NCBI GenBank assembly: GCA_964437095.1 | Contig: CAYTFH010000015.1 | Coordinates: 851-64,850, forward strand | Source: an uncultured bacterium | GTDB taxonomy: Bacteria > Sysuimicrobiota > Sysuimicrobiia > Sysuimicrobiales > Sysuimicrobiaceae | DNA length: 64,000 nt | Direction of reading: 5' to 3' | Part shown: piece by piece, positions 1-64,000 of the stretch | Numbering within the stretch: position 1 is the stretch's first letter | Layout of the letters: the number at the start of each line of letters is the position of its first letter | Notes under the pieces: model-generated | Seen by the model: the letters and a program-made list of their open reading frames with translations, nothing else | Databases searched by the model: none | What the model was told of the DNA's origin: nothing | Translations under genes and position numbers: made by a program

Positions 1-1506
1 AACGCCGGGCTGGTGGGCGTTCGGGCCCCGTACTTTGTGTCGTACATCCTTCCCTTCCTCGTGGAGCGCTACGGGGAGGAGGCGGTGTACAGCGGGGGCC
101 TGCAGGTGTACACCACCCTGGACCCCAGGCTCCAGGCCCTCGCCCAGCAGGTGGTCACCCAGGGCGTGGAGGAAGCCAGGCGCGCGGGGCTGCGGGTGAC
201 CCAGGGAGCCCTGGTGGCGGCGGAACCCCGCACCGGCCGCATCCTGGCCATGGTGGGCGGGGTGGACTTCCAGCGCTCCCAGTTCAACCGGGCCTGGCAG
301 GCCCGCCGGCAGCCGGGGTCCGCCTTTAAGCCGTTCATCTATACGGCGGCCCTGGAGCACGGCGTCTCTCCAGACCGGGTCCTCCTGGACGCGCCCGTGG
401 AGTACCGCATCGCGGGCTGGGGGTACTGGCGGCCGAAGAACTACGACGGCACGTACTGGGGCCCGATCCCCCTGCGGGTGGCCCTGGAGCACTCCCGCAA
501 CATCCCTGCCATCCGTATGCTCGCCGAGCTGGGGCCGCAGGCGGTGATCGACACCGCCCGCCGCATGGGCATCCGCAGCCCCTTGCAGCCCAACCTCTCC
601 TTGGCTCTGGGAACGTCCGAGGTGACACCCCTGGAGATGGCCGCGGCCTTCGCCACCCTGGCCGCGGGCGGAGTGTACGCGGAGCCCGTGGCCGTCACCA
701 AGGTGCTGGACGGCAAGGGGAGGGTCCTGGACGAGTTCCACCCCCGGCGCCAGATGGCCCTGCGGCCCGAGGTGGCCTATTTCATGACGGACCTGCTCCG
801 GGGCGTGATCCTGCGCGGCACGGGTCGGGCGGCGGACGTGGGCCGTCCCGCGGCGGGCAAGACGGGCACCACGGACGACTACCGGAACGCGTGGTTCGTG
901 GGCTACACCCCGGAGGTGGCGGTGGCCGTTTGGGTGGGCAACGACGACAACAGCCCCACGAACCGCGTGGTGGGAGGGTCCGTACCGGCCCGGCTGTGGG
1001 CCCGGTTCGTGAAGCGCGCCTTGGCGGGCAGACCCCCTTCGGAGTTTCCGGTTCCCGAAGGCGTGGTCCACCTGCCGGTGTGCGTCAAGTACGCGCCGGA
1101 CGGGACCTGCGAACGCCAAGGGTGGAGGGCCGTGCTCCGGAGCAGCGTACCCTCCCCTTCGCCCACGCCGGAGGCCCGCACCTCCCCGGCCCCCGAGGAC
1201 AGCACCCCCGGGACCACGCCGGTGGTGATCCTGCGGCCTCCCGACGGGGCCGAGGTGACGTCCCCCTTCCTGGTGGAAGGACGCACGAGCCCTGGTGCCC
1301 GGGTGCGGCTTTCGGTGATCATGGAAGGGGGGCCGGCGCCCGTGAAGGTGGTGGACGCGGAGCTCGCTGCGGGACCGGACGGCTCTTTCGGGTACACCGT
1401 GGAGTCCAGCCTGCGCTTTTCCGGTGCCCGGTACCGGGTCACGGTCACCGCCACGGGGCCCGAAGGCCAGACGGCCACGGCGGCGGTCACGGTGCAGGAG
1501 CGCTGA
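1..1506 (+). CDS. class A penicillin-binding protein (PBP1A family), transpeptidase and C-terminal part; 5' end cut by window edge
   Basis: SAFKPF (SxxK) and KTGTT transpeptidase motifs; ORF open to window start. Confidence 0.85.
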   Translation, partial: NAGLVGVRAPYFVSYILPFLVERYGEEAVYSGGLQVYTTLDPRLQALAQQVVTQGVEEARRAGLRVTQGALVAAEPRTGRILAMVGGVDFQRSQFNRAWQARRQPGSAFKPFIYTAALEHGVSPDRVLLDAPVEYRIAGWGYWRPKNYDGTYWGPIPLRVALEHSRNIPAIRMLAELGPQAVIDTARRMGIRSPLQPNLSLALGTSEVTPLEMAAAFATLAAGGVYAEPVAVTKVLDGKGRVLDEFHPRRQMALRPEVAYFMTDLLRGVILRGTGRAADVGRPAAGKTGTTDDYRNAWFVGYTPEVAVAVWVGNDDNSPTNRVVGGSVPARLWARFVKRALAGRPPSEFPVPEGVVHLPVCVKYAPDGTCERQGWRAVLRSSVPSPSPTPEARTSPAPEDSTPGTTPVVILRPPDGAEVTSPFLVEGRTSPGARVRLSVIMEGGPAPVKVVDAELAAGPDGSFGYTVESSLRFSGARYRVTVTATGPEGQTATAAVTVQER

Positions 1507-1534
1507 GCCCCAGGAAGGTTTGGGAGGGAAGGCC

Positions 1535-2281
1535 ATGGCGGGACACTCCAAGTGGCACAACATCCGGATCAAGAAGGAGAAGATGGACAAGGTCCGGGGC
1601 CGGCTGTTCAGCAAGCTGACCCGGGAGATCATCGTGGCCGCGCGGGAGGGCGGGGGCAACCCGGAGACCAACGGGCGGCTGCGCAACGCCATCGACCGGG
1701 CCCGGGACGCGGGGATGCCCAACGACAACATCCAGCGCGCCATCGCCCGCGGCACGGGCGCTGTGGCCGGGGAGCACTACGAGGAGGTGACCTACGAGGG
1801 CTACGGCCCCGGAGGGGTGGCCATCCTGGTGCGGGCCGCCACGGACAACCGCAACCGCACCGCGGCGGAGGTGCGGGCCGTGTTCAACCGCCACGAGGGC
1901 AGCCTGGCGGAAGCCGGCGCGGTGGCGTGGATGTTCGACCTCAAGGGCGTGATCCAGGTGGACCGGTCCAGGGTGTCCGAGGACGAGCTCATGCTTCAGG
2001 CCCTGGAGGCGGGAGCCGAGGACGTGCGGGCCGAGGGCGACACCTACGAGGTCATCACCGCCCCCGAGGATCTCGTCCGCGTGCGGGACACGTTGGCCAA
2101 GGCCGGGATCCCCGTCACCAGCGCGGAGCTCCAGCAGGTGCCTAAGACCACCGTGCCCCTGTCGGGACAGGAAGCGGAACGGGTCCTGAGGCTGCTGGAT
2201 GCCCTGGAGGACTTGGACGACGTCCAGCAGGTGTACGCCAACTTCGACATCCCCGAGGAGATCCTCCAGCGGGTGGGCTGA
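1535..2281 (+). CDS. yebC: YebC/PmpR family DNA-binding transcriptional regulator
   Basis: MAGHSKWHNIRIKK signature; ATG at 1535 preceded by GGGAGGGAAGG RBS. Confidence 0.9.
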   Translation: MAGHSKWHNIRIKKEKMDKVRGRLFSKLTREIIVAAREGGGNPETNGRLRNAIDRARDAGMPNDNIQRAIARGTGAVAGEHYEEVTYEGYGPGGVAILVRAATDNRNRTAAEVRAVFNRHEGSLAEAGAVAWMFDLKGVIQVDRSRVSEDELMLQALEAGAEDVRAEGDTYEVITAPEDLVRVRDTLAKAGIPVTSAELQQVPKTTVPLSGQEAERVLRLLDALEDLDDVQQVYANFDIPEEILQRVG

Positions 2282-2346
2282 CGGATTCCGAGGCACGGCC
2301 CGCCCAGCAGGCATCCGCGCGGGCCGCGGAGAATCCCTGTTCGACC

Positions 2347-2844
2347 GTGGTGGCCGTGGGTTTGGACCCAGGGTGGACGCAGACGGGCTACGCCGTGCTG
2401 GTGGGCTCCCGCGCAGGGCTGGTGGTGCGCGAGGTGGGGGTCCTGCGGGCGACCCAGCCGGACGTGCCCGGGCGGCTGTGCGAGCTGTACCGGGAGGCGG
2501 CGGCCCTGCTGCGGGAGTGCGGGCCTGACGTGGTGGTGCTGGAGGATCTCTTCAGCCACCCGCAGCACCCGGCCACCGCGGTCCGCCTGGGCCACGTGCG
2601 CGGGGTCCTGTGCCTGGCCGCGGCCCAGGCGGGCGCGCGGGTGGAGTCCCTGGCGCCCGCGGAGGTCAAGCGGGCCATCTGCGGGAACGGCCGGGCTCCC
2701 AAGCTCCAGGTACAGGCGGCAGTGCGGGCATCCCTGGGTCTGCGGTCCGACCTGGATACCCACGCCGCGGACGCCGTAGCCCTGGCGGCCACGGCTCTCG
2801 TGCGGGCGGGGCTCCCGCTGAAAGGGCCGGTGGCCGCCCGGTGA
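2347..2844 (+). CDS. ruvC: Holliday junction resolvase RuvC
   Basis: VGLDPGWTQTGYAVL RNaseH-like N-terminus, ~165 aa. Confidence 0.85.
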   Translation: MVAVGLDPGWTQTGYAVLVGSRAGLVVREVGVLRATQPDVPGRLCELYREAAALLRECGPDVVVLEDLFSHPQHPATAVRLGHVRGVLCLAAAQAGARVESLAPAEVKRAICGNGRAPKLQVQAAVRASLGLRSDLDTHAADAVALAATALVRAGLPLKGPVAAR

Positions 2845-3473
2845 TCGCGTACCTGCGGGGCCGCGTGGTGCAGCGCGGGGAGGGAAGCCTGGTGGTGGAG
2901 TGCGGGGGCGTGGGCTACGAGGTGGCCCTGCCCGCGTACCTCGCCGCCCAGTGGAGCCCGCAGGAAGGGGAGACGGTGGAGCTGCACGTGTCGTACCAGG
3001 CCAGCGCCAACCACCCCAAGCCCCTTCTGGTGGGCTTCCTCCGGCGGGCCGAGCAGGAGTTCTTCGAGCGGTTCATCACCGTGGACGGTATGGGACCCAC
3101 CCGGGCCGTGCGGGCCATGGCCCGGCCCGTGCACGAGATCGCGGACGCCATCGAGCGCAGGGACGTGAACTTCCTCAAGCGGCTGCCGGGGTTGGGCGAG
3201 CGCACCGCCCAGAAGGTCGTCGCCGCCCTGCACGGCAAGGTGGCCAAGTACGCCCTGCTGCGGGAGGGGCCGCCCGCACCGGCTCCCGCGGTGGACTTCC
3301 GAGAGGAGGTCCTGGAGGTCCTCACCCGCCAGCTGGGCCACCGCCCTGCGGAGGCCAGGCGTATGGTGGAGGAGGCCCTGCGCCGCAACCCCCACGTGGG
3401 CAGCGCGGAGGAGCTGTTCCAGGAGGTGTACCGGGTGCAGCGGAAGAACGTGGGTGAGGAGGAAGCTCCATGA
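2841..3473 (+). CDS. ruvA: Holliday junction branch migration protein RuvA
   Basis: VIAYLRGRV...[10 protein letters not shown]; GTG start overlapping ruvC stop (GTGA). Confidence 0.85.
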
Positions 3474-4498
3474 GCCGGCAGCCGTTCCGCACCGCCCAGG
3501 TGCCACCGGAGGAGGCCAGCCTGCTGCGCCAGCTTCGGCCGCGCAGCCTCGAGGAGTGCGTGGGCCAGACCAAGGTGCGGGAGGGGCTGCGCATCGCCAT
3601 CCAGGCCGCGCGGGCCCGGGGCGAACCCCTGGACCACGTCCTGCTGCACGGGCCGCCGGGCCTGGGCAAGACCACCCTGGCCAACGTGGTGGCGGCGGAG
3701 ATGGGCACCAACCTGGTCCACACCTCCGGGCCCGCCCTGGAGCGGGGCGGGGATCTCATGGGCATCCTCACCAACCTGGAGTACGGGGACGTCCTGTTCG
3801 TGGACGAGATCCACCGCCTGCCCCGCGCGGTGGAGGAGTTCCTGTACCCGGCCATGGAGGACTTCTGCGTGCACTTCGTCCTGGACCGGGGCGTGCACGC
3901 CCGCACCCTGCGGTACACCCTGAAGCCCTTCACCCTCATCGGCGCCACCACCCGGGCGGGCCTGCTCACCTCGCCCCTAAGGGAGCGGTTCGGGTTGTTC
4001 TACCACCTGGACTTCTACTCGGAGGACGAGCTGGTGCAGGTGGTGCGCCGCTCCGCGGGCATCCTCGGTGTCCCCATCACCGAGGACGGCGCCCGGGAGA
4101 TCGCCCGCCGGTCTCGCGGCACCCCTCGGGTGGCCAACCGGCTGCTCCGCCGGGTGCGGGACTACGCCCAGGTCCGGTGCGACGGACGGGTCACCGCGGA
4201 GGTCGCCCGGGAGGCCCTGGAGTTCGAGGGCGTGGACGAGGCTGGGTTGGACGCCTTCGACCGGGAACTGCTGCGGGTGATCGCGGAGGTGTACGGGGGC
4301 GGGCCCGTGGGCGTGGAAGCCCTGGCGGCCACCCTGAACGAGGAGGCGGACACCCTGGTGGAGGTGGTGGAACCCTACCTCCTGAAGATCGGCTTCCTCA
4401 CCCGGACCCCTGCGGGCCGGCGCATCACCCCTGCGGCGTACGCCCACCTGGGGCTGCGGCCTCCCGGCGACGGCCGAACTCAAGGTACCCTCTTCTGA
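3470..4498 (+). CDS. ruvB: Holliday junction helicase RuvB
   Basis: [12 protein letters not shown] Walker A and RuvB-specific N-terminus; ATGA overlap with ruvA. Confidence 0.95.
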
Positions 4499-4536
4499 GA
4501 GGCCGATCGAGGCAACACCTCTAGCAGGAGGGCGCC

Positions 4537-4755
4537 ATGACCGAGCTGGGTCGGATGCTGGTGGCGTTCGGCGTGGTCCTGGTGCTGGTGGGCCTGTTCC
4601 TCTTGCTGGTCCCCCGGGTCAGCCTGCCGCGCCTGCCCGGGGACATCCTCATCCAGCGGGACGGCTTCACCTTCTACTTCCCCGTGGTGACCAGCATCGT
4701 CGTCAGCGTGGTCCTGACCTTGCTCCTCAACGTCCTGTGGTGGGCAAGGCGGTGA
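4537..4755 (+). CDS. small membrane protein, DUF2905-like
   Basis: 72 aa, two hydrophobic helices, follows ruvB as in many Firmicutes. Confidence 0.6.
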   Translation: MTELGRMLVAFGVVLVLVGLFLLLVPRVSLPRLPGDILIQRDGFTFYFPVVTSIVVSVVLTLLLNVLWWARR

Positions 4756-5876
4756 GGTTCTTCCTGGCCCTGGGGGCTGTGGTCCTGGCGGTAGCCTCCG
4801 GCCCTGCCGCGGGCCAGCGAGTGCAGCTGGTCCGGGTGGGGTTATTGGTGGGTCGACCGGAGGTGACCCTGAGCGCGGACGTGCCCCTGCGGGTCCTGGA
4901 CGCGCAGCTGGGCCGTCAGGACCAGCTAGCCGTGGGTGCTTGGACGTTCCGCGCCGGACCCGGCGGCATCGAGATCCCGGGAGTGGTGCGGTACGGCACG
5001 GTTGTCCGGGTGTCCGCGGAAGCCGACCAGCCGGTGCGGGTGGAAGAGAAGCTGCGGGCCTACCGAGGGGTGGTCGAACTGCGCCGCACCGAGGCGGGCT
5101 TGACGGTGGTGAACGAGCTGGACCTGGAAGCGTACCTGTACGGGGTCCTCAAGCTGGAGATCAACCCGGCCTGGCCCGTGGAGGCGGTGAAGGCGCAGGC
5201 GGTGGCGGCCAGGACCCTGACGGTGGCCAGCCTCGGTCGGTTCGCCCGGGAAGGCTACGACGTCCGGGACACCACGGACTCCCAGGTGTACGGAGGGGCC
5301 ACCTTCGAGGACCCCAGGGCCACCGCGGCGGTGGACGCCACCCGGGGCCTGGTCATGCTGTACGCGGGCCAGCCCATCCTGGCCGTCTACCACGCGGACT
5401 CCGGGGGCAGGACGGAGTCCAGCGAGTACGTGTGGGGGCGTGCGTACCCGTACCTGCGGGGGGTGGAAGACCCCTACGTGTCCGGCTCTCCGTACGAGCG
5501 GTGGACTCTGGCCGTCCCGCTGACGCAGCTGGAGGAAACCCTCCGCAGGGCCGGCCTACCCGCTCGTGAGGTGAGGGCGGTGGAGGTGGCAGAGGCGAGC
5601 GAGTCCGGCAGGGCCCTGCGGGTGCGCTTTGCGGGTCCGGGAGGGAGCTGGGAGCTTTCCGGACACCGGCTGCGGATGCTGTTGGGGCCCGAGGTGCTCC
5701 GCAGCACGCTGTTCACCGTGCGGGTGGAGGGCACCACCGCGGTGTTCGAGGGCAGGGGCTGGGGTCACGGGGTGGGCATGTCCCAGTGGGGCGCCCGCGG
5801 AATGGCCCAGCGGGGCTGGGACTTCACCCGCATCCTGCAGCACTACTACGGGGGGGTCCAGGTAGCCCCAAGGTAG
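4737..5876 (+). CDS. SpoIID/LytB domain protein (peptidoglycan remodelling)
   Basis: N-terminal signal peptide; YHADSGGRTES SpoIID motif. Confidence 0.8.
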   Translation: MVGKAVRFFLALGAVVLAVASGPAAGQRVQLVRVGLLVGRPEVTLSADVPLRVLDAQLGRQDQLAVGAWTFRAGPGGIEIPGVVRYGTVVRVSAEADQPVRVEEKLRAYRGVVELRRTEAGLTVVNELDLEAYLYGVLKLEINPAWPVEAVKAQAVAARTLTVASLGRFAREGYDVRDTTDSQVYGGATFEDPRATAAVDATRGLVMLYAGQPILAVYHADSGGRTESSEYVWGRAYPYLRGVEDPYVSGSPYERWTLAVPLTQLEETLRRAGLPAREVRAVEVAEASESGRALRVRFAGPGGSWELSGHRLRMLLGPEVLRSTLFTVRVEGTTAVFEGRGWGHGVGMSQWGARGMAQRGWDFTRILQHYYGGVQVAPR

Positions 5877-5880
5877 AGGG

Positions 5881-6396
5881 CTACGCCTCCGCGCGGACCC
5901 AGCCTCGGGTTGTGGGGTCCCACTCGTCCAGGGGGCGGCCCATGTAGTCGCGGCCCTCCACCTTGTAGCCCGCGGCCTCCAGCCGTCGCTTGGCCTCCTT
6001 CCAGTACCGGTAGTCCACCTGCCACGCTCCCCGGCGGAGCGGGTTGGGGTAGGCGCCCAGCCCTCCCAGCAGCTTGCGCAGGTTGGCCTCTTCTGAAGGT
6101 TCCGCCCGGATCTCCACGGCCTGGTTGATGGTCCCGAGCGCCACGAGGTTGGGGTTGGACAGAGGCGCCAAGGGGCTCGCGCCGGGGTTGTGGGAGGCCA
6201 CGGGCACGGGGACGTTGGGAACCTGCGCCGCGGGCTTTGCCTCTGCGGCCTTGCCGGCTGCCCCCGCCTGCACTGCCCCACCGCCTTCGGCCTTCTTGGC
6301 GGCCCACCGGGCCTTGGCCTCCTCGATGAGGCGCTTGCGCTCCGCTTCCTTCTGCGGGTCCTGCGCCGCTGCCCGCCGGGGACGTTCCTCCGCCAC
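5881..6396 (-). CDS. hypothetical protein with Lys/Ala-rich N-terminus; only minus-strand gene in the window
   Basis: GTG start preceded on minus strand by GGGAGG 7 nt upstream; genome-typical codon usage; not R/P/G-rich like the antisense artefacts. Confidence 0.55.
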   Translation of the reverse strand: MAEERPRRAAAQDPQKEAERKRLIEEAKARWAAKKAEGGGAVQAGAAGKAAEAKPAAQVPNVPVPVASHNPGASPLAPLSNPNLVALGTINQAVEIRAEPSEEANLRKLLGGLGAYPNPLRRGAWQVDYRYWKEAKRRLEAAGYKVEGRDYMGRPLDEWDPTTRGWVRAEA

Positions 6397-6572
6397 CGCT
6401 CGCCTCCCGCTTCCGGTTGGGTCTAACCCGCATTATACGGCACCACCAGTGCCCTGCCGGCCGGGCCGGCCCGCCGTGCTATACTGCACCCGGCCTCCCC
6501 GCGGCGTCCGTGGCCCGGGGCACCCGGGGGAAGTGCGCGAGCGGGGGGCCGACCACGGGCGAAGGAGGCACC

Positions 6573-6911
6573 ATGATCTTCTTGCAGGCCCAGGGTGCCC
6601 AGGGGCAGACGACCCTAGTCCCCACTCTGATCGTGTGGGCGCTGTTGCTGGTGATGTTCTACGTCCTCCTCATCCGGCCCCAGCAGCAGCAGCAGAAGCG
6701 CCGCAAGGAGATGCTGAGCAAGCTGCGGAAGGGCGACCGGGTGGTGACCGTAGGCGGGCTGCACGCCACCATCACGGACGTCCAGGACGACATGCTGACC
6801 CTGGAGCTCGCGCCCAACGTGCGCGTGCGGGCGGACCGCGCGGCCGTGGCGTCCGTGCGCAGCCGGCGTGCGGAGGGGGAGGCCAAGGAAGCCAAGGCGA
6901 AGTCGGGCTAG
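6573..6911 (+). CDS. yajC: preprotein translocase subunit YajC
   Basis: TM helix then KGDRVVTVGGLHATI motif; GAAGGAGG RBS before ATG 6573. Confidence 0.85.
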   Translation: MIFLQAQGAQGQTTLVPTLIVWALLLVMFYVLLIRPQQQQQKRRKEMLSKLRKGDRVVTVGGLHATITDVQDDMLTLELAPNVRVRADRAAVASVRSRRAEGEAKEAKAKSG

Positions 6912-7013
6912 CAGCGGGGGTGGTGAGGATGGCCACGCAACGGGGCCGGACGCGGTGGCCGGGGTCCCCGAACGCGGCGGGAGCGGTGCTTCGGGCGGTG
7001 TAGGGGGTGCGGG

Positions 7014-8279
7014 ATGTCGGTGGTGCTGGAGGCGGAGCGGGAGAACCCCTTTGAGAGCGTGTGCCGGTGGATCGACCGCGCGTCCTCCATCCTCGGGTAC
7101 GACGAGTCCACGAGCAAGCCCCTCAAGCACCCGCGCCGGTGCATCATCGTGTCCCTGCCCGTGGAGATGGACGACGGCCGGGTGGAGGTGTTCACCGGCT
7201 ACCGGGTGCAGTACGACACCGCCCGTGGGCCGTGCAAGGGCGGGCTGCGCTACCACCCCAAGGTGAACCTGGACGAGATGAAGGCCCTGGCGGCCTGGAT
7301 GTCCCTGAAGTGCGCGGTGGTGGACGTGCCCTTCGGCGGGGGCAACGGCGGAGTGGCCTGCGACCCCGCGCGGCTGTCCCAGCGGGAGCTGGAGCGCATC
7401 ACCCGGCGGTACGTGGCGGAGATCTTCGACATCATCGGGCCCGACAAGGACATCCCCGCCCCCGACGTGGGCACCAACACCCAGGTCATGGCGTGGGTCA
7501 TGGACACCATCTCCATGAAGCGGGGCTACCTGGAGCCCGGCACCGTGACGGGCAAGCCCGTGGCCCTGGGAGGGTCCCGAGGCCGGGAGGAGGCCACGGG
7601 GCGCGGGATCCTGGTGGTGGCCGGGGAGGCCTTCGCCCACCTGGGCATCCCCTTGGAGGGGGCGCGGGTGGCCGTCCAGGGGTTCGGCCACGTGGGCTAC
7701 CACGCGGCGCGGCTCCTCCACGACGCGGGCGCCCGGGTGGTGGCGGTGAGCGACGCCCACGGGGCGGTCTACCACCCCGAGGGCTTGGTGCCCCGGGCGG
7801 TGCGGGAGCACCGGGACCGCACGGGCAGCGTGGTGGGCTTCCCCGGCGCGCAGACCATCACCAACGCGGAACTGTTGGAGCTAGACTGCGACCTCCTGGT
7901 GCCCGCGGCCATCGAGAACCAGATCACCCGCCACAACGCCGCCGCGGTCAAGGCCAAGGTGGTGGTGGAGGGCGCCAACGGCCCCACCACTCCCCAGGCG
8001 GACGAGATCCTGCGCCAGCGGGGGGTGTTCGTGGTCCCGGACATCCTGGCGAACGCGGGCGGGGTGGTGGTGAGCTACTTCGAGTGGGTCCAGGACCGCT
8101 ACGGCTACTTCTGGCGGGAGGACCAGGTGCGCACGCGCCTGGAGGGGAAGATGCGCCAAGCCTTCCACGACGTGCTGGAGCTGTCCACGCAGCTGGGCGT
8201 GGACCTGCGCACGGGCGCGTACTGCCTGGGCGTCCAGCGGATCGTGGAGGCGCGGCGGCTGCGGGGGCTGTATGCCTGA
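7014..8279 (+). CDS. gdhA: Glu/Leu/Phe/Val dehydrogenase family, likely glutamate dehydrogenase
   Basis: KGGLRYHP...DVPFGGGNGG catalytic region and GFGHVG Rossmann motif. Confidence 0.85.
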   Translation: MSVVLEAERENPFESVCRWIDRASSILGYDESTSKPLKHPRRCIIVSLPVEMDDGRVEVFTGYRVQYDTARGPCKGGLRYHPKVNLDEMKALAAWMSLKCAVVDVPFGGGNGGVACDPARLSQRELERITRRYVAEIFDIIGPDKDIPAPDVGTNTQVMAWVMDTISMKRGYLEPGTVTGKPVALGGSRGREEATGRGILVVAGEAFAHLGIPLEGARVAVQGFGHVGYHAARLLHDAGARVVAVSDAHGAVYHPEGLVPRAVREHRDRTGSVVGFPGAQTITNAELLELDCDLLVPAAIENQITRHNAAAVKAKVVVEGANGPTTPQADEILRQRGVFVVPDILANAGGVVVSYFEWVQDRYGYFWREDQVRTRLEGKMRQAFHDVLELSTQLGVDLRTGAYCLGVQRIVEARRLRGLYA

Positions 8280-8964
8280 GGAGACCTCCGCCCTGGTCCC
8301 CACCCGGGTCACCGTGGAGGTGGTCCGCCACGACCCCGAGGTGGTGGCGTACGTGGAGCGGGCCAACGAGTCCTTGGGCGTGCTGGGCTACACCGAGCAC
8401 GGGGTCCGGCACGCTTCCCTGACCAGCCGCATCGCGTACAACATCCTCCGCCGGCTGGGCTACCCGGAACGGGACTGCGAGCTGGCGGCCATCGCGGCCT
8501 ACCTGCACGACATCGGTAACCTCGTCAGCCGGCTGAACCACGAGCACACGGGGGCCCTCCTGGCCGGGGCCATCCTCCAGCGCCTGGGCATGGACCCCGC
8601 GGAGCGGGCGGTGGTGATGAGCGCCATCGGCAACCACGAGGAGTCCCACGGGCAGCCCGTGAGCGCGGTGGGAGCCGCGGTGATCTTGGCGGACAAGTCC
8701 GACGTCCACCGCAGCCGGGTCCGCAACCCCGACCCCGCCACCTTCGACATCCACGACCGGGTGAACTTCGCCGTGGAGCACTCCTTCCTCCGGGTGGACG
8801 AGCGGGCCCGGGAGATCACCCTGGAGCTCACCATCAATACGGAGAAGGCACCGGTGATGGAGTACTTCGAGATCTTCCTGTCCCGCATGGTCATGTGCCG
8901 CCGGGCTGCGGAGCACCTGGGCTGCGCCTTCAAGCTGCAGATCAACGGGGTGCGGTTCCTGTAA
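8272..8964 (+). CDS. HD-domain phosphohydrolase
   Basis: H...HDIG metal-binding motif (AAYLHDIGN); 8-nt overlap with gdh. Confidence 0.7.
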   Translation: MPEETSALVPTRVTVEVVRHDPEVVAYVERANESLGVLGYTEHGVRHASLTSRIAYNILRRLGYPERDCELAAIAAYLHDIGNLVSRLNHEHTGALLAGAILQRLGMDPAERAVVMSAIGNHEESHGQPVSAVGAAVILADKSDVHRSRVRNPDPATFDIHDRVNFAVEHSFLRVDERAREITLELTINTEKAPVMEYFEIFLSRMVMCRRAAEHLGCAFKLQINGVRFL

Positions 8965-9015
8965 GCGCGGTTTGACGGGGCCGGACCAGGGGGCTATCCT
9001 CGACCCGGAGCCGCC

Positions 9016-10302
9016 ATGGACATCCTCTGCGTGGGCACCAGCCACCGCACCGCGCCGGTGCAGGTTCGCGAGCGGGTCGCCTTTCTGGCGGGCCGCGTGG
9101 GGGCGGCGTCCGCCCTGCTCCGGGCCCGGGACGGGCTGCACGAGGCCGTCCTGCTGTCCACCTGCAACCGCACCGAGGCGTACGTGGTGGCCTCCGACCC
9201 ATCCGCGGGCGCACGGTCGGTGTTGGAGTTCTGGTGCGACTACCACGGGCTGGACGGCGCGGAGGTGGAGCCGTACGTGTACAACCTGTCGGGTACGGAC
9301 GCGGTCCGGCACCTGTTCCGGGTGGCCGCGGGGTTGGACTCCATGATGGTAGGCGAGCCCCAGATCCTCGGACAGGTGCGGGAGGCCTTCAGCGCAGCCC
9401 GCAGCGCCCACGCCACGGGCCCCCTCCTGGACGCCCTGTTCCGCCACGCCATCGCCACGGGCCGGAGGGTCCGGCAGCGCACGGGCATCGAGCGCGGTTC
9501 CCTTTCGGTGCCCGCGGCCGCGGTGACCCTAGCCCGCCAGCTCCTGGGCGGTCTCGCGGGCCGCCGGGTGCTGGTCCTGGGCGCGGGCGAGATGGCCGAG
9601 CTCACCGTCCGTCACCTCGTGGAGGCGGGCTGCGGGACGGTGGTGGTCTGTAACCGCACCCTGGAGCACGCCCGCCCCCTGGCGCAGCGGCTGGGCGGGG
9701 TGGCCGTGCGGTTCGACGAGCTGTCCGCCTCCCTGCGGGAAGCGGACATCCTGGTGACCTCCACCGCGGCCCCCCACCCCGTGGTGGAGCCGGAGCTGGT
9801 GGCGCCCGCGGTGGCGGGGCGGCGGGAGCCGTTGGTGATCGTGGACATCGCGGTGCCCCGGGACGTGCACCCGGCGGTGGGCGAGCTGCCGGGGGTACGG
9901 CTGTTCAACGTGGACGACCTGGAGGCCGTGAGCCAGGCCACACGCCAGGCGCGCCAGGCCGAGATCGCGCAGGCGGAGGCCATCGTGGCGGAGGAGACCG
10001 AGCGGTTCTCCGCTTGGCTGCGCTCCCTGAGGGTGGTCCCCCTCATCACCGCCCTCCGCTCTCGGGCGGAGGCGGTGGTGGAGGAAGAGTGGCGGCGGGC
10101 CCTGCCGCGCCTGCGCCACCTCCCGCAGGAGGACCAGGAGGTGGTGCGGGCTGTGCTGCAGGCCGTGGTGAACCGGCTCTTGCACGGCCCCATCGTGCGC
10201 CTCAAGGAGATCGCACGGCGCGAGGAGGCGGTGTACGTGGAGGCCGCCCGCTCCCTGCTCGGCGTGGACGAGGCGGCCGCGGAGTCCGAAGCCGGCCGTT
10301 GA
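9016..10302 (+). CDS. hemA: glutamyl-tRNA reductase
   Basis: LSTCNRTEAYV active-site Cys motif, NAD-binding GAGEMA. Confidence 0.9.
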   Translation: MDILCVGTSHRTAPVQVRERVAFLAGRVGAASALLRARDGLHEAVLLSTCNRTEAYVVASDPSAGARSVLEFWCDYHGLDGAEVEPYVYNLSGTDAVRHLFRVAAGLDSMMVGEPQILGQVREAFSAARSAHATGPLLDALFRHAIATGRRVRQRTGIERGSLSVPAAAVTLARQLLGGLAGRRVLVLGAGEMAELTVRHLVEAGCGTVVVCNRTLEHARPLAQRLGGVAVRFDELSASLREADILVTSTAAPHPVVEPELVAPAVAGRREPLVIVDIAVPRDVHPAVGELPGVRLFNVDDLEAVSQATRQARQAEIAQAEAIVAEETERFSAWLRSLRVVPLITALRSRAEAVVEEEWRRALPRLRHLPQEDQEVVRAVLQAVVNRLLHGPIVRLKEIARREEAVYVEAARSLLGVDEAAAESEAGR

Positions 10303-11210
10303 CCCTCCGCGTCGGGACCCGGACCAGTTCCTTGAGCCGCCAGCAGACGGATTGGGTCCTGCAGCGTCTGCGGGAGCACGACCCCCGCCTGCGCTTCGAG
10401 GTGCTGCCCATCCGCACCGCGGGCGACCGATCCCGTCGGCCCATCCCCCAGCTGGGCGGGACCGGGTGGTTCACCAAGGAGCTGGAGCGGGCCCTCCTGG
10501 GGGGTGCGGTGGACCTGGTGGTGCACAGCCTCAAGGACCTGCCCACGGCACCAACCCCGGGCCTGGTGGTGGCCGCGGTGCCTGTGCGGGAGGATCCCAG
10601 GGACGCCCTGGTGGGTCCGTGGCCGGGCCTGGACCGGCTGCCCGCGGAGGCTAGGGTGGGGACCTCCAGCCCCCGGCGGAGGGCGCAGCTTCTGGCGTAC
10701 CGCAGGGACCTTCGGATCCTGCCTCTGCGCGGCAACGTGGACACGCGCCTCAAAAAAGTCGCCGCGGGAGAGGTGGACGCGGCCGTGGTGGCCGCGGCGG
10801 GGTTGTTGCGGGGCGGGTGGCGGGACCACATCCGGCAGTACGTGGACCCCGACATCCTGCTGCCGGCCCCGGGGCAGGGGGCCCTGACGGTGCAGGTGCG
10901 GGAGGGCGACCGGAGCTTCGTGGAGCTGGTGGGTGTCCTGGACCACCCGCCCACCCGGGCCGCGGTGGAGTCGGAGCGAGCCTTCCTGAGGGGCCTGGGG
11001 GGCGGGTGCACGGTGCCCGCGGCGGCCCTGGGCACGGTGCAGGGAGACCGGCTGCGCCTGCGGGTGCGGGTTCTGTCCGAGGACGGAAGCCGGCAGGTTT
11101 CCGCGGTGCGGGAAGGCCCGCTGGTAGACGCGGAAAGGCTCGGCCGGGAGGCGGCGGAGGAGGTCCGCCCGTTCCTGGCCCTCATGGGAGCCGGGCCGTG
11201 GCGGGGGTAG
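10299..11210 (+). CDS. hemC: hydroxymethylbilane synthase (porphobilinogen deaminase)
   Basis: RVGTRTSSLSRQQT N-terminus, GGGCTVP cofactor loop; TTG start overlapping hemA stop. Confidence 0.85.
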   Translation: MTLRVGTRTSSLSRQQTDWVLQRLREHDPRLRFEVLPIRTAGDRSRRPIPQLGGTGWFTKELERALLGGAVDLVVHSLKDLPTAPTPGLVVAAVPVREDPRDALVGPWPGLDRLPAEARVGTSSPRRRAQLLAYRRDLRILPLRGNVDTRLKKVAAGEVDAAVVAAAGLLRGGWRDHIRQYVDPDILLPAPGQGALTVQVREGDRSFVELVGVLDHPPTRAAVESERAFLRGLGGGCTVPAAALGTVQGDRLRLRVRVLSEDGSRQVSAVREGPLVDAERLGREAAEEVRPFLALMGAGPWRG

Positions 11211-11983
11211 CGAGCCAGCCGTTGCGGGGCCGGCGGGTGCTGGTGACCCGCCCGCGCCACCAGGCGGAGGACCTTCGGGCGCGGCTGGAAGCCCTGGGGG
11301 CGGAGGTGTACGCGGTACCCGTGATCCAGATCCTGCCACCCGAAGACCCAGAGCCGCTGAAGCAGGCCGCGGGTCGCCTGGAGAGCTACCGGTGGGTGGT
11401 GTTCACCAGCCGCAACGGGGCTGAGTCCTTCGCCCGCGCGGCGGGCAGGCCCGCCCTGCCCAGCTCCACGCGGGTCGCGTGCATCGGGCCCGCCACCGCG
11501 CGGGCAGTCCGGCAGCTCCTGGGCTGGCCGGTGCACCTGCAGCCGCGGGCGTACGTGGCGGAGGCCCTGGTGGACGCCTTCCGGGAGGCGGGGGTCCAAG
11601 GGGCTGCGGTGCTGCTGGTGCGGGCGCAGGAAGCTCGCGACACCCTCCCGGAGGGGCTGCGGGCGTGGGGTGCGCGGGTGGACGTGGTGGCCGCCTACCG
11701 CACCCTGCCCGCGTACAATGAAGCCGAGCGGCTCCAGGACGTGTTGCGCCGCGGCGTGGACCTGGCGACCTTCGCCAGCCCCTCCGCGGTGCGGGCGGCG
11801 GTGCAGCTGTGCGGGGAGCTGGAGGTGCTGCGGGCCGTCCCCGCGGCGTGCATCGGCCCGGTGACCGCCGCGGCGGCGGAGCACCTGGGCCTTCGGGTGG
11901 TGGCGGTGGCGGAAGACTTCACCCAGCAGGGTTTGGTGGAAGCCGTGGTCCGCACCCTGACGGGAGGGGAGGGAGGACGGTGA
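11198..11983 (+). CDS. hemD: uroporphyrinogen-III synthase
   Basis: RVLVTRP...VVFTSRNG HemD pattern; start overlaps hemC 3' end (GTG at 11198 or 11207). Confidence 0.75.
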   Translation: MAGVASQPLRGRRVLVTRPRHQAEDLRARLEALGAEVYAVPVIQILPPEDPEPLKQAAGRLESYRWVVFTSRNGAESFARAAGRPALPSSTRVACIGPATARAVRQLLGWPVHLQPRAYVAEALVDAFREAGVQGAAVLLVRAQEARDTLPEGLRAWGARVDVVAAYRTLPAYNEAERLQDVLRRGVDLATFASPSAVRAAVQLCGELEVLRAVPAACIGPVTAAAAEHLGLRVVAVAEDFTQQGLVEAVVRTLTGGEGGR

Positions 11984-12963
11984 GCTTTCCCGCGTTCCGC
12001 AGCCGGCGCCTGCGGCGCACGGAGGCGCTGCGGCGGCTGTCCCAGGAGGTGGACCTGCTCCCCCGCCACTTCGTGGCACCCCTGTTCGTCAAGGAGGGGA
12101 TCTCGCAGCCCGTCCCCATCCCGTCGTTGCCCGGCCAGGTCCAGCACACGGTGTCCAGCGTGGTGGAGGAAGTGGGCGAGCTGGTGGACGCAGGGGTGGC
12201 CGCGGTGATCCTGTTCGGCATCCCCGCCCGCAAGGACCCCCTGGGCAGCGGGGCGTGGGACGACGGCGGGGTCGTACAGCAGGCCCTGCGGGCCCTGCGG
12301 TCGGAGTTCGAGGACCGCGTGGTGCTGGTGGCCGACCTGTGCTTGTGCGAGTACACCGACCACGGCCACTGCGGGGTGCTGGCGGACGGCCCCGAGACCG
12401 TGGACAACGACCGCACCCTGGAACTGTACGGGACGGTGGCCGTAACCCAGGCCCGGGCGGGTGCGGACGTGGTCGCGCCCAGCGGGGTCATGGACGGCCA
12501 GGTGGCGGCTATCCGGCGGGCCCTGGATGAGGCGGGGTTCCATCAGGTGGCCATCCTCAGCTACGCGGCCAAGTTCGCCTCCGCCTTCTACGGCCCCTTC
12601 CGCGAAGCGGCGGAGTCCGCGCCCCGCTTCGGCCACCGGCGGGCCTACCAGCTGCCCCCGGGGGGCTTGCGGGCCGCCCTGCGCCGTGTGGCGCAGGACG
12701 TGGCCGAGGGCGCGGACGCGGTGATGGTGAAGCCGGCCCTCCCGTACCTGGACGTGCTGCGGGAGGTCCGGCAGAGGTTCGACGTGCCGGTGGCGGCGTA
12801 CTGTGTGAGCGGGGAGTACGCCATGGTCCACGCCGCCGCCCAGCGGGGTTGGCTGGACCTTCCCGCGGCCATGCTGGAGGTGCTCACGTCCGTCCGCCGT
12901 GCGGGCGCGGATTGGATCCTCACGTACTTCGCCAAGGAGGCCGCAAGGCTCCTGAGGGGATGA
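11980..12963 (+). CDS. hemB: porphobilinogen synthase (ALA dehydratase)
   Basis: Cys-rich metal site DLCLCEYTDHGHCG; GTGA overlap with hemD. Confidence 0.9.
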   Translation: MSFPAFRSRRLRRTEALRRLSQEVDLLPRHFVAPLFVKEGISQPVPIPSLPGQVQHTVSSVVEEVGELVDAGVAAVILFGIPARKDPLGSGAWDDGGVVQQALRALRSEFEDRVVLVADLCLCEYTDHGHCGVLADGPETVDNDRTLELYGTVAVTQARAGADVVAPSGVMDGQVAAIRRALDEAGFHQVAILSYAAKFASAFYGPFREAAESAPRFGHRRAYQLPPGGLRAALRRVAQDVAEGADAVMVKPALPYLDVLREVRQRFDVPVAAYCVSGEYAMVHAAAQRGWLDLPAAMLEVLTSVRRAGADWILTYFAKEAARLLRG

Positions 12964-14240
12964 GCCGTTCGGAGGAGCTCTTCCGGCGGGCGCGCCGCGT
13001 GATGCCCGGCGGGGTCAGCAGCCCCGTGCGGGCGTTCCGCGCGGTGGGAGGCACACCGCCGTTCTTGGTCCGGGGCGAGGGCGCGTACGTCACCGACGCG
13101 GACGGCCGGCGGTACGTGGACTGCGTCATGTCCTGGGGCGCCCTGCTGCTGGGCCACGCCCACCCCCAGGTGGTGCAGGCGGCCCAGCACGCGGTGGCGG
13201 AGGGGAGCAGCTTCGGAGCGCCCACCCCGTGGGAGGTGGAGTTCTGCGAGCGGATTCGGGCCGCGGTCCCCTCCGTGGAGGTGGTGCGGCTGGTGAGCTC
13301 GGGCACGGAGGCGGTGATGAGCGCCCTGCGGGTGGCGCGGGCCGCCACGGGCCGCGAAGGGGTGGTGAAGTTCGACGGCGGCTACCACGGCCACGTGGAC
13401 AGCCTCCTGGTGCGGGCGGGCTCGGGGGTTGCCACCTTCGACCTGCCCGACAGCGCCGGAGTGCCTCCTCCCGCGGTGCGGTCCACCTTCTCCCTGCCGT
13501 ACAACGACCTGGACTCCGTGCGCCGCTTCTTCCAGGCGCGGGGGGAGGAGGTGGCGGCGGTGCTGGTGGAGCCCGTGGCGGGCAACATGGGCACGGTTGC
13601 CCCGGAGCCGGGCTTCCTGCAGGGGCTGCGGGAACTTTCGGAGCGGTGGGGTGCCCTGCTGGTGTTCGACGAGGTCATCACCGGGTTCCGCTTCCACTAC
13701 GGCGCGGCCCAAGACCTGTTCGGGGTGCCGCCGGACCTCACGTGCTTGGGGAAGGTCATCGGCGGCGGCTTCCCCCTGGCCGCGTACGGAGGGCGGGAGG
13801 ACCTGATGCGCCTGGTGGCCCCCGACGGCCCCGTCTACCAGGCGGGCACCCTGTCCGGAAACCCCGTGGCGGTGCGGGCGGGGCTCGCCACCCTGGCGGC
13901 ACTGGAAGACGGGGACGTGTACCGGCGGTTGGAAGCATTGGGTCAGGCTCTGGAAGAGGGGCTCCGGGACGCGGCGCGTCAGGCGGGAGTCCCGGCGTGC
14001 GTGAACCGGGTGGGATCCATGCTCACGGTGTTCTTCGGCGTGGAGCGGGTGACGGACTACGACAGCGCGAGGAGGTGCGACACCGCGGCGTTCGCGCGGT
14101 TCTTCCACGCCATGCTGGCCCGGGGCACCTACCTCCCCCCGTCCCCCTTCGAGGCGTGGTTCCTTTCCGCGGCCCACGGAGAGGAAGAAGTCGAGCAGAT
14201 CCTCCGGGCGGCCCGCGAGGCCTTCCGGGAGGCCGCATGA
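12960..14240 (+). CDS. hemL: glutamate-1-semialdehyde 2,1-aminomutase
   Basis: class-III aminotransferase fold, N-terminal MPGGVSSPVRAF; ATGA overlap with hemB. Confidence 0.9.
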   Translation: MSRSEELFRRARRVMPGGVSSPVRAFRAVGGTPPFLVRGEGAYVTDADGRRYVDCVMSWGALLLGHAHPQVVQAAQHAVAEGSSFGAPTPWEVEFCERIRAAVPSVEVVRLVSSGTEAVMSALRVARAATGREGVVKFDGGYHGHVDSLLVRAGSGVATFDLPDSAGVPPPAVRSTFSLPYNDLDSVRRFFQARGEEVAAVLVEPVAGNMGTVAPEPGFLQGLRELSERWGALLVFDEVITGFRFHYGAAQDLFGVPPDLTCLGKVIGGGFPLAAYGGREDLMRLVAPDGPVYQAGTLSGNPVAVRAGLATLAALEDGDVYRRLEALGQALEEGLRDAARQAGVPACVNRVGSMLTVFFGVERVTDYDSARRCDTAAFARFFHAMLARGTYLPPSPFEAWFLSAAHGEEEVEQILRAAREAFREAA

Positions 14241-14974
14241 CCCGCGTCCTGGTGGTCATGCCCCTGTACAACGAGGAGGCCACCCTGCAGGAGGTGCTGG
14301 AAGCGGTGCTGCGGTACGCACCTCCCGGTGCGGACGTGCTGGTGGTGGACGACGGCTCCACGGACCGGTCCGCCGAGATCCTGGCCCGGTTCCCGCAGGT
14401 GCGGGTGATCCGGCACCCCGAAAACCGGGGGTACGGGGCGTCCCTGATCGACGGCTTCCGCTACGCCCTGGAGCACGGCTACGACGTGGTGGTGACCATG
14501 GACTGCGACGCTCAGCACGAACCGTACCTCATCCCCGACCTGCTGAGCGCCCTGGAGGGCGCGGACATCGTGTCCGGGAGCCGCTACCTGCCCGGCTCCT
14601 CTCGAGGCCAGGAACCTCCTCCGGACCGGCTGCGCATCAACCGGGAGGTGACCCAGCGGGTGAACACCCTCACGGGCTACCAGCTCACCGACGCCTTCTG
14701 CGGGTTCAAGGCGTACCGGGCCGAGGCGCTGCGGAAGCTGCAGCTGGACGAGCCGTCGTACGGCATGCCCTTGCAGGTGTGGCTGCAGGCGGCGCGCTGG
14801 GGCTTGCGGGTGCGGGAGATCCCCATCGGCCGCATCTACAAGAACCCCCACCGCCGCTTCTGGGGCGGGCTGGACGACCCCGAGGTGCGGCTCCGGTACT
14901 ACCTGGACGTGCTGGAGCGGGAGGCGGCCCGCTGGCTCCAGCGGGCGGCGCCCTCCGGGGAGGGAGGGCCGTGA
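14237..14974 (+). CDS. family-2 glycosyltransferase (DPM1/GtrB-like)
   Basis: VVDDGSTD and DCD(xQH) GT-A motifs; ATGA overlap with hemL. Confidence 0.8.
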   Translation: MTRVLVVMPLYNEEATLQEVLEAVLRYAPPGADVLVVDDGSTDRSAEILARFPQVRVIRHPENRGYGASLIDGFRYALEHGYDVVVTMDCDAQHEPYLIPDLLSALEGADIVSGSRYLPGSSRGQEPPPDRLRINREVTQRVNTLTGYQLTDAFCGFKAYRAEALRKLQLDEPSYGMPLQVWLQAARWGLRVREIPIGRIYKNPHRRFWGGLDDPEVRLRYYLDVLEREAARWLQRAAPSGEGGP

Positions 14975-15651
14975 AGTCGGTCCTGGTCCTCGCCCCCCAC
15001 CCCGACGACGCGGAGATCGCCATGGGCGGCACCATGGCCGCGCTGGTGGCCCAGGGCTGGCGGGTGGTGGTGTGCGACCTCACGGACGGGGAGCCCACGC
15101 CCGTGGGCACCCCCGAACGCCGTAGGCAGGAAGCCGCCCAGGCCGCCCGCATCCTGGGCGTGGAGCGCCGCATCCTCGACCTGCCCAACCGGTTCCTCCT
15201 GGACGAGGTACAGGCGCGGAAGAAGGTGGCCGCGGTGATCCGGGAGGTGCGGCCGGACTGGCTGTTCGTGCCGTACTGGGAGGACGCCCACCCCGACCAC
15301 GTGCAGGCCGCGTCCCTGTGCGAGGCGGCTCGGTTCTACGCCAAGCTCACCCACACCGACATCCCCGGAGACCCCCACTACCCACGCCGGGTGGTGCACT
15401 TCTTCTCCACCCACTACCGCATGGTCCGCCGTCCGTCCTTCGTGTTCGACATCAGCGACACCCTGGAGCGCAAGATGGAGAGCCTGCGCGCCTACCAGAG
15501 CCAGTTCGGACCGGAGCGGGGGAACTCGTGGGTGCTGGACGCGGTGCGGGACGCCAACCGCTACTTCGGCCGCCTGGTGGGCGTGCAGTACGGCGAGCCC
15601 TTCCTCCTGCGGGAGGAGCTGGGGGTGCGCAGCCTGGAGGCGCTGGTGTGA
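14971..15651 (+). CDS. PIG-L/LmbE family N-acetylglucosaminyl deacetylase
   Basis: APHPDDAEIAMGG zinc-site motif; GTGA overlap with GT2 gene. Confidence 0.8.
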   Translation: MKSVLVLAPHPDDAEIAMGGTMAALVAQGWRVVVCDLTDGEPTPVGTPERRRQEAAQAARILGVERRILDLPNRFLLDEVQARKKVAAVIREVRPDWLFVPYWEDAHPDHVQAASLCEAARFYAKLTHTDIPGDPHYPRRVVHFFSTHYRMVRRPSFVFDISDTLERKMESLRAYQSQFGPERGNSWVLDAVRDANRYFGRLVGVQYGEPFLLREELGVRSLEALV

Positions 15652-17183
15652 CGGACCTGCAAATCCCCACGCGGCACGGGGAGGTGGCGTGCGTCCCGGA
15701 GCTGGGCCGGTGGCTGGAGGTGGCGGAAGCCAACGCCCGGCGGCTGGAGCAGGCGCAGATCCGGGGCCAACCCCTGGGGGCGGTGCGGGCGCAGGCCCGC
15801 CAGGAACTGGTGGCCTGCAGCCGCCAGCTGTTGGGCCGCTGGGGCCTGCCCGCGCCCGAGGTGTCCGCAGGACCGTGGGTGGCCACCGGCCACCAGCCGA
15901 CCCCGTTCCACCCGGGCATCTGGGTGAAGACGTGGGGCGTGGACGCGTGCTGCGCCCGCGGGGCGACGGGCCTGTACGTGGTGGTGGACTCTGACGAGTG
16001 CGAGCGGTGGACGGTGCGGGTCCCGCGGCGGGACGGCTCCCTGCAGGTGGCGGAGCGGGTGCTGGTCTCCTGCGGAGCCGAGGTACCCTTCGAGGCGGCT
16101 CCACCGCCGGAGGAGGCGGCCTGGCGGGGGTTCTGCGCCCAGCTGTCCCAGGACCTGGCAACCCTGCGGCTGCCCGAGCTGGTGGAGCGTCTATCCCGGG
16201 CGGAACGGGCGGGGCTGGAGAGCGTACGGTGCGCTCGGAACCTGGGCGAGTTCGGAGCCGCGCTGCGCAGGCGGCTGGAACTGGGCTGCGGGTCCGTGCG
16301 GTACCTGGAGGTGACCGTGTCGCAACTGGCGGGCACCGGCGCGTTCCGCCACTTCGCGGGCTGGATCGCGCAGCACGCGGAGCGCTTCTGGGAGTGCCAC
16401 AACCGGGCCCTGGACCAGTACCGCCGGGAGGAAGGTCTGAGGTCTGCCGCCCAGCCCTTCCCCAACCTGCGGAAAGAGGGCGACCTGGTGGAGCTGCCCT
16501 TCTGGCTCGTGTGGGGCGGGCGCCGGCGTCCGGTGTGGGCGCAGACGGGGAGGGGTGACCCCGTGCTGGTGTGCGACGGAAGGCCTGTGGGCACGGTTCA
16601 CGACCTGCCCCGGGAGCTGAGGCCGCGGGCCCTGACCCTCACCCTGTTCTTGCGGCTGGTGGTGTGCGACCTGTTCGTTCACGGCCTGGGCGGCGCCCGC
16701 TACGACCGCGTCACGGACCGGGTCATGCACGAGTTTTTCGGCACCCCGCCGCCCCCCTTCGCGGTCCTCACCGCCACCTTCCACCTGCCCCTGGCCCGCC
16801 ACCGGGACCCCCAGGCGGAGTACGCTGCCGCCCACCGGAAGTGGCTGGATCTGCACCACAACCCGGACCGCTACCTGCCCCGGGACGGCGAGGTGGCAGC
16901 ATTGGTGGAGGAAAAGTGGCGGTGCATCCAGGCCCTGAACGCCCCGGACCTGCCCCGCCGCAGCCGCCGGGAGCTCACCCAGCGCATCCGGGCCATCAAC
17001 GATTGCCTCCGGCAGCACCTCCAGGACGTGATCCGCGAGGCGGAAGCGGAGCTTGCGGCGTTGCGCCGCGAGGTGGAAGAGCACCAGGTGGCCACCGACC
17101 GCGGCTACCCGTTCTTCCTGTTCGAGCCCGAGGAGGTGCGGGCGTCCGTGGCGATGGCGGAGGGAGTGCGGTGCGGCCGGTAG
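15648..17183 (+). CDS. hypothetical soluble 511-aa protein, possibly distant BshC-like (speculative)
   Basis: GTG overlapping LmbE stop; coiled-coil C-terminus; weak GHQP...HPG resemblance to BshC GGQQ region; no TM segments. Confidence 0.5.
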   Translation: MTDLQIPTRHGEVACVPELGRWLEVAEANARRLEQAQIRGQPLGAVRAQARQELVACSRQLLGRWGLPAPEVSAGPWVATGHQPTPFHPGIWVKTWGVDACCARGATGLYVVVDSDECERWTVRVPRRDGSLQVAERVLVSCGAEVPFEAAPPPEEAAWRGFCAQLSQDLATLRLPELVERLSRAERAGLESVRCARNLGEFGAALRRRLELGCGSVRYLEVTVSQLAGTGAFRHFAGWIAQHAERFWECHNRALDQYRREEGLRSAAQPFPNLRKEGDLVELPFWLVWGGRRRPVWAQTGRGDPVLVCDGRPVGTVHDLPRELRPRALTLTLFLRLVVCDLFVHGLGGARYDRVTDRVMHEFFGTPPPPFAVLTATFHLPLARHRDPQAEYAAAHRKWLDLHHNPDRYLPRDGEVAALVEEKWRCIQALNAPDLPRRSRRELTQRIRAINDCLRQHLQDVIREAEAELAALRREVEEHQVATDRGYPFFLFEPEEVRASVAMAEGVRCGR

Positions 17184-17848
17184 ACCCCGTGGTCACGGAG
17201 GGCCTGGGACGTCGCTTCGGCCCCGTGGTGGCTCTCGAGAACGTGTGGCTGCGGGTCCACCAGGGCCAGGGCTTGCTGCTGGTGGGGCCCAACGGCTCGG
17301 GCAAGACCACCCTGCTGCGGGTGCTGGCCACCGCCTTGCGGCCCAGCCCGGGAAGGGCGTGGGTCTGCGGGTACGACGTGACTTCCGAGGGCCACCGGGT
17401 GCGGGAGGTCTGCGCGTACCTGGGTACTTCCCCGGGCCTGTACGGGGCCCTCACGGGGTGGGAGAACCTCTGCCTGGCCGCGGACCTGTGCGGCCGGCCC
17501 CGCGCCGCGGCCCGGGACGCGCTGGCGTGGGCCGGCATGGAGTCGGTGGCGGGTAGGCCCGTGGGGACGTACAGCCTGGGAATGCGGCGGCGGCTGGCGC
17601 TGGCCCGGGTGTACCTACAGCAGGCCCGCGTGCTGCTGCTGGACGAGCCCTTCGTGGGCCTGGACGACCCGGGCGTGCGCCTGGTGCGGGAACTCGTGGA
17701 AGACACAAAGCGCCGTGGCGGCGCCGTGGTGCTGGCCACCCACGACCGGGACCGGGCCCTCGGACTGTGCGAGGCCGTGGCGGAGCTGCAGTCGGGCCGT
17801 CTGCGACCCGCCCTTGCGGGTTTGGCCGCGGTGAGGGCCGAGCGGTGA
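17171..17848 (+). CDS. ccmA: haem exporter ATPase CcmA (ABC)
   Basis: Walker A GPNGSGKTT; degenerate signature YSLGMRRRLALAR; followed by ccmBCDE. Confidence 0.8.
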   Translation: MRPVDPVVTEGLGRRFGPVVALENVWLRVHQGQGLLLVGPNGSGKTTLLRVLATALRPSPGRAWVCGYDVTSEGHRVREVCAYLGTSPGLYGALTGWENLCLAADLCGRPRAAARDALAWAGMESVAGRPVGTYSLGMRRRLALARVYLQQARVLLLDEPFVGLDDPGVRLVRELVEDTKRRGGAVVLATHDRDRALGLCEAVAELQSGRLRPALAGLAAVRAER

Positions 17849-18498
17849 GGGCGTGGCGGCGGGCGGTGGCCCTGGCCCGCAAGGATCTGCTGCTGGAGTG
17901 GCGGGTGCGGGACGCCCTGCTGCCCGCGGGCACCTTCGGCCTTGCGGTGCTGCTGGTGCTGGGCTTGGCCTCCGGCGGAGGCCCCGAGGCCGCGGCACCC
18001 GTGCTGTGGGTGTCCGTGTCCTTGGCCGCGGTGCTGGCCGTGGGCCGCACCACCGAACGGGAAGGGGAAGAGGGGACCTTGGAGGCGCTGCTGTTGTACC
18101 CGGGAAGCCGGGAAGACCTGTTCTGGGGCAAGTGGATGGCCCTGGCGAGCCTGGTGGCGCTGCTGGCCGCGGCCCTGTGGTGCGCGCAGGCGGTCTTGTT
18201 CGGCGCGGGCGTGCGGGCGTGGGGACCCTTCGCCCTCACCGTCCTGCTGGCCGCGTCGGGCCTGGGGGCGGTGGGCACCTTGCTGGCGGCGGTGCTGTGG
18301 AGCGTGCGGGCTTCCCGCCTGTTGCTGCCCCTGTTGTTCCTGCCCACGGCGCTGCCGGTGCTGCTGGCGGGCGTGCGCCTCACGGAGGCCGCGTCGCTGG
18401 GGGCCCCCTCGGGCCCCTGGCTGGGGGTGCTGGCCGCGTTCGACCTTCTGTTCTTGCTGGTGGGACCCGCGCTGTTCGAGGCGGTGGTGGAGGGCTAA
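17845..18498 (+). CDS. ccmB: haem exporter membrane protein CcmB
   Basis: 6-TM ABC-2 permease at the ccmB position; GTGA overlap with ccmA. Confidence 0.75.
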   Translation: MRAWRRAVALARKDLLLEWRVRDALLPAGTFGLAVLLVLGLASGGGPEAAAPVLWVSVSLAAVLAVGRTTEREGEEGTLEALLLYPGSREDLFWGKWMALASLVALLAAALWCAQAVLFGAGVRAWGPFALTVLLAASGLGAVGTLLAAVLWSVRASRLLLPLLFLPTALPVLLAGVRLTEAASLGAPSGPWLGVLAAFDLLFLLVGPALFEAVVEG

Positions 18499-19137
18499 GT
18501 GAGAGCGTTCCTGACCGGCGGGACCATGGCCCTGCTGTGCGCGGGGCTGTTCCTGGGCCTGTGGGCGTCCCCGCCGGACGCGTACCAGGGAGAGTACGTG
18601 CGGATCATGTACGTGCACGTGCCCGCCGCCCTGGCCGCGTACGCCGCGGCGGCGGTGGCGTGCGCCACCGGAGCCCTGTACCTGTGGCGGCGGCGGGTAG
18701 ACTACGACCTCGTGTCGCACGCGGGTGCGGAGCTAGCGGCGTTGTTCAGCGCGCTGACGTTGCTCACGGGGATGCTGTGGGGAAGGCCCGTGTGGGGGGT
18801 CTGGTGGGCCTGGGACGCGCGCCTGGTGAGCACCGCGGTGCTGTTCTTCCTGTACGTGGGGTCGCTGCTGGTGCGGGGGCTGGCGGAGGACCCCGACCGC
18901 GGGCGCAGGCTCGGCGCGGCGGTGGCGGTGGTGGCGTTCCTGGACGTCCCCCTGGTGCACTACTCGGTGGTGTGGTTCCGCACCCTGCACCAGGGGCCTT
19001 CCATCAGCCTGCAGGGTGTGAGGATCGCGCCCGAACTCCTCCTGCCGCTCTCGGTGAACGTGGTGGCCTACCTGAGCCTGCTCAGCTGGCTGCTCGTGGA
19101 GCGCAGCCGCCTCGCTCGGGCGGAGGCACAACCGTGA
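18499..19137 (+). CDS. ccmC: haem exporter protein CcmC
   Basis: WWD domain WGVWWAWDARL plus conserved His-containing loops. Confidence 0.85.
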   Translation: MRAFLTGGTMALLCAGLFLGLWASPPDAYQGEYVRIMYVHVPAALAAYAAAAVACATGALYLWRRRVDYDLVSHAGAELAALFSALTLLTGMLWGRPVWGVWWAWDARLVSTAVLFFLYVGSLLVRGLAEDPDRGRRLGAAVAVVAFLDVPLVHYSVVWFRTLHQGPSISLQGVRIAPELLLPLSVNVVAYLSLLSWLLVERSRLARAEAQP

Positions 19138-19262
19138 GCCCATGGGTGTGGGTGGCGTCCGCTTACGGGTGCGCGGCCCTGCTGGTGGGCGGATACGTGT
19201 GGTGGCTGCGGCGCAGGCTGCGCCGCGCCGCCTCGCGCGGGAACCAGGAGGTGGAGGGGTGA
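19134..19262 (+). CDS. ccmD: haem exporter protein CcmD (42 aa)
   Basis: single TM plus RRRLRR tail; GTGA overlaps at both ends. Confidence 0.6.
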   Translation: MSPWVWVASAYGCAALLVGGYVWWLRRRLRRAASRGNQEVEG

Positions 19263-19642
19263 AGCGTCTGCGCCTGGTGGCTGCGGTGGCGGTGGTGGTG
19301 GGCGCCCTGGGCTACGTGGTGGCCGGTGGCCTGCGGGAGTCGGTGGTGTACTACGTCACCCCCACGGAGCTGCGCTCCGGCAGCGTGGACGTGCGTCGGC
19401 CCGTGCGGGTGGGAGGGCAGGTGGTACCCGGGTCCCTCCACCGGGACGGCGGCACGGGGGAGCTGCGCTTCGTCCTCTCCGACGGCCGCACCACCCTGCC
19501 CGTGCGGTTCCGCGGGGACGTGGCGGGGCTGTTGGTCCAAGGTCAGGGTGCGGTGGTGGAGGGCCGGCTGGACCCGGACGGATCCTTACGGGCCCACACG
19601 GTGGTGGTCAAGCACTCCGAGGAGTACCGGCCGCCGCGCTAG
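19259..19642 (+). CDS. ccmE: cytochrome c maturation haem chaperone CcmE
   Basis: N-terminal TM, OB-fold, C-terminal VKHSEEY haem-binding His/Tyr motif. Confidence 0.8.
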   Translation: MKRLRLVAAVAVVVGALGYVVAGGLRESVVYYVTPTELRSGSVDVRRPVRVGGQVVPGSLHRDGGTGELRFVLSDGRTTLPVRFRGDVAGLLVQGQGAVVEGRLDPDGSLRAHTVVVKHSEEYRPPR

Positions 19643-19800
19643 CGGCTTGACGCGGGGGCAGTCCGGTGCGGAAAATCGTGGCCGGACCTTCACGGCGGGG
19701 GCCCGGCGGGGCCCTTGCGCGTTTTTCGGGCTCGCGAGAGAGGAGTCCGGGTCCCGGAAGTCAAAAACACACGCCGAGTTCACGGGTTTCAGGAGGCACC

Positions 19801-20700
19801 TTGCGCCGACGCCAAGCCGGGCCCCTGTGCGGCCGGCGGCCCCGCGCGGCGGGCCCCGGCGGGTTGCTGCTGGTGGCCGTCCTGTTCCTGGCGGGCTGCC
19901 AGCCCTACGTCCGCGTCAGCACTGCGGCCCGGGAGGCCTACCAGCCCCTGGAGGGGTTCGCGGTGCGCATGAACTTCATGCCCCGTAAGCCCGACGCGGA
20001 CGCGGGCAAGAAGATCTACGAAGCCCGCTGCGCCGTCTGCCACGGGCCGGAAGGGCGCGGGGACGGCCCCATGGCCCAGCAGCTCACCGCGCCGGAGAAG
20101 AACCCGTACACGGACTTTCTGAGCCTGTTCCGGATCCACCCGAAGACGGAACCCCTGCCGAGCCGTCCCGCGCGGTTCAACAACCTGGACCAGATGCGGC
20201 TGAACGCGCCCTTTGCCATGTTCGAGACCATCGCCCGGGGCCGGCCCCACACCGCCATGCCGGGGTTCCAGCACCCCGCCTACGGGGCCGTGGACGGGGG
20301 CGAGCCGAGGTTGTCCGACCAGGAGATCTGGGGCGTGCTGTTCTGGGAGTGGAGCCGGACCACCAGCCGTGAGCGCCTGGCACAGGGGCGGCGGATCTAC
20401 AACGAGATGTGCGCCAGCTGCCATGGGGTCCGCGGCGACGGCAACGGCCCGGAGGCCGCGAAGATCCGGGAGGAAGTGTGGACGTGGGCGCGGGGCGTGG
20501 GCCCCGGTATTTTCACCGACCGGGACTGGATGGCGTACCGTAAGCCCACGGAGCTGTACCAGAAGGTGGCCGAAGGGGTCCGGCGCCGCGGGCTGGAGCT
20601 CATGCCCGCGTACGCGGACAAGCTCACCCCGGACCAGATCTGGACCGTGGTAGAGTACCTGTGGACGTTCGTGTACACGCCTCCCCGGGAGATGCGGTAG
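19801..20700 (+). CDS. dihaem cytochrome c lipoprotein
   Basis: two CxxCH motifs (CAVCHG, CASCHG); lipobox LAGC; TTG start after AGGAGG (alternative ATG at 19666). Confidence 0.75.
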   Translation: MRRRQAGPLCGRRPRAAGPGGLLLVAVLFLAGCQPYVRVSTAAREAYQPLEGFAVRMNFMPRKPDADAGKKIYEARCAVCHGPEGRGDGPMAQQLTAPEKNPYTDFLSLFRIHPKTEPLPSRPARFNNLDQMRLNAPFAMFETIARGRPHTAMPGFQHPAYGAVDGGEPRLSDQEIWGVLFWEWSRTTSRERLAQGRRIYNEMCASCHGVRGDGNGPEAAKIREEVWTWARGVGPGIFTDRDWMAYRKPTELYQKVAEGVRRRGLELMPAYADKLTPDQIWTVVEYLWTFVYTPPREMR

Positions 20701-20719
20701 GCGTGCCGAGGGTGAACGG

Positions 20720-21364
20720 GTGAACCGGAGGACGTTCCTCAAGCTCCTGAGCGCAGTGCCCGCGTTGGGGGCCCTGGGCGCGTTCCTGGCCCCGGTGCTG
20801 CGGTACCTCAAGCCGAACCTGGAAGCCGGCTTGGGCGTCCCCAAGGGTAAGGTGGTGCCGGACCTGGCCGAGGGCGACCTCCCCAAGGGGGAAGCCCTGC
20901 CCATCGCCACCCTGGAGGAGCTGCGGGAGCCGTGGTCCAGCAAGTTCTTCGTGTTCACGCAGAAGTACCCCCAGTACACGCCCGAGCAGGCGAAGGCGGC
21001 TACGGTACCCGGGGTGGCCGTCAAGCTGCCGTGGAAGCTGTCGTTCCCGGGCTACAAGGGGGGCAAGGAGCCCACGGACATCGTGGTCTTCTCCCGCATC
21101 TGTCCGCACCTGGGCTGCATCTTCAACTACGTGCCCAACTGGCGGGAGGTGACCGCGGGCTACGGCGGGTACGTGCCGCCGGAGGACCGCCGCCACGGGC
21201 TGATGGCCTGCCCGTGCCACCTGTCCATCTATGACCCCGCGGACCGGGAACTGCCCGGTCGGGTGCTGTCGGGCCCCGCGCCCCGCCCGCCCCGGTTCTT
21301 CACCTACGAGATCCGCGACGGGGTCATCGTGGTGACCGGCGCGGAGCCCGGCGGGATCGCCTGA
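20720..21364 (+). CDS. Rieske [2Fe-2S] subunit of a cytochrome bc/b6f-type complex
   Basis: Tat motif RRTFLK; CPHLGC...CPCHLS Rieske boxes. Confidence 0.9.
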   Translation: MNRRTFLKLLSAVPALGALGAFLAPVLRYLKPNLEAGLGVPKGKVVPDLAEGDLPKGEALPIATLEELREPWSSKFFVFTQKYPQYTPEQAKAATVPGVAVKLPWKLSFPGYKGGKEPTDIVVFSRICPHLGCIFNYVPNWREVTAGYGGYVPPEDRRHGLMACPCHLSIYDPADRELPGRVLSGPAPRPPRFFTYEIRDGVIVVTGAEPGGIA

Positions 21365-21376
21365 GGGGGCTTCGGG

Positions 21377-22525
21377 ATGTGGGACCGGCTGCGGGAGTGG
21401 TTCCGGGAGCGCAAGGAGAAGCTGGACCTGTTCGACGAGACCCGCGTGGACCGGCAGGACAACCCCCTCTACATCCTCGGGCAGATCGTGTACTTCTCCT
21501 GGATCGCGGTGGTGGTGAGCGGCATCCTGCTCATGATCTGGTACGAGCCCACCGCCCACGGCGCGTACAACTCCATCCTCCGGATCCAGCGGGAGATCCC
21601 CTTCGGCTGGCTCATCCGCGGCGTCCACAAGTACGGCGCGGACATGCTCATCCTGGCCATCACCCTCCGCATCTACCGGATGTACTTCCTCGGCGAGTAC
21701 AAGCGGCCCCACGAGCTGTCGTGGATGATCCTGTTCGGGTCCCTGGTCCTGGCCATGATCTCCGGCCTCACGGGCTACCTGCTCATCTGGAACCAGCGGG
21801 CCTTCTGGGCCGCCAAGGTGGTGCTCACCGTGGCGGTGTACCTGGACCAGTTGCCCCTGGTCGGCCAGACGCGGTTCGGCAGCGCCATCGCCTTCGCCTT
21901 CCTCGGTGGGCCCGCGGAGGGGCAGGGGACCCTCACCCGCTTCTACGCCATCCACTTCGGCATCTCCGCCCTGTTGCTGGTGGCCACGGAGGTGTACTTC
22001 TACTTCACCCGTAGGCGCCGGTTCGTGCTGTCGCCTGCGGCCCTGGTGATCCTCGCCCTCATGCTGGTGGTCACCAGCTACGTGTTCCCCGCGGAGATGG
22101 GCCGGCGCGCCGATCCCAACCGCACCCCGCTGCCCATCCTGTCGGACTGGTACTTCCTGGCCCTGTACCAGTACGTGAAGTACACCCCGCCCCTGTGGGC
22201 GGGCCTGGGGCCGGGCCTGCTCATCGCGTACGGCATGCTGGTCCCGTTCCTGGACCGCAGCAAGGGCCGCCGGCCCTCGGAGCGGCCCTTCTTCACCGTG
22301 GTGGGCGTGATGGCCCTCACCTACTTCCTGGTGTTTACCGCCCTGATCATGTTCAACATCGCGGTGATCGGCCGGGACCCGCACGTGGTGCTGCTGGTCA
22401 CCGCGGCCACCCTGACCTTGGGCCTGGCGCTGGAGCTGCGCTACCGGAAGCGCAGGAAGCTGGCGGAGGCCGCCGCTCCATCTCCCGCGCCGCGGCCCGC
22501 CCCGGCCCGGGCCACGGCGGGGTGA
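21377..22525 (+). CDS. cytochrome b (b6 fused to subunit IV), atypical: n-side haem ligands absent
   Basis: [14 protein letters not shown] and TLTRFYAIH align to PetB, but the second His of each pair is Arg and Tyr; SDWYF subunit-IV motif. Confidence 0.85.
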   Translation: [382 protein letters not shown]

Positions 22526-22529
22526 AGCG

Positions 22530-22793
22530 GTGGACGTGGCCCGGTTCGCTGCGTCCTTTCTGGCCGCGGTGCTGAGCCTGCACGAGACCGTGCGGGCCCT
22601 CCGGGGGGCGTGGCTGCACCCGGCGCCCGATCGGTGGCTGCTGGCGGCGGGCTGGCTGGTCCTGGCAGCGGCCTCCGGGCTGTGGGCGGGGTACGTGGTG
22701 TACGCGGCGGACCGCCGGTCCGGACGCGTCCGCCGCCGGGTGGCTCTGTACGAACGGTGGATGGCGGCGCAGCGGGGAGGGAGGTGGCCGTGA
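22530..22793 (+). CDS. small two-TM membrane protein (possible bc-complex small subunit)
   Basis: GTG start 5 nt after cyt b stop; two hydrophobic helices. Confidence 0.45.
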   Translation: MDVARFAASFLAAVLSLHETVRALRGAWLHPAPDRWLLAAGWLVLAAASGLWAGYVVYAADRRSGRVRRRVALYERWMAAQRGGRWP

Positions 22794-22984
22794 ACGGACC
22801 CGGCCGGTACCTGGCCCTGGCGGGCTTCCTGGCGGCGGTGGGCCTGGTGTGCGTGGCCCTCATGGTGTACGGCGAGTGGACCGACCGGCGCCTGGTGGCC
22901 TCCGGCGCCGTGGGCGTGCTCCTGGTGCTGTACGCGGCCATCGTGGTCCTGTTCCGGAAGGCGCACCTGACCGCGGAGGAGTGA
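22790..22984 (+). CDS. small two-TM membrane protein (64 aa)
   Basis: GTGA overlap with preceding ORF, GGGGAGGGAGG RBS; two TM helices. Confidence 0.45.
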   Translation: MNGPGRYLALAGFLAAVGLVCVALMVYGEWTDRRLVASGAVGVLLVLYAAIVVLFRKAHLTAEE

Positions 22985-22985
22985 G

Positions 22986-24161
22986 GTGTACCGGCGGATC
23001 CTGAGGGGACTGCAGAGCGCCACCCTGCGGGTGGACGTGTGGATCAACGGGGTCCTGCCGCAGGATTTCAACCCCCTGTACTACACGGGCGGTCTGAGCA
23101 ACCTGTTCCTGACCATCCTGGTGGTCTCCGGGATCCTCATCTTCCTGTACTACGAGCCCAGCCTGGAGGGGGCGTACGCCTCCGTGGAGTTCCTGACCCG
23201 GGACGTGCCCTACGGGGTGGTGTTCCGCGGCATCCACCGGTACGCCGCGGACGCCTACCTGGTGGCCATCCTCCTGCACCTGTTCCGGAACTGGTTCACC
23301 GACCGCTACCGGGAGGCCCGGGACAGCCAGTGGCTGTCGGGGATGTTCCTCCTGGTGGTGTCGGCCTTCACGGGCTTCACCGGGTACCTACTGGTGTGGG
23401 ACGAGCGGGCGCAGCTGCTGAGTAGCCTCACGGTGCAGGCCCTGCGGTCGGTGCCCCTGGTCGGGCCCTGGCTGGCCCAGGTGTTCCTGGGCGGCCCGGG
23501 GGTGAGCGACACCACCCTGCCGCGCTTCCTCTTCCTGCACATCGGGCCGGCCATGACCCTGTACGTGCTCCTGTGGTGGCACTACGTCCGGCTGCGCCAC
23601 CCCAAGATCTGGCCGCCCGCGGTGTGGGTCCTGTTCAGCCTGGGATTGCTGTTCATCCTGGCGTCCGCCCTGCCTGCGGCCAGCGGCCGGCCCGCGCAGC
23701 CCGGCGCTTCCCCCGAGGGGTTCCCGGTGGACTGGTTCTTCCTGTGGCCGTACGTGCTGGCCCGTTGGATGGCCCCGGGTTGGGCCCTGGCCCTGGTGGC
23801 GGCCCTGGTGGCGTACGGCATGGTGATCCCCTACACCCTGCGGGAGACCCCGGAGGAACGGGAGGTGCGGGCCCTGGGGCAGGCGGTGGTGGTGGAGGAG
23901 AACTGCACCGGCTGCGATCTGTGCTACTACGACTGCCCGTACAACGCCATCTACATGGTGCCCAGCCCCTACCCGGGCAAGAGCCGGGCCGCGGCCAACC
24001 GCAAGCTGCTGGCCGTGGTGGTGGACTCCCGGTGCGTGGAGTGCGGCATCTGCATCGGCGCATGCCCCTTCGAGGCTCTGGAACTTCCGAGGATGTTGGA
24101 CAAGGACGTGCAGGAACGCATCCGGCGGGGGGCCCAGGCACCGGCCCCCGCCACCCCGTGA
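22986..24161 (+). CDS. cytochrome b (b6 + subunit IV-like) fused to a C-terminal 2x[4Fe-4S] ferredoxin domain
   Basis: all four haem His retained (IHRYAADAYLVAILLH; LHIGPAMTLYVLLWWH); CTGCDLCYYDCP and CVECGICIGACP motifs. Confidence 0.85.
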   Translation: MYRRILRGLQSATLRVDVWINGVLPQDFNPLYYTGGLSNLFLTILVVSGILIFLYYEPSLEGAYASVEFLTRDVPYGVVFRGIHRYAADAYLVAILLHLFRNWFTDRYREARDSQWLSGMFLLVVSAFTGFTGYLLVWDERAQLLSSLTVQALRSVPLVGPWLAQVFLGGPGVSDTTLPRFLFLHIGPAMTLYVLLWWHYVRLRHPKIWPPAVWVLFSLGLLFILASALPAASGRPAQPGASPEGFPVDWFFLWPYVLARWMAPGWALALVAALVAYGMVIPYTLRETPEEREVRALGQAVVVEENCTGCDLCYYDCPYNAIYMVPSPYPGKSRAAANRKLLAVVVDSRCVECGICIGACPFEALELPRMLDKDVQERIRRGAQAPAPATP

Positions 24162-24170
24162 GGCAGGACC

Positions 24171-24596
24171 ATGGCCACCGTACCGGAGCGAACTCCCAGC
24201 CCTGACAGCCCGCCCCGGGTGGTGGGTTTCCTGTGCGACTGGGCGGTGCGCAGCGAGGGATTGCTGAACCCCGACGACACCCTGGTGGGCATGCCTCACG
24301 TGACCGTGATCCGGGTGCCGTGTTCGGGGTTCGTGAAGCCCAGCTGGCTGGAGCTGGCCCTCCGCAGCGGCGCCGCGGGGACCTTCGTGTGCGGTTGCCC
24401 CATGGGGGACTGCCTGAACCGGGAGGGCAACTGGATCATCGAGGACCGCATCGACCAGCTCCGCAAGCGGCTCAGCCGTCAGAAGGTGGACCCCGATCGG
24501 GTGGCCTTCTTCGCCTACGGCCTGCACGACCGGGAAGCCTTCCTGCAAGCGGTGGCGGAGTTCGTGGAGCGGCTGCGGTCGGGAGGGAAGCGGTGA
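24171..24596 (+). CDS. MvhD/FlpD-like iron-sulfur protein (hydrogenase delta-subunit family), standalone
   Basis: FLCDW...VIRVPCSG...VCGCPMGDCLNREGN matches the FlpD Cys pattern (5 of 6 Cys). Confidence 0.75.
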   Translation: MATVPERTPSPDSPPRVVGFLCDWAVRSEGLLNPDDTLVGMPHVTVIRVPCSGFVKPSWLELALRSGAAGTFVCGCPMGDCLNREGNWIIEDRIDQLRKRLSRQKVDPDRVAFFAYGLHDREAFLQAVAEFVERLRSGGKR

Positions 24597-24709
24597 CGCG
24601 GTTTGGCCCCAAGCGGTGGAGGACGTACCTGTGGTACGCGGTGTTCTACCTCCTGTTCTTCGCCCTGTTGCTGTTCGTGGCGGCCTTCGGCCTGGTGGCG
24701 GAGGCGTAG
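24593..24709 (+). CDS. 38-aa single-TM peptide (FixQ/CcoQ-like position)
   Basis: GTGA overlap with MvhD-like stop; YLWYAVFYLLFFALLLFVAAFGLV helix; directly precedes CcoN-like gene. Confidence 0.4.
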   Translation: MTRFGPKRWRTYLWYAVFYLLFFALLLFVAAFGLVAEA

Positions 24710-24723
24710 GCCCGGAGGGACGG

Positions 24724-26115
24724 ATGCTGGTGTGGATGTTCACGGACGAGCGGTGGAGTTCCGCCCGGCGCTTCCTGTACACGGGCGCCCTGTGGGGACT
24801 CGTGGCCCTGGCGTACGAGGTCCTGGTGGCCCTGCAGCGAGCCTGGCCCCAGCTGCTGGCGGACGTCCCCTGGGCTGCGCACGGGCGGGCGGTGGCGGCG
24901 GCCCACGACCTGTGGGTGTACGGGGTCCTCTCGAGCTTGCTGGTGGGAGCCGCCCTTCGGGTGGTGGGCCAGGGCGACCGGGAGGGGCTGTGGAGCGAGC
25001 CGCTGGCGAACCTGAGCGTCTGGCTGTGGAACCTGGCCCAGGTGTTGGGCTGGTGGTGGTTGTCCGTGGGCTGGACCCGGGGCCGGCCGGGGGCCGAAGC
25101 GCCCTGGCCGGTGGACCTGCTGCGGCTTGCGGCGGGGCTGCTGCTGCTGTGGGTGGTCCGCAGGACCCTCGCCCGCAATCCCCGCCGGGAGCCGGGGCTC
25201 GCCCTCCTCGCGGTCGCCTTCACCGCCTTCCCCTTGGTGCTGGTGCTCGGCAAGGGGCTGTTCTGGCCCTTCGACAACCCGTACCGGGGGGTCGTGGACG
25301 CCCTGGCGCAGGCCTTCCTGCGGGCGGGCTTGGTGTGGCTGTGGCTGGCGCCCCTGGCCAGCGGGGTTTCCCTGTACGTCCTGGCAGCCTTGGGCGGACG
25401 TCCGGGGCTGTCGGAGGGGCTGGGGATGGCCGCGGTGACGGGTTTTGCGGGGTTCGGCGCCCTCGCGGGCCCCTCGGCCTTCGTGTGGGGCCCGATCCTC
25501 TTCTGGGTGCAGACCCTGGGTGCGGTGGCGCAGGCCCTGTTGCTGCTGCCGGTGGCCACCGTGCTGACCGGTGCGGTGCGGTCCCTGGAGGGGAGCTGGC
25601 ACGGGCCCGGTGACCACCCCGGGGTGGCCCTGGTGCTGGCGGGGCTTGTGGCCGTGTTGTGCGGCGCCGCCGCCTCTGCGCTCGCCTCCGTGGCGGGCCC
25701 CAGCCGGGTCATCCACCTTTCCGCCTGGCTGGAGGGAACCAGAGCCCTGACGGTGGGCGGTCTGAGCGCGGTGGCGGCGGGGTGCACGTACCTGCTGACC
25801 CCGCACGTCCTGGGGCGGGCCCTGGCCAGCAGGAGCCTGGCGTGGCGGCACCTGTGGCTCGTGGTGGGTGGCTGGGCGGTGGGCGTTCCCGCGCTGCTGC
25901 TGGCGGGGTTGAGCCAGGGAGCGGTGTGGGCCACGGGCACGGTCCCCTTCGCCCACTCCGTGGAGGCCGCGCGGCCCCTGCTGGCGGCGGGCGTGACGTG
26001 GGCAGTGCTCGGGTGGGTCGGACAGGCGGTGTTCGCGTGGAACCTGTTCCTGACCGCGGACTCAGGGGAGCCGGTGCCCGCGGCGGAGCAGGAGCTGGCG
26101 CCCGTGGCGGGCTAG
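24724..26115 (+). CDS. cbb3-type oxidase subunit I (CcoN) homologue lacking the CuB/high-spin haem His ligands
   Basis: N-terminus ALQRAWP...PWAAHGRAVAAAHDLWVYG aligns to CcoN helix I-II; 12-TM hydrophobicity; no HH pair anywhere; WWYGHN region is WWWLSV. Confidence 0.7.
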   Translation: MLVWMFTDERWSSARRFLYTGALWGLVALAYEVLVALQRAWPQLLADVPWAAHGRAVAAAHDLWVYGVLSSLLVGAALRVVGQGDREGLWSEPLANLSVWLWNLAQVLGWWWLSVGWTRGRPGAEAPWPVDLLRLAAGLLLLWVVRRTLARNPRREPGLALLAVAFTAFPLVLVLGKGLFWPFDNPYRGVVDALAQAFLRAGLVWLWLAPLASGVSLYVLAALGGRPGLSEGLGMAAVTGFAGFGALAGPSAFVWGPILFWVQTLGAVAQALLLLPVATVLTGAVRSLEGSWHGPGDHPGVALVLAGLVAVLCGAAASALASVAGPSRVIHLSAWLEGTRALTVGGLSAVAAGCTYLLTPHVLGRALASRSLAWRHLWLVVGGWAVGVPALLLAGLSQGAVWATGTVPFAHSVEAARPLLAAGVTWAVLGWVGQAVFAWNLFLTADSGEPVPAAEQELAPVAG

Positions 26116-26125
26116 GAGGCGTCGG

Positions 26126-26587
26126 GTGAGGGACCCTGTGATCCCTGTGGTGCGGTTCGTGGTGGCCGCGGTGCTGTGCGGTTTTCTGGCCACGGTGCTG
26201 CTGCCGAGGCTGGACCCCGCCGTCCGACCCGCCCGCGCTGCGCCCCTCGGGCCGCAGATCCAGCGGGGCCGGTGGGTGTACGTCCGTGAGGGCTGTGTGG
26301 CCTGCCACACCCAGCAGGTGCGGGCGGTGGAGGCCCGGTTCGGGGTGGTGCGGGGTCAAGGGGACGTGGGAGAAGCTTCCGGGCCCGCCCAGTACGCGGG
26401 ACAGAACCCCGTTCTGCTGGGGTCCTTGCGGCTGGGCCCGGACCTATCCCACGTGGGGGCCCGCAGCCAGGACCCCAACCAGCTGCGGTCGTTGCTGCGG
26501 TCCGGCAGCGTGGGGATGCCGCCGGTCCGGTACCTTTCGGAGTCCGAGCTGTCGGACCTGGTGGCGTACCTGTTAAGCCTGCGCTAG
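26126..26587 (+). CDS. cbb3-type oxidase subunit II (CcoO/FixO)-like monohaem cytochrome c
   Basis: VYVREGCVACHTQQVR and RLGPDLSHVG match CcoO signatures. Confidence 0.8.
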   Translation: MRDPVIPVVRFVVAAVLCGFLATVLLPRLDPAVRPARAAPLGPQIQRGRWVYVREGCVACHTQQVRAVEARFGVVRGQGDVGEASGPAQYAGQNPVLLGSLRLGPDLSHVGARSQDPNQLRSLLRSGSVGMPPVRYLSESELSDLVAYLLSLR

Positions 26588-26623
26588 GACCATGTCCGAG
26601 AAAGGTTCGCGGTTGACGGAATT

Positions 26624-26664
26624 GGGGTCCCCGAGGATCGCGCCTGCGATTCTCGGGGCGGTCT
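26624..26664. repeat. copy 1 of a ~40-nt palindromic intergenic motif GGGGTCCCC..GCGATTCT.GGGGCGGTCT
   Basis: imperfect hairpin CCCCGAGGATCGC/GCGATTCTCGGGG; second copy at 45415..45453. Confidence 0.6.
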
Positions 26665-26674
26665 AGGAGGAACC

Positions 26675-27214
26675 ATGGCGGAGCAGGCCCAGACCGTCCG
26701 TCCCTCTCGGTGGCTGCTGGCCCTGTACGTCCTGCTGCCCCTGTGGGCCGTGGCGTACCTGTTCGTGGCGGGAGGCCTGGTGCAGCCGGAAGTTCAGCCC
26801 GTGGCCCGCACCGTGGAGGGGGTCTCCGTGGGAGCCGGGCCCGTGGTGGACGACCCCGAGCACGTCATGGGCATCCTGGCGGTGGTCCCCGAGGACGCCC
26901 GGGACGACCGGCCGCCGCGGCCCATGACCGAGGCCATGCTGGCCCAGGCCAAGACCCAGTACGACACCCTGTGCGCCGTGTGCCACGGTCCGGAGGGCCG
27001 GGGCGACGGGCCCGCGGGCGCGGCGCTGAACCCCAAGCCCATGAACTTCCACTACCGGTCCTTCCAGGAGCGCATGCCCGTGGGCGCCACCCACTGGGTG
27101 ATCAAGAACGGCCTCGGCAACACCCCGCGGCGCAGCGGCATGCCCGCCTTCGGCCAGCTGCCCGACGACCAGATCTGGGCCCTGGTGGAGTACGTGCGCC
27201 GGCTGGGCCGCTAA
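26675..27214 (+). CDS. membrane-anchored monohaem cytochrome c
   Basis: N-terminal TM, CAVCHG, distal Met (SGMPAF); AGGAGG RBS. Confidence 0.8.
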   Translation: MAEQAQTVRPSRWLLALYVLLPLWAVAYLFVAGGLVQPEVQPVARTVEGVSVGAGPVVDDPEHVMGILAVVPEDARDDRPPRPMTEAMLAQAKTQYDTLCAVCHGPEGRGDGPAGAALNPKPMNFHYRSFQERMPVGATHWVIKNGLGNTPRRSGMPAFGQLPDDQIWALVEYVRRLGR

Positions 27215-27280
27215 GACTGTGTCCGGGAAGACCGTGGCCGTTGGCGATCCCGCCACCGGTGTGACCTGAGGAGGTCTGAC

Positions 27281-28273
27281 GTGGTGGAGCCGCAAGCTCA
27301 GGCGGCCGCGGACCAAGCCCTGGCCGCGGCGTACGCGCCGGTCCGGGAGGACCTGGAACGGCTCCAGCACCTGCTGCGGCGGGAGCTGGCGGCCCACGAC
27401 CCCTTCCTCATGGAGCTGGTCTCCCACGTCCTGCGGACGCGGGGGAAGATGGTGCGGCCCGCCCTGGCGTTCCTGTGCGCCCGGCTGGCGGGTGGGGGCG
27501 GCCCGCACCGGGACCTGGTGGCCGGAGCCGTGGAGCTGATCCACGTGGCCAGCCTGATCCACGACGACGTCATCGACGAGGCGGACCGCCGGCGGGGGCA
27601 GGTGACCCCCAACGCGCGGTGGGGCAACCACGTGGCGGTTCTGCTGGGCGACTACCTGTTCAGCAAGGCCTTCCACATGCTGGCCCGCATCGGCCGGGAC
27701 GACGTGGCCAGCCGGGTGGCCTTCGCCACGGTGCGCATGAGCCAGGCGGAGCTGCTGCAGATCAAGTACGGCAACGCTCCCCACACGGACGAGACCGTGT
27801 ACTTCGCCATCGTGGAGGGTAAGACCGCGCAGCTGGTGTCGTCCGCGTGTGCCGGCGGGGCCCTGGTGGGCGGAGGGCACGGCGACCTGGCAGAGCGCCT
27901 GGGGGAGTTCGGGCTCCACTGGGGCGTGGCCTTCCAGATCACCGACGACACCCTGGACCTCACCAGCGACCCCGAGGTGCTGGGCAAGCCCATCGGCAGC
28001 GACGTGCGGGGCGGCAAGGTGACCCTGCCCCTCATCCACGCCCTGCGGCAGGCGGACGAGGAGGGCCGCAGGAAGCTGGAGGGGTGGATCCGCACGGGGC
28101 AGCTGGAACCCCTGCGGGAGGCCCTGCAGGCGTCCGGGTCGCTGCAGTACGCCCTGGAGGTGGCCCGCCAGCACGCCCAGCGCGCCCTGCAGATCCTGGA
28201 AGGTCTGCCGCCCGGCCCCGAGCGGGACAGCCTCACCACCCTCACGGAGTTCGTGGTGTCCCGGAGGCACTGA
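27281..28273 (+). CDS. trans-polyprenyl diphosphate synthase (hepta/octaprenyl type, quinone side chain)
   Basis: two Asp-rich motifs (LIHDDVIDEAD, ITDDTLD); GTG after GGAGG. Confidence 0.85.
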   Translation: MVEPQAQAAADQALAAAYAPVREDLERLQHLLRRELAAHDPFLMELVSHVLRTRGKMVRPALAFLCARLAGGGGPHRDLVAGAVELIHVASLIHDDVIDEADRRRGQVTPNARWGNHVAVLLGDYLFSKAFHMLARIGRDDVASRVAFATVRMSQAELLQIKYGNAPHTDETVYFAIVEGKTAQLVSSACAGGALVGGGHGDLAERLGEFGLHWGVAFQITDDTLDLTSDPEVLGKPIGSDVRGGKVTLPLIHALRQADEEGRRKLEGWIRTGQLEPLREALQASGSLQYALEVARQHAQRALQILEGLPPGPERDSLTTLTEFVVSRRH

Positions 28274-28356
28274 CCCACCCCGCTCCGTCCACGGGGACGT
28301 TCGTGGGACGCGCTCCGAACTAGCCCGGCCCTGCCCGCTCCGGTACACTGCCCTCG

Positions 28357-29565
28357 GTGGGCTCGGTGCGGGGCGCGGCGGAACTGGTGTGGGCGCTGGC
28401 GGTGCGGGTGCGGGAGGCCATGGTGCGGTTCGCGGTGGCCACCACCTCCCGGCACCTGGAGCGTCACCGGGACGCGGTGCTGGCCCGCTGGCGTGCGGCC
28501 CTGCGCCGCCGGGTGGCCCGCTACGCGGAACACCAGGAGCTGGCGCAGCGCTGGGGCCAGCAGACCGTGGACCTGTTGGTCCAGGTCATGCGGGCGTGGG
28601 GGGAGGCGCAGAGCCTGGAGGCCCGGGACCAGGTGTTCGCCCACGCCCACCGGGTGGCGGCGGAGCAGCTGGAGCTGGGGTTCCGCCTGGAGGAGATCCT
28701 GCAGGCCCTCAGCCTGCTGCGCAGCAGCCTGTCCGCGCAGGTGCAGGTGATGCTGAGCCGCCGCCTGTGGGTGGCGTTCCCCCCGGATGTGATGCGGGCC
28801 ACGGAGCGCGTGCACGAGGCCATCGACCTGCAGATGCTGGCCATCGGGCAGGCCTACCTGGACGCCCGGGACCGGGTGATCCGGCAGAAGCAGCAGGACC
28901 TGGAGGAGAGCAACGAGAAGCTGCGGACCCTGCTGCGGGAGATGCACCACCGGATCAAGAACAATCTGCAGACCCTGGCGGACCTGCTGTACCTGGAGAC
29001 CCTGGACGCGGAGGGGCCCGCCCGCAAGAGCCTGCTGGACAGCATCGGCCGGGTGAAGAGCATCGCCGCGGTGCACCACATGCTCTCCGCGGACCGCATC
29101 GAGGCCGTGGAGGTCCGGCGGCTGGCGGAGCGCATCGGGGAGACCATGGGGCGGGACCTGGTGCGGGGCGGGCGGGCGGTGCAGGTGGAGGTCCGGGGAC
29201 CGGAGGTCTGGCTGCCGAGCAAGCAGGCCACGGCCCTGGCCCTGGTACTCAGCGAGCTGCTGCACAACGCCCTGGAGCACGCCTTCCCCGACGGCCGGGG
29301 GCGGGTGGAGGTGGAGCTGGGGCGGGCGGGGCCGCAGGTGTGGGTGCGGGTGAAGGACGACGGGGTGGGGCTGCCGCCGGGGTTCTCCGTGGAGCAGCAC
29401 GGCCACCTGGGCCTGCGCATCGTCCGGGACCTGGTGGCCCGGGACCTGCAGGGGGTCTTCGCGCTGCGCACGGAGGGCGGGACGGTGGCGGAGGTGAGGT
29501 TCCGGCTCCCGGAGGGCGAAGGGTGGCAGGAGGTGCGGCGGACGAGCGGGGAGGTGACGGTGTGA
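28357..29565 (+). CDS. sensor histidine kinase, HisKA_2 type, with RsbR-N/globin-like N-terminal sensor domain
   Basis: EMHHRIKNNLQTL H-box; HATPase C-terminus; no TM helices. Confidence 0.75.
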   Translation: MGSVRGAAELVWALAVRVREAMVRFAVATTSRHLERHRDAVLARWRAALRRRVARYAEHQELAQRWGQQTVDLLVQVMRAWGEAQSLEARDQVFAHAHRVAAEQLELGFRLEEILQALSLLRSSLSAQVQVMLSRRLWVAFPPDVMRATERVHEAIDLQMLAIGQAYLDARDRVIRQKQQDLEESNEKLRTLLREMHHRIKNNLQTLADLLYLETLDAEGPARKSLLDSIGRVKSIAAVHHMLSADRIEAVEVRRLAERIGETMGRDLVRGGRAVQVEVRGPEVWLPSKQATALALVLSELLHNALEHAFPDGRGRVEVELGRAGPQVWVRVKDDGVGLPPGFSVEQHGHLGLRIVRDLVARDLQGVFALRTEGGTVAEVRFRLPEGEGWQEVRRTSGEVTV

Positions 29566-30143
29566 AGGACCGGCTCCGCATCCTTATCGCGGACGACGAG
29601 GCCATCCGGGTCATGACCCTCAGGACCCAGCTGCGGGCCCTGGGGTTCGAGGTGGTGGCGGAAGCCACCAACGGCCGGGAGGCGGTGGAGCTGGCGGCCC
29701 GGTGTGAGCCGGACCTGGCCATCCTGGACATCAAGATGCCGGAGCTGGACGGTATTGCGGCCGCCCGGCAGATCACCGCGCGGCGGCCCATTCCCGTGAT
29801 CCTCCTCACCGCCTACAGCGAGCCGGAGCTGGTAGAGCGGGCCACCGAGGCGGGCGTGTTCGCGTACCTGGTGAAGCCCGTGAGCGAGGAGGACCTGCTG
29901 CCCACCATCCTCCTGGCGCGGGCCCGGTTCGAGGAGTTCCGCCTGCTCCAGCGGGAGGTGGCGGACCTGCGGGAGGCCCTGGAGGCCCGCAAGATCATCG
30001 AGCGGGCCAAGGGGATCCTGATGAAGCGGCTGGGCATCAGCGAGGCGGAGGCCTTCCGCCGCATGCAGGTGCAGAGCCAGAAGGAGAACAAGAAGCTGGT
30101 GGAGATCGCCCGGGCCATCGTCACCGCCCACGGGGTGCTGTAG
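29562..30143 (+). CDS. response regulator with ANTAR RNA-binding output domain
   Basis: receiver (ILIADDE...DIKMP...KP) plus ANTAR (KIIERAKGILMKRLGISEAEAFRRMQ); GTGA overlap with kinase. Confidence 0.85.
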   Translation: MKDRLRILIADDEAIRVMTLRTQLRALGFEVVAEATNGREAVELAARCEPDLAILDIKMPELDGIAAARQITARRPIPVILLTAYSEPELVERATEAGVFAYLVKPVSEEDLLPTILLARARFEEFRLLQREVADLREALEARKIIERAKGILMKRLGISEAEAFRRMQVQSQKENKKLVEIARAIVTAHGVL

Positions 30144-30556
30144 TGCGGGAGCCCGACAGCCAACAGACTTGGGAGGACCTTTTGGAGGACCTGGTCCGGC
30201 TGGCCCGGGCCCACGCGGAGCTGGTGGAGCTGGAGAGCCGGCAGGCGGTCCAGGACCTGTTCCGGGGAGGCATAGGGTTGGTGGCGGGGGTGGCGGCTGT
30301 GGCAGGTGCTCTGCTGTTCCTGCCCGTGCTGGTGGCCCTGGTGCTGTCCGCGTGGCTCGAGCCCTGGGCCGCGGGTCTGGTGAGCTGGGGTGCCGTGGCG
30401 GGGGCTGGGGCGGCGGCGGCGTGGTGGGGCTGGCGCCGGTTGCGCAGGCCCAAGCTGGCCCGGGTGCGGGAGGCGTTGCAGGAGGACGTCCGGTGGATCC
30501 GCGAGCTGACCGCGTCCGTGCGGAGCTCCGGGCGACCCGGCTCCGGGTCGCCCTGA
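30143..30556 (+). CDS. Holin-X-like (Phage_holin_3_6 family) two-TM membrane protein
   Basis: amphipathic N-terminus, two TM helices, basic tail; GTG overlaps the regulator stop by 1 nt (TAGTG). Confidence 0.5.
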   Translation: MREPDSQQTWEDLLEDLVRLARAHAELVELESRQAVQDLFRGGIGLVAGVAAVAGALLFLPVLVALVLSAWLEPWAAGLVSWGAVAGAGAAAAWWGWRRLRRPKLARVREALQEDVRWIRELTASVRSSGRPGSGSP

Positions 30557-30719
30557 AGGTGGCGCACCTCCTGGAGCACCGAGCGCCTCATGCGCTGCCG
30601 CCGGGGCCGGTGCTCCTGGCCACGGCGCTGGTGGCGACGGTGGTGGTGGCCTGCGCCGCCCTGCAGCGGTGGGCGGACGGGCGCCGGAAGAGCTGATACA
30701 ATGCCCGTGGAGGTGGCGG

Positions 30720-30887
30720 ATGCCCTTCGGGATCGGGACCACCGAACTCGTCATCATCCTCATCATCGCCCTGCTGATCTTCGGCCCGTCCCGCCTCGCC
30801 GGCATCGGGAGTTCCCTGGGCAAAGCCATCCGGGACTTCCGCAAGTCGGTCAAGGAAGAGGACACCGACGAGGCGGCCAAGACCTAG
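30720..30887 (+). CDS. tatA: twin-arginine translocase subunit TatA/E
   Basis: MPFGIGTTELVIILIIALLIFGP...LGKAIRDFRK. Confidence 0.9.
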   Translation: MPFGIGTTELVIILIIALLIFGPSRLAGIGSSLGKAIRDFRKSVKEEDTDEAAKT

Positions 30888-30944
30888 GCCGCGGGCGCGG
30901 GTGAGGCAGCTGAGCGGACCCTGGGGCGCCGCGGAGGCCTGCGG

Positions 30945-31205
30945 GTGACCCGGCGCAGCCGGCGTTCGTGGCTTCCTCTGCTGTTCGTGGTCCTGGCGGG
31001 GGGCGTGCTGGGGCACGTGGTGGCGGAGGCCACCTCCACCGTGACTGCTCTCGCGTTTCTCGCGCGGTCCGTGGAATCCGGGCTGGACCCCGCCCTGCAC
31101 CTGGACCTGGGCCTGTTCACCTTCACCCTCGGCTTCACCGTGCGCCTCAACCTGGCCGTGGCGTTGGGGGTGCTGTTCGCCCTGTGGGTCTGGCGGTGGG
31201 TGTAG
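30945..31205 (+). CDS. small integral membrane protein (DUF4321-like)
   Basis: 86 aa, two or three hydrophobic segments, follows tatA. Confidence 0.5.
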   Translation: MTRRSRRSWLPLLFVVLAGGVLGHVVAEATSTVTALAFLARSVESGLDPALHLDLGLFTFTLGFTVRLNLAVALGVLFALWVWRWV

Positions 31206-31247
31206 CCGTGGCCCGTTCAAAACCGCCCTGGTGGCGCGTTCAATTGA

Positions 31248-33026
<1,779 letters not shown>

Positions 33027-33041
33027 CCGGGCGGAGCAGGG

Positions 33042-33872
33042 ATGATCCTTGCGGGTTCCCGCAGGCGCGTGGGGGTGCTGGCGGCCCTGCTGGTGCTGGC
33101 GGCGTCCCTACTCACGCTCCAGCTGCGCGCGCCCGAACGCCGCGCGGTGGGGGTCTTGGGCCGCCTGGTGCTTTCCGTGGTGCTTCCGGCTCAGCTGTCC
33201 CTGAGTCGGGCCGCAGACGCGGTGGCGGGCCTGTGGCGGGCCCTCAACGAGATCGGCCAGCTGCGCATGGAGAACGCGCGGCTCCGAGAGGAAGTGGAGC
33301 GCCTGCGCCGGGAGCTGGCCCAGCTGGAGGAGTCCTCTGCGGAGGTCCACCGGCTCCGCCGCCTGCTGGGGTTCCGGTCGCCGCCCTCCTACGCGGTGGT
33401 GGCCGCCCGGGTGGTGACCCGGGACCCCAGCCGTTGGTACACCACCCTGACCGTGGACCGGGGCGCTCAGGACGGCGTGGCCCGCAACGACCCCGTGGTC
33501 ACCGCGGACGGGCTGGTGGGGCGGGTGTTCGAGGTCTACCCCACCACGTCCCGGGTCCTGCTGGTCACCGACCCGCGCAGCTCCGTGGGGGTGCTGGTGC
33601 AGAGCTCCCGGGACGCGGGGGTGGTGCAGGGGACGGGCACGGAGTTCCTCCGGCTTCGGTACCTGTCCCGCTCCTCGCCCCTCGCGGAAGGCGACGTGCT
33701 GGTGACCTCCGGCCTGGGCGGGGTCTTCCCGAGGGGGTTGAGGGTGGGCGTGGTCCGGAAGGTAGTCCGCACCCCGGGCGCCCTCTTCCAGGAGGCGGAG
33801 GTGGAGCCCGCCGCGGAGCTGGCCCGGCTGGAGGAGGTGTTGGTGATGGTCCGGCCAGGTCCCGGGAGGTGA
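33042..33872 (+). CDS. mreC: rod-shape protein MreC
   Basis: N-terminal TM, coiled coil, beta-rich C-terminus; position after mreB. Confidence 0.8.
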   Translation: MILAGSRRRVGVLAALLVLAASLLTLQLRAPERRAVGVLGRLVLSVVLPAQLSLSRAADAVAGLWRALNEIGQLRMENARLREEVERLRRELAQLEESSAEVHRLRRLLGFRSPPSYAVVAARVVTRDPSRWYTTLTVDRGAQDGVARNDPVVTADGLVGRVFEVYPTTSRVLLVTDPRSSVGVLVQSSRDAGVVQGTGTEFLRLRYLSRSSPLAEGDVLVTSGLGGVFPRGLRVGVVRKVVRTPGALFQEAEVEPAAELARLEEVLVMVRPGPGR

Positions 33873-33878
33873 GCGGCC

Positions 33879-34424
33879 GTGAGCGCTTGGCACCGGGTGG
33901 GAGCGGCCGTGGGCTTCGGCCTGCTCCTGCTGGCCGCGGTGGCCGTGGAGGGCGCGTGGGGGTGGCGGCTGGCGGGATGGGGCGGGTCGCCGGACCTGGT
34001 GCTGGCCCTGGTCCTGGCGGCGAGCCTGCGGGCCGGGCCAGAGGCCGGGGCGCTAGCGGGCTTCGCCGGCGGGTTGCTGCAGGACCTGGCCGGGGGAGGG
34101 CCTCTCGGGATTTTGGCCGTGGCCAAGCTGGTGGTGGGCTTCGGTGTGGGCTCGGCGGCGCGCGCGGTGGCCCTGGACGGGGTGTGGGTCCCCACGGCGC
34201 TGGCCTTGGCCGCCACCGCCGCGGGCGGGGTGGCGGAGCTGGGGGTTGTGTGGGTGGTGGGGGAGAGTACTCCGCACCCCTCCGTGTGGGCCCGGAGCGT
34301 GGCGGCGACCGCGTGCTATAATGTACTGATCGCGCCCCTGGTCTTCGCCGCCTTCCGCAAAGCGCAACGATGGAAGCGAAGTCAAACCTCACGACCCGGC
34401 TTGCGTCTCTGGCCGCAGCCCTGA
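33879..34424 (+). CDS. mreD: rod-shape protein MreD
   Basis: polytopic small membrane protein at the mreD position; 3' end overlaps PBP2 start. Confidence 0.65.
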   Translation: MSAWHRVGAAVGFGLLLLAAVAVEGAWGWRLAGWGGSPDLVLALVLAASLRAGPEAGALAGFAGGLLQDLAGGGPLGILAVAKLVVGFGVGSAARAVALDGVWVPTALALAATAAGGVAELGVVWVVGESTPHPSVWARSVAATACYNVLIAPLVFAAFRKAQRWKRSQTSRPGLRLWPQP

Positions 34425-36145
34425 CTCTGGCCCTCGGGGCCCTGGGCGTCCGCCTGTGGCAGCTGCAGATCCTCCAGGGCGAGTACTACGCGCAGCTGGC
34501 GGACACCAACCGGCTTCGGGTTCACCGGCTGAGCGCCCCCCGCGGGCTGGTGGTGGACCGCAGGGGAGTTCCCCTCGTCACCAACCGGCCCGCGTTCTCC
34601 GTGTCCGTCCTGCCCATGGAACTCCGCGAACCCGGCCGGGTGCTCCCGGAGCTGGCCCGCCTGCTGGACGTGCCGGAGCAGGAGCTGCGGGCCCGGTGGG
34701 AGCGCGGCCGTAAGCGGCCCTTCGAGCCCTTCAGGGTCCGCCGGGACGTGGGGATCCGGGTGGTGACGGTCCTGGAGGAGCGGCGGGAGGAGCTGCGCGG
34801 TGTGCTGGTGGAGGCGGAGCCCGTGAGGGTGTACCCCTTCGGCACGGCCGCCGCCCACGTGCTGGGCTACCTCGGAGAGGTCAGCGCGGAGGAGCTGGAG
34901 GTCCTGCGGGCCAAGGGCTACCGGGCGGGGGACCTGGTGGGCAAGGCCGGGGTGGAACGGCAGTACGACGCGGTCCTGCGCGGCGACGACGGCGAGCACG
35001 TGGTGGAGGTGGACGCCGCGGGCCGGCCCCTGAGAGTTCTGCGGGAACAGCCGGCGAGGCCGGGCGACACCCTGGTTCTCTCCCTGGACTGGGAACTGCA
35101 GCGGGAAGCCGAGCGACAGCTCCAGGGGCTTTCCGGCGCGGTGGTGGCCATGGATCCGCGCACCGGAGAGGTCCTGGCCATGGCCAACAGCCCGTCCTTC
35201 GACCCCAACCTGTTCTCAGTGGGGATCTCCCAGCGCGACTGGGAGAAGCTGTCCGGCGACCGCCGGAACCCCCTGCTGAACCGCGCCACCGCCGCCGCGG
35301 TGGAGCCCGGGTCGGTGTTCAAGATCGTCACGGGGCTGGCAGCCCTGCAGGAGGGCAAAGCCAACGCTTCCTCCACCTTTCTGTGCACCGGCTCCCTGCA
35401 GCTCGGCCGGTGGGTGTTCCGAGACCTGCAGGCGCACGGGCGCGTGGACTTCACCTCGGGCGTGGCCCAGTCGTGCAACGTGATGTTCTGGCTGCTGGGC
35501 CGTTCCGTGGGGCCGGAGGTGCTGTCGGAGTACGCGCGCCGGCTGGGGTTCGGGCAGCTCACCGGCGTGGACCTGCCCCAGGAGACGGAGGGGGTGATCC
35601 CGGATCGGGGCTACAAGGAGCGGGTGTGGAAGGAGCCGTGGTACCCCGGGGACACCCTGAACATGGCCATCGGCCAGGGATTCGTGCTGGTGACCCCCAT
35701 CCAGGTGGCGCGGGCGGTGAGCGCGGTGGCCAACGGTGGCGTCTTGTTGAGGCCTCAGGTGGCCCGGGCCGTGCTGGCTCCTGACGGCCGCGTGCTGCGC
35801 ACCTTCCCGCCCGCGGTACAGGGTCGCCTGGGGCTTTCGCCCTCCGCCCTGGCAGCCCTGCGCCGAGGCCTGGAGGCGGTGGTGGAGCGGGGCACGGGGC
35901 AGGCCGCCCGGGTGGACGGGCTGCGGGTGGCGGGCAAGACGGGCAGCGCGGAGGTGCCCCGGGGCCGGCCCCACGCGTGGTTCGCGGGCTACGCGCCCGC
36001 GGACGACCCCCGGGTGGTGGTGGTGGTTCTGGTGGAGCACGGCTACCGGGGAGGGCTGACCGCAGCACCCATCGCCAGGGCGGTGCTGTCCCGGTGGTGG
36101 GAGGGCCAGAAGCTGGCGGGAGGTGCGGTGTGGTCCGGCCGGTGA
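34370..36145 (+). CDS. mrdA: penicillin-binding protein 2 (elongasome transpeptidase)
   Basis: N-terminal anchor, SVFK (SxxK), SxN, KTGS-like (KTGSAE) motifs. Confidence 0.85.
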   Translation: MEAKSNLTTRLASLAAALTLALGALGVRLWQLQILQGEYYAQLADTNRLRVHRLSAPRGLVVDRRGVPLVTNRPAFSVSVLPMELREPGRVLPELARLLDVPEQELRARWERGRKRPFEPFRVRRDVGIRVVTVLEERREELRGVLVEAEPVRVYPFGTAAAHVLGYLGEVSAEELEVLRAKGYRAGDLVGKAGVERQYDAVLRGDDGEHVVEVDAAGRPLRVLREQPARPGDTLVLSLDWELQREAERQLQGLSGAVVAMDPRTGEVLAMANSPSFDPNLFSVGISQRDWEKLSGDRRNPLLNRATAAAVEPGSVFKIVTGLAALQEGKANASSTFLCTGSLQLGRWVFRDLQAHGRVDFTSGVAQSCNVMFWLLGRSVGPEVLSEYARRLGFGQLTGVDLPQETEGVIPDRGYKERVWKEPWYPGDTLNMAIGQGFVLVTPIQVARAVSAVANGGVLLRPQVARAVLAPDGRVLRTFPPAVQGRLGLSPSALAALRRGLEAVVERGTGQAARVDGLRVAGKTGSAEVPRGRPHAWFAGYAPADDPRVVVVVLVEHGYRGGLTAAPIARAVLSRWWEGQKLAGGAVWSGR

Positions 36146-37263
36146 GCCCACCCGCTCCGAGCCTCTCCACCGTGCGCCGGCGGCTGCGGCAGGTGGACTG
36201 GGTGCTGGCAGGTTGTACGGTAGCCCTCGTGGCCGTGGGAACGGTGGTCATCGCCAGCGCCACCAGCACCCCGGACCAGCCGCTGGGCCTGTTGCGGCCG
36301 AGGCTGGTGCACGTGGCCGTGGGGATGGTGGCCATGGTGGGCCTTGCCGCGCTGCCCTACCGGTCCGTGGGGGAGGTTTGGAAGCTCCTGTACGTGGGCA
36401 GCCTGGCCCTCCTGGCCCTCACGGATCTGGTGGGTCGCACGGCCCTGGGCGCCCAGCGGTGGTTGAGCCTGGGCCCGGTGAGCCTGCAGCCCTCGGAGCT
36501 GGCCAAGCTCTCCCTGATCGTCACCCTGGCGTGGTCGCTGAGCCGGCGGAAGGAGCCGCCGAGGCGATGGACCGAGCTGGCCCCCTACCTTCTCCAGGCT
36601 GCGCCCTTCGTGGTGCTGGTGTTCCTGCAACCCGACCTGGGAAGCGCCCTGAGCTTTGTGGCCATCCTGCTCGGGATGCTTTGGGCCGCAGGGGTGCCCA
36701 CGGCTCAACTGGCGGGCCTCCTGTTCGCCGGGCTGTTGGCGTCGCCTCTCGTGTGGCCGCTCCTGAAACCCTACCAGAGGGCGCGCCTGCTGGTGTTCCT
36801 GGACCCCGGCGTGGACCCCCTGGGAGCCGGCTACAACCTCATCCAGTCCAAGATCGCCATCGGCTCCGGAGGCTTCTGGGGCAAGGGCCTGTTCGCGGGA
36901 ACCCAGAACACCCTGCAGTTCCTCCCCATGCAGCACACGGACTTCATGTTCGCGGTCATCGGGGAGGAGCTGGGGTTCGTGGGAGCCGTGGGCGTGCTGC
37001 TCCTGTTCTGGATGTGGCTGATGCGGGTCCTGCAGGTGGCCCGCTCCGCGCGGGACGCCTTCGGCGCGTACCTGTGCGTGGGGGTGGCCAGCGCGGTGGC
37101 CTTCCACGTGCTGGTGAACGTGGGGATGACCGTGGGTCTCGCACCCGCCACGGGGATCCCCCTCCCCTTCGTGTCCTACGGGGGCACGGCCCTGGTGAGC
37201 CAGCTGGCGGCGGTGGGGGTGGTGCTCAGCGTGGCGGCGCGCGGGCCCAAGATCTCCTTCTGA
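36142..37263 (+). CDS. rodA: SEDS glycosyltransferase RodA
   Basis: FtsW/RodA family 10-TM profile, GSGGFWGKG..., PLPFVSYGGT; GTGA overlap with PBP2. Confidence 0.85.
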   Translation: MSPPAPSLSTVRRRLRQVDWVLAGCTVALVAVGTVVIASATSTPDQPLGLLRPRLVHVAVGMVAMVGLAALPYRSVGEVWKLLYVGSLALLALTDLVGRTALGAQRWLSLGPVSLQPSELAKLSLIVTLAWSLSRRKEPPRRWTELAPYLLQAAPFVVLVFLQPDLGSALSFVAILLGMLWAAGVPTAQLAGLLFAGLLASPLVWPLLKPYQRARLLVFLDPGVDPLGAGYNLIQSKIAIGSGGFWGKGLFAGTQNTLQFLPMQHTDFMFAVIGEELGFVGAVGVLLLFWMWLMRVLQVARSARDAFGAYLCVGVASAVAFHVLVNVGMTVGLAPATGIPLPFVSYGGTALVSQLAAVGVVLSVAARGPKISF

Positions 37264-37276
37264 GCGCGGAGGACCC

Positions 37277-38932
37277 ATGCGAAGGCAGATCGTGGCCAAC
37301 GTGGAGCCCTTCGAGACCCGGGTGGCCGTGTTCGAGGACGGGCAGGTGGTGAACCTGTTCGTGGAACGGGGCGAGCCGCTGGCGGGCAACGTGTACAAGG
37401 CCCGGGTGGCCAACGTGATCCGGGGCATGGACGCGGCCTTCGTCGACATCGGGCTGGAACGCAACGCCTTCCTGCAGGTGGGGGACGTGCGCAGCCAGCG
37501 CATCGGCGGCGAGGAGCTGGAGGACGCCATCGGACGGGGCGCCATCCAGCAGCGGCTGCGGGTGGGCCAGGAGATCCTGGTGCAGGTCACCAAGGAGCCC
37601 ATGGGCACCAAGGGAGCCCGGGTCACCACTTACATCGCCATCCCCGCCCACTACCTGGTCCTCATGCCCACGGTGAACTACGTGGGCGTGTCCCGGAAGA
37701 TCGAGAGCGAGAGCGAGCGGCGCCGGCTGCGGGAGATCGCTCAGCGCGTGCGGCCGGAGGGGATGGGGCTCATCGTGCGCACCGCGGCCGAGGGTGCCAC
37801 GGAGAAGGACCTGCAGGACGACCTCCGGTACCTGCTGAGCGTGTGGAACCGGGTGACGGAGCGGGCCCGCACCAGCCGTGCCCCCGCCCTCCTGTACCAG
37901 GACCTGCGGCTGCTCCGCCGGGTGGCCCGGGACCTGTTCACGGGCGAGGTGGAGCGGTTCGTGGTGGACTCCCCGCGGGAGTACGAGCGCCTGGTGGACC
38001 TGGTGAGCTCCTACGCCCCGCACCTGCGGGACCGCCTGGAGCTGTACCGGGGGCCGCAGCCCATCTTCGAACACTACGGGGTGGAGGGGGAGATCGAGAA
38101 CGCCCTGCGCCGCAAGGTGTGGCTGCCCTCGGGCGGCACCCTGGTGGTGGACCGCACCGAGGCCCTCACGGTGATCGACGTGAACACGGGCCGGTACGTA
38201 GGCGGCCGGGACCTGGCGGCCACCATCCTCCACACGAACCTGGAGGCGGTGCAGGAAGTGGTCCGGCAGATCCGCCTGCGCGACATCGGGGGCATCATCC
38301 TGGTGGACTTCATCGACATGGAGGACCCCAAGCACCGGCAGCAGGTGCTGCGGGTCCTGCAGGAGGCGGTGCGGCGCGACCGGTCCAAGACCCACGTCAT
38401 CGACCTCACCCAGCTGGGGCTGGTGGAGATCACCCGCAAGCGGGTGCACCAGGACCTGGAGACGGTGCTGCGCATGCCCTGCCCGTACTGCGACGGCCGG
38501 GGCCGGGTGCTGTCCCCGGAGACGGTGGCCAACCGCCTCCGCCGGGAGCTGCGGAGGCTCTGCGAGGCGTGCAAGGACCCCGTGCTGGTGCTGCGGGTCC
38601 ACCCCCAGGTGCACGCGGAGCTCGTGCGGGACGGGGCGTGGCTGCGGAAGGTGGAGGAGCAAACGGGTCGGACGGTGCGGCTGGTGCCCAAGGAGGGGTT
38701 GCACATCGAACAGTACGAGACGGCCTCCGCCCGCAGCCCCGAGGAGGTGGAGGTCCCTCCCGGCGCGCCGGTGCGGGCGTACCCGTGGGGTTCGGAGGAG
38801 GTCCTGGACGTGGGCGCGGAACGTGACGAGGAGATGGAGAGAGCGTTGGCGGCTGGGCCCGTGGGGTGGTGGGAGCGGGTCCGCCGGTGGCTCGCGGCCC
38901 GGAGGGCGGCCGCGCCCGGCCCGCGGATATAA
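37277..38932 (+). CDS. rng: ribonuclease E/G family (RNase G-like)
   Basis: S1 domain N-terminus; DxD catalytic region (VIDVNTGR...ILVDFIDM). Confidence 0.85.
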   Translation: MRRQIVANVEPFETRVAVFEDGQVVNLFVERGEPLAGNVYKARVANVIRGMDAAFVDIGLERNAFLQVGDVRSQRIGGEELEDAIGRGAIQQRLRVGQEILVQVTKEPMGTKGARVTTYIAIPAHYLVLMPTVNYVGVSRKIESESERRRLREIAQRVRPEGMGLIVRTAAEGATEKDLQDDLRYLLSVWNRVTERARTSRAPALLYQDLRLLRRVARDLFTGEVERFVVDSPREYERLVDLVSSYAPHLRDRLELYRGPQPIFEHYGVEGEIENALRRKVWLPSGGTLVVDRTEALTVIDVNTGRYVGGRDLAATILHTNLEAVQEVVRQIRLRDIGGIILVDFIDMEDPKHRQQVLRVLQEAVRRDRSKTHVIDLTQLGLVEITRKRVHQDLETVLRMPCPYCDGRGRVLSPETVANRLRRELRRLCEACKDPVLVLRVHPQVHAELVRDGAWLRKVEEQTGRTVRLVPKEGLHIEQYETASARSPEEVEVPPGAPVRAYPWGSEEVLDVGAERDEEMERALAAGPVGWWERVRRWLAARRAAAPGPRI

Positions 38933-38947
38933 TCGTGGTGCCGACGG

Positions 38948-41644
38948 GTGAGGAGGGAGCGCGTGAGGTCCGCCAACGAGGTCCGGGAGACCTTCCTACG
39001 GTTCTTCGAGGAGCGGGGCCACGTGCGGGTGCCCAGCATGTCCCTGGTCCCCCAGGACCCCACCCTGCTGTTCACCAACTCCGGGATGGTGCAGTTCAAG
39101 GACGTGTTCCTGGGGGTGGGCACCCGGCCCTACCGCCGCGCGGTGGACGTGCAGAAGTGCATGCGGGTGGCGGGCAAGCACAACGACCTGGAGGACGTGG
39201 GCCGGGACGGCTACCACCACACCTTCTTCGAAATGCTGGGCAACTGGTCCTTCGGGGACTACTACAAGCGCGAGGCCATCGCGTGGGCGTGGGAGCTGCT
39301 CACCCAGGTGTGGGGCCTTCCCCCGGACCGGCTGTGGGCCACCTGCTTCGAGGACGAGTACGGGGAGATCCCCCGGGACGACGAGGCGGCGGAGATCTGG
39401 CTCCAGCAACCGGGGTTCGACCCCTCCCACGTGCTGTTCTTCGGCCGCAGGGAGAACTTCTGGGAGATGGCGGAGGTGGGCCCCTGCGGGCCCGACAGCG
39501 AGATCCACATCGACCGGGGGCCTGAGTTCTGCGACCGGAAGGGCGAGCTGGGGCACACCTGCCGGGTGAACGGGGGCTGCGCGCGGTTCTTGGAGCTGTG
39601 GAACCTGGTGTTCATCCAGTACAACCGCACCGGCCCCACCACCCTGGAGCCCCTGCCCAGCAAGCACGTGGACACGGGGATGGGGTTCGAGCGGCTGCTG
39701 GCGGTGCTGCAGGGCGCCCCGGACAACTACGGCACCGACCTGTTCACGCCCCTCATGGACCGGGTGCAGGAGCTGTGCGGCCAGTGCCACGCGGAGCGGG
39801 CGCGGGACGTGGTGGCCTACCGGGTCATCGCGGACCACGGCCGCGCCGCGGCCTTCCTGGTCGCGGACGGCGTGGTGCCCGGCAACGAGGGCCGCGGGTA
39901 CGTGCTGCGCATGATCCTGCGGCGGGCCGCGCGGTTCGGCAGGAAGCTCGGGTTGACGCGGCCCTTCCTAGCGGAGGTCACGGACGTGGTGGCCGAGCGC
40001 ATGGGGCAGGCGTACCCGGAACTGACTGCCCAGCGGGAGTTCATCCGCCGGGTGGTCACCGCGGAGGAAGAGCGCTTCGCCCGCACCCTGGAGAGCGGTC
40101 TGCTGCGCCTGGAGGAACTCATCCAGGCGGCCAAGGCCCAGGGCCGCACCTGGCTGCGGGGCGAGGACGTGTTCCGGCTGTACGACACCTACGGGTTCCC
40201 GCGGGAGATGACCCTGGACGTGGCCCGGGAGGCCGGTCTGGAGGTGGACTGGGCGGGGTTCGACCGGGAGATGGAGCGCCAGCGGCAGCGGGCCAGGGCG
40301 CGGTCGGCCTTCACCGTGGTGCAGGCTCCCCCCTCCCTGCAGGCGCTGGCGGAGCGGGGCGTGCGCACGGAGTTCGTGGGCTACCGGCGGCTGCGGGCTG
40401 TGGGGAAGGTGGTGGCCATCCTCCGGGACGGCGCGGGGGTGGACGCCGCAGGCCCCGGGGAGACGGTGGACGTGGTCCTGGACCGCACCCCCTTCTACGC
40501 GGAGGCCGGTGGCCAGGTGGGGGACACCGGCTGGCTGGTGGGCAAGGCCTTGCGCTTCGAGGTCACGGACACCCAGCGGCCTGCGGGGCAGGTGGTGGTG
40601 CACCGGGGCGTGGTGCGGCACGGGACCCTGCGGGTGGGGGACCGGGTGCGGGCCGAGGTGGACGCCGCGAGGCGCAGGGAGATCATGCGGCACCACACCG
40701 CCACCCACCTGCTGCACAAAGCCCTGCGGGAGGTCTTGGGGGAGCACGCGCGACAGGCGGGGTCCCTGGTGGCCCCGGACCGGCTGCGGTTCGACTTCCT
40801 GCACCTGCAGCCCCTCACCCCGGACCAGCTGGAGGCGGTGGAGCGCCGGGTGAACGAGAAGGTCCTGGAGGCCATCCCCGTGCGGGTGGCCTTCATGTCC
40901 TACGGGGAAGCCCTACGGCGCGGCGCCGTGGCCCTGTTCGAAGAGAAGTACGGGGACGTGGTGCGGGTGGTGTCCGTGGGGGACTACAGCCGGGAGCTCT
41001 GCGGCGGCACCCACCTGCGGAACACCAGCGAGGTGGGGCTGTTCCGCATCGTGCAGGAGACGGGAGTGGCCTCCGGTGTGCGGCGCATCGAGGCGGTGGC
41101 GGGCTGGGCCGCGTACCGGTGGGCCAGGGCCCAGGGGGAGTTGCTGCAGGCAGCGGCCCAGAAGCTGCGGGCTTCGCCCGAGGAGTTCCCCGGCCGCGTG
41201 GACCGGCTGCTACACCAGTTGCGGGAGCTGGAACGCCAGTTGTCAGCCCTGCAGCAGGGCGTGGGCGCCGCGGAGCTGGACCGGGTGCTGCAGGGCGTGC
41301 GGGAAGTGGGCGGCGTCCGCGTGGTGAGCGCACGGTTCGACGGACTGCGGGAGGAAGCCCTGCGGGCCATCGGGGACCGGCTGAGGGAGCGGCTGCGCAC
41401 CGGGGCGGTGGTGCTGGGCAGCGCCCTGGACGGCCGCGTGGCCCTGGTGGCCATGGTCACCCGCGACCTCACGGACCGCCTGAAGGCGGCGGACCTCATC
41501 CAGCCCGTGGCGGAGCTGGTGGGAGGCCGGGGCGGCGGGCGTCCGGAGCTGGCCCACGCCGGCGGCAGACACCCCGACCGGCTGGACGAGGCTCTGCAGA
41601 GGGTCCCCGAGTTCGTCCAGAAGCTGCTGGAGCGCGGCCGGTGA
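38948..41644 (+). CDS. alaS: alanine--tRNA ligase
   Basis: class II core, editing-domain HxxxH/CGGTH motif, 898 aa. Confidence 0.95.
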   Translation: MRRERVRSANEVRETFLRFFEERGHVRVPSMSLVPQDPTLLFTNSGMVQFKDVFLGVGTRPYRRAVDVQKCMRVAGKHNDLEDVGRDGYHHTFFEMLGNWSFGDYYKREAIAWAWELLTQVWGLPPDRLWATCFEDEYGEIPRDDEAAEIWLQQPGFDPSHVLFFGRRENFWEMAEVGPCGPDSEIHIDRGPEFCDRKGELGHTCRVNGGCARFLELWNLVFIQYNRTGPTTLEPLPSKHVDTGMGFERLLAVLQGAPDNYGTDLFTPLMDRVQELCGQCHAERARDVVAYRVIADHGRAAAFLVADGVVPGNEGRGYVLRMILRRAARFGRKLGLTRPFLAEVTDVVAERMGQAYPELTAQREFIRRVVTAEEERFARTLESGLLRLEELIQAAKAQGRTWLRGEDVFRLYDTYGFPREMTLDVAREAGLEVDWAGFDREMERQRQRARARSAFTVVQAPPSLQALAERGVRTEFVGYRRLRAVGKVVAILRDGAGVDAAGPGETVDVVLDRTPFYAEAGGQVGDTGWLVGKALRFEVTDTQRPAGQVVVHRGVVRHGTLRVGDRVRAEVDAARRREIMRHHTATHLLHKALREVLGEHARQAGSLVAPDRLRFDFLHLQPLTPDQLEAVERRVNEKVLEAIPVRVAFMSYGEALRRGAVALFEEKYGDVVRVVSVGDYSRELCGGTHLRNTSEVGLFRIVQETGVASGVRRIEAVAGWAAYRWARAQGELLQAAAQKLRASPEEFPGRVDRLLHQLRELERQLSALQQGVGAAELDRVLQGVREVGGVRVVSARFDGLREEALRAIGDRLRERLRTGAVVLGSALDGRVALVAMVTRDLTDRLKAADLIQPVAELVGGRGGGRPELAHAGGRHPDRLDEALQRVPEFVQKLLERGR

Positions 41645-42063
41645 GGGCGCGGGTCTTGGCGGTGGACTACGGCGCCCGGCGCATCGGTCTGGCCCTCAGT
41701 GACCCCACCGGGACCGCCACGGAGCCCCTGGCCAACGTACAGCGGCGGGGCGACGACCAGGCCGCCCGGGACGTGGCAGCGGTGGCGCGGGCCCGCGGTG
41801 CGTCCGCCATCGTGGTGGGCCTGCCCCTGAGGATGGACGGCACGGAGGGGCCTCAGGCCGAGGCGGCGCGGCGGTTCGCGGACCGGCTGCGCCGCTACAC
41901 GGGGCTGCCCGTGTACCTGTGGGACGAGCGGCTGACCACGGTCCAGGTGGAGCGGATGCTGGCCGCGGGAGGCCTGAGGCACGAGCGGCGCAAGGCGGTG
42001 CGGGACGGCCTCAGCGCCGCGCTGCTGCTCCGGAGCTTCCTGGAAGCCCACCCCGACCCCTGA
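41641..42063 (+). CDS. ruvX: YqgF/RuvX Holliday-junction resolvase-like pre-16S rRNA nuclease
   Basis: VLAVDYGARRIGLALSD RNaseH-like start; GTGA overlap with alaS. Confidence 0.85.
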   Translation: MRARVLAVDYGARRIGLALSDPTGTATEPLANVQRRGDDQAARDVAAVARARGASAIVVGLPLRMDGTEGPQAEAARRFADRLRRYTGLPVYLWDERLTTVQVERMLAAGGLRHERRKAVRDGLSAALLLRSFLEAHPDP

Positions 42064-42198
42064 AGGTTCTCCCGGGAGACGGCGGCCGGCCCGGCGCGGT
42101 ACCATAGGTGGGCAAGGAGCCGGGGTGCCGCGCGCCGTGCGCCGCGGCCGCGACGGGTGGCCCTCCTGCTCTTGCCAACCCCTGGGGGAGGTGCAGAC

Positions 42199-42477
42199 GT
42201 GGGCCGCGCGGACGGCACGGAACTGGACGTCATCACCGTGAGCGACGAGGAGGGCCGCCAGCACGAGTTCACCGTGCTGGAGTACGTGGAGGTGGACGAC
42301 CGCCGGTACGTGGTGGTGGTGCCCACCGACGCGCCGGAGGACGAAGCAGCAGTGATCCTCCGGGTGGAAGGAGACACCCTCGTGAGCGTGGACGACGAGG
42401 ACGAGTTCGACCGGGTGGTGGCCGCCCTCGAGAGCGAGCAGGAGGACGTCGAGGTCGAGGTGGAGGAAGACGGGTAA
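42199..42477 (+). CDS. DUF1292 family acidic protein
   Basis: DEEGRQHEFTVLEYVEVDDRRYVV motif; GGAGG then 7 nt then GTG; position after ruvX as in Firmicutes. Confidence 0.7.
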   Translation: MGRADGTELDVITVSDEEGRQHEFTVLEYVEVDDRRYVVVVPTDAPEDEAAVILRVEGDTLVSVDDEDEFDRVVAALESEQEDVEVEVEEDG

Positions 42478-42485
42478 CGCTTCCG

Positions 42486-43469
42486 GTGAAGGGGAGGGCT
42501 TGGCTGGGTGCAGCCGCCGCGGCCGCGGCCCTGGCCGGCTTTTCCGCGTGGCTGGTGGCGCCTGCAGGCGGTGGGGGGCCGGTGGTGGTGGAGATCCCGG
42601 CGGGGGCCGACGCCTCCCGCGTGGCCGCGCTGCTGCACCGCCACGGCCTCGTCCGCAGCCCCCTGGCTTTCCGCGTATGGGCTCGGTGGCAGGGCGCAGA
42701 GGGCCGCATCCAGGCGGGTGAGTACCGGTTCTCCCCGCAGGAAGGCCTTCCGTCGATCCTGCGCCGGCTGGTCACCGGCGACGTGGTACGCCACGGGGTC
42801 ACCATCCCCGAGGGGTTCTCCGCCCGGGACGTGGCCCGGCGGCTGGCGGACCTGCGCCTAGCGGACGAGCGTGCGTTCCTGGAAGAGGTGGGCCGGGCGG
42901 ACCGGTACTGGATCCCGGAGATGGAGGGGAACGCCACCGGCAGCGTGGAGGGTTACCTGTTTCCCGACACCTACTGGTTCCCCAGAGGACTGCCGCCGGA
43001 GAGGCTGGTGGCGGCCATGCTGGCCCGCTTCCGGCAAGCCACCGCACCCCTGTGGTCGCTGCCCCGGCCCTGGGGCCTCACGCCCCACGAGGTGGTGACC
43101 GTGGCGTCGCTGGTGGAGCGGGAAGCGCGGTGGGACTCAGAGCGCGCCCGCATCGCAGGGGTGCTGTACAACCGCCTGCGCCGGGGGATGCCGTTGCAGG
43201 TGGATGCCACGGTGCTGTACGCCCTGGGGCAGCACAAGGAACGGGTGCTGTACCAGGACCTGGAGGTGGACTCTCCCTACAACACGTACCGGAGGGCGGG
43301 GCTGCCCCCCGGCCCCATCGCCAACCCGGGCCTGGCGAGCCTGCGCGCCGCCCTGCAGCCGGAGGCCCACGACTACCTGTACTACGTGGCCCGCCCGGAC
43401 GGCACCCACGCCTTCACCCGCACCCTGGCAGAACACGAGCGGGCGCGGCGGGCCCTCCAGCGGCCCTAG
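42486..43469 (+). CDS. mltG: endolytic murein transglycosylase MltG (YceG-like)
   Basis: N-terminal TM; YLFPDTYWF and SPYNTY YceG motifs. Confidence 0.85.
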   Translation: MKGRAWLGAAAAAAALAGFSAWLVAPAGGGGPVVVEIPAGADASRVAALLHRHGLVRSPLAFRVWARWQGAEGRIQAGEYRFSPQEGLPSILRRLVTGDVVRHGVTIPEGFSARDVARRLADLRLADERAFLEEVGRADRYWIPEMEGNATGSVEGYLFPDTYWFPRGLPPERLVAAMLARFRQATAPLWSLPRPWGLTPHEVVTVASLVEREARWDSERARIAGVLYNRLRRGMPLQVDATVLYALGQHKERVLYQDLEVDSPYNTYRRAGLPPGPIANPGLASLRAALQPEAHDYLYYVARPDGTHAFTRTLAEHERARRALQRP

Positions 43470-43472
43470 CCC

Positions 43473-44018
43473 ATGCGGCCGGGCCACAGCTGGGTCCCCC
43501 ACATGGCGGTGCGACGTGTGAGCGACATCCCCTTGGAGTTGCTGGTCCTCCGGGGAATCCGGGCTGTGGTGTTCGACCTGGACAACACCCTGGTGCCCTA
43601 CGGATCTTCGGAAGTCCCCGAGGATGTGGCCCGGTGGCTGGAGGAGTTCCGGCGGCGCGGCCTCGCAGGGGCGTTGGTGTCCAACACCCTGCCCGGCAGG
43701 GCGAGGGCCTTGGCGTCGCGCCTGGGCTGGCCCGCGGTCGGGGGCTGGCCCAAGCCCAACCCGGGCAGGCTCCGGCGGGCCATGGCCCTACTGGGCACAA
43801 CACCCGCCACCACGGCCTCCGTGGGGGACCAGCTGTTCACGGACGTCTGGCCGGCGAACCTCCTGGGGCTGTTCACCATCCTGGTGGAGCCCCTGCACCC
43901 CCGGGAGTTCCCCACCACCCGGCTGGTCCGCTGGCTGGAGCGCCTGGCCGGCCGGGGCAGAATCGTCCGGCAGCGTTCGGGCAGGATTTCCCCGCAGGTC
44001 GGTGGAACCAACTCCTAG
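43473..44018 (+). CDS. HAD-IIIA phosphatase, YqeG-like
   Basis: VVFDLDNTLV motif I, VSNT motif II, GDQLFTD motif IV. Confidence 0.75.
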   Translation: MRPGHSWVPHMAVRRVSDIPLELLVLRGIRAVVFDLDNTLVPYGSSEVPEDVARWLEEFRRRGLAGALVSNTLPGRARALASRLGWPAVGGWPKPNPGRLRRAMALLGTTPATTASVGDQLFTDVWPANLLGLFTILVEPLHPREFPTTRLVRWLERLAGRGRIVRQRSGRISPQVGGTNS

Positions 44019-44046
44019 TCCGGCGGGTGCGCGGGGAACAAGGGCG

Positions 44047-44418
44047 ATGTCGCTGCGGGACGTTCTGCGGGAGATCCTCTCCAGCGTGGAAGGAGCCCTG
44101 GGGGTGGCGGTGGTGCGCCTGGACGGTCAGGTGGTGGACAGCTACAGCTTGGACGGCGGGTTACGGATCGAGAAGGTGGCCCCGGATCTGGGGATCCTGG
44201 CCAAGGTGTCCGCGTACGCCGCCCGCAAGCTCAGCGCCGGGCCCGTGGACTACTCCGTGGTGTCCGCGGAGAAGTACGTCCTGTTGCTCTCCGCGGTGGA
44301 GGTGGACTACGCCCTGGTGATCGCCCTCCGCCAGGGAGGCAACCTGGGCAAGGCCCGCCTGCAGATGAAGAAGAACCTGGACCGGGTGGCCGCACAGCTG
44401 CGTACTTCGGTCTCGTGA
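44047..44418 (+). CDS. roadblock/LC7 (MglB-like) domain protein
   Basis: 123 aa; alpha-beta-alpha roadblock pattern GALGVAVVRLDGQVVDS... Confidence 0.65.
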   Translation: MSLRDVLREILSSVEGALGVAVVRLDGQVVDSYSLDGGLRIEKVAPDLGILAKVSAYAARKLSAGPVDYSVVSAEKYVLLLSAVEVDYALVIALRQGGNLGKARLQMKKNLDRVAAQLRTSVS

Positions 44419-45323
44419 AGCCCGCCCTGCGTCCCTGGCCGGTGAGCGTGGTGGCCGTGTGCGTGTGCGCTCTGGCCGCCTCCGCTGCAGGGGCGTCCCC
44501 TGACCCCGGCGCCGCAGGAAGATCCCTCTACCAGGCCGGCCGGTACCGGGAGGCCGCTCAAGCCTTCAGGGAGGCCACCCTGCGCCGGCCGTCCGACCCC
44601 GCGGCGTGGCTGTGGTACGGCGCGGCCCTGCTCATGGCGGGCCGCGCGGGGGAGGCGCTGGAGCCCCTGCGCCGCGCCGCCCACGGGCCTGGGGCGGCCC
44701 ACGCGTGGCTGTGGGCGGGGGTCGCCTACGAGCAGCTGGGCCAGGACGCCGCGGCCAGGACGGCTTACCAGACCGTCCTACGCCTACACCCCGCCAGCGA
44801 GGCCGCGTATTGGGCCGCCCGCCGCCTCCGGGCCCTGCGCGCCGCGGAGCAAGCTCAGGCCCTCGCCACGGACCCCGGTACCTACGAGAAGCTCGCGCTT
44901 CAGCACAACCCGCGCCTTGCACCCCACGAAGCCCGGCGCATCGGCCAGGCCCTGGTGCACTACGGCCGTGCCTTCGACGTGGACCCCAGGTTCGTCAGCG
45001 CCGTGGTGCTGGTGGAGTCGGGCTTCAATCCCCGCGCCGTCTCCCCCGCGGGAGCCCTGGGCCTGGGCCAGCTGATGCCCGAGGTGGCCCGGTCCGCGGG
45101 GGTGCGGGACCCCTTCTCCATCGAGGACAACCTGTACGGCACCGTGCGGGTTCTGCGGGGCCACCTGGACCGGTTCGGCTACCACTGGGTGCAGCTGGCC
45201 CTAGCCGCCTACAACGCGGGAACGGGGGCGGTGAGCCGCCACGGCGGGGTCCCGCCGTACCCGGAGACGGGGTGGTACGTGTACCACGTGAGCCGGCTTT
45301 ACCTGCGCTTCCTCGGGCCGTAG
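44415..45323 (+). CDS. secreted lytic transglycosylase (SLT domain) with N-terminal TPR repeats
   Basis: signal peptide, TPR-like repeats, SLT motifs VESGFNP...GLGQLMP...AAYNAG. Confidence 0.8.
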   Translation: MKPALRPWPVSVVAVCVCALAASAAGASPDPGAAGRSLYQAGRYREAAQAFREATLRRPSDPAAWLWYGAALLMAGRAGEALEPLRRAAHGPGAAHAWLWAGVAYEQLGQDAAARTAYQTVLRLHPASEAAYWAARRLRALRAAEQAQALATDPGTYEKLALQHNPRLAPHEARRIGQALVHYGRAFDVDPRFVSAVVLVESGFNPRAVSPAGALGLGQLMPEVARSAGVRDPFSIEDNLYGTVRVLRGHLDRFGYHWVQLALAAYNAGTGAVSRHGGVPPYPETGWYVYHVSRLYLRFLGP

Positions 45324-45414
45324 ACCACCCCGGTCCCCTTTTCGCGAAGGTGTAAGGTCTCTCGGACACCCTCCTCGGAGCGTGTCCGAAGAACGCCCGA
45401 AGTCAATGACGACC

Positions 45415-45453
45415 GGGGTCCCCAAAATCCCGCGAGCGATTCTGGGGCGGTCT
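45415..45453. repeat. copy 2 of the palindromic intergenic motif
   Basis: GGGGTCCCCAAAATCCCGCGAGCGATTCTGGGGCGGTCT; stem retains pairing through changed bases (GAGG/CTC versus AAA/TCTG). Confidence 0.6.
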
Positions 45454-45460
45454 CGTGACT

Positions 45461-45476
45461 GGCCTGGAAGTTGCTC
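45461..45476 (+). repeat. 16-mer GGCCTGGAAGTTGCTC upstream of the LivJ-like binding-protein gene
   Basis: identical 16-mer recurs at 46657..46672 upstream of the TAXI binding-protein gene. Confidence 0.55.
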
Positions 45477-45521
45477 CGCAGGAGGCCGCAGGCCGGCGTC
45501 CTCAGAAAGGGGGGAACGAGC

Positions 45522-46649
45522 GTGGTGCGACACGCGTTGCGGTGGGTTTTGGTGCTGTGGGTGCTGCTCGCCCTGGCCGGGTGCGGCGGGTCGAGCTCGT
45601 CCCAGGTGACCGTGCGGGTCGGGGTGATCCTGCCCACCACCAGCGGGATGGCCGCGGCGGCGGCCAGCGCCCTGCGGGGAGCCCAGATGGCGGCGGACGA
45701 GGTGAACGCGGAACGGCGGGTGCGCCTGGTCCTGGTCACCCACGACGACTACGGCTCGCCCCAGAAGGCCATCGAGCTGTTCCAGCGGCTGAGCTCCGAC
45801 CCGGGGGTGGCCGCGGTGATCGGGGGGGTCACGGACGCGGTGGCGGTCCAGCTGTCCGCGGTGGCCTCCGCCACCCAAACCCCCCTGTTGAGCCCGGGTG
45901 CCACCGGCCCCATCCCCTTCGCTGGCCAGTACTTCTTCCGCACGTCCTTGCCCTCTTCGGTGCAGGGCAAAGCCTTGGCGGAGTACGCCCTGAGCAAGGG
46001 GATGGGTCAGGCGTCGGTGGTCCAGGACACCAACGAATACGGCAGCGCGGTGGCCGAGGGGTTCTCCCAGGCCATGCGGGCGGGAGGGGGCACGGTGCTG
46101 AGCCAGCACCTGTTCACCGACGGCACCCGGGACTTCTCGCCCGTGGTGCGTGCCCTGCAGCGGGAGAGGCCGGACGTGGTCCTGTTCGCAGGCTACCCCG
46201 ACGAGGGGGTGATCTTCGTCCAGCAGCTGGCCCAGGCGGGCGTCCCGACGGCTCTTCTGGCGCCGGACTCGTTCGCCAGCCCGGAGCTGGCAGCCGCAGT
46301 CCCACGGCGGGGGATGGTGGTGGCCTCCGTGTTCTTCGCCGACAGCCCCATGCCGCGGGTCCGGGCCTTTGTGCGGGAGTTCCGCAGCCGCTACGGCCAG
46401 AGCCCGGACGCATTCGCCGCCCAGGCGTACGACGCGGTGAAGCTGGTGGCCGTGGCCGTGAAGCGCCTGGGCCCGGGCGCCTACCAGTCCCAGGACCGCG
46501 TGGACCGCGCCAAGCTGAGGGACGCGTTGGCCGCCACCCAGGACTTCCCCGGGGTCACGGGGACCATCACCTTCGACCGCCTAGGTAACCCGGCCCGGGA
46601 CGTGCAGCTCCTGCGGGTGGACGGGGGCAGGCTGGTGGTCCTGCCGTGA
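45522..46649 (+). CDS. lipoprotein; LivJ/LivK-type (PBP type I) ABC substrate-binding protein, orphan
   Basis: LAGCGG lipobox; Leu/Ile/Val-binding-fold pattern; no permease or ATPase adjacent. Confidence 0.75.
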   Translation: MVRHALRWVLVLWVLLALAGCGGSSSSQVTVRVGVILPTTSGMAAAAASALRGAQMAADEVNAERRVRLVLVTHDDYGSPQKAIELFQRLSSDPGVAAVIGGVTDAVAVQLSAVASATQTPLLSPGATGPIPFAGQYFFRTSLPSSVQGKALAEYALSKGMGQASVVQDTNEYGSAVAEGFSQAMRAGGGTVLSQHLFTDGTRDFSPVVRALQRERPDVVLFAGYPDEGVIFVQQLAQAGVPTALLAPDSFASPELAAAVPRRGMVVASVFFADSPMPRVRAFVREFRSRYGQSPDAFAAQAYDAVKLVAVAVKRLGPGAYQSQDRVDRAKLRDALAATQDFPGVTGTITFDRLGNPARDVQLLRVDGGRLVVLP

Positions 46650-46656
46650 ACCCGGT

Positions 46657-46672
46657 GGCCTGGAAGTTGCTC
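46657..46672 (+). repeat. 16-mer GGCCTGGAAGTTGCTC upstream of the TAXI binding-protein gene
   Basis: exact repeat of 45461..45476. Confidence 0.55.
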
Positions 46673-46776
46673 TGAAGCTTTCAGGCAGGTTCGCTGGAGC
46701 TCCCCGGAAGGATCTCGCGGGCCCAGGGGGAAAGCCTACCGGTGCGATGCAATCCAACCCGAGGGGAGGGATTCGC

Positions 46777-47757
46777 GTGAGGGCTCGGTGGGTCGTCGCT
46801 CTGGTGGGGCTGGTGCTGGGGGTGGCGGCGGTGGGGACCGCTCAGCCCCGCCGGTTCGTGAACTTGGCCACGGGCGGGACCGCGGGCGTGTACTTCCCCC
46901 TGGGTAGCGCCCTCGCCCGCCTGTGGACGGAGCGGGTCCCGGGCGTTCAGGCCACCGCGCAGACCACCGGTGCATCCGTGGCCAACGTGCGGCTGCTGCA
47001 GCGGGGCGACGTGGAGGTGGCCTTCGCGCAGAACGACATCGTGTACTACGCGTACAACGGGATCGAGATGTTCAGCCGGGACCCCCAGACCCGGCTCCGG
47101 GGCATGGCCATGCTGTACCCGGAGACCATCCAGATCGTCACCCTGCGGCAGAAGAACATCAACTCCGTGGCGGACCTGGCGGGCAAGCGGGTGGCGGTGG
47201 GGGCGCCCGGGAGCGGCACGGAGGTGAACGCCCGCCAGATCCTCCGGCTGTACGACATCGGCTACGTGCAGACCCGGCAGACCCACGGTTTGCCGCGCAC
47301 GGTGCAGGCGGACTTCCTCAGCTTCGCGGAGGCCGCGGACCAGCTCAAGGACGGGGTCATCGACGCCGCCTTCCTCACCGCGGGGGTCCCCACCGCGGCG
47401 GTGCAGGACATCGCGGCCGCCCGGGACCTCAAGATCGTGCCCATCCCGGCTCAGGACGCGGCGCGGCTGCGGGAGCGCTACCCGTACTACACGCCCGTGA
47501 CCATCCCCGCCAACAGCTACCGCGGGCAGACGGAGGCCGTGCCCACGGTGGCGGTGATGGCCATGTTGGTCACCCGGTCCGACCTACCCGAGGACCTGGT
47601 GTACGAACTCACCAAGGCCATGTGGGAGAACGTGGCCACACTCCACCAGGCCCACGCCCGGGGACGGGACGTCCGCCTGGAGACGGCGCGGGCGGGGATG
47701 CCCATCCCCGTGCACGCCGGCGCCCTGCGGTACTACCGGGAGCGGGGCGCCCGGTGA
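46777..47757 (+). CDS. TAXI-family TRAP transporter solute receptor, orphan
   Basis: signal peptide; GGTAGVYFPLG...AQND TAXI signature; GGGAGGGA then 5 nt then GTG. Confidence 0.75.
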   Translation: MRARWVVALVGLVLGVAAVGTAQPRRFVNLATGGTAGVYFPLGSALARLWTERVPGVQATAQTTGASVANVRLLQRGDVEVAFAQNDIVYYAYNGIEMFSRDPQTRLRGMAMLYPETIQIVTLRQKNINSVADLAGKRVAVGAPGSGTEVNARQILRLYDIGYVQTRQTHGLPRTVQADFLSFAEAADQLKDGVIDAAFLTAGVPTAAVQDIAAARDLKIVPIPAQDAARLRERYPYYTPVTIPANSYRGQTEAVPTVAVMAMLVTRSDLPEDLVYELTKAMWENVATLHQAHARGRDVRLETARAGMPIPVHAGALRYYRERGAR

Positions 47758-47794
47758 GGGCCGGGGGGGCGGCCCCGGGGGAGGCGGTGGACCG

Positions 47795-48082
47795 GTGAGG
47801 CGCGCTTCCGTCAGGCAGGCCCAAGGGACGGACCGTACGACGCCCATCTACCCCATCCGCACCGTGGCGCAGATGACGCAGCTTTCGCCGCAGCGGATCC
47901 GGTCGTGGGAGAGGCAGTACGGCCTCGTGCGGCCCCACCGGACGGATGGCGGGCACCGGCTGTACAGCCAGCAGGACGTGGAGCGCCTGTTGTGGATCAA
48001 GCGGATGGTTCAGGAACAGGGCCTGAGCCTCCAGGGCGTGAGGAGGCTGCTGGAGGAGAGCACCCGACGGTGGGGGCGGTGA
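47795..48082 (+). CDS. MerR-family HTH transcriptional regulator (short, DNA-binding domain only)
   Basis: YPIRTVAQMTQLSPQRIRSWERQYGL...HRLYSQQDVERL. Confidence 0.75.
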   Translation: MRRASVRQAQGTDRTTPIYPIRTVAQMTQLSPQRIRSWERQYGLVRPHRTDGGHRLYSQQDVERLLWIKRMVQEQGLSLQGVRRLLEESTRRWGR

Positions 48083-48957
48083 AGTTGGTGCAGGGCACGT
48101 GGGAGGGAGAGGACCTGGTGGCGGAAGCCCTGGAAGCCCCCGCCCTATACCGGGGGCTTTCCACGGAGTACGCGGACGTGGGGCGGCTGGTGGACTACTT
48201 GGGCGACCGGCTCTTCTCCGGACTGGTCCGGGTCACCTTGCCCGGACGGGAGGGCCACGTGCTGCTGTTCCGGGGCCGGCCTCAGGCGGCCCGCTACCGG
48301 GTGGAGGGAAGGCAGCTGGAAGCCGCGGAGGCGGTGCGGGCCCTGCTGGCGGACAGCCGGTGGATGGACGGAGAGATGTGGGTCCACCAGCTCCCGGAGG
48401 AGCTGTTCCCGGAGGACTGGGAGGATCGCCAGCCTCTGCCGTGGGACGCGGTGGAGGCGGTGCACGCCCACCCGGAGGAGGTGGACGCGAAAGCGGGGCC
48501 CGCTGAGTTGGCCGTGGACGTGCCGGCACCCGAGGTGGTGGTGCACGAGCCGACGCCGGCGCAAGAGGTCTCGGCCCCGGCCGGGCCGGTCGGGGAGCAG
48601 GTGCAGGCCCCGCACGAGGCCGCTGCCCCGGCCCAGCAGACCGTGGACGCGCTGCCGTGGGTGCGGGTGCTGGAAGGCCTCGTGGCGCGGTTCAAGCGGT
48701 ACCGGGGGCCGAGCGCGGCGAGCCGCCTGGAAGCGGAGGTGAACGCGGCGTTGCAGGGCAGCGGGCTGCGGTTGCAACGGGGGCGGGTGGAAGGCGAGGT
48801 CAGGGACCCGGAGGCCTTGAGGCTCGCCACGGTGCGGGCGGTGGGGTTCATCAAGGGGATGGCGGGTCAGACCTTCGCGGAGCAGACTCTGGCGGTGGCC
48901 ATGACGGACGCGGGCATCAAGGACCAGACAGCCCTCAGGAGCCTGTTGGGCTCGTAA
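48079..48957 (+). CDS. PATAN/DUF4388-like domain protein 1
   Basis: GTGA overlap with MerR gene; N-terminal FSGLVRVTLPGREGHVLLFRGR...EAVRALL pattern typical of DUF4388. Confidence 0.55.
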   Translation: MKLVQGTWEGEDLVAEALEAPALYRGLSTEYADVGRLVDYLGDRLFSGLVRVTLPGREGHVLLFRGRPQAARYRVEGRQLEAAEAVRALLADSRWMDGEMWVHQLPEELFPEDWEDRQPLPWDAVEAVHAHPEEVDAKAGPAELAVDVPAPEVVVHEPTPAQEVSAPAGPVGEQVQAPHEAAAPAQQTVDALPWVRVLEGLVARFKRYRGPSAASRLEAEVNAALQGSGLRLQRGRVEGEVRDPEALRLATVRAVGFIKGMAGQTFAEQTLAVAMTDAGIKDQTALRSLLGS

Positions 48958-48969
48958 GGAGGTCGACGG

Positions 48970-49746
48970 GTGCGGACGGCAGCGTGGGTCGCCGGGATCC
49001 TGCTGGTGCTGGTGGTGGCGGCGGCGGTGGTGGTGGCGCAGCGGCCGGTGCGCGCCGCGCACGTGCAGGTGCAGCACACGGCCGTGAGCGCCGCCCTGGT
49101 CCTGTTCCCTCTGGTGGCCGCGGCCGCCAGCTTCGGCGCCGCCAGCGAGTACCGGCCCGGGGACCGGGAGCGGACGGTGTGGAACAGCCTGGGAGCTGCG
49201 TGCGTGCTGTGGTCTGTGGGCCGCGCGGTGTTCTGGTACACCCAGGCCACGGGTCATCCGGCCTCCTTCCCCTCCGTGCCGGAGCTGCTCACCGCGGGCT
49301 TCTTCGCCTTGGGGCTGTGGGCCGTGTACCAGGAGTACCAGGCGGTACGGGAGCTGGTGGGACCCGCCCACCGCCTGACCATGGGCGCGGTGGCCGCGGC
49401 GGTCCTGGGGGTGGGCTACGTCCTGTTCCTCCGGCCGGTGGTGGCGGGGGGCCTGGGAGGGGCCGCGGAGTCGGTGAGCGTCGCCCTTTCCCTGGCCGGT
49501 CTGGCCATGATCCCTCTGGCCATCGCGCCGGCCTTGGCGTTCTTCGGGGGTCTGGTGGGCTACGTGTGGCTGGTGCTGTCCGCCTCCCTGGTGTGCATCG
49601 CCGTGGCGGTCATGTGGCTGAGCAACGCGGTGTTCTTCGACGTGTGGTTCGCAGGCCACCGCAGCAACGTGTTGCAGATGGTGGGGTTCGCCCTGCTGGC
49701 GGTGGGAGCCGCCTGGCACCGGGACCTCATGCGGGAGGGCGGATGA
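48970..49746 (+). CDS. polytopic membrane protein (about 6-7 TM), hypothetical
   Basis: GGAGG RBS then GTG; hydrophobic helices throughout. Confidence 0.6.
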   Translation: MRTAAWVAGILLVLVVAAAVVVAQRPVRAAHVQVQHTAVSAALVLFPLVAAAASFGAASEYRPGDRERTVWNSLGAACVLWSVGRAVFWYTQATGHPASFPSVPELLTAGFFALGLWAVYQEYQAVRELVGPAHRLTMGAVAAAVLGVGYVLFLRPVVAGGLGGAAESVSVALSLAGLAMIPLAIAPALAFFGGLVGYVWLVLSASLVCIAVAVMWLSNAVFFDVWFAGHRSNVLQMVGFALLAVGAAWHRDLMREGG

Positions 49747-50726
49747 TCCACCGACTGCCTGCCGGCGACGTGCGGGAGGAGTGGAGCAGCATCTCCTCCG
49801 CGGAGTTGCGTGCCCTGGCGGACAGCCTACGCCGCCGGGACTTCTGCGGCTACGTGGAGCTGCGCTGGCCCGACTGTGAGGGTGCCCTGATCCTGTCCGG
49901 CGACGGCAAGGTGTTCGCGGTGTTCCAGGCGGACGCGGCGGACCTCCGGGGGTCGGAGGCCCTGCGGCACATCCTGACTCGGGCGGAGCGGCTGCCCCCG
50001 CGGGCCCGGGTGGTGGCCCTGCCCCACAGCCTGGGGCCCTTGCTGGGCTCTCTGAGCGAGCTGCACCCGTTGCACACGGGCCTGCATACCCGGTTCGTGG
50101 ACCTGGACAAGCTGGCCACGCGGCTGGTGCGGGACGGGTTCTCCGGCCTGCTGATCCTGGAGGGGGAAGGTTGGTGGGCCTTCCTCCCCTTCGGCGAGGA
50201 AGGCAACGGCGCCGTGTACTACGACGGCCACACCGTCCTGGGCCGCGACCGCGGGGAGCTGGTGGACCAGCTGGTGGGGGTCGGGGCCGAGGTGGAGGTG
50301 TGGGTCAGCCCTGCGGTGCCGCCGAGCACGGTGGACCTGGAGGCCCCGCCCGCGGAGGCCGCGCCCCCCCTACCCTCGCAGCCTGCCCCGCCCGCGGAGG
50401 AAGTTGCACTGGCCCCTCCGCCGCCCCGACCGGAGGAGGCGGGGGAAGCACCGCCGGCGGACTGGTCGGCGTACAAAGGTTCGGACACCTTCGTGGTGGT
50501 CCCCGCGGTGGACGTGGAAGACCCGGACTGCGGGCCCGTACGGGAGCTGCGCCATCAGTTCGGGGAGCTGGCCGTGGAGTTGGCCCGTCGGCTGGACGGG
50601 ACCCACACCCTGGAGGAGGTTCGGCGAGAACTCGGTCGCTCCGCCCAGGAGTTGGAACCGATCTTGCTCTACCTCCAGCAGCGGAAGTGGATGGCCCGTT
50701 ACTTCCGCCGACGGGGGCAGCGGTGA
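49743..50726 (+). CDS. tandem PATAN/DUF4388-like domain protein 2 with Pro-rich linker
   Basis: ATGA overlap; two repeats of the G(F/C)xGxLxL...G.(A/G)xxYxxG...GxEAL pattern; PPAEAAPPLPSQPAPP linker. Confidence 0.55.
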   Translation: MIHRLPAGDVREEWSSISSAELRALADSLRRRDFCGYVELRWPDCEGALILSGDGKVFAVFQADAADLRGSEALRHILTRAERLPPRARVVALPHSLGPLLGSLSELHPLHTGLHTRFVDLDKLATRLVRDGFSGLLILEGEGWWAFLPFGEEGNGAVYYDGHTVLGRDRGELVDQLVGVGAEVEVWVSPAVPPSTVDLEAPPAEAAPPLPSQPAPPAEEVALAPPPPRPEEAGEAPPADWSAYKGSDTFVVVPAVDVEDPDCGPVRELRHQFGELAVELARRLDGTHTLEEVRRELGRSAQELEPILLYLQQRKWMARYFRRRGQR

Positions 50727-51484
50727 CCGGACGTGCGGCCAAGGACCTACCCGACGACGCCGAGGCGCTGGCGTTGTTCCGGGAGTACCGCGCCACCGCG
50801 GACCCGGTCCTCCACGCCCGTATCTGCGCCGCCTACGCGCCCCTGGTGGAGCGCATCGCGCGGGCGTACCGGGGGAGCGGCGAGCTGCTGGAGGACCTGG
50901 TGCAGGTGGGGTACGTGGGCCTGCTGCTGGCCGTCAACCGCTTCGACCCCGACCGCGGGGTGAAGTTCCACACGTACGCGTCCCACGTGATCGCGGGGGA
51001 GATCCGGCACTACCTCCGGGACCAGGTGGGCGTGGTGCGCCGGCCCCGGTGGCTGAGCAAGCTGAGCCGGGAGCTGGAGGCGGCGGTGGAGCGCCTGCAG
51101 CACCGGCTGGGCCGGCTGCCCACGGTGGACGAGATCGCCCAGGAGATGAACGTCACGCCGGAGGGGGTGCGGGAGATCCTGCAGGCCCGGGCCGCGTCCT
51201 CGCCCCTGTCTCTGGACGGGGCGCAGGGGGAGCGGGTGCGCCGGATCCGGCACCTGCGCTACCAGACCCTGCAGCTCCCGGTGGAGGACCGCATCGCGGT
51301 GCAGCAGGCCATGGAGCGCCTGAGCGAGCTGCAGCGCAAGGTCCTGTACTTGCTCTTCTACCGGGACCTCACGGAGACCGAAGCCGCCCGCCGGCTGCGG
51401 GTCTCCCAGAAGCACGTGTCGCGGGTGATGCACAAGGCGTTGCGGCAGATGGCGCAGCTCCTGCGGGGGGCGGCGCGCTCCTAG
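50723..51484 (+). CDS. group-3 sigma-70 factor (SigB/SigF/SigG-like)
   Basis: region 2 (LVQVGYVGLLLAVNRFDPDRGVKFHTYASHVIAGEI), region 3 and region 4 HTH (TETEAARRLRVSQKHVSR); GTGA overlap. Confidence 0.85.
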   Translation: MTGRAAKDLPDDAEALALFREYRATADPVLHARICAAYAPLVERIARAYRGSGELLEDLVQVGYVGLLLAVNRFDPDRGVKFHTYASHVIAGEIRHYLRDQVGVVRRPRWLSKLSRELEAAVERLQHRLGRLPTVDEIAQEMNVTPEGVREILQARAASSPLSLDGAQGERVRRIRHLRYQTLQLPVEDRIAVQQAMERLSELQRKVLYLLFYRDLTETEAARRLRVSQKHVSRVMHKALRQMAQLLRGAARS

Positions 51485-51521
51485 CCGCACGGAGACCGAA
51501 GGGGGAGGAGGGTCGGAGCCC

Positions 51522-51875
51522 ATGTCGGACCTTCGGAAGGTGCTGGGGGAGTTCACCCAGCTGGACGGTGTGGTGGCCGCCCTGGTGGTGGGCCGCGACG
51601 GCTTCGTCATCGAGGGCGCCGCCACCGAGGACGTGGACCTGGAGGCCCTGGGCGCGGTCACCGCCAGCAGCTTGGCCGCCTCCGACGCCCTGTCCACGGA
51701 CCTGGGGCGGGGCAAGCTGTTCGGCCTGATGCTGGAGTACGAAGGGGGTCCCCTGGTGGTGGCGCCCGTGGGTTCCGAGGCGATGCTGGTGGTGGTGGGC
51801 AACGGGACCGCCAACCTGGGCCGCATCCGCCTGGAGCTGAAGAAGCGGCACCACCTGGTGGCCGACGCCCTATAG
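51522..51875 (+). CDS. roadblock/LC7 (MglB-like) domain protein
   Basis: 117 aa; GVVAALVVGRDGFVIEGAA...GKLFGLMLEYEGGPLVVAPV roadblock pattern. Confidence 0.7.
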   Translation: MSDLRKVLGEFTQLDGVVAALVVGRDGFVIEGAATEDVDLEALGAVTASSLAASDALSTDLGRGKLFGLMLEYEGGPLVVAPVGSEAMLVVVGNGTANLGRIRLELKKRHHLVADAL

Positions 51876-51896
51876 GGCCCCCGTACAATTGAGGGC

Positions 51897-52622
51897 GTGA
51901 GGGGTGAAGGCCCGGGCGGGGAGGAGCGTCGCACCGCCTGGCGCGTGGACCTGCGGGGTCTTGCGGACTACGAGACCACCTGGCGGCTCCAGCGCCAGCT
52001 GGTGGTATGCCGCCAGCAAGGTGCAGTCCCCGATGTGCTGCTGTTGGTGGAGCACCCGCCGGTGGTCACGTGCGGCCGGGCCACCCGGCCCGAGCATCTG
52101 TTGACGCCCCGCGAGACCCTCCAGCGCCTGGGGTTCGGGGTGTTCGACGTGGAGCGGGGTGGCAGCGTCACCTACCACGGCCCCGGTCAGCTGGTGGGCT
52201 ACCCCATCGTGGACCTGCGCGCCTACGGCGAGAACGTGGTGGGCTACGTGCGGATGCTGGAGGAGAGTGTGATCCGCACCCTGGCCAGCTACGGCGTAGC
52301 CGCCGGGCGTCGGCCCGGCTTTCCCGGGGTGTGGGTGGGCGACCAGAAGATCGCGGCGGTGGGTGTGGCGGTCAAGCGCCGGGTTACCCTACACGGGTTC
52401 GCCCTCAACGTATCCACGGACTTGGACGCCTTCCGGGTCATCAACCCGTGCGGCATCGGGTACACCCCCACGTCCCTGGAACGGCTGCTGGGCCGTGGGG
52501 TGGCCCTGGAGGAGGTTCGGGATCGCTACGCCCGCAGCTTCGAGGAGGTGTTCCGGGTCCGCCTCGAGTCGGTGAGCCCGGGCCGGCTCCGGGCCGCCTG
52601 CGGACTGCCCGCCGTGGGCTAG
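51897..52622 (+). CDS. lipB: lipoyl(octanoyl) transferase
   Basis: LLLVEHPPVVTCGRAT...GGSVTYHGPGQLVGYP...KIAAVGVAVKR motifs. Confidence 0.9.
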   Translation: MRGEGPGGEERRTAWRVDLRGLADYETTWRLQRQLVVCRQQGAVPDVLLLVEHPPVVTCGRATRPEHLLTPRETLQRLGFGVFDVERGGSVTYHGPGQLVGYPIVDLRAYGENVVGYVRMLEESVIRTLASYGVAAGRRPGFPGVWVGDQKIAAVGVAVKRRVTLHGFALNVSTDLDAFRVINPCGIGYTPTSLERLLGRGVALEEVRDRYARSFEEVFRVRLESVSPGRLRAACGLPAVG

Positions 52623-52718
52623 AGTTTCCAGCTCCACCCTCCGGCCGTGATAGACTGCTGCGTAGGCGCCCGGTGGAACTCCCGGCGCCGGACGCGGTCG
52701 CGAGGAGGTGCGTTCGGA

Positions 52719-53015
52719 ATGCCCACCGTCTACCTGCCCGCACCCCTGCGCCGCCTCACGGGCGGCGCATCCCGGGTGGAAGTCCCGCCGGGGACCGTGG
52801 AGGACGTGCTGCGAGCCCTGGACGAGCGGTACCCAGGCATGCGGGCGCAGCTGTGCGAGCCGGACGGCTCGGTGCGGGCGTTCATCAACGTGTTCGTGAA
52901 CGGCTCGGAGATCCGCACCCTGCAGGGCCCGCAGACCCCCGTGGGGGAAGCCGACGAGGTGTCCATCATCCCCGCCATGGCCGGCGGGGCGGCTCGGAGG
53001 TGCCTTTGTCGGTGA
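52719..53015 (+). CDS. ThiS/MoaD/CysO-like ubiquitin-fold sulfur-carrier protein with 8-aa extension after the GG
   Basis: beta-grasp pattern ending ...IIPAMAGG followed by AARRCLCR and stop; GAGGAGG RBS. Confidence 0.7.
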   Translation: MPTVYLPAPLRRLTGGASRVEVPPGTVEDVLRALDERYPGMRAQLCEPDGSVRAFINVFVNGSEIRTLQGPQTPVGEADEVSIIPAMAGGAARRCLCR

Positions 53016-53084
53016 CCCGCAGCACCTCCACGGCCCGCGCCTGAAGCGGGCCGGTTGCGCCCGGCCTACCGGAGGGCTGGGCCG

Positions 53085-53939
53085 GTGAGCTCGCAGGGCC
53101 GAGCCGGCGCGCCGGGAGCCCAGGCCGGTGTCCTGCTGCCGGACCTGCGGTTCTTCCCCGCATCCAGCGTGCTCCTGCACGAGGAGGAGGACCCGCCGCG
53201 CGTAGACCGCCTGGTGGGCCGGCTTCGGGAAGAGGGGGTACTGCGCAACCCTCCGCTGGCCGCGGAGCTGGGCGACGGCCGCGTGGTGATCCTGGACGGT
53301 GCCAACCGGGTGACCGCCCTGCAGCGCATGGGAGCGGTCTTCGTGCTGGTGCAGGTGGTGCCCTACCACGACCCCGGGGTGGTCCTGGACCGCTGGCACC
53401 ACCTCCTGCAGGAGGTGCCGGACGGGCTGGTGGAGCACCTCCGCCGCGAGATCCCCCTGCAGCCCGAGCGTCCCGAGCGGGCTCCGGAACGGCTGGCGAG
53501 GGGCGAGCTGCTGGCCTACCTGCGGCAGGGTGAAGGCGCGTGGGCCGTCCCGCGGTCGGAAGCCCTCACGGAGGGGGCTTGGTGGCTGCGGAGCTTGGTG
53601 GCCTCGTACCGGGGACGCGTCCCGTACCACCGGGTGGACTCCGAGGACGTGGAGCTTTTGTCCGCCCGGTACGGCCAGGTGCGGGCCCTGGTGGCCTTCG
53701 GCCGGTTCAGTAAGTCCGACATCCTGGAGCTGGCGCGCAACGCCGCGAAGCTGCCCGCGGGGGTGACCCGCCACGTGGTGCCGGGCAGGGCCCTGCGGGT
53801 GAACCTGCCCCTGAAAGTGGCCTTCGGTGCGGGGACGTTGGAGGAGAAGAACGCTTGGCTGGCGGACTGGGTGCGCTGGCAGGTGCGGGAAGGGCGGGTG
53901 CGGTACTACCCCGAGCCCACGGTGCTGTTCGACGAGTGA
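53085..53939 (+). CDS. ParB/Sulfiredoxin (DGQHR-like) domain protein, function unknown
   Basis: LLPDLRF...VDRLVGRLREEGVLRNPP...VVILDGANRVTALQRMG ParB N-domain pattern; GTG after GGAGGG (alternative ATG at 53055). Confidence 0.55.
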   Translation: MSSQGRAGAPGAQAGVLLPDLRFFPASSVLLHEEEDPPRVDRLVGRLREEGVLRNPPLAAELGDGRVVILDGANRVTALQRMGAVFVLVQVVPYHDPGVVLDRWHHLLQEVPDGLVEHLRREIPLQPERPERAPERLARGELLAYLRQGEGAWAVPRSEALTEGAWWLRSLVASYRGRVPYHRVDSEDVELLSARYGQVRALVAFGRFSKSDILELARNAAKLPAGVTRHVVPGRALRVNLPLKVAFGAGTLEEKNAWLADWVRWQVREGRVRYYPEPTVLFDE

Positions 53940-53959
53940 CCAGAAGGAGCGTGTGGAGC

Positions 53960-54898
53960 GTGGCTTACCGGTTCGAGACCAAACTCCCGAGGATCGGGGA
54001 AGACCTGCTGCAACGCATCGGCAACACGCCCTTGCTGCGCCTCCGGCGGGTGACCCGGGGCCTGCCGGAGGGCGTGGAGGTGTGCGTGAAGGCGGAATGG
54101 TTCAACCCCGGCGGGTCGGTAAAGGACCGGCCCGTGCTGTGCATGATCGAGGACGCGGAGCGGGCGGGCCTGCTGACCCCCGACAAGGTCCTCCTGGACT
54201 CCACCTCGGGCAACGCGGGCATCGCGTACGCCATGATCGGCGCGGCCAAGGGCTACCGGGTGAAGCTGGTCATGCCCGCCAACGCCAGCGAGGAGCGCAA
54301 GCGCATGATCCGCGCCTACGGTGCGGAGCTGGTGTTCAGCGACCCCCTGGAGGGCTCTGACGGCGCCATCCTCCTGGCCCGCCGCATCCAGGAGGAAGAC
54401 CCCGACCGCTACTTCAAGCCCGACCAGTACAACAACCCCTCCAACTGGAAGGCCCACTACGACACCACGGGCCCGGAGATCCTGGCCCAGACCGAGGGCC
54501 GCATCACCCACTTCGTGGGCACTCTGGGCACCACGGGGACCGTGGTGGGGGTGGGCCGGCGGCTGCGGGAGTTCAACCCCGAGATCCAGATCGTGGCGGT
54601 GGAGCCCGACAGCCCCCTGCACGGCATCGAGGGGCTCAAGCACATCGCCAGCTCCATCCGTCCGGGCATCTACGACCCCTCCGTCCACCACCGCAAGTTG
54701 GGCGTGAGCACCGAGGCCGCGTACGCCATGGCCCGCCGCCTGGCCCGGGAGGAGGGGATGTTCGTGGGAGCCTCCGCGGGGGCCGCGGTGTGGGCGGCCC
54801 TGCAGGTGGCCCGGGAGCTCCGGGAGGGGCTGGTGGTGGCCCTGGCCCCGGACGGGGGCGACCGGTACCTCAGCACCGCCCTGTGGCGGGACGTGTAG
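53960..54898 (+). CDS. cysM: PLP-dependent cysteine synthase (CysM/CysK family)
   Basis: KAEWFNPGGSVKDR PLP-lysine motif; SGNAGIA; GTG 10 nt after AGAAGGAG. Confidence 0.85.
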   Translation: MAYRFETKLPRIGEDLLQRIGNTPLLRLRRVTRGLPEGVEVCVKAEWFNPGGSVKDRPVLCMIEDAERAGLLTPDKVLLDSTSGNAGIAYAMIGAAKGYRVKLVMPANASEERKRMIRAYGAELVFSDPLEGSDGAILLARRIQEEDPDRYFKPDQYNNPSNWKAHYDTTGPEILAQTEGRITHFVGTLGTTGTVVGVGRRLREFNPEIQIVAVEPDSPLHGIEGLKHIASSIRPGIYDPSVHHRKLGVSTEAAYAMARRLAREEGMFVGASAGAAVWAALQVARELREGLVVALAPDGGDRYLSTALWRDV

Positions 54899-54912
54899 TA
54901 TCCTGGGTGGGG

Positions 54913-55332
54913 ATGGGGACGCTGCGGGAGACGGAGAGCCTCCGGGTGAGCCCGGAGCACGTGCAGGCCATGGTGGAGCACGCGCGGGCGGAGGCGCCCA
55001 ACGAGTGCTGCGGCGTGCTCACCGGGCGCGACGGCCGCGTGGAGCAGGTGGTCCCGGTGGCCAACGCGGACCGCAGCCCGTACACGTACCGCATGGATCC
55101 GCGGGAGCTGTTGCGGGTGTACCAGCGGGCGGACGCGGAGGGCCTGGAGGTCCTGGGCTACTACCACTCCCACCCCTCCACCCCTGCCGTGCCGTCCCGC
55201 ACGGACGTGGCCCGGGCGGTGGACCCCTTCGCGGTGTACGTGATCGTGTCGCTGGCCACCGAGCCCCCTGAGGTCCGCGCGTACCGCATCCTGGACGGAG
55301 GGTACCGGGAGCTGGAGCTGAGCGTGCGATGA
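54913..55332 (+). CDS. JAMM/MPN+ metalloprotease (Mec+/QbsD-like)
   Basis: E...HSHPSTPAVPSRTD JAMM motif; 140 aa. Confidence 0.8.
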   Translation: MGTLRETESLRVSPEHVQAMVEHARAEAPNECCGVLTGRDGRVEQVVPVANADRSPYTYRMDPRELLRVYQRADAEGLEVLGYYHSHPSTPAVPSRTDVARAVDPFAVYVIVSLATEPPEVRAYRILDGGYRELELSVR

Positions 55333-55787
55333 GGTTCTCCACCCGAGCGGAGTACGGGTTGCGCGCCCTCATCGACCTGGCGCTGTTCGGCCATGAGGGT
55401 CCGGTGCAGACCCACGACATCGGCCGCCGCCAGGGGCTGCCCGAACCCTACCTGAACCAGCTGCTGGCCCAGCTGCGGCGGGCGGGCCTGGTGGTGAGCA
55501 AGCGCGGCCCCCACGGCGGCCACCGCCTGGCCCGGCCTCCCGAGGCCATCCGGCTGCACGAGGTGTTCCTGGTCCTGGAGGGAAGCACCTCCCCGTGGGA
55601 GTGCGTGGACCGGGACGACCCCGACTGCACGTACGCCCACGGCTGCGGCCTGCGGCCCCTCTGGCTGCGCCTCAAGGAGGCCACCGACCAGGTCCTGCGC
55701 AACACCACCCTGGCGGACCTGCTGCCCCCCTTCGTGCCCGCGGCTCCTTCCCTGGGGGAGGGACACCGGGCCCGCCCGGTGCTATAA
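55329..55787 (+). CDS. Rrf2-family transcriptional regulator (IscR/CymR-like)
   Basis: RFSTRAEYGLRALIDLA...GPHGGHRLARPP wHTH; Cys cluster CVDRDDPDCTYAHGC; ATGA overlap. Confidence 0.8.
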   Translation: MRFSTRAEYGLRALIDLALFGHEGPVQTHDIGRRQGLPEPYLNQLLAQLRRAGLVVSKRGPHGGHRLARPPEAIRLHEVFLVLEGSTSPWECVDRDDPDCTYAHGCGLRPLWLRLKEATDQVLRNTTLADLLPPFVPAAPSLGEGHRARPVL

Positions 55788-55967
55788 TCGACCCGGAAGG
55801 AGCGACCGGTCCGGTACACCATCGGGAACAGGGTTTTCCTGGAAACGCGGGTCGTGCCCGACCGAGTGGGCTTCGGGGGACAGAGCCCCACAGGTGCGTG
55901 GTCCAGGAGGGCCCTGTTCCCCTGTTTGTTGCGAGCGGGCATGCGGGCCAAGGAAGGAGTTGCGAGC

Positions 55968-56594
55968 GTGGCGGACCGGCCCGGGGCGGACGGGCAGACC
56001 GGGAGGGAGCGGGACCGCGCCCGGTTCGAGGCGCTGGTGCGGGAGCACCTGGACAGCCTGTACGGCGCGGCCCTGCGCCTCACCCGCAACCGCAGCGACG
56101 CGGAGGACCTGCTGCAGGAGACCCTCCTGAAAGCGTGGCGGTCCTTCCACACGTTCGCGGAGGGGACCAACGCCCGGGCCTGGCTGTTCCGGATCCTTAT
56201 GAACGCCCACATCGACCGCTACCGCAAGAGCGCCCGCGAGCCGGAGACCACGGACGTGGAGGACGTGGGCGACTTCTACCTGTACAGCAAGGTGCAGGAG
56301 TCCGAGCTCCTGCGGCGGGTGGGGGATCCCGAGAAGCTGCTGGAACGGGTCATGGAGCACGAGGTGCGGGAGGCCCTGGAGTCCCTGCCGGACCACTTCC
56401 GCAGCGTGGTGATCCTCGCGGACCTGCAGGGCTTCTCGTACAAGGAGATCGCGGACATCCTGGGGATCCCCCTCGGCACCGTGATGTCCCGGCTGTTCCG
56501 CGGCCGACGGCTGCTGCAGCGGAAGCTGTGGGACTACGTACGGTCCCACCACCGGATCACCACCGCGGGGGAGGGTGCCGCCCTTGGACTGTAG
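55968..56594 (+). CDS. ECF (group 4) sigma-70 factor
   Basis: region 2 ([14 protein letters not shown]) and region 4 ([26 protein letters not shown]); AAGGAAGGAG then 8 nt then GTG. Confidence 0.85.
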
Positions 56595-56811
56595 GGAGTT
56601 CGAGGCCAGGCTGTGGGCGTTCCTGGACGGGGAGCTGGACGAGGCCGTCTGCGCGGAGTTGCGGGCCCACCTGGAGCGGTGCCCCGGCTGCCTGGACCAC
56701 TACCGGTTCGAGGGCGCCCTGCGGGTGTTCGTGCGCCGCTGCTGCCACGAAACCGTCCCCGAATCGCTCCGCCACCGCCTGCACTCCCTGATCGCACGCC
56801 TCGAAGACTGA
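56575..56811 (+). CDS. zinc-binding anti-sigma factor (ZAS, RsrA-like)
   Basis: C...HLERCPGC (HxxxCxxC) motif; overlaps 3' end of the sigma gene; start may be TTG 56584. Confidence 0.7.
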
Positions 56812-56821
56812 GCTTCCGGCC

Positions 56822-57712
56822 GTGCGCCGGGCCGCCATCGACGTGGGGACCCACTCCGTGCGCCTGCTGGTGGCGGAGGTGGAAGGCAGGTCCGTGAGGC
56901 CCGTGCTGCGCCGCCTGGAGGTCACCCAGCTGGGGGAAGGGGTCGACCGCTCCCGCGTCCTCCTGCCGCAGGCCATCGGCCGCACCGTGCGGGCGGTGCG
57001 GGAGTTCTGGCAGCTGGCCCGCCAGCACGCCGCGGACGTGGTGGTGGTGGGCACCAGCGCCGTCCGGGAGGCGGCCAACCGCGCCACCCTGGTGCGCGAC
57101 CTGCACCCCATCCCCCTGCGGGTCCTGTCCGGGGAACAGGAGGCGGAACTGGGCTACCGGGGGGTGCGGGCGGGCCTGCCGGACCTTCCGGACCCCGTCC
57201 TGGTGGTGGACGTGGGCGGCGGCAGCACGGAGCTCGTCCTGGGCGTTCAGGACGAGGTGGTGGAGAAGGCGAGCCTGCCCGTGGGCTCCGTGCGGCTGAC
57301 GGAGCGCTACCTGCACGCGGACCCGCCCGCGGAGGTGGAGCTGGAAGCCGCCCGGCGGGAGGTGGCGGAGCTGTTGCGCCCTTACCGCCAGGCGTTCTCC
57401 AGCGCCCGCACCGCGGTGGGCGTGGGCGGCACGGTCACGTCGCTGGCGGCGGTGGACCTGGGCCTGGAGCCCTACGACCCCGACCGGGTGCACGGTCACA
57501 GGCTCACCGCCGCGCGGTTGTTGGACCTGTGCCGGGGCCTGTGTTCCATGCCCGCCGCCCTGCGCCGGTGCGTGCCGGGCCTGCTGCCGGAGCGGGCGGA
57601 CGTAATCTGCGGCGGCGCCCTGGTGGTACGCACGGCGCTGGAGGTGTTCCGGATCCCGGAGCTGGTGGCCAGCGAGAGCGACCTCCTGTGGGGCGCGGTG
57701 CTGCACCTGTAG
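56822..57712 (+). CDS. Ppx/GppA-family phosphatase
   Basis: AAIDVGTHSVRLLVAE actin-like ATPase fold N-terminus, VVGTSAVREAAN, DVGGGSTE. Confidence 0.75.
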   Translation: MRRAAIDVGTHSVRLLVAEVEGRSVRPVLRRLEVTQLGEGVDRSRVLLPQAIGRTVRAVREFWQLARQHAADVVVVGTSAVREAANRATLVRDLHPIPLRVLSGEQEAELGYRGVRAGLPDLPDPVLVVDVGGGSTELVLGVQDEVVEKASLPVGSVRLTERYLHADPPAEVELEAARREVAELLRPYRQAFSSARTAVGVGGTVTSLAAVDLGLEPYDPDRVHGHRLTAARLLDLCRGLCSMPAALRRCVPGLLPERADVICGGALVVRTALEVFRIPELVASESDLLWGAVLHL

Positions 57713-57721
57713 GGGACTGAA

Positions 57722-59194
57722 GTGAGGACCAAGCTCGGACTGCTGCTGGTGGTGTTGAGCGCCGTGGCTGGGCTGCTGTGGTCCCTGGGCCTGGGCTTCC
57801 CGCGGGCTCCGCAGCCCGTGGACGCCTTCCGCGTGCGCCGTGGCGACCTGGAGGTGACCCTGGCGGTAAGCGGGGTGGTGGAGGCCCGGGCCGTGGACCT
57901 GGCCTTCCCGCTGCCCGGCCGGCTCCGGGCGGTGGTGGCGGAGGGCCAGCGGGTGGCCGCAGGCCAGCTTCTGGCGGAGCTGGACGCCGGGGAGCTCCAG
58001 GCGGACGTGGCGCAGGCCCGCCAGGCCCGCCTGGCCGCGGAGGAGGAGCGGGCCCGCGCCCGGGCCCAGGTGGAGGCCAGCGTGCAGGAGCTCCGCAGGG
58101 CCCGGGCTGCCGTGGAGGCGGCTCGGGCGCAGGTGGAGCAGACCCGCGCGGCCTGGGCCGCGGCCAGGGCGAGGCTCGACGAGCTCCTGGCCTCTCCCCG
58201 GGAGGAGGACCTGCGTCAGGCGCAGGCGGCCTTGGAAGCGGCCCGCGCCGCCTGGGAGCAGGCGCGGCAGGCCCTGGAACTGCAGGAGCGGCTGTACCGG
58301 CAAGGTGCCACGAGCCGGGCGCAGGTGGATACGGCCAGAAGCCAGCACGAGGCCGCCCGGGCCCAGTACGAGCAGGCCCGGGCGGAGCTGGACCGGGTGC
58401 GCCAAGGCCCCCGCAAGGAAGCGGTGGCCGCGGCGCAGGCGCAGGTGCGGCAGGCACAGGGTGCCTACCGCGCCGCCCTGGTGCAGGTGCAGCAGGCCCA
58501 GGCCGCCGCCGCCGCGGCGGAAGCCGCGGTGGCGCAGGCCAGGGCCGTGGAGCGGGCGGCAGTTGCCCGCGCCGCGCAGGCGGCGGCCGCCCTGCAGGCC
58601 GCGCAGGAGCGCCTGGCCCGGGCCGCCCTGCGGGCTCCCTTTGCCGGCGAGGTGACGCGCGTGTACTTCCGGGAGGGTGCGTCGGTCTCCCCGGGAGTGC
58701 CCGTGGTGAGCCTGGCGGCGGCGGAGCGCTGGGCCACCGCGGAGGTGGAGGAAGCGGACGTGGGCCGGATCCGGGTCGGCCAGCGCGCCCGGGTCACCGC
58801 GGACGCCTATCCCGGCGTGGTGGTCCCCGCTCGCGTGACCCGCCTGGCGGGCCAGGTGGAGACGCGGGTAGGGAGCCGCGTGGTGCGGGTCCGCCTGGAC
58901 TTCGACCAGCCCGCGCCCTTCCGCGTGGGTACTGGGGTGGACGTGGACGTGGTCCTGCAGGTGGTCCCGCACGCGCTGCTGGTGCCCGTGGAGGCCGTGG
59001 CGTCCGCGGCGGACGGAGCAAGCCAGGTGTACGTGGTGGAGGGCGGGGTGGTGAGGGTGCGCCAGGTGCGCACCGCGGAGCGCAACGAGGACTACGTGGT
59101 GGTCGAAGGCCTGCGGGAGGGCGACCTGGTGGCCCTGGTGGAGCCCGGCTGGCTGCGGGACGGGCAGAGGGTGCAGGCGAGGTCCGTGCGATGA
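57722..59194 (+). CDS. efflux transporter periplasmic adaptor (HlyD/MacA family) with very long Ala/Gln/Arg coiled coil
   Basis: N-terminal TM, extended coiled coil, C-terminal beta-barrel ([19 protein letters not shown]). Confidence 0.8.
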
Positions 59195-59940
59195 CCCCCG
59201 TGGTGGACCTGCAGGACGTCAGCAAGGTCTACCGGCTGGGAGCGGTGGAGGTGCGGGCCCTGCGGGGTGTCCGGCTGCAGGTGTACCCGGGCGAGTTCGT
59301 GGCCATCATGGGACCTTCGGGCTCCGGCAAGTCCACCCTCCTGAACTTGGTGGGCTGCCTGGACCGGCCCACCAGCGGCGTCTACCGGTTGGACGGGCAG
59401 GACACCAGCCGGCTCAGCGACGACGCCCTCAGCGAGGTGCGCAACCGAAAGGTGGGGTTCGTGTTCCAGACCTTCAACCTGCTCCCGCGCCTGACCGCCC
59501 TGCAGAACGTGGAGCTCCCCATGCTGTACGCGGGGCTGCCCAGGCTCGCCCGCCGGCGGCGGGCCGCGGAGCTGCTGGCGCGGGTGGGCTTGGCGGACCG
59601 CATGCACCACCGCCCCCGAGAGCTCTCCGGGGGCCAGCAGCAACGGGTGGCCATCGCGCGGGCCCTGGCCAACGACCCGGCGATCCTCTTGGCGGACGAG
59701 CCCACGGGCAACCTGGACAGCCGGTCGGGGGAGGAAGTCCTGGCCGTGTTCCAGGAGCTTAACGACGCTGGAGTCACCATCGCCATGGTCACCCACGACC
59801 GGGAGGTGGCCGAGCACGCCCGGCGCATCGTGACCATCCGGGACGGCCGCGTGGTCCGGGACGAGTCCGTCCCCTCGCCCCGACGGGCCCGCGACGTCCT
59901 CCGCCAGCTTCCCTCGGAGCCCGAGCTCACTTCGCCGTGA
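59191..59940 (+). CDS. ABC transporter ATP-binding protein, MacB/LolD type
   Basis: [37 protein letters not shown]; ATGA overlap. Confidence 0.9.
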
Positions 59941-61145
59941 GCCTCCTGGAAGCCCTCCTAGCCGCCCTCGAAGCCCTCCGGGCCAATCCCCTGCGTTCCG
60001 TGCTCACCACCCTGGGGGTCGTCATCGGCGTGGCCGCGGTGATCACCCTGGTGTCCGTGGGCCAGGCAGCGCGAACCCGGGTGGTGGGCGAGTTCGCCAG
60101 CCTCGGCCCCGACCTGCTGTGGGTGCTGCCGGGGAAGGCGGAGGAAGGCCAGCAGTTCGCCACCCAGGAGGGGCGCTTCACCCTCACCTTCGAGGACGCC
60201 CAGGCCATCGAGCGGGAGGCCCGCGCGGTGGCAGGGGTGGCGCCGTGGCTGCAGACCTCCATCGAGGTCACGGGAGGCGGAAGGCGAGAGGTCACCACGG
60301 TGATCGGCACCACCGCGAGCTACCTGCAGGTCCGGGCCCTGCAGCTGCAGCACGGGCGGTTCCTGTCGGAAGCGGACCACCAGCGGCGCAAGCGGGTGGT
60401 GGTCCTGGGCCCGGTCCTGGCCCGCCAGCTGTTCCGCTCGCCGGAGCTGGCCCTGGGTCGCCGGGTGGTGATCAACGGTCGCGCCTTCGAGGTGGTGGGG
60501 GTTCTCCGCCCCCAGGGGCAGGTGCTGGGCGTGGACCTGGACGACCGCGCCTACATCCCCTTCGGCACCGCGCAGCTGCTGTTCTCCGTGAACTACGCGT
60601 CGTTCCTGTTCGTGAAGGCCCAGGACACCGCCTCCGTGCTCCGGGCCCAGCGGGAGGTGGAGAGGGTCCTGCGCCGGGAGCACGGGGAGGAGGACTTCAC
60701 GGTCCTCACCCAGAGCCAGTTCCTGGGCGCCCTGGACGCCATCCTGCGGGTCCTGACCATCGCCCTGTCGTCCATCGCGGCCATCTCCCTGGTGGTGGGC
60801 GGGATCGGGATCATGAACATCATGCTGGTGTCCGTGACCGAGCGGACCCGGGAGATCGGCATCCGCAAGGCGGTGGGCGCCAAGCGGTGGGACATCCTGG
60901 CCCAGTTCCTCATCGAGGCGGTGGCCGTCAGCCTGGTGGGCGGGGTCCTGGGGATGGCCGTGGGGTTGGGGGCGTCGTGGGCTTTGGCCGCGCGTCTGCT
61001 GGACCAGCCCCCCACCGCCTCCGGGGCGCTGCCCGTGGTGGTCCTGGCCTTCAGCTTCTCGGTCCTGGTGGGGGTGGCCTTCGGAGTGTACCCGGCTTGG
61101 CGTGCCGCCCGCCTGGATCCCATCGAGGCCCTGCGGTACGAGTGA
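59937..61145 (+). CDS. ABC transporter permease, FtsX/MacB type
   Basis: MacB_PCD periplasmic domain plus FtsX 4-TM C-terminus; GTGA overlap. Confidence 0.85.
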
Positions 61146-61155
61146 CCCGCCCCGT

Positions 61156-61183
61156 TTGACGAGTGCCGCGGACTCGCTATACT
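61156..61183 (+). promoter_or_regulatory. sigma-A-type promoter for the tRNA: TTGACG, 16 nt, TATACT
   Basis: -35 at 61156..61161 and -10 at 61178..61183, 12 nt upstream of tRNA 5' end. Confidence 0.55.
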
Positions 61184-61195
61184 AAGGGTTGGCGA

Positions 61196-61272
61196 CGCGG
61201 GGTGGAGCAGCCAGGTAGCTCGCCGGGCTCATAACCCGGAGGTCGCAGGTTCAAATCCTGCCCCCGCTACCA
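61196..61272 (+). tRNA. tRNA-Met (CAU), initiator-type
   Basis: near-identical to E. coli tRNA-fMet (CGCGGGGTGGAGCAGC...CTCATAACCCG...TTCAAATCC...CCCCCGC.ACCA); three G:C pairs in anticodon stem; C1/U72 unpaired; encoded CCA. Confidence 0.85.
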
Positions 61273-61300
61273 TTCCCCTGAGGCTTGCACAACGAGGGGT

Positions 61301-61339
61301 GGCCTGTGTCTTGCAGGCCCAGGGGTGGGGCTGTAGGCT
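61301..61339 (+). promoter_or_regulatory. candidate promoter and operator for the XRE gene: inverted repeat GGCCTG..CAGGCC overlapping TTGCAG, 17 nt, TAGGCT
   Basis: IR at 61301..61319; -35-like TTGCAG at 61311..61316; -10-like TAGGCT at 61334..61339, 12 nt before ATG 61351 (near-leaderless). Confidence 0.35.
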
Positions 61340-61350
61340 TGTGAGCGGAC

Positions 61351-61719
61351 ATGGGAACGCAGGAGGCGCCTCCGACCCTCGGGGAGTACGTGCGCCAGGC
61401 GCGGAAGCGGTCCCAGCGTACGCTGCGGGAGCTGGCGGACGCGCTGGGGATCACGCCCTCGTACCTCAGCGACATCGAGAACGATCGCCGCGTCCCCTCC
61501 CAGGAAGTCCTGGAAGGCCTCGCCAAGCACCTGCGGCTGGACCTGGACGAGCTGCTGGCCCGGGCCGGCCGCCTGGACCCGCAGACCCAGGCGTACCTGA
61601 AACGCTCCCCTGCGGCCGTCCGCCTGTTGCGCAGGGTCGCCGCCCGCCGCCTGTCGGAAGCGGACCTGGAGGAGCTCCAGCAGCGGGTGGAGAGGCTCGC
61701 GCAGCGCAAGAAGCCGTGA
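61351..61719 (+). CDS. XRE-family HTH transcriptional regulator (DdrO/phage-repressor-like)
   Basis: LRELADALGITPSYLSDIENDRRVPSQEVLEGLAKHL HTH resembles DdrO-type repressors. Confidence 0.8.
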   Translation: MGTQEAPPTLGEYVRQARKRSQRTLRELADALGITPSYLSDIENDRRVPSQEVLEGLAKHLRLDLDELLARAGRLDPQTQAYLKRSPAAVRLLRRVAARRLSEADLEELQQRVERLAQRKKP

Positions 61720-62453
61720 GACAGTACCGGGGACCGGACGGCTCTCTGCGGGTCTGGTTCGACCCTGCGGAGATCGACGCCGTCGCGGAGGACGAGTTGC
61801 AGCGGGCCGGCCTCCTGTCCACCCTTGACGCGCCCGCGGTGGACGTGGAGCGGTTCGTGGAGGTCCACCTGCAGGCGGACCTCGACCCGTACGCGCCCCT
61901 GCCGGAGGACGTGCTCGGGGCCACGGAGTTCCGTCCGGGGTTGCCGCCCCTGGTACTGGTGAACAAGGCCCTGACGGAGGCGGCGTGCGACGACCCGAGT
62001 CCTCCCCGCGGCGCGCGGGGCCGCTGGCGGGCCACCCTCGCCCACGAAGCGGCCCACATCCTCCTGCACCGAGCCCTCTCCGAGCCGGACCCCATGCAGA
62101 CACCCCTGCTCGACACGTCCTCCCTGGAGGCTGCGCCCGTCCAGCTCTTCCGGTGCCTGAAGCGCGAGGTGGTCTTCGGCGGCGGCAGCGACTGGCGGGA
62201 GTTCCAGGCGAACCGGTGCATGGCCGCCCTTCTCATGCCGCGCTCGGTCTTCCTGAAGGCCGTGGCCCGGGCCAGGGAGCAGGTGGGCCTGTTCTCCGAG
62301 GAGCCGCTGCGCGCCGAAACTCTGCCGCAGGTGGTTCGGCGGCTGGCCACCTGGTTCGACGTCTCCCGGGAGGCCGCTCGGATCCGGTTGGTGGAACTGG
62401 GTCTGGTCAGGTCCCCCGGGCAGGGGAGCCTGTACCCCGGGCGCTTCCTCTGA
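61716..62453 (+). CDS. ImmA/IrrE-family (DUF955) zinc metallopeptidase
   Basis: HEAAH zinc motif (LAHEAAHILLH); GTGA overlap with XRE gene. Confidence 0.75.
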   Translation: MRQYRGPDGSLRVWFDPAEIDAVAEDELQRAGLLSTLDAPAVDVERFVEVHLQADLDPYAPLPEDVLGATEFRPGLPPLVLVNKALTEAACDDPSPPRGARGRWRATLAHEAAHILLHRALSEPDPMQTPLLDTSSLEAAPVQLFRCLKREVVFGGGSDWREFQANRCMAALLMPRSVFLKAVARAREQVGLFSEEPLRAETLPQVVRRLATWFDVSREAARIRLVELGLVRSPGQGSLYPGRFL

Positions 62454-62503
62454 TAGGGTCCCAACCCCACTTGGACCGGCCCGCGACCTTCGGGCCGTGG
62501 TGG

Positions 62504-62532
62504 TTGACAAAGTAAGCCGACCGGCGTATTCT
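62504..62532 (+). promoter_or_regulatory. candidate sigma-A promoter: TTGACA, 17 nt, TATTCT
   Basis: consensus -35 at 62504..62509 and -10 at 62527..62532; about 330 nt upstream of rmuC ATG. Confidence 0.4.
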
Positions 62533-62866
62533 ACGACCGTGGTCTGAACGCGCCGTGCTCCTGGGTATAGCGTCCGGGGGGCCTGCGGGTACGGCAGCGC
62601 TCCGCAGGGGTTGGTGGTGTTCCGCGAGATGGTCAGAGGGGTCGGGGTGGCCTCCAAGGGGGGCTCGGGAGCCGGCACCCGCCGGCCGCGGCGGTCGGGA
62701 CCCCACGCTTAGGGACTGCGCGGGAGAGCGGCTGCGTGTGGGCGAACAACCAGGGCCGCCCGGCTGCGAAACGCCGCCTCTGCTCCGTTCAATCTGTGGG
62801 ATCGGTCCACCCAGGCGTGCTGGGGCCGAGGTCTTGCAGCACCCCCGGCCTCTGTGGGGGTAGGCG

Positions 62867-64000
62867 ATGGGCGCGTGGGTTGAGTTCGCGACAGGAGTCC
62901 TGCTGGGCGCGGCGGTGGCGGCGGCCGCTGTGGCCGCCTGGGCCGGGGCCCGCCGGCGGCACGCCGAAGCCGAGCTCGCGGCGGTACGCGAGCGGGTCCG
63001 CACCATGGAAACGGAACGCGCGGACCAAGCCCGCCGGCTGGAGGAGTCCATGCGCCGGGAGGAGGCGGCCCGGCACGAGTTGCAGCAGGAGGCGGCGCGG
63101 CGGGCCGCGGCCGAAGCCGCCGCAGCCCGGGTCCCGGACCTGGAGCAGAAGCTCGCCGACCGCGACCTCCGGCTGGCGGACCTGCAGGCCCGGGTGGCCG
63201 CGTTGCAAGCGCAGCTGGAGGAGGAGCGGCGCGCGGCGGAGGAGAAGCTGCGGCTGCTGGACGAAGCGCAAGCCAAGCTGGCCGACACCTTCCGGGCCCT
63301 GTCCGCGGAGGCCCTCACCCACAACAGCCACGCCTTCCTGCAGCTCGCCCGGGAGAGCCTGGAGAGGTTCCACCAGCTGGCCCGGGCGGACCTGGACCAG
63401 CGCCAGAGGGCGGTGGAGGAGGTCGTCCGTCCGCTGCACGAGCAGGTGGACCGGATCCGCACGTACCTGACGGAGGTGGAGAAGCAGCGGGCGGAGGCCT
63501 ACGGCGCGCTGAGCCAGCAGCTGCGGGAGCTGGCAGAGTCGCACCTCCCGCGGCTGCACCAGGAGACGGCGAACCTGGTGAAGGCCCTGCGCCAGCCCAC
63601 CGCCCGCGGCCGGTGGGGTGAGCTACAGCTGCGGCGGGTGGTGGAGATGGCCGGCATGCAGCCCCACTGCGACTTCGTGGAGCAGGCCACGGGTCAGGGG
63701 GAGGACGGCCGCCTGCGTCCGGACCTCGTGGTGCAGCTCCCGGGCGGCCGGTGCCTGGTGGTGGACGCGAAGGCGCCGGTGGACGCCTACCTGAGCGCGG
63801 TGGAGGCGGCGGACGAGGACAGCCGACGGCGATACCTGGCGCAGCACGCGAGCCAGGTGCGGACCCACATGGCCAACCTGGGGAAGAAGCAGTACTTCGA
63901 GCAGTTCGACGTGGCGCCCGACTTCGTGGTCATGTTCATCCCGGGCGAGGCGTTCTTCAGCGCCGCCCTGGAGGTGGACCCCGGCCTGATCGAGTTCGGC
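62867..64000 (+). CDS. rmuC: DNA recombination protein RmuC (3' end beyond window)
   Basis: own translation: N-terminal TM, long coiled coil, then RPDLVVQLPGGRCLVVDAKAPVDAY and DFVVMFIPGEAFF RmuC core motifs; open to window end (absent from ORF table because no stop). Confidence 0.75.
   Translation, partial: MGAWVEFATGVLLGAAVAAAAVAAWAGARRRHAEAELAAVRERVRTMETERADQARRLEESMRREEAARHELQQEAARRAAAEAAAARVPDLEQKLADRDLRLADLQARVAALQAQLEEERRAAEEKLRLLDEAQAKLADTFRALSAEALTHNSHAFLQLARESLERFHQLARADLDQRQRAVEEVVRPLHEQVDRIRTYLTEVEKQRAEAYGALSQQLRELAESHLPRLHQETANLVKALRQPTARGRWGELQLRRVVEMAGMQPHCDFVEQATGQGEDGRLRPDLVVQLPGGRCLVVDAKAPVDAYLSAVEAADEDSRRRYLAQHASQVRTHMANLGKKQYFEQFDVAPDFVVMFIPGEAFFSAALEVDPGLIEFG

Follow-up and report, generated by a model that had tools for sequence, protein, structure and literature searches.

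MvhD-type iron–sulfur proteins have so far been regarded as connectors in the flavin-based bifurcating Hdr complexes of anaerobes. The window analysed here, a 64-kb stretch of DNA from an uncultured bacterium of the Sysuimicrobiota (the phylum also called CSP1-3), encodes a protein of this type, FlpD, among genes for a Rieske protein, cytochromes b and c and an oxidase-like protein. A gene for a 38-aa membrane peptide follows it. What does an MvhD-type protein do in such a respiratory operon, and does the peptide belong with it or with the oxidase-like genes downstream? The original prediction for this locus took FlpD to be a standalone module that happens to lie inside a bc/oxidase operon, and the peptide to be placed like the FixQ/CcoQ subunits of cbb3 oxidases. 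Pfam and NCBIfam scans covered about 20 ORFs of the window (positions 7014–27214), and the other ORFs of the 64 kb were judged by their translations only. The Kyte–Doolittle scan was kept to the peptide and the small proteins; amphipathic heme-binding helices escape it. The features are collected in Table 1.

Table 1 Genes of the FlpD module and of the adjoining oxidase-like group (coordinates within the 64-kb window).
Feature	Coordinates	Strand	Evidence
Diheme c-type cytochrome (module gene 1)	19666..20700	+	Two Cytochrom_C/Cytochrome_CBB3 domains, PF00034 E 1.4e-22; syntenic in all related loci
Rieske [2Fe-2S] protein, TAT signal	20720..21364	+	NCBIfam TIGR01416 E 4e-10; CPHLGC and CPCHLS
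Cytochrome b#1, fused b6-like and subunit-IV-like parts	21377..22525	+	PF00033 E 5e-31, PF00032
Small membrane protein 1, 87 aa	22530..22793	+	Syntenic homolog in related loci, 30–64% identity
Small membrane protein 2, 64 aa	22790..22984	+	Syntenic homolog in related loci; two hydrophobic segments (two predicted helices)
Cytochrome b#2, predicted two-heme cytochrome b (helices A–F) with C-terminal 2x[4Fe-4S] ferredoxin domain	22986..24161	+	PF00033 E 8e-31, Fer4 families
FlpD/MvhD-type protein, putative [2Fe-2S] subunit, 141 aa	24171..24596	+	PF02662 E 1.3e-24
38-aa single-helix membrane peptide	24593..24709	+	Conserved in 67/67 loci; coding-type substitutions
CcoN-like heme-copper-oxidase subunit I homolog without metal ligands	24724..26115	+	PF00115 E 7.5e-24
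Short FixO/CcoO-like monoheme cytochrome c	26126..26587	+	PF02433 E 5.8e-15; travels with the ligand-less oxidase homolog
Monoheme cytochrome c	26675..27214	+	PF00034 E 1.3e-11; travels with the oxidase homolog

FlpD as part of a conserved module

The FlpD gene is real, starts with ATG and encodes a member of the MvhD/FlpD family, as had been predicted. Its residues 17–136 align with positions 1–120 of the 123 in the PF02662 profile, with a score (87 bits) well above the cut-off of 22.3. The best solved relative is MvhD (5odc_D, E 6e-15), and the AlphaFold2 model of FlpD (pLDDT 88.2) has an MvhD-like fold: its best match among PDB structures in Foldseek is again 5odc_D (E 5e-10, TM 0.74), and the match to ElpC (8rvu_F) has a TM of 0.71/0.78. 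The three motifs on which the family assignment had been based, FLCDW, VIRVPCSG and VCGCPMGDCLNREGN, are all present in the translation. The count of cysteines needs correction: two of the six cysteines of methanogen MvhD are replaced in FlpD (CCNWC reads LCDWA), not one, as first thought. C22, C51, C76 and C81 are invariant in the protein's own clade and in a wider clade, and also in fused forms (one of them at ≥90%); the additional C74 is not conserved. Judged by sequence, the missing cysteines are no defect, the four invariant residues of this clade being those kept across the wider family, and they are putative ligands fit for binding a [2Fe-2S] cluster.

Synteny ties FlpD obligately to the cytochrome b–ferredoxin gene (b#2). 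The two genes adjoin in each of the 74 related loci; in other phyla they are likewise adjacent or are fused, so the view of FlpD as a stray module was mistaken, although its placement directly behind a cytochrome b–ferredoxin fusion was right. Among the loci whose gene calls were inspected, stop and start codons of the two genes overlap in L003/L004, L005, L079 and L081, an overlap that is absent in the window. The order of the whole module is fixed: diheme cytochrome c, Rieske protein, b#1, two small membrane proteins, b#2, FlpD and peptide follow one another in 74 of the 74 Sysuimicrobiota loci with enough DNA, and the same order recurs in a Deinococcota MAG and in further lineages with 48–68% G+C. 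In all of these, FlpD and the peptide end the module and are not part of the oxidase genes.

Some of the other components call for comment. The listed start of the diheme cytochrome c ORF probably lies too far upstream. The Rieske ORF scores 18.2 bits with the Pfam Rieske profile, marginally below the cut-off of 20.3, and has the CxH...CxxH motifs and the TAT export signal of Rieske proteins in Rieske/cytochrome b complexes. Small membrane protein 1 has no family match in the Pfam and NCBIfam scans. Small membrane protein 2, whose GTG start overlaps the stop of the preceding gene (GTGA), has none in the Pfam scan.

The two cytochromes b are about 28% identical and always lie in one operon. In the supplement of PMC11604079, nearly all Sysuimicrobiota MAGs have exactly two cytochrome b genes (K00412). 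The four histidines of a two-heme cytochrome b are found in b#2 (H84, H98, H185 and H199), where they are invariant in 74 of 74 orthologs; b#1 lacks two of them. Its p-side heme ligands, H84 and H193, do not vary among 60 orthologs, and neither do E205 and the quinol-oxidation motif SDWYFLxLY. The position of b6 His100, by contrast, is occupied by R98 (Arg in 59/60 orthologs) and that of b6 His202 by Y207 (Phe, Tyr or Leu in orthologs, His in 2/60), so that both inner-heme ligands are missing in 58–59 of the 60. Tyr, Phe or Leu at the latter position excludes standard inner-heme ligation in b#1, but not all forms of heme binding. Of the eight ferredoxin cysteines of b#2, seven occur in every one of the 74 orthologs and C313 in 73 (one Cys-to-Ser change); a PEWY-like motif, xD[VW]F[FY]L, has its Asp in 73/74. 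The heme cn motif is absent from both proteins, the CxGG position reading ILGQ in b#1 and YTGG in b#2.

Outside the Sysuimicrobiota, MAGs of Deltaproteobacteria, Nitrospirota and Nitrospinota encode cytochrome b, ferredoxin domain and FlpD in one chain; at least 630 protein clusters have this make-up, and the same histidines and cysteines are invariant in them. A natural fusion of 532 aa gives a confident, compact AlphaFold2 model (pLDDT 84.6, pTM 0.84); Foldseek searches with it returned cytochrome b chains only and nothing on the FeS domains. Terminal-oxidase genes recur beside the module or its parts: cbb3-type genes with intact CcoN ligands in L076, L079 and L081, and A/B-type genes beside b#2–ferredoxin–FlpD genes in L075, L083 and L085.

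A proposed complex and the direction of electron flow

The reading that we prefer, with a probability of roughly 0.7, is that FlpD would be the cytoplasmic [2Fe-2S] subunit, and the peptide a single-helix subunit, of an atypical Rieske/cytochrome b complex containing a b#1/b#2 heterodimer. Besides these, the complex would comprise the diheme cytochrome c, the Rieske protein and two or three small membrane proteins; we infer its cofactor content and stoichiometry from the genes. In favour of this reading are the family and fold of FlpD, the invariant ligands, the fixed gene order, the natural fusions, the two cytochrome b genes of nearly all Sysuimicrobiota MAGs, the relay role of MvhD and ElpC in solved complexes and the flavoprotein gene linked to the fused genes of L085. 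In this arrangement b#1 would offer a Qo motif and the ligands of the outer heme (bL) only, and b#2 would hold both hemes and present its 2x[4Fe-4S] domain on the cytoplasmic face, where FlpD may dock. Quinol would be oxidised at the Qo site of b#1, one electron passing through the Rieske protein and cytochrome c to a terminal oxidase. Because b#1 would offer no inner heme, the other electron would cross from bL to bL into b#2, and continue there from heme bH through the two [4Fe-4S] clusters to the predicted [2Fe-2S] cluster of FlpD. At FlpD, electrons could pass to or from a flavoprotein or ferredoxin of the cytoplasm whose gene lies elsewhere; the window and the split-type loci contain no gene for such a partner.

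A bolder version of this proposal is an obligate-heterodimer complex III, in which bifurcation at Qo would feed an open low-potential branch, so that half of the quinol electrons would reach cytoplasmic ferredoxin or NAD(P)+ and would not be recycled in a Q cycle. We consider it doubtful. If true, a respiratory bc complex would at the same time provide autotrophic metabolism with reductant, both in the Sysuimicrobiota and in related lineages. The fused forms in other phyla stand without a Rieske protein or b#1, beside A/B-type oxidase genes, which shows that a b#2–ferredoxin–FlpD unit can do without a Qo partner and weakens the argument for the heterodimer.

The same architecture could also serve for entry of electrons rather than exit. 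Cytoplasmic reductant would then enter the FeS chain, either as ferredoxin or as NAD(P)H by way of a NuoF- or HdrA-like flavoprotein, and reduce heme bH of b#2. From there electrons would move on to a site of quinone reduction or outward, towards an oxidase. The complex would thus be a hard-wired ferredoxin/NADH:quinone (or :oxidase) input, akin to the transfer from ferredoxin to b6f that has long been suggested for cyclic electron flow. Membrane potential favours such outward movement of electrons. The repeated linkage to cbb3- and A/B-type oxidase genes described above also points this way, as does L085, in which the gene for a NuoF-like FMN/NADH protein (PF01512, E 6e-46) stands between two cytochrome b–ferredoxin–FlpD genes, in translational coupling with them. 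However, a NuoF-like gene is found neither in the operon of the window nor in the 74 related loci, and entry leaves the loss of the b#1 inner heme in every lineage without a reason. On balance we regard entry as unlikely, if still a serious contender.

It is improbable that FlpD has no part in electron transfer and instead senses the redox state, assists assembly or caps the ferredoxin domain structurally. No donor or acceptor gene lies beside it, and clusters of the MvhD family sit at interfaces, from where they might report a redox state. Against this, the four cysteines of FlpD are invariant across phyla and in fused forms, FlpD always terminates a chain of invariant ligands (four His and eight Cys), and in L085 it has a flavoprotein partner.

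A further reading makes FlpD a conventional MvhD, the partner of an HdrA flavoprotein or of an Mvh-type hydrogenase encoded elsewhere, with its place in a bc operon incidental. Its sequence and fold are nearest to those of MvhD, ElpC and the C terminus of HdrA2, and some Sysuimicrobiota families have a group 3c hydrogenase (PMC11604079). The original prediction had noted that no Hdr or Mvh gene is nearby, and this agrees with what was seen: no Hdr or hydrogenase gene came to light among the scanned ORFs at 7014–27214 or, by eye, in the remaining translations of the 64 kb. Nor does an Hdr, Mvh, Fdh or Elp partner adjoin FlpD in the 74 related loci, as judged by conserved gene order and, for five of them, by Pfam-annotated tables. 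Adjacency to the cytochrome b–ferredoxin gene throughout these loci and in other phyla, together with the common covalent fusions of FlpD to cytochrome b, also speaks against a conventional role. So does gene content, with mvhA listed in about 6 of about 45 Sysuimicrobiota MAGs in the supplement of PMC11604079 as against two near-universal cytochrome b genes. We therefore consider the conventional role very improbable; on synteny and the distribution of mvhA we also rejected the idea that FlpD is a remnant of an Mvh/Hdr system.

The 38-aa peptide and the CcoN-like neighbour

The peptide is encoded by a real gene. Its GTG start overlaps the stop codon of FlpD (GTGA), which agrees with the translational coupling originally proposed, and a Shine–Dalgarno sequence, GGGAGGG, lies 5 nt upstream. 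Every related locus with 130 nt or more of DNA downstream of FlpD has the ORF (67 of 67), and the 4-nt overlap recurs in 49 of 59 distinct upstream contexts. Pairwise divergence at codon positions 1, 2 and 3 is 0.34, 0.18 and 0.50. Homologs also follow FlpD in unrelated genomes with 48–70% G+C, where they end in ...FGLIAE, WFGIFSEV, WFGPFSEV or CFGLVAEF; the corresponding C-terminal motif of the peptide is FGL[IV]AE[AT], and its N terminus is predicted to be cytoplasmic. On account of this conservation, the start/stop overlap, the coding-type substitutions and the homologs in unrelated genomes, we rejected a chance ORF of a high-G+C genome as an explanation. The peptide has no Pfam or NCBIfam match at E ≤ 0.01.

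The CcoN-like protein downstream is only in part what its name suggests. Its homology to subunit I of heme-copper oxidases, as predicted, stands (PF00115), whereas its metal sites do not. Compared with 3mk7_A, H207 is replaced by Ala, H257/H258 by Ser/Ala, Y251 by Gly and H347 by Arg, and H345 falls in a gap. Three CuB histidines, the cross-linked Tyr, the heme b3 His and one heme b His are thus lost; the sole remaining ligand-like His, near H60, is one residue off and is not conserved in orthologs. The gene follows FlpD in just 10 of 62 species-representative loci, and its product is an accessory limited to part of the phylum.

In the other 52 loci the peptide follows FlpD with no oxidase-like gene downstream, and it does so too in lineages in which cbb3 genes lie about 6 kb upstream, ahead of the whole module; it is thus not CcoQ/FixQ-like in its placement, contrary to what had been suggested. 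That it is nevertheless a FixQ/CcoQ-type small subunit of the downstream cbb3-like genes, as its single helix, its CcoQ-like size and its position directly upstream of the CcoN-like gene in the window might suggest, is scarcely credible in view of this synteny, the overlap that ties it to FlpD, the lack of a Pfam or NCBIfam match, the missing metal ligands of the adjoining CcoN homolog and a transmembrane helix that comes after the FlpD domain within one long fusion (P0123, 695 aa).

Significance and comparison with known systems

Searches of the literature that paired MvhD or FlpD with Rieske, cytochrome b, cbb3, complex III or Nitrospir* turned up no account of this arrangement. Its sole trace was RME88945.1, a protein that an appendix table of PMC8756737 lists with cytochrome b6, DMSOR_beta-like and FlpD domains. 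The complex is not discussed in the papers found on Sysuimicrobiota/CSP1-3; cytochrome b clades in 'large conserved operons of unknown function' are mentioned by Dibrova et al. 2017 (PMC5600118). An FeS 'wire' leading from a second cytochrome b into the cytoplasm, with FlpD and the peptide as subunits, would make this an unusual and apparently undescribed quinol-oxidising respiratory complex. FlpD hard-wired to a bc-type cytochrome b in the aerobic operons of several phyla would extend the MvhD family to another energy-converting enzyme. Such operons would also provide a natural system for two old questions: whether the low-potential chain of Rieske/cytochrome b complexes communicates with cytoplasmic carriers, as has been suggested for anammox complexes (NAD(P)H formation) and for ferredoxin-driven cyclic flow via b6f, and whether the dimer ever depends on electrons crossing from one outer heme to the other. 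There is a practical side as well. FlpD-family genes are automatically annotated as 'hydrogenase iron-sulfur subunit', 'F420-non-reducing hydrogenase subunit' or 'heterodisulfide reductase A2', and the ligand-less CcoN-like gene can be miscounted as ccoN; both can mislead metabolic reconstructions of uncultured phyla.

Among known systems, the methanogen proteins MvhD, VhuD and ElpC (of Mvh-Hdr, Fdh-Hdr and Elp-Hdr; 5ODC, 7BKB and 8RVU) belong to the same Pfam family as FlpD, whose predicted fold matches theirs with TM 0.71–0.78, and FlpD shares their four conserved cysteines at the ends of strands 1–3. In the solved complexes, MvhD and ElpC lie on a path from a [4Fe-4S] chain through [2Fe-2S] to flavin (PMC12350162). 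FlpD differs from methanogen MvhD in sequence (about 30% identity, two of six cysteines missing) and in company: it is encoded or fused with a bc-type cytochrome b, not with a hydrogenase, Fdh or HdrA, and lies in a bacterial cluster for aerobic respiration. The HdrA2 protein of Methanosarcina, HdrA with a C-terminal MvhD domain (NCBIfam NF040770), has the same order of ferredoxin and MvhD domains as b#2 followed by FlpD, the ferredoxin domain of b#2 corresponding to model positions 571–639 and FlpD to 635–770. However, many other Fer4 families match the ferredoxin domain at least as well as this model does (E 5e-9), and the flavin domain of HdrA is absent.

The QmoABC and HdrED/DsrMK-type modules likewise combine a diheme membrane cytochrome b with a cytoplasmic FeS protein, and QmoB bears an MvhD-like domain. 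The likeness lies in a common logic that runs from the quinone pool through a diheme cytochrome b and [4Fe-4S] clusters to an MvhD-type domain. In those modules the cytochrome b is of the NarI/HdrE type, not PF00033, HdrA-like flavoproteins are included, and there is no Rieske protein or c-type cytochrome.

The cytochrome b6f complex, like the module described here, has a b6-like cytochrome b and several single-helix small subunits (PetG/L/M/N-like in concept). By a long-standing proposal, ferredoxin passes electrons to its n-side hemes in cyclic electron flow (bioRxiv 10.1101/2020.08.22.262592). In contrast to b6f, the module has no heme cn motif, two different cytochrome b genes and a covalently attached ferredoxin domain, and its small peptides have no family match to Pet subunits.

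The Rieske/cytochrome b complexes of anammox bacteria include an NAD(P)-binding FeS flavoprotein subunit and have been proposed to make NAD(P)H (PMC12954380; PMC5600118). In place of that subunit, which is not encoded in the operon described here, the cytoplasmic module would consist of the ferredoxin domain on the second cytochrome b together with the MvhD-type protein; one of the two cytochromes b is moreover predicted to hold a single heme. Both systems add extra cytoplasmic redox subunits to a Rieske/cytochrome b core, the function being a proposal in either case, and such subunits imply that the low-potential chain would communicate with cytoplasmic carriers.

An MvhD/FlpD-family protein in a Rieske/cytochrome b module

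FlpD, the product of a 141-codon ORF in a genome of 72% G+C, belongs to the MvhD/FlpD family by sequence, fold and cysteine pattern, as the original prediction held. The Pfam model PF02662 (FlpD, 'methyl-viologen-reducing hydrogenase delta subunit') matches it from one end of the domain to the other (E 1.3e-24; 87 bits, gathering score 22.3), and the protein also matches the MvhD-like C-terminus of the HdrA2 model in NCBIfam. Its best solved relatives are MvhD of the Mvh–Hdr complex (5odc_D, E 6e-15) and ElpC (8rvu_F). An AlphaFold2 model built on 16 family members (mean pLDDT 88) gives significant matches in the PDB to MvhD and ElpC chains only (TM 0.71–0.78). Two of the six canonical cysteines are absent, LCDWA standing at the place of CCNWC in methanogen MvhD; only one of them, replaced by Ala, had been counted as missing in the original prediction. 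An extra cysteine, C74, is not conserved. As also predicted, no hydrogenase or Hdr gene was found nearby, either by Pfam and NCBIfam scans of about 20 ORFs (7014–27214) or in the ORF translations read across the rest of the 64 kb.

Genes and features around FlpD in the window
Feature	Position	Strand
HemA, HemC, HemD, HemB, HemL, CcmA/B, CcmC and CcmE genes	9016–19642	
Long ORF with 15 Cys	15318–17183	
Diheme cytochrome c	19666–20700	
Rieske protein, TAT-exported	20720–21364	
Cytochrome b#1 (b6-like and subunit-IV-like parts)	21377–22525	
Small membrane protein 1	22530–22793	
Small membrane protein 2	22790–22984	
Cytochrome b#2 fused to 2x[4Fe-4S] ferredoxin domain	22986–24161	
FlpD	24171–24596	+
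38-aa peptide	24593–24709	
Heme-copper-oxidase subunit I homologue	24724–26115	
Short FixO-like cytochrome c	26126–26587	
Another cytochrome c	26675–27214	
Polyprenyl synthase	27281–28273	
Histidine kinase and ANTAR response regulator	28357–30143	

The close relatives of FlpD (55–90% identity) come from MAGs labelled Armatimonadota, Bacillota, 'ANGP1' or Candidatus Sysuimicrobiota, that is, from the CSP1-3 phylum. We compared the proteins of the window with 74 loci, of which five were retrieved through an exact protein match and 69 represent one species genome each. Wherever the sequence is long enough, the order is cytochrome c, Rieske, b#1, two small membrane proteins, b#2::Fer4 (the ferredoxin fusion), FlpD and peptide. 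Oxidase-like genes lie 3′ of this module in just 10 of the 62 species loci whose sequence reaches this region (12/67 with the five extra loci); elsewhere, the peptide gene is followed by that of polyprenyl synthase, with a cupredoxin gene first in L005, the one such locus whose gene table was read. Because oxidase-like genes follow so rarely while the order of the module is fixed, FlpD is part of the Rieske/cytochrome b module and not of the oxidase. Thus, of the proposed location inside a cytochrome bc/oxidase operon, the position after the cytochrome b::ferredoxin fusion stands and membership in the oxidase does not. In a published gene table covering about 45 Sysuimicrobiota MAGs, nearly all genomes have two K00412 cytochrome b genes, and only about six carry mvhA, a gene of the group 3c hydrogenase (PMC11604079 supplement). 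The strict synteny suggests that the two K00412 genes are b#1 and b#2; if so, the module would be the sole Rieske/cytochrome b system of these organisms.

The two small membrane proteins between b#1 and b#2 match no family, are syntenic in all related loci and have equivalents outside the phylum; the GTG start of the second overlaps the stop codon of the first. Directly 5′ of the bc module and on the same strand, genes for heme biosynthesis and cytochrome c maturation form with it one long heme/cytochrome gene block. The long cysteine-containing ORF just 5′ of the CcmA/B genes has no Pfam match, and nor does the 523-aa product encoded at its position in L001, a related locus. The histidine kinase and response regulator 3′ of polyprenyl synthase are syntenic in the closest relatives, the L001 kinase being of the HisKA_2/HWE type.

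The 38-aa peptide and the CcoN-like neighbour

The peptide consists of a basic N-terminus with four Lys/Arg, one hydrophobic helix and an AEA tail, and matches no family model in Pfam or NCBIfam. Its GTG start overlaps the FlpD stop codon (GTGA), with a Shine–Dalgarno-like GGGAGGG five bases 5′, and this four-base overlap recurs in 49 of 59 distinct contexts. Each of the 67 related loci whose sequence continues for at least 130 nt past FlpD encodes a peptide with the C-terminal motif F[VI]A[SA]FG[LI][VI]AE[AT]. The 63 distinct DNA versions diverge least at codon position 2 and most at position 3 (0.34, 0.18 and 0.50 for positions 1 to 3), a pattern that shifts as expected in other frames. Peptides with the same tail follow FlpD in the more distant loci L078, L079, L081 and L082 (G+C 48–70%), and P0123, a 695-aa natural cytochrome b::Fer4::FlpD fusion, has a transmembrane helix after its FlpD domain, in the same order. 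Taken together, its presence in 67/67 loci, coding-type divergence, start/stop overlap and distant homologues argue that the peptide is a genuine gene product tied to FlpD, bearing out the predicted translationally coupled transmembrane peptide. The proposed FixQ/CcoQ-type position did not hold: the peptide occurs without any oxidase gene and, where cbb3 genes come first, far from them at the opposite end of the operon, which rules out a CcoQ/FixQ analogue. The simplest reading would make it a subunit whose single helix packs against the cytochrome b bundle, much as the small Pet subunits do in concept in b6f.

The 'CcoN-like' gene next to the peptide is homologous to heme-copper oxidase subunit I, as predicted, and lacks metal ligands. 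Aligned with Pseudomonas stutzeri CcoN (3mk7_A), its three CuB His are Ala, Ser and Ala, the cross-linked Tyr is Gly and, in helix 10, the heme b3 His falls in a gap and the heme b His is Arg. One His adjoins the position of the helix-2 heme b ligand; orthologues do not conserve it. The same ligands are lost in all Sysuimicrobiota copies 3′ of FlpD, and the gene is kept together with the two cytochrome c genes that follow it. The CcoN proteins encoded 5′ of the module in L076, L079 and L081, outside the phylum, keep all ligands covered by sequence (L076 is incomplete at its 5′ end, so that His60 is not covered). In this clade, the gene product is thus a ligand-less relative that is probably not an oxidase, and it may be miscounted as ccoN in published metabolic tables.

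Heme ligands and natural fusions

The four His ligands of hemes bL and bH in b#2 (H84, H98, H185 and H199) are invariant in 74/74 orthologues from all lineages, as are seven of its eight ferredoxin Cys; C313 is Ser in one orthologue. In b#1, H84 and H193 alone are invariant among heme-ligand His (60 orthologues), and alignment with spinach and Chlamydomonas cytochrome b6 identifies them as p-side ligands. Both n-side ligands are absent in 58–59 of the 60, across lineages: b6 His100 corresponds to R98 (Arg in 59/60), and b6 His202 to Y207 (Phe, Tyr or Leu, with His in 2/60), two residues after an invariant Glu, E205. The b#1 equivalent of the PEWY quinol-oxidation motif, SDWYFLxLY, is invariant; that of b#2 is looser, with the Asp kept and the Trp often Val. 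We predict from these alignments that b#1 holds a single heme. Because the inner heme would be universally lost in b#1, this favours an arrangement in which all low-potential traffic is meant to pass b#2, and is compatible with either direction of flow.

An exhaustive profile search returned 2722 FlpD-family representatives, only 11 of them at E < 1e-30; several of the next-best matches provided contexts outside the phylum. The same module lies 3′ of cbb3-type oxidase genes in L076/L077, L079, L080 and L081, the last a MAG whose FlpD cluster bears a Deinococcota label, and L082 likewise has a cytochrome b::Fer4 gene ahead of a more distant FlpD. Directly 3′ of FlpD in one lineage, that of L080, is a heavy-metal P-type ATPase with an N-terminal metal-binding domain (8571–10928), of the type of the copper pump that matures cbb3 oxidases (CcoI/FixI); this fits a tight link of the module to a functional cbb3 oxidase there.

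Other matches are single polypeptides of 500–720 residues comprising cytochrome b, ferredoxin domain and FlpD. Natural fusions are a classical sign that separate proteins act together. P0123, the one long fusion read, carries a further domain beyond its transmembrane helix, and a search with it retrieved at least 630 protein clusters at E ≤ 1e-20; those that carry a name belong to MAGs of Deltaproteobacteria, Nitrospirota (including 'Nitrospira sp.') and Nitrospinota. An alignment of 44 fusions shows no variation in the four heme His, the eight ferredoxin Cys or three of the four FlpD Cys; the fourth FlpD Cys is present in at least 90%. AlphaFold2 folds a 532-residue fusion as one confident body (pLDDT 84.6, pTM 0.84). 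The fused genes inspected lie beside A/B-type oxidase genes, without a Rieske gene: COX1 and SCO1 adjoin in L075, L083, L084 and L085, and COX2 and heme O synthase in some loci. In L085 (8001–13467), a gene for a NuoF-like FMN/NADH protein (PF01512, E 6e-46) sits between two fusion genes, its start overlapping the end of the first.

Proposed electron path and comparison with known systems

Beyond the family membership, invariant ligands, strict synteny and fusions observed here, we infer, from the sequences of uncultured organisms, a complex with a b#1/b#2 heterodimeric core. The Qo site of b#1 would oxidize quinol, giving the first electron to the Rieske cluster, from which it would leave via the diheme cytochrome c. 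The second would pass onto heme bL of b#1 and, because no inner heme is predicted behind it, its only way on would be across to heme bL of b#2; in bc1 dimers, electrons are known to pass between the two outer hemes. Heme bH would take the electron next, followed by the two [4Fe-4S] clusters, which are joined to the cytoplasmic end of helix F, and then by the FlpD [2Fe-2S] cluster.

In solved Hdr complexes, the [2Fe-2S] cluster of MvhD-family proteins passes electrons arriving from a [4Fe-4S] chain on to a flavin (PMC12350162), so the next partner of FlpD is likely to be a flavoprotein, for which the NuoF-like neighbour in L085 is the one concrete lead; a ferredoxin is the alternative. With outward-to-inward flow, the complex would be a quinone-based bifurcating enzyme with its low-potential branch open. 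Such bifurcation is proposed, and unproven, for anammox Rieske/cytochrome b complexes (PMC12954380; PMC5600118). With the opposite flow, the complex would feed cytoplasmic reductant into the n-side heme by a hard-wired route. This second possibility resembles the step from ferredoxin to b6f that has been suggested for cyclic electron flow.

A literature search found no paper describing a FlpD/ferredoxin-bearing Rieske/cytochrome b arrangement; the fused protein is listed once, without comment, in an appendix table (PMC8756737). FlpD-bearing cytochromes b are widespread in metagenomes, systematically misnamed by automatic annotation and mechanistically suggestive. In context, FlpD departs from the MvhD/FlpD family, whose members work with HdrA and a module of the hydrogenase, Fdh or Elp kind; no such partners were found in its operon or in the window. 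The module shares with Rieske/cytochrome b complexes the Rieske protein, the Qo motif and a c-type cytochrome, but departs from that family on three counts: its two cytochromes b differ from each other, one of the pair is predicted to be single-heme, and it has a cytoplasmic FeS extension.

Follow-up and report, generated by a model that had tools for sequence, protein, structure and literature searches.

Background

The closest described counterpart of the protein that we report here is CcoN of the cbb3-type oxidases, which in P. stutzeri (PDB 3MK7) has six His ligands, namely H60 and H347 for the low-spin haem, H345 for the high-spin haem b3, and H207 and the H257/H258 pair for CuB. A 2024 survey of the haem-copper oxidase (HCO) superfamily states that the His ligands are universally conserved (PMC11214002). 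Departures from the canonical site have nevertheless been described, as gNOR and other divergent HCO families have an altered active site (Murali et al. 2024, PMC11214002), and OccS of 'Ca. Dechloromonas occultata' is an HCO homologue without most of the CuB ligands and without the proton channels (bioRxiv 10.1101/695007). CcoN is also known from the bc1-cbb3 supercomplexes of P. aeruginosa (8SMR) and R. capsulatus (6XKW), where a CcoN/CcoO unit is found with Rieske/cytochrome b.

We found no case in the searchable literature of an HCO subunit I retained as an inactive structural paralogue. CcoN homologues free of ligands were likewise not described in the openly searchable full-text literature, and an earlier mention in subscription papers (e.g., early gene-cluster papers on alternative complex III, ACIII) is possible. 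Inactive paralogues do serve as structural subunits elsewhere: ActF beside ActC in ACIII, the core proteins of mitochondrial bc1, and CydA' in archaeal CydAA'. The protein described below resembles these in being a homologue of a catalytic subunit that has lost its site and was retained, although it belongs to a different protein family.

The DNA that we analysed comes from Ca. Sysuimicrobiota, the phylum also called CSP1-3/GAL15 (PMC11604079). The genes coxABC are widespread in this phylum, and the paper that reports this makes no mention of cytochromes or cbb3 (PMC11604079).

Operon Organization

During our analysis of the window (the whole 64,000-nt stretch of DNA, with ~72% G+C) we saw that the CcoN-like gene is one of 11 in a Rieske/cytochrome b operon on the + strand, a membership that was not part of the first-pass annotation of this DNA. 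Its genes are:

19666–20700, +, dihaem cytochrome c, opening the operon (Pfam Cytochrom_C and Cytochrome_CBB3, in two stretches)
20720–21364, +, Rieske iron-sulfur protein with Tat signal (weak Pfam Rieske and TAT_signal matches, both below curated cut-offs)
21377–22525, +, cytochrome b with a b6-like N domain and a subunit IV-like C domain (Pfam Cytochrome_B, Cytochrom_B_C)
22530–22984, +, two small conserved ORFs detected by tblastn (22530–22793 and about 22712–22984, the second within ORF 22610–22984)
22986–24161, +, second cytochrome b6-like protein with a 2x[4Fe-4S] ferredoxin domain fused at its C-terminus (Pfam Cytochrome_B, Fer4 families)
24171–24596, +, MvhD/FlpD-like iron-sulfur protein (Pfam FlpD, E = 1.3e-24)
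24593–24709, +, 38-aa single-TM micro-protein, a conserved ORF: VTRFGPKRWRTYLWYAVFYLLFFALLLFVAAFGLVAEA
24724–26115, +, CcoN-like 12-TM protein without any of the six His ligands (Pfam, phmmer, model, alignments)
26126–26587, +, CcoO/FixO-like monohaem cytochrome c of only 153 aa, membrane-anchored (Pfam FixO, E = 5.8e-15)
26675–27214, +, membrane-anchored monohaem cytochrome c (Pfam Cytochrom_C, Cytochrome_CBB3)

Between the Rieske and CcoO-like genes, neighbouring genes overlapped or were separated by short gaps, and the GTG start of the micro-protein overlaps the stop codon of the gene before it. A promoter-like site lies at 19647–19676, by the start of the dihaem cytochrome c. The real start of this gene is probably later than 19666 because a lipobox-like LAGC is found inside the ORF. 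The second cytochrome b6-like protein was ExtP-like by NCBIfam and matched cytochrome b6 in the PDB (E = 6e-28). A Pfam search with the two small ORFs gave no match; tblastn matches to them were present in most of the nine loci described below, and two small ORFs also stand in the equivalent place in L023, a locus of a Bacillota-like MAG. Upstream of the operon were ccmB/C/E and the haem-biosynthesis genes hemA and a hemL-like gene, and downstream was a polyprenyl synthase; the flanking genes also comprised a histidine kinase and an ANTAR regulator.

The first-pass annotation had placed a CcoO/FixO homologue and then a monohaem cytochrome c downstream of the CcoN-like gene, and both are indeed there, each with one CXXCH motif (CVACH in the CcoO-like protein). 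The CcoO-like protein aligned to CcoO residues 16–120 of 3mk7_B and 8smr_F. The arrangement is thus like that of cbb3, with a full-length CcoN homologue of 12-TM fold followed by a CcoO-like monohaem cytochrome and a c-type cytochrome. It departs from a cbb3 operon in that the CcoO-like protein is cut to 153 residues and the third subunit, which occupies the place of the dihaem CcoP, is a monohaem protein with no FixP_N domain; no ccoGHIS genes were found nearby. The combination with Rieske/cytochrome b recalls the bc1-cbb3 supercomplexes, but in 8SMR and 6XKW the CcoN chain is a working oxidase with an operon to itself, whereas here the CcoN-like gene lies inside the Rieske/cytochrome b operon and its product has no cofactor ligands, any physical association being a prediction from the gene order.

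Homology of the 12-TM Protein to CcoN

The CcoN-like gene starts with an ATG at 24724, 7 nt 3' of a GGAGGG, and the resulting N-terminus MLAWMF was found in every orthologue. The product has 463 residues, among them eight His, three Met, and two Cys. A Pfam search, in which the query was the longer 499-residue ORF 24616–26115, matched COX1 over residues 50–458 (E = 9.8e-24), and phmmer aligned residues 12–451 of the 463-residue protein with P. stutzeri CcoN (3mk7_A; E = 6.3e-24). Profile-profile comparison of the clade with canonical CcoN by HHalign gave a probability of 100% over 448 columns (E = 3.5e-56). Against the NCBIfam ccoN equivalog TIGR00780, however, the protein scored 82.1 bits, below the cut-off of 583.15.

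An AlphaFold model (pLDDT 85, pTM 0.90) had 12 TM helices and superposed on CcoN of 3MK7 in Foldseek with a TM-score of 0.88–0.89. Over the cbb3 CcoN chains the scores were 0.87–0.89, those of 8SMR and 6XKW being among the best structural matches, compared to 0.77–0.81 for cNOR and about 0.71–0.82 for the A- and B-family subunit I chains listed. The homology to CcoN claimed in the first-pass annotation was therefore borne out by Pfam, by the match to 3mk7_A, and by the model (TM-score 0.89), and on these comparisons and the predicted structure the protein clearly keeps the 12-helix haem-copper-oxidase fold.

Loss of the Cofactor Ligands

We checked the ligand columns in four ways, by phmmer, MAFFT, hmmalign to a canonical C-family HMM, and HHalign, and give the positions here as P. 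stutzeri CcoN residue and window protein residue. All four methods paired the low-spin haem ligand H60 with A60; the second axial His of this haem, H347, fell on R340 or A341, and H345 of the high-spin haem b3 on a gap or T339, depending on the alignment. At the copper site H207 corresponded to A201 and the H257/H258 pair to S251/A252, and the cross-linked Tyr, Y251, to G245. The Ca2+ ligand E122 and the haem-propionate partners R57 and R437 were gone as well, and the proton-path or K-channel-analogue residues T215, S240, and Y317 were not conserved in the CcoN-like proteins. There was no HH or HxH anywhere in the 463 residues. For the NorB-type site of cNOR and qNOR, with its haem His and an FeB site of three His and a Glu, the same ligand columns were empty, and the structural similarity to cNOR was lower. 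By these alignments no ligand is left for either haem, low-spin or high-spin, or for CuB, whereas OccS retains its haem-binding His and gNOR and the other divergent families, which likewise belong to the HCO superfamily, keep an altered site; here every ligand is replaced and no site is left.

The absence of the HH pair and of the His ligands of CuB and the high-spin haem, which the first-pass annotation had noted, was thus reproduced in all four alignments, and alignment to 3MK7 recovered none of these His at equivalent positions. Two details of the annotation did not survive. It had paired the WWYGHN motif of CcoN with WWWLSV, while every alignment instead gave AQAFLRAG, and it had considered the His of helix II to be retained. 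This residue, His61, is one position out of register with CcoN His60 in three alignments, and just 4 of the 19 orthologues have it, with W, Q, S, L, A, R, or V in the rest; we therefore rejected a low-spin haem held through His61. Across the 19 orthologues not one His is invariant, and P0018, one of the 19, has only two His in total; an alignment that recovers the three CuB His and the high-spin haem His therefore cannot exist. With His61 unconserved and no second axial His, the 12-TM protein is itself most likely free of redox cofactors and unable to conduct electrons.

Conservation and Selection in Sysuimicrobiota

Public homologues at 46–100% identity, from MAGs that carry the labels GAL15, bacterium HR32, or Armatimonadota, formed only 19 clusters. 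A genome scan gave nine loci, among them those of Ca. Sysuimicrobium, Ca. Tepidifontimicrobium, and Ca. Sysuimicrobiota, and the gene order was identical at all nine, from ccmB through the ANTAR regulator. The dihaem cytochrome c gene was conserved at 9/9 loci, as was the 38-aa ORF, which was intact, in the same frame, and 63–94% identical. Across the loci the Rieske protein was 68–94% identical, the second cytochrome b6-like protein 75–93%, and the cytochrome c encoded at 26675–27214 58–86%; the MvhD/FlpD-like gene was kept in all of them and in the more distant loci L018 and L023.

The high divergence of the CcoN-like protein relative to its operon partners (44–75% identity across loci, versus 73–95% for cytochrome b), together with the loss of every catalytic residue, raised the question of whether the gene is a decaying remnant of a cbb3 oxidase, a functionless pseudogene in progress. 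Each of the 19 orthologues and nine loci, however, had an uninterrupted ORF of full length, and 90 alignment columns were invariant down to 46% identity. The dN/dS of the gene was 0.09–0.16 for close pairs (overall range 0.09–0.23), compared to 0.03–0.06 for cytochrome b, 0.05–0.09 for the Rieske gene, 0.07–0.13 for the MvhD-like gene, 0.14–0.24 for the cytochrome c, and 0.2–0.28 for the CcoO-like gene; the polyprenyl-synthase value for L002 was left out as an HSP/frame artefact. These values place the CcoN-like gene under purifying selection that is less tight than that on the cytochromes b. In addition, ligand-free proteins persist in distant lineages, each with a CcoO partner (see below). 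We consider decay highly improbable, and rejected the pseudogene reading on the dN/dS values, the intact ORFs, and the synteny.

The invariant residues were unevenly distributed, making up 36% of the periplasmic loops, 17% of the TM helices, and 20% of the cytoplasmic side. TM7, the helix on which the His-His pair would be expected, was the least conserved helix, with 0/22 positions invariant. Several membrane-embedded charges (D62, D131, R134, D192, and E337) were invariant in the Sysuimicrobiota clade, and these could have a role in binding an ion or a ligand.

A Wider Group of Ligand-Free Homologues

A search of 1.84 billion representative proteins with the clade profile gave 1564 matches at E ≤ 1e-3. 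We scored the ligands of the 19 orthologues and of the best 150 of these 1564 matches against the canonical HMM, and kept sequences of at least 400 residues for counting (n = 163, the 19 orthologues and 144 of the best profile matches). None of the six His was present in 87/163 and at most one in 110/163, while all six were present in 28/163. The first-pass annotation had suggested looking for a clade without the HH pair in other genomes, and the 87 near-full-length sequences with 0/6 His answer to that description; the breadth of the group across phyla was not anticipated there. By their sequences the ligand-free CcoN homologues are a broad group in several phyla. In a neighbor-joining tree, which is a distance tree of a query-biased sample, the canonical sequences fell between two ligand-free groupings. 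The ligand-free proteins are annotated by NCBI and JGI as 'cbb3-type cytochrome c oxidase subunit I'.

Comparison of columns between the canonical and the ligand-free sets bore on whether the old site had been replaced by another. Among the columns with a conservation of 85% or more in the canonical set are R57, H60, E122, H207, N208, T215, Y251, H257, H258, S276, Y317, H345, H347, and R437, and in the ligand-free set these had no consensus (frequency of the top residue 0.15–0.37). Shared by both sets were W24, P42, G54-R55, G116, E125, P265, W267, Y363, P367, and N454, and only F53 to Y/H and S240 to A were specific to the ligand-free set. A conserved replacement active site was therefore rejected, as there was no new consensus. 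With no consensus at the former ligand columns the old site has not been replaced by a new one, and by this comparison the catalytic site is abandoned rather than rebuilt.

A variant of this idea, that the CcoN-like protein is a redox enzyme or carrier with a haem or metal on non-His ligands in a new active site, appears improbable to us. It would find some encouragement in P0025, the CcoN-like protein of L023 from a sister group, which has Tyr at H60 and H345 and keeps H258 and H347, hinting at unusual ligation among relatives, and in D62 and E337, two invariant acidic residues close to where the haems would have been. Nevertheless, the positions of the lost ligands vary in the window clade and in 91 other proteins with at most one of the six His, being Ala, Gly, Ser, Gln, or Arg, the window protein has few Met and Cys to offer, and the haem-propionate partners and the Ca2+ ligand were lost along with the His.

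The invariant intramembrane charges (D62, D131/R134, D192, and E337) would also suit a different role, in which the 12-TM protein was repurposed as a coupling subunit that conducts ions or protons or binds quinone or lipid, comparable to the antiporter-like subunits of complex I. Empty haem pockets could admit quinone or water, and purifying selection maintains a large membrane protein although anchoring seems dispensable. None of the clade's charges was conserved across the wider ligand-free group, however, and conservation in the clade is concentrated in the periplasmic loops and not in the membrane core. The C-family proton-path residues T215, S240, Y317, and Y251 are lost, and retention of the canonical proton channel was rejected by the alignments and the column comparison. 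We regard a coupling role as less likely than a scaffold, though still a serious alternative.

Gene Contexts of Distant Members

In all nine other contexts that we inspected (9/9), a CXXCH-bearing FixO-like gene follows the CcoN-like gene or is fused to it, and a further monohaem cytochrome c usually comes after; the CcoN-like protein is always co-encoded with a haem-binding CcoO-like cytochrome. Most of these contexts are beside a Rieske/cytochrome b operon or directly after ACIII. The pair adjoins Rieske/cytochrome b genes in L010, L017, L018, L021, and L023. L018, from an Armatimonadota-labelled MAG, has the gene order of the window, and its protein keeps the equivalents of H60 and H207 (2/6 His), while L023 has the same gene set reordered, including the cytochrome b fused to Fer4 and FlpD. 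In L017 and L021 (Acidimicrobiia/Actinomycetota) the trio and a Fer4-cytochrome b-Rieske-cytochrome c operon are divergently oriented. The trio of L010 is near ccm genes and Fer4-cytochrome b, and this locus also has CtaA/CtaB/COX2/COX1 as a separate set.

In L014 (an Opitutae genome), L019, and L020 the trio comes right after ActA-B-C-D-E-F of ACIII, with overlapping or 10-nt junctions. Immediately downstream in L019 is a canonical cbb3 operon, with a COX1-FixO fusion that has all six His, FixP (with FixP_N), FixG, and the CcoI ATPase. The ligand-free set is therefore more than a broken oxidase of that organism. The exception was L015, where the pair is beside complex I and a multihaem cytochrome and not complex III. 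Three features, i.e., zero or one of the six His, a CXXCH-bearing FixO-like gene adjacent or fused, and a Rieske/cytochrome b or ACIII cluster, occur together in the window and in L010, L014, L017, L019, L020, and L021.

Discussion

We think it probable that the CcoN-like protein is a cofactor-free structural paralogue of CcoN that serves as a scaffold for c-type cytochromes on a quinol:cytochrome c oxidoreductase. The description of a catalytically dead haem-copper-oxidase scaffold in the first-pass annotation is well supported, with all cofactor ligands, the Tyr, and the proton-path residues missing and unreplaced. Its further statement that the scaffold is used purely for electron transfer does not hold for the 12-TM protein, which lacks haem ligands; only the cytochrome partners would carry electrons.

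As a scaffold of this kind the protein would bind neither haem nor copper and would reduce neither O2 nor NO. Its conserved periplasmic face may hold the membrane-anchored CcoO-like monohaem cytochrome as CcoN does CcoO, and these two would, along with the 38-aa helix and the monohaem cytochrome c encoded next, make up a 'pseudo-oxidase' module with haem c only. The CcoO-like protein has its own TM anchor, so anchoring alone fails to explain why 12 helices were kept. The module might dock on the Rieske/cytochrome b complex of the same operon, or on ACIII elsewhere, a link that is genetic only, and there extend or organise a high-potential chain of c haems that takes electrons from the quinol-oxidising complex or possibly delivers them to it. 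This chain would lead to real terminal oxidases encoded elsewhere (coxABC).

It is quite possible, and we suggest it tentatively, that trios of CcoN-like, CcoO-like, and cytochrome c genes constitute a widespread and unrecognised 'pseudo-cbb3' class that is integral to quinol:cytochrome c oxidoreductases, of the Rieske/cytochrome b type in Sysuimicrobiota, Armatimonadota-labelled MAGs, and Actinomycetota, and of the ACIII type in Verrucomicrobiota and others. If this is true, an oxidase fossil has been kept, perhaps more than once, for an architectural, electron-relay, or coupling role, and many of the database 'cbb3 oxidases' behind the inference of microaerobic respiration are not oxidases. 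The presence of cbb3 genes is routinely taken as high-affinity O2 respiration in genome-based metabolic reconstructions, an inference that would mislead for CSP1-3/Sysuimicrobiota, some Verrucomicrobiota, and some Acidimicrobiia. A large group under selection without any His ligand suggests that the HCO fold has a second, non-catalytic life. That these genes have a fixed place in operons for Rieske/cytochrome b and ACIII points to a set of subunits in complex III-type enzymes that has not been described before. Together with the cytochrome b-ferredoxin fusion and the MvhD-like gene, it also points to a respiratory complex, so far uncharacterised, in a phylum without cultivated members.

Gene order in the respiratory supercluster

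The pseudo-oxidase operon lies within a respiratory supercluster (window 9016-28273) in which hemA, a class-III aminotransferase gene (likely hemL) and ccmB/C/E are followed by the 11-gene Rieske/cytochrome b-pseudo-oxidase operon and then by a polyprenyl synthase gene. A Pfam search with the 621-residue ORF in this region returned no match at E≤1e-5.

Features of the supercluster discussed here (window coordinates)
9016-10302, hemA
12849-14240, class-III aminotransferase
15318-17183, 621-aa ORF
17767-19642, ccmB/C/E
21377-22525, canonical cytochrome b
22986-24596, second cytochrome b6-like protein fused to a ferredoxin domain, then an MvhD/FlpD-like protein
24593-24709, 38-aa ORF with a single TM segment
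27281-28273, polyprenyl synthase

The 38-aa ORF, located between the MvhD-like and CcoN-like genes, has a GTG start that overlaps the stop codon of the preceding gene, and it was intact in all nine of the nine related loci (63-94% identity). In gene position it resembles the small CcoQ/CcoM-type subunits.

Relatives and partners of the ligand-free CcoN-like protein

The sister group of the window's CcoN-like clade, comprising P0025 (L023 9001-10416) and its relatives P0030, P0036, P0059 and P0114, has Tyr in place of the haem ligands H60 and H345 (P. stutzeri CcoN numbering), and H258 and H347 are kept in some members. They may represent intermediate stages of losing the ligands, or may have an unusual Tyr-ligated haem site. 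Another homologue, P0022 (locus L018), retains only the equivalents of H60 and H207 among the ligand histidines. Separately, four profile-search hits (P0024, P0026, P0028 and P0029) are C-family sequences that are canonical except at H347, where Met replaces this second ligand of the low-spin haem (pattern HHYHHHM). His/Met ligation has been noted for nNOR (Murali et al. 2024, PMC11214002).

On one contig (L019 9001-19452) the ACIII genes are accompanied by a ligand-free CcoN-like/FixO/cytochrome c trio and, 330 nt beyond this trio, by a canonical cbb3 operon encoding a COX1::FixO fusion with all six histidines, FixP, FixG, a DsbD-like protein and a CcoI-type ATPase; here a real oxidase and a pseudo-oxidase coexist side by side. 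In contigs of Actinomycetota type, a single polypeptide of 630-680 residues combines the ligand-free CcoN-like protein with the FixO-like one, e.g., P0110 (L017 8201-10114) and P0117, among others, and this fusion supports a direct physical partnership of the two parts.

Cytochrome b proteins of the operon

The canonical cytochrome b carries SDWY at the position expected for the Qo-site PEWY/PDWY motif (…PLPILSDWYFLALYQ…), and Ser as its first residue seems unusual. The second, cytochrome b6-like protein has both His pairs, an additional membrane segment bearing a PEWY-like VDWF, and a fused 2x[4Fe-4S] ferredoxin domain, and is followed by the MvhD/FlpD-like protein. All Sysuimicrobiota loci keep this pair alongside the Rieske/cytochrome b genes, as do L018 and L023 (a Bacillota-like MAG); in loci L010, L017 and L021, Fer4 proteins are encoded by separate genes ahead of cytochrome b. 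We found no description, in the literature searched, of a Rieske/cytochrome b complex with cytochrome b::ferredoxin and MvhD/FlpD-like proteins. Together, the ferredoxin fusion with its MvhD/FlpD-like neighbor, the conservation of this pair and the separate Fer4 genes elsewhere suggest a Rieske/cytochrome b complex that has an Fe-S exit or entry on its cytoplasmic side, and perhaps a heterodimeric cytochrome b.

What the first reader, a model, noticed from the sequence alone, without database searches (positions are those of the whole stretch)
47795..51875. MerR - PATAN - membrane protein - tandem PATAN - sigmaB/F-like - roadblock operon: a possible new sigma-factor control module
Six co-directional genes are linked by GTGA or ATGA overlaps or 12 to 37-nt gaps. 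A group-3 (SigB/SigF-type) sigma factor is flanked not by RsbW/RsbV-type anti-sigma and anti-anti-sigma partners but by two DUF4388/PATAN-like proteins (one with tandem PATAN domains and a Pro-rich linker), a polytopic membrane protein and a roadblock/LC7 (MglB-like) protein. PATAN and roadblock domains are known to travel with MglA-type small GTPases, and no GTPase is present here. This suggests a different partner-switching or sequestration mechanism for a stress/sporulation-type sigma factor.
Basis: partly seen in the sequence, partly recalled or inferred. Interest (0 to 1): 0.8.

Follow-up and report, generated by a model that had tools for sequence, protein, structure and literature searches.

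The report
Pilus-linked sigma factor operon with PATAN/roadblock partners
A real, conserved six-gene operon in an uncultured hot-spring bacterium (CSP1-3/Sysuimicrobiota) pairs a SigF-like sigma factor with PATAN-like, membrane and roadblock proteins, and relatives show that this sigma belongs to type IV pilus gene clusters and is usually gated by a c-di-GMP riboswitch rather than serving stress or sporulation.

Summary
The six genes and their junctions are exactly as described. HMMs confirm the MerR, sigma (regions 2, 3 and 4; SigB/F-like) and roadblock assignments. Neither "PATAN" protein hits Pfam DUF4388, even at E<=10. A family profile does reach 146 distant proteins; 52 of the 80 scanned carry DUF4388, and in 7 of 10 checked it lies at or adjoining the aligned stretch. 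So the PATAN call holds as remote homology only. The tandem-PATAN protein also has an unnoticed C-terminal winged helix.

The main correction concerns context. I dereplicated the neighbourhoods of the sigma's relatives (46-87% identity). Of 28 informative clusters, 24 lie in type IV pilus clusters (PilB/PilT/PilC or pilins), 20 have the small MerR, 22 a roadblock protein, 19 a second divergent roadblock paralogue, and 20 a c-di-GMP-I riboswitch upstream of the sigma gene. None shows an RsbW/SpoIIAB/STAS partner or an MglA GTPase. The order PATAN - membrane - PATAN/wHTH - sigma - roadblock recurs in three deep clades. The window's clade has lost the riboswitch, and its sigma gene overlaps the PATAN/wHTH gene.

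The best reading is a pilus-dedicated sigma module whose protein partners supply its input. Direct control of the sigma by those partners is inferred, not shown.

The parts
44047..44418 (+). Robl2: a divergent roadblock/LC7 paralogue (123 aa), overlapping the next gene by 4 nt
   Evidence: Pfam Robl_LC7 is sub-threshold (E 0.011, 15.8 bits against a cutoff of 23) but covers profile positions 9-89 of 91. Family-to-family hhalign against the g6 roadblock family gives E about 5e-14, probability 98%. It belongs to the same family as the 125-aa gene between MerR and roadblock in the commonest outgroup architecture. It is conserved upstream of the module in clades A and B.
44415..45323 (+). TPR + SLT lytic transglycosylase, a conserved neighbour of the sigma module and of pilus clusters
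   Evidence: Precomputed Pfam hits to TPR and SLT in orthologues. tblastn shows it conserved immediately upstream of the sigma gene or riboswitch in outgroup loci.
47795..48082 (+). g1: small MerR-family DNA-binding protein (95 aa), HTH plus the start of the coiled coil, no effector domain
   Evidence: Pfam MerR_1 at 3.5e-20. The best NCBIfam matches are HspR, the CarH N-terminus and MlrA, all below cutoff. The nearest PDB sequences are the CarH, GlnR and TnrA DNA-binding domains. A homologue lies immediately downstream of the sigma gene in types I and II, in 20 of 28 clusters.
48079..48957 (+). g2: N-terminal PATAN-like domain (about aa 22-104, nt 48142-48390), disordered acidic/Pro-rich linker (aa 125-188), C-terminal helical domain (aa 192-291)
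48970..49746 (+). g3: polytopic membrane protein (258 aa, about 8 hydrophobic segments), always between g2 and g4
   Evidence: Hydropathy analysis. No Pfam or NCBIfam hit. Its position is conserved in clades A, B and C at 31-79% identity.
49743..50726 (+). g4: tandem PATAN-like domains (aa 9-92, nt 49767-50018; aa 108-190, nt 50064-50312), Pro-rich disordered linker (aa 193-237), C-terminal winged helix with an invariant basic tail (aa 250-324, nt 50490-50714). Its stop overlaps the sigma start (GTGA).
50723..51484 (+). g5: group-3 (SigB/SigF-like) sigma factor of a type IV pilus cluster-associated subfamily
   Evidence: Pfam regions 2, 3 and 4. NCBIfam SigBFG 185.7 bits (cutoff 234) and SigF PRK07408 169.6 bits. 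The best PDB sequence is SigF of the SpoIIAB complex, 1l0o_C, at 1.5e-29. Neighbourhood survey.
51522..51875 (+). g6: roadblock/LC7 protein (117 aa, core domain only)
   Evidence: Pfam Robl_LC7 at 1.2e-16. PDB sequence matches to roadblock proteins and MglB at 2e-9 to 1e-5. The MglB equivalog model scores 34.8 bits against a cutoff of 200. It follows the sigma gene in every PATAN-type locus and follows Robl2 in type II loci.

Best explanation
This is a regulatory operon for type IV pili (T4P), built around a SigF-like alternative sigma factor.

Shown. The sigma subfamily is embedded in T4P gene clusters across many uncultured CSP1-3/'Armatimonadota' lineages. It travels with a small MerR protein and with a pair of roadblock paralogues. 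In most lineages its gene is preceded by a c-di-GMP-I riboswitch.

Inferred. The sigma directs transcription of pilin/T4P genes, as cyanobacterial SigF does for pilA1, with the effector-less MerR acting as co-regulator. In the window's lineage the RNA input has been replaced by a protein input encoded just upstream. This consists of the PATAN/wHTH protein g4, the PATAN paralogue g2 and the membrane protein g3. g4 is translationally coupled to the sigma and sits where rsbW/spoIIAB sit in classical operons. I propose that g4 holds or releases the sigma, that g2 competes through PATAN-PATAN contacts, that g3 anchors or senses at the membrane, and that the Robl/Robl2 pair acts as adaptors. Because PATAN domains bind PilB/PilC in cyanobacteria, the signal is probably the state of the pilus motor, by analogy with the FlgM/FliA checkpoint.
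For: - All six outgroup sigma contexts looked up individually lie beside T4P genes.
- In the dereplicated metagenome survey, 24 of 28 informative clusters have PilB/PilT/PilC or pilins within the flanks. MerR is present in 20, Robl in 22, Robl2 in 19, PATAN genes in 8 and a riboswitch in 20.
- Rfam c-di-GMP-I matches above gathering score sit directly upstream of the sigma gene or its operon. My own covariance model found 57 matches at E<=1.4e-10.
- No riboswitch was found in the window or in any clade A or B locus.
- In clade C the riboswitch lies between the g4-like gene and the sigma gene.
- The order g2-g3-g4-sigma-Robl is conserved in three clades, and the g4/sigma 4-nt overlap occurs in the window and in relatives of clades A and B.
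- The module stays intact in clade A even though T4P genes are no longer adjacent.
- No gene with HATPase_c or STAS hits is recorded near the sigma in the 9 loci that have precomputed Pfam annotation.
- Literature: the PATAN domain of PixE binds the PilB1 N-terminal domain and PilC (bioRxiv 10.1101/2021.06.11.447907). Cyanobacterial group-3 SigF drives pilA1 (PMC7690835).
Against: - No experiment or structure prediction links g2, g4 or Robl physically to the sigma.
- Type I loci (PilT-PilT-sigma-MerR-PilB-PilC) and type IV loci have the sigma with neither roadblock nor PATAN genes, so these proteins are not general requirements.
- Clade C keeps both the PATAN genes and the riboswitch, so 'replacement' is not a clean rule.
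- No target promoter was identified. A GTTT-N-GGGTA scan and a pilin-motif scan of the window found nothing.
- The window holds no T4P genes, and I could not check whether the genome has them elsewhere.
- PATAN membership is remote homology only.
Confidence: 0.5

Rival explanations
1. The PATAN, membrane and roadblock proteins regulate the pilus machine itself: PilB/PilC activity, or polarity through an MglA encoded elsewhere. They are merely co-transcribed with the pilus sigma factor or belong to its regulon, and have no direct action on the sigma.
For: PATAN domains bind PilB1 and PilC in Synechocystis. Roadblock proteins of the MglB/MglC type control T4P polarity (papers listed; PDB matches). 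In types II and III the roadblock gene abuts a PilB gene carrying TPR and MshEN domains. The sigma occurs without these proteins in types I and IV. Remote g4 relatives sit in HAMP - Robl-like - PATAN modules that contain no sigma.
Against: In clade A the module has moved away from the T4P genes yet stays physically joined to the sigma, with a 4-nt g4/sigma overlap. No MglA was found in about 1 Mb of related loci, though that test is weak. The positional analogy to antagonist - anti-sigma - sigma operons would then be coincidence.
Confidence: 0.3
2. One reading: a SigB/SigF-type stress or sporulation sigma factor controlled by a novel PATAN/roadblock partner switch, unrelated to pili.
For: The sigma scores best against SigB/F/G models and against SigF of the SpoIIAB complex. 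No RsbW/RsbV genes are adjacent. The module is not next to T4P genes in the window's own clade.
Against: 24 of 28 dereplicated neighbourhoods of the subfamily are T4P clusters, and 20 of 28 have a c-di-GMP riboswitch. The sigma falls below the curated SigBFG, SigB, SigF and SigG cutoffs. The phylum is not known to sporulate (my own knowledge). Nothing here ties the sigma to stress genes.
Confidence: 0.07
3. The cluster is a chance juxtaposition of unrelated genes in a genome where nearly all genes are co-directional and tightly packed.
For: Almost every gene in the window is on the + strand. Short overlaps are common in compact high-GC genomes.
Against: The same gene order recurs in three clades with sigma identity down to 46% and g2/g4 identity of about 30%, while the flanking genes differ between clades: LipB in one, T4P genes in others.
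Confidence: 0.02

Closest known systems
Cyanobacterial group-3 sigma factor SigF (Synechocystis, Nostoc punctiforme) controlling pilA1/pilA
   Same: Both are group-3 SigB/F-like sigma factors with regions 2, 3 and 4 that are dedicated to type IV pilus biology. The NCBIfam SigF model PRK07408 is the second-best hit at 169.6 bits. SigF drives the major pilin operon (PMC7690835).
   Different: The link to pili here is genomic context only and no regulon is known. The score is below the model cutoff of 261. Cyanobacterial sigF is not described with adjacent PATAN, roadblock or MerR genes or with a c-di-GMP riboswitch.
PatA-type PATAN-REC response regulators (PixG, PixE, LsiR, PilG) that bind PilB1/PilC
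   Same: The PATAN-like domain is used in a T4P context. In those proteins PATAN is the output domain that contacts the pilus motor and localises to the membrane.
   Different: g2 and g4 have no receiver domain and fail the Pfam DUF4388 threshold. g4 has tandem domains plus a winged helix. Both are operon partners of a sigma factor.
MglA/MglB/MglC polarity module (Myxococcus, Thermus)
   Same: Two roadblock paralogues (Robl and Robl2, compare MglB and MglC) are encoded beside motility genes. g6 matches MglB chains at about 1e-6.
   Different: No MglA GTPase lies in the window or in 100 related loci. g6 is a bare 117-aa core domain and scores 34.8 bits against a cutoff of 200 on the MglB equivalog model.
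RsbV/RsbW-SigB and SpoIIAA/SpoIIAB-SigF partner-switching operons
   Same: The sigma type is the same. The gene order is analogous: two related upstream genes, the second overlapping the sigma gene.
   Different: No STAS or GHKL-kinase proteins are present. PATAN-like, membrane and roadblock proteins stand in their place. No phosphorylation chemistry is evident.
FlgM/FliA flagellar checkpoint and RsiG/WhiG (c-di-GMP-armed anti-sigma)
   Same: Both are precedents for a group-3 sigma held by a non-kinase anti-sigma whose release reports machine assembly (FlgM) or c-di-GMP level (RsiG; cited in PMC12448109). The WhiG chains 6pfv and 6pfj appear among the sigma's PDB matches.
   Different: g2 and g4 show no sequence or fold similarity to FlgM or RsiG. 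In relatives c-di-GMP acts through an RNA aptamer, not a protein.
c-di-GMP riboswitch control of motility genes in Clostridioides difficile (flgB operon with sigD; pilA1)
   Same: A c-di-GMP riboswitch gates an operon that contains a motility sigma factor, or gates T4P genes (papers listed).
   Different: This applies to the relatives only, because the window has no riboswitch. The sigma subfamily and the phylum are different.
Streptomyces conservons (CvnA-D)
   Same: Both combine a membrane protein, a roadblock protein and a wHTH protein as a signalling cassette. A neighbour of a remote g4 relative shows a weak DUF742 hit on its wHTH.
   Different: There is no GTPase (CvnD) and no sensor kinase-like CvnA. 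A sigma factor occupies the output position.

Membership tests
PATAN / DUF4388 (Pfam PF14332) | Match to the Pfam HMM at or above the gathering score (25 bits) | tested here: not met
   No hit at E<=1 for g2 or g4. No hit at E<=10 in any of 17 g4-family or 24 g2-family members. Only the L016 g2 orthologue gives a sub-threshold hit, 16.6 bits at E 0.008.
PATAN / DUF4388 (Pfam PF14332) | Homology detectable by profile search to bona fide DUF4388 proteins, over the domain itself | tested here: met
   The A1 profile against 1.84e9 representatives gives 146 hits at E<1e-3. Of the 80 scanned, 52 carry DUF4388, best 5.6e-25. In 7 of 10 checked, DUF4388 lies at or adjoining the aligned stretch and corresponds to g4 domain 1 or 2. 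g2 aligns with g4 domain 1 by hhalign at E 6.7e-5.
PATAN / DUF4388 (Pfam PF14332) | The same three-dimensional fold as a solved PATAN domain | not testable with these tools
   [not shown]
Roadblock/LC7 (Pfam PF03259) | Match to the Pfam HMM above the gathering score (23 bits) | tested here: met
   g6 scores 60.7 bits at E 1.2e-16 over profile positions 4-90 of 91. Robl2 (44047-44418) scores only 15.8 bits but aligns with the g6 family by hhalign at E about 5e-14.
MglB (GAP of MglA) | Match to the MglB equivalog model, and a cognate MglA GTPase gene | tested here: not met
   NCBIfam MglB (Thermus type) scores 34.8 bits against a cutoff of 200. tblastn with MglA finds nothing in the window or in 100 loci.
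SigB/SigF/SigG subfamily (TIGR02980) of group-3 sigma factors | Score above the curated cutoff; regions 2, 3 and 4 present and region 1.1 absent | tested here: inconclusive
   Regions 2, 3 and 4 are present in a 253-aa protein. TIGR02980 is the best model at 185.7 bits but falls below the cutoff of 234.35. All the SigB, SigF, SigG and FliA/WhiG equivalogs are also below cutoff.
RsbW/RsbV-type partner-switching module | An adjacent GHKL anti-sigma kinase (HATPase_c_2) and a STAS antagonist | tested here: not met
   No gene with such Pfam hits is recorded near the sigma in the 9 annotated loci. In types II and III every ORF between SLT and PilB is accounted for.
MerR family transcription regulators | An N-terminal MerR HTH, plus a C-terminal effector-binding domain | tested here: inconclusive
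   The HTH is clearly present: MerR_1 scores 72.3 bits against a cutoff of 21.6. The protein ends at 95 aa, so it has no effector domain, like the DNA-binding modules of GlnR, TnrA, BldC and CarA.
c-di-GMP-I riboswitch-controlled sigma operon (the state found in relatives) | An RF01051/RF03167 aptamer in the 5' leader of the sigma gene | tested here: not met
   The window has none, neither at Rfam E<=1 over 41500-52500 nor with model R1 over the whole window. It is present in 20 of 28 dereplicated relatives.
Streptomyces conservon (CvnA-D) | A sensor-kinase-like membrane protein, a roadblock protein, a DUF742 protein and a small GTPase | tested here: not met
   Only the roadblock component is met. 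g3 has no kinase domain. The g4 wHTH gives no DUF742 hit. No GTPase is present.

The most novel reading that the evidence does not exclude
[quoted passage not shown] In this lineage that protein switch would have taken over the job done by a c-di-GMP riboswitch in related lineages. The result would be a pilus counterpart of the FlgM/FliA flagellar checkpoint.
Probability: 0.2. Interest if true: 0.8.

Novelty: new variant of a known kind. Interest (0 to 1): 0.6.

Why it matters
How type IV pilus gene expression is coupled to pilus machine activity is poorly understood outside a few model organisms. PATAN and prokaryotic roadblock domains still lack a general mechanistic role.

This module puts a dedicated sigma factor, a c-di-GMP riboswitch (in relatives), two roadblock paralogues and PATAN proteins into one conserved genetic unit. 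It occurs in a widespread, uncultured phylum of soils and hot springs.

If the PATAN/roadblock proteins control the sigma, that would define a new anti-sigma class and give PATAN a second kind of target. If they do not, the loci still identify a previously undescribed pilus-specific sigma subfamily under c-di-GMP riboswitch control. They also provide a natural series of variants (riboswitch only, riboswitch plus PATAN, PATAN only) with which to test how RNA and protein inputs substitute for each other.

Tried and rejected
1. Direct HMM confirmation of PATAN gave no hit in Pfam or NCBIfam for g2, g4 or any of their 41 family members.
2. PDB sequence searches with g2 and g4 gave nothing meaningful.
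4. I scanned the window for SigB/F-type promoters (GTTT-N-GGGTA) and for pilin N-terminal motifs, and found none. The sigma-70 promoter and terminator scan of 43000-52700 found nothing useful.
5. tblastn with relatives' PilB, PilT and PilC proteins found no homologue in the window. The cytochrome, kinase and RadC region at 18-32 kb is unrelated housekeeping.
6. I first thought the riboswitch and the PATAN genes were mutually exclusive. The wider survey rejected this, because clade C has both.
7. I tested whether the 125-aa gene of type II loci is a single PATAN domain. It is not (hhalign probability below 1%). It is the roadblock paralogue Robl2.
Sensitivity is low: the RsbW query missed a genuine HATPase_c kinase in the window.
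9. Searches for RsiG- or MshEN-type c-di-GMP motifs in g2 and g4 were done by eye only, and nothing convincing appeared.


Full report
**1. Observation**

The window is 72% G+C, and almost all of its genes lie on the + strand. Between 47795 and 51875 there are six + strand genes:

| Gene | Coordinates | Length |
|---|---|---|
| g1 (MerR) | 47795-48082 | 95 aa |
| g2 | 48079-48957 | 292 aa |
| g3 | 48970-49746 | 258 aa |
| g4 | 49743-50726 | 327 aa |
| g5 (sigma) | 50723-51484 | 253 aa |
| g6 (roadblock) | 51522-51875 | 117 aa |

A public gene call starts g2 at GTG 48070, so that start is uncertain by 9 nt.

**2. Identities of the proteins**

- **g1.** Pfam confirms MerR_1 at 72.3 bits. It has only the DNA-binding module. 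Its closest matches are the N-terminal domains of HspR, CarH and MlrA and the small GlnR/TnrA proteins.
- **g5.** Pfam confirms Sigma70 regions 2, 3 and 4. The best NCBIfam models are SigB/F/G (185.7 bits, cutoff 234) and SigF PRK07408 (169.6 bits). FliA/WhiG scores lower, at 116 bits. It is therefore a SigB/F-like group-3 sigma that belongs to none of the curated equivalogs. Its best PDB sequence match is SigF from the SpoIIAB complex.
- **g6.** Pfam confirms Robl_LC7 at 60.7 bits. It matches roadblock proteins and MglB in the PDB, but it is far below the MglB equivalog cutoff.
- **g3.** It has about eight hydrophobic segments and no soluble domain.

**3. The PATAN question**

Neither g2 nor g4 gives any Pfam or NCBIfam hit. 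Nor does any of 17 g4 homologues or 24 g2 homologues, even at E<=10. Both families are small and come only from 'Armatimonadota', GAL15, HR31/HR32 and Ca. Sysuimicrobiota metagenome-assembled genomes.

AF2 models built on the family alignments are reasonably confident (pLDDT 75.5 and 79.0):

- **g4** has two successive alpha/beta domains (aa 9-92 and 108-190), a disordered Pro-rich linker (193-237) and a C-terminal winged helix (250-320).
- **g2** has one such alpha/beta domain (22-104), a disordered acidic linker and a helical C-terminal domain (192-291).

The g2 domain aligns with g4 domain 1 by hhalign at E 6.7e-5.

An HMM of the g4 family was searched against 1.84 billion representative proteins and found 146 proteins at E<1e-3, mostly over positions 5-230. 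Of the 80 scanned with Pfam, 52 carry DUF4388/PATAN, with a best E of 5.6e-25. In 7 of 10 checked individually, the DUF4388 match lies at or adjoining the stretch aligned to g4 domain 1 or domain 2. The g2 orthologue of locus L016 also gives a sub-threshold direct DUF4388 hit at the homologous position.

**4. Conservation of the cluster**

The order g2-g3-g4-sigma-roadblock is kept in three groups of loci:

- close relatives;
- relatives at 44-47% g2/g4 identity, L001 and L003;
- L016 and L019, where g2, g3, g4, sigma and Robl are 34, 40, 30, 52 and 67% identical to the window's proteins.

Upstream lie a 123-aa gene and a TPR-SLT lytic transglycosylase (window 44047-45323; they overlap by 4 nt), and these are also conserved. 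The 123-aa protein is a divergent roadblock paralogue, which I call Robl2. Pfam gives E 0.011 over nearly the whole profile, and hhalign against the g6 family gives E about 5e-14.

The flanks differ between clades. In the window's clade the roadblock gene is followed by lipB. In the others it is followed by a convergent PilB (TPR+MshEN), a DnaB_C-like ATPase, PilT and PilC.

**5. What the sigma factor is**

The nearest sigma homologues outside the clade are 49-58% identical. I looked up six of them, and all lie beside type IV pilus genes:

- PilT-PilT-(SLT)-sigma-MerR-PilB-PilC in L015 and L017;
- SLT-sigma-MerR-125aa-Robl-PilB-PilB-PilT in L018;
- the full PATAN module followed by T4P genes in L016 and L019;
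- PilB-PilT-PilC ... sigma ... three pilin genes in L020.

I then fetched 80 more loci from metagenomes with a subfamily alignment. I annotated them locally by tblastn, HMMs and a covariance model. After dereplication at 90% sigma identity there were 40 clusters, of which 28 had at least 600 nt upstream and 2.5 kb downstream. Among those 28:

| Feature near the sigma gene | Clusters (of 28) |
|---|---|
| T4P genes | 24 |
| MerR homologue | 20 |
| Roadblock | 22 |
| Robl2 | 19 |
| PATAN genes | 8 |

The commonest architecture is (SLT)-sigma-MerR-Robl2-Robl-PilB(TPR,MshEN)-PilB-PilT-PilC.

No HATPase_c or STAS gene is recorded near the sigma in any locus with precomputed Pfam hits. No MglA-like gene was found; that test is weak because the queries came from memory.

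**6. An unexpected RNA element**

While reading the leaders of the outgroup sigma genes, I recognised c-di-GMP-I riboswitch sequences. Rfam confirms them above gathering score in L015 (two copies), L017 and L018. A covariance model built from these finds 57 copies at E<=1.4e-10 in the collected loci. Nearly all lie 70-300 nt upstream of the sigma gene or at the head of the PilT-PilT-sigma-MerR operon. In total, 20 of the 28 dereplicated clusters have one.

The window has none. Neither do the other clade A loci searched or the clade B loci searched (L016, L019, L031, L033-L035). A third, deeper clade (L065, L074, L088, L092, L093, L101) has g2-like, g3-like and g4-like genes (g4 HMM E 1e-6 to 5e-12). 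In this clade the riboswitch lies between g4 and the sigma gene.

The PATAN cassette and the riboswitch are therefore not mutually exclusive. In the two clades where g4 overlaps the sigma gene, however, the riboswitch is gone.

Several leaders have a U-run directly after the aptamer, or a hairpin plus U-run whose stem is complementary to the aptamer's 3' strand. This suggests transcription-termination control. I did not establish its polarity.

**7. Mechanism**

Shown:
- The sigma subfamily belongs to T4P clusters.
- Its conserved companions are a small MerR and two roadblock paralogues.
- Its usual input is c-di-GMP, sensed by an RNA aptamer.
- The PATAN - membrane - PATAN/wHTH cassette always sits immediately upstream of the sigma gene, and it stays attached to the sigma when the T4P genes are no longer adjacent.

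Established elsewhere:
- PATAN domains bind the PilB1 N-terminal domain and PilC and localise to the membrane (bioRxiv 10.1101/2021.06.11.447907).
- Cyanobacterial group-3 SigF drives the major pilin operon (PMC7690835).
- C. difficile gates a flagellar operon containing sigD, and also pilA1, with c-di-GMP riboswitches (papers listed).

Inferred:
- The sigma transcribes pilin/T4P genes.
- g4 occupies the rsbW/spoIIAB position and is translationally coupled to the sigma, so it is the likeliest sigma-binding regulator.
- g2 would be its PATAN paralogue antagonist.
- g3 would be the membrane anchor or sensor.
- Robl/Robl2 would act as adaptors.
- The signal would be the state of the pilus motor, as in a FlgM-like checkpoint.

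I put about 0.5 on this overall reading and about 0.2 on the specific anti-sigma claim. The main rival, at 0.3, is that the PATAN and roadblock proteins act only on the pilus motor or its polarity and are merely co-expressed with the sigma. The sigma-less HAMP - Robl-like - PATAN modules of remote g4 relatives and the PATAN-less sigma loci favour that rival.

**8. Comparison and novelty**

The parts belong to known families, and there are precedents for pilus control by a SigF-type sigma, by PATAN proteins, by roadblock proteins and by c-di-GMP riboswitches. Full-text searches found no paper that links PATAN or roadblock proteins to a sigma factor, and none that describes this sigma subfamily. 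I therefore class it as a new variant of a known kind, with moderate to high interest.

The 'new control module' idea remains open and can be tested.

**9. Limits**

- All the organisms are uncultured.
- The metagenome survey used two subfamily-specific peptide patterns and kept the best 80 of 439 hits, so it describes this subfamily and not group-3 sigmas in general.
- I could not search the rest of the window's genome for T4P, MglA or anti-sigma genes.

Noticed in passing
L015 6769-6864 and 3292-3387; L018 6801-6891; L017 4457-4542; 57 copies in all across L015-L101: c-di-GMP-I riboswitches (Rfam RF01051/RF03167) lie in the leaders of the orthologous sigma genes and T4P operons of relatives. 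There is none in the window. In clade C the aptamer sits between the g4-like gene and the sigma gene.
   Followed up: yes
L043 7924-7940; L052 7891-7905; L018 6891-6910; L092 5438-5490: A U-run lies directly after the aptamer. In L092 and L074 there is instead a hairpin plus U-run whose stem is complementary to the aptamer's 3' strand. Both suggest ligand-controlled transcription termination. Whether the switch is on or off with ligand was not determined.
   Followed up: partly
L016 8121-14608; L001 10261-16969: The T4P cluster of relatives contains a PilB with N-terminal TPR repeats plus an MshEN domain (MshEN is a known c-di-GMP-binding domain, from my own knowledge). It also contains a 513-aa DnaB_C/AAA_25-type ATPase between PilB and PilT.
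   Followed up: no
L007 793-4380; L008; JGI contig of P0044: Remote g4 relatives sit in a different, sigma-less cassette: HAMP protein, a 123-146-aa protein (weakly roadblock-like in L007), PATAN-PATAN protein, a 143-aa protein, then a PATAN + DUF8082/wHTH protein.
   Followed up: partly
window 45471-47757: Two periplasmic solute-binding protein genes (Peripla_BP_6 type and NMT1_3/TAXI type) lie between Robl2-SLT and the MerR gene in clades A and B. They are absent in L003. They look like an insertion into the module rather than part of it.
   Followed up: partly
window 47758-47794: Only 37 nt separate the upstream gene from the MerR start. This stretch holds a G+C-rich hairpin (GGGCCG-GGGGGG-CGGCCC) with no U-run, and no promoter was recognisable. 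The operon may be read through from upstream genes.
   Followed up: no
window 52647-55787: A cluster of ThiS-like sulfur carrier, an unknown 284-aa protein, a PALP enzyme (CysK/CysM-like), a JAB/Mov34 peptidase and an Rrf2 regulator. It resembles a CysO/Mec+/CysM-type sulfur-carrier cysteine pathway.
   Followed up: no
window 55854-56811: An ECF sigma factor followed by a zf-HC2 anti-sigma gene, a conventional sigma/anti-sigma pair 4 kb downstream of the module. A Ppx-GppA gene comes next.
   Followed up: no
window 18499-27214: A respiratory gene cluster: cytochrome c assembly protein, dihaem cytochrome c, two cytochrome b genes (one fused to a 4Fe-4S dicluster domain), a COX1-like oxidase subunit and another cytochrome c.
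   Followed up: no
[not shown]
   Followed up: no
window 61196-61269: A tRNA gene (Rfam RF00005, 63.6 bits).
   Followed up: no
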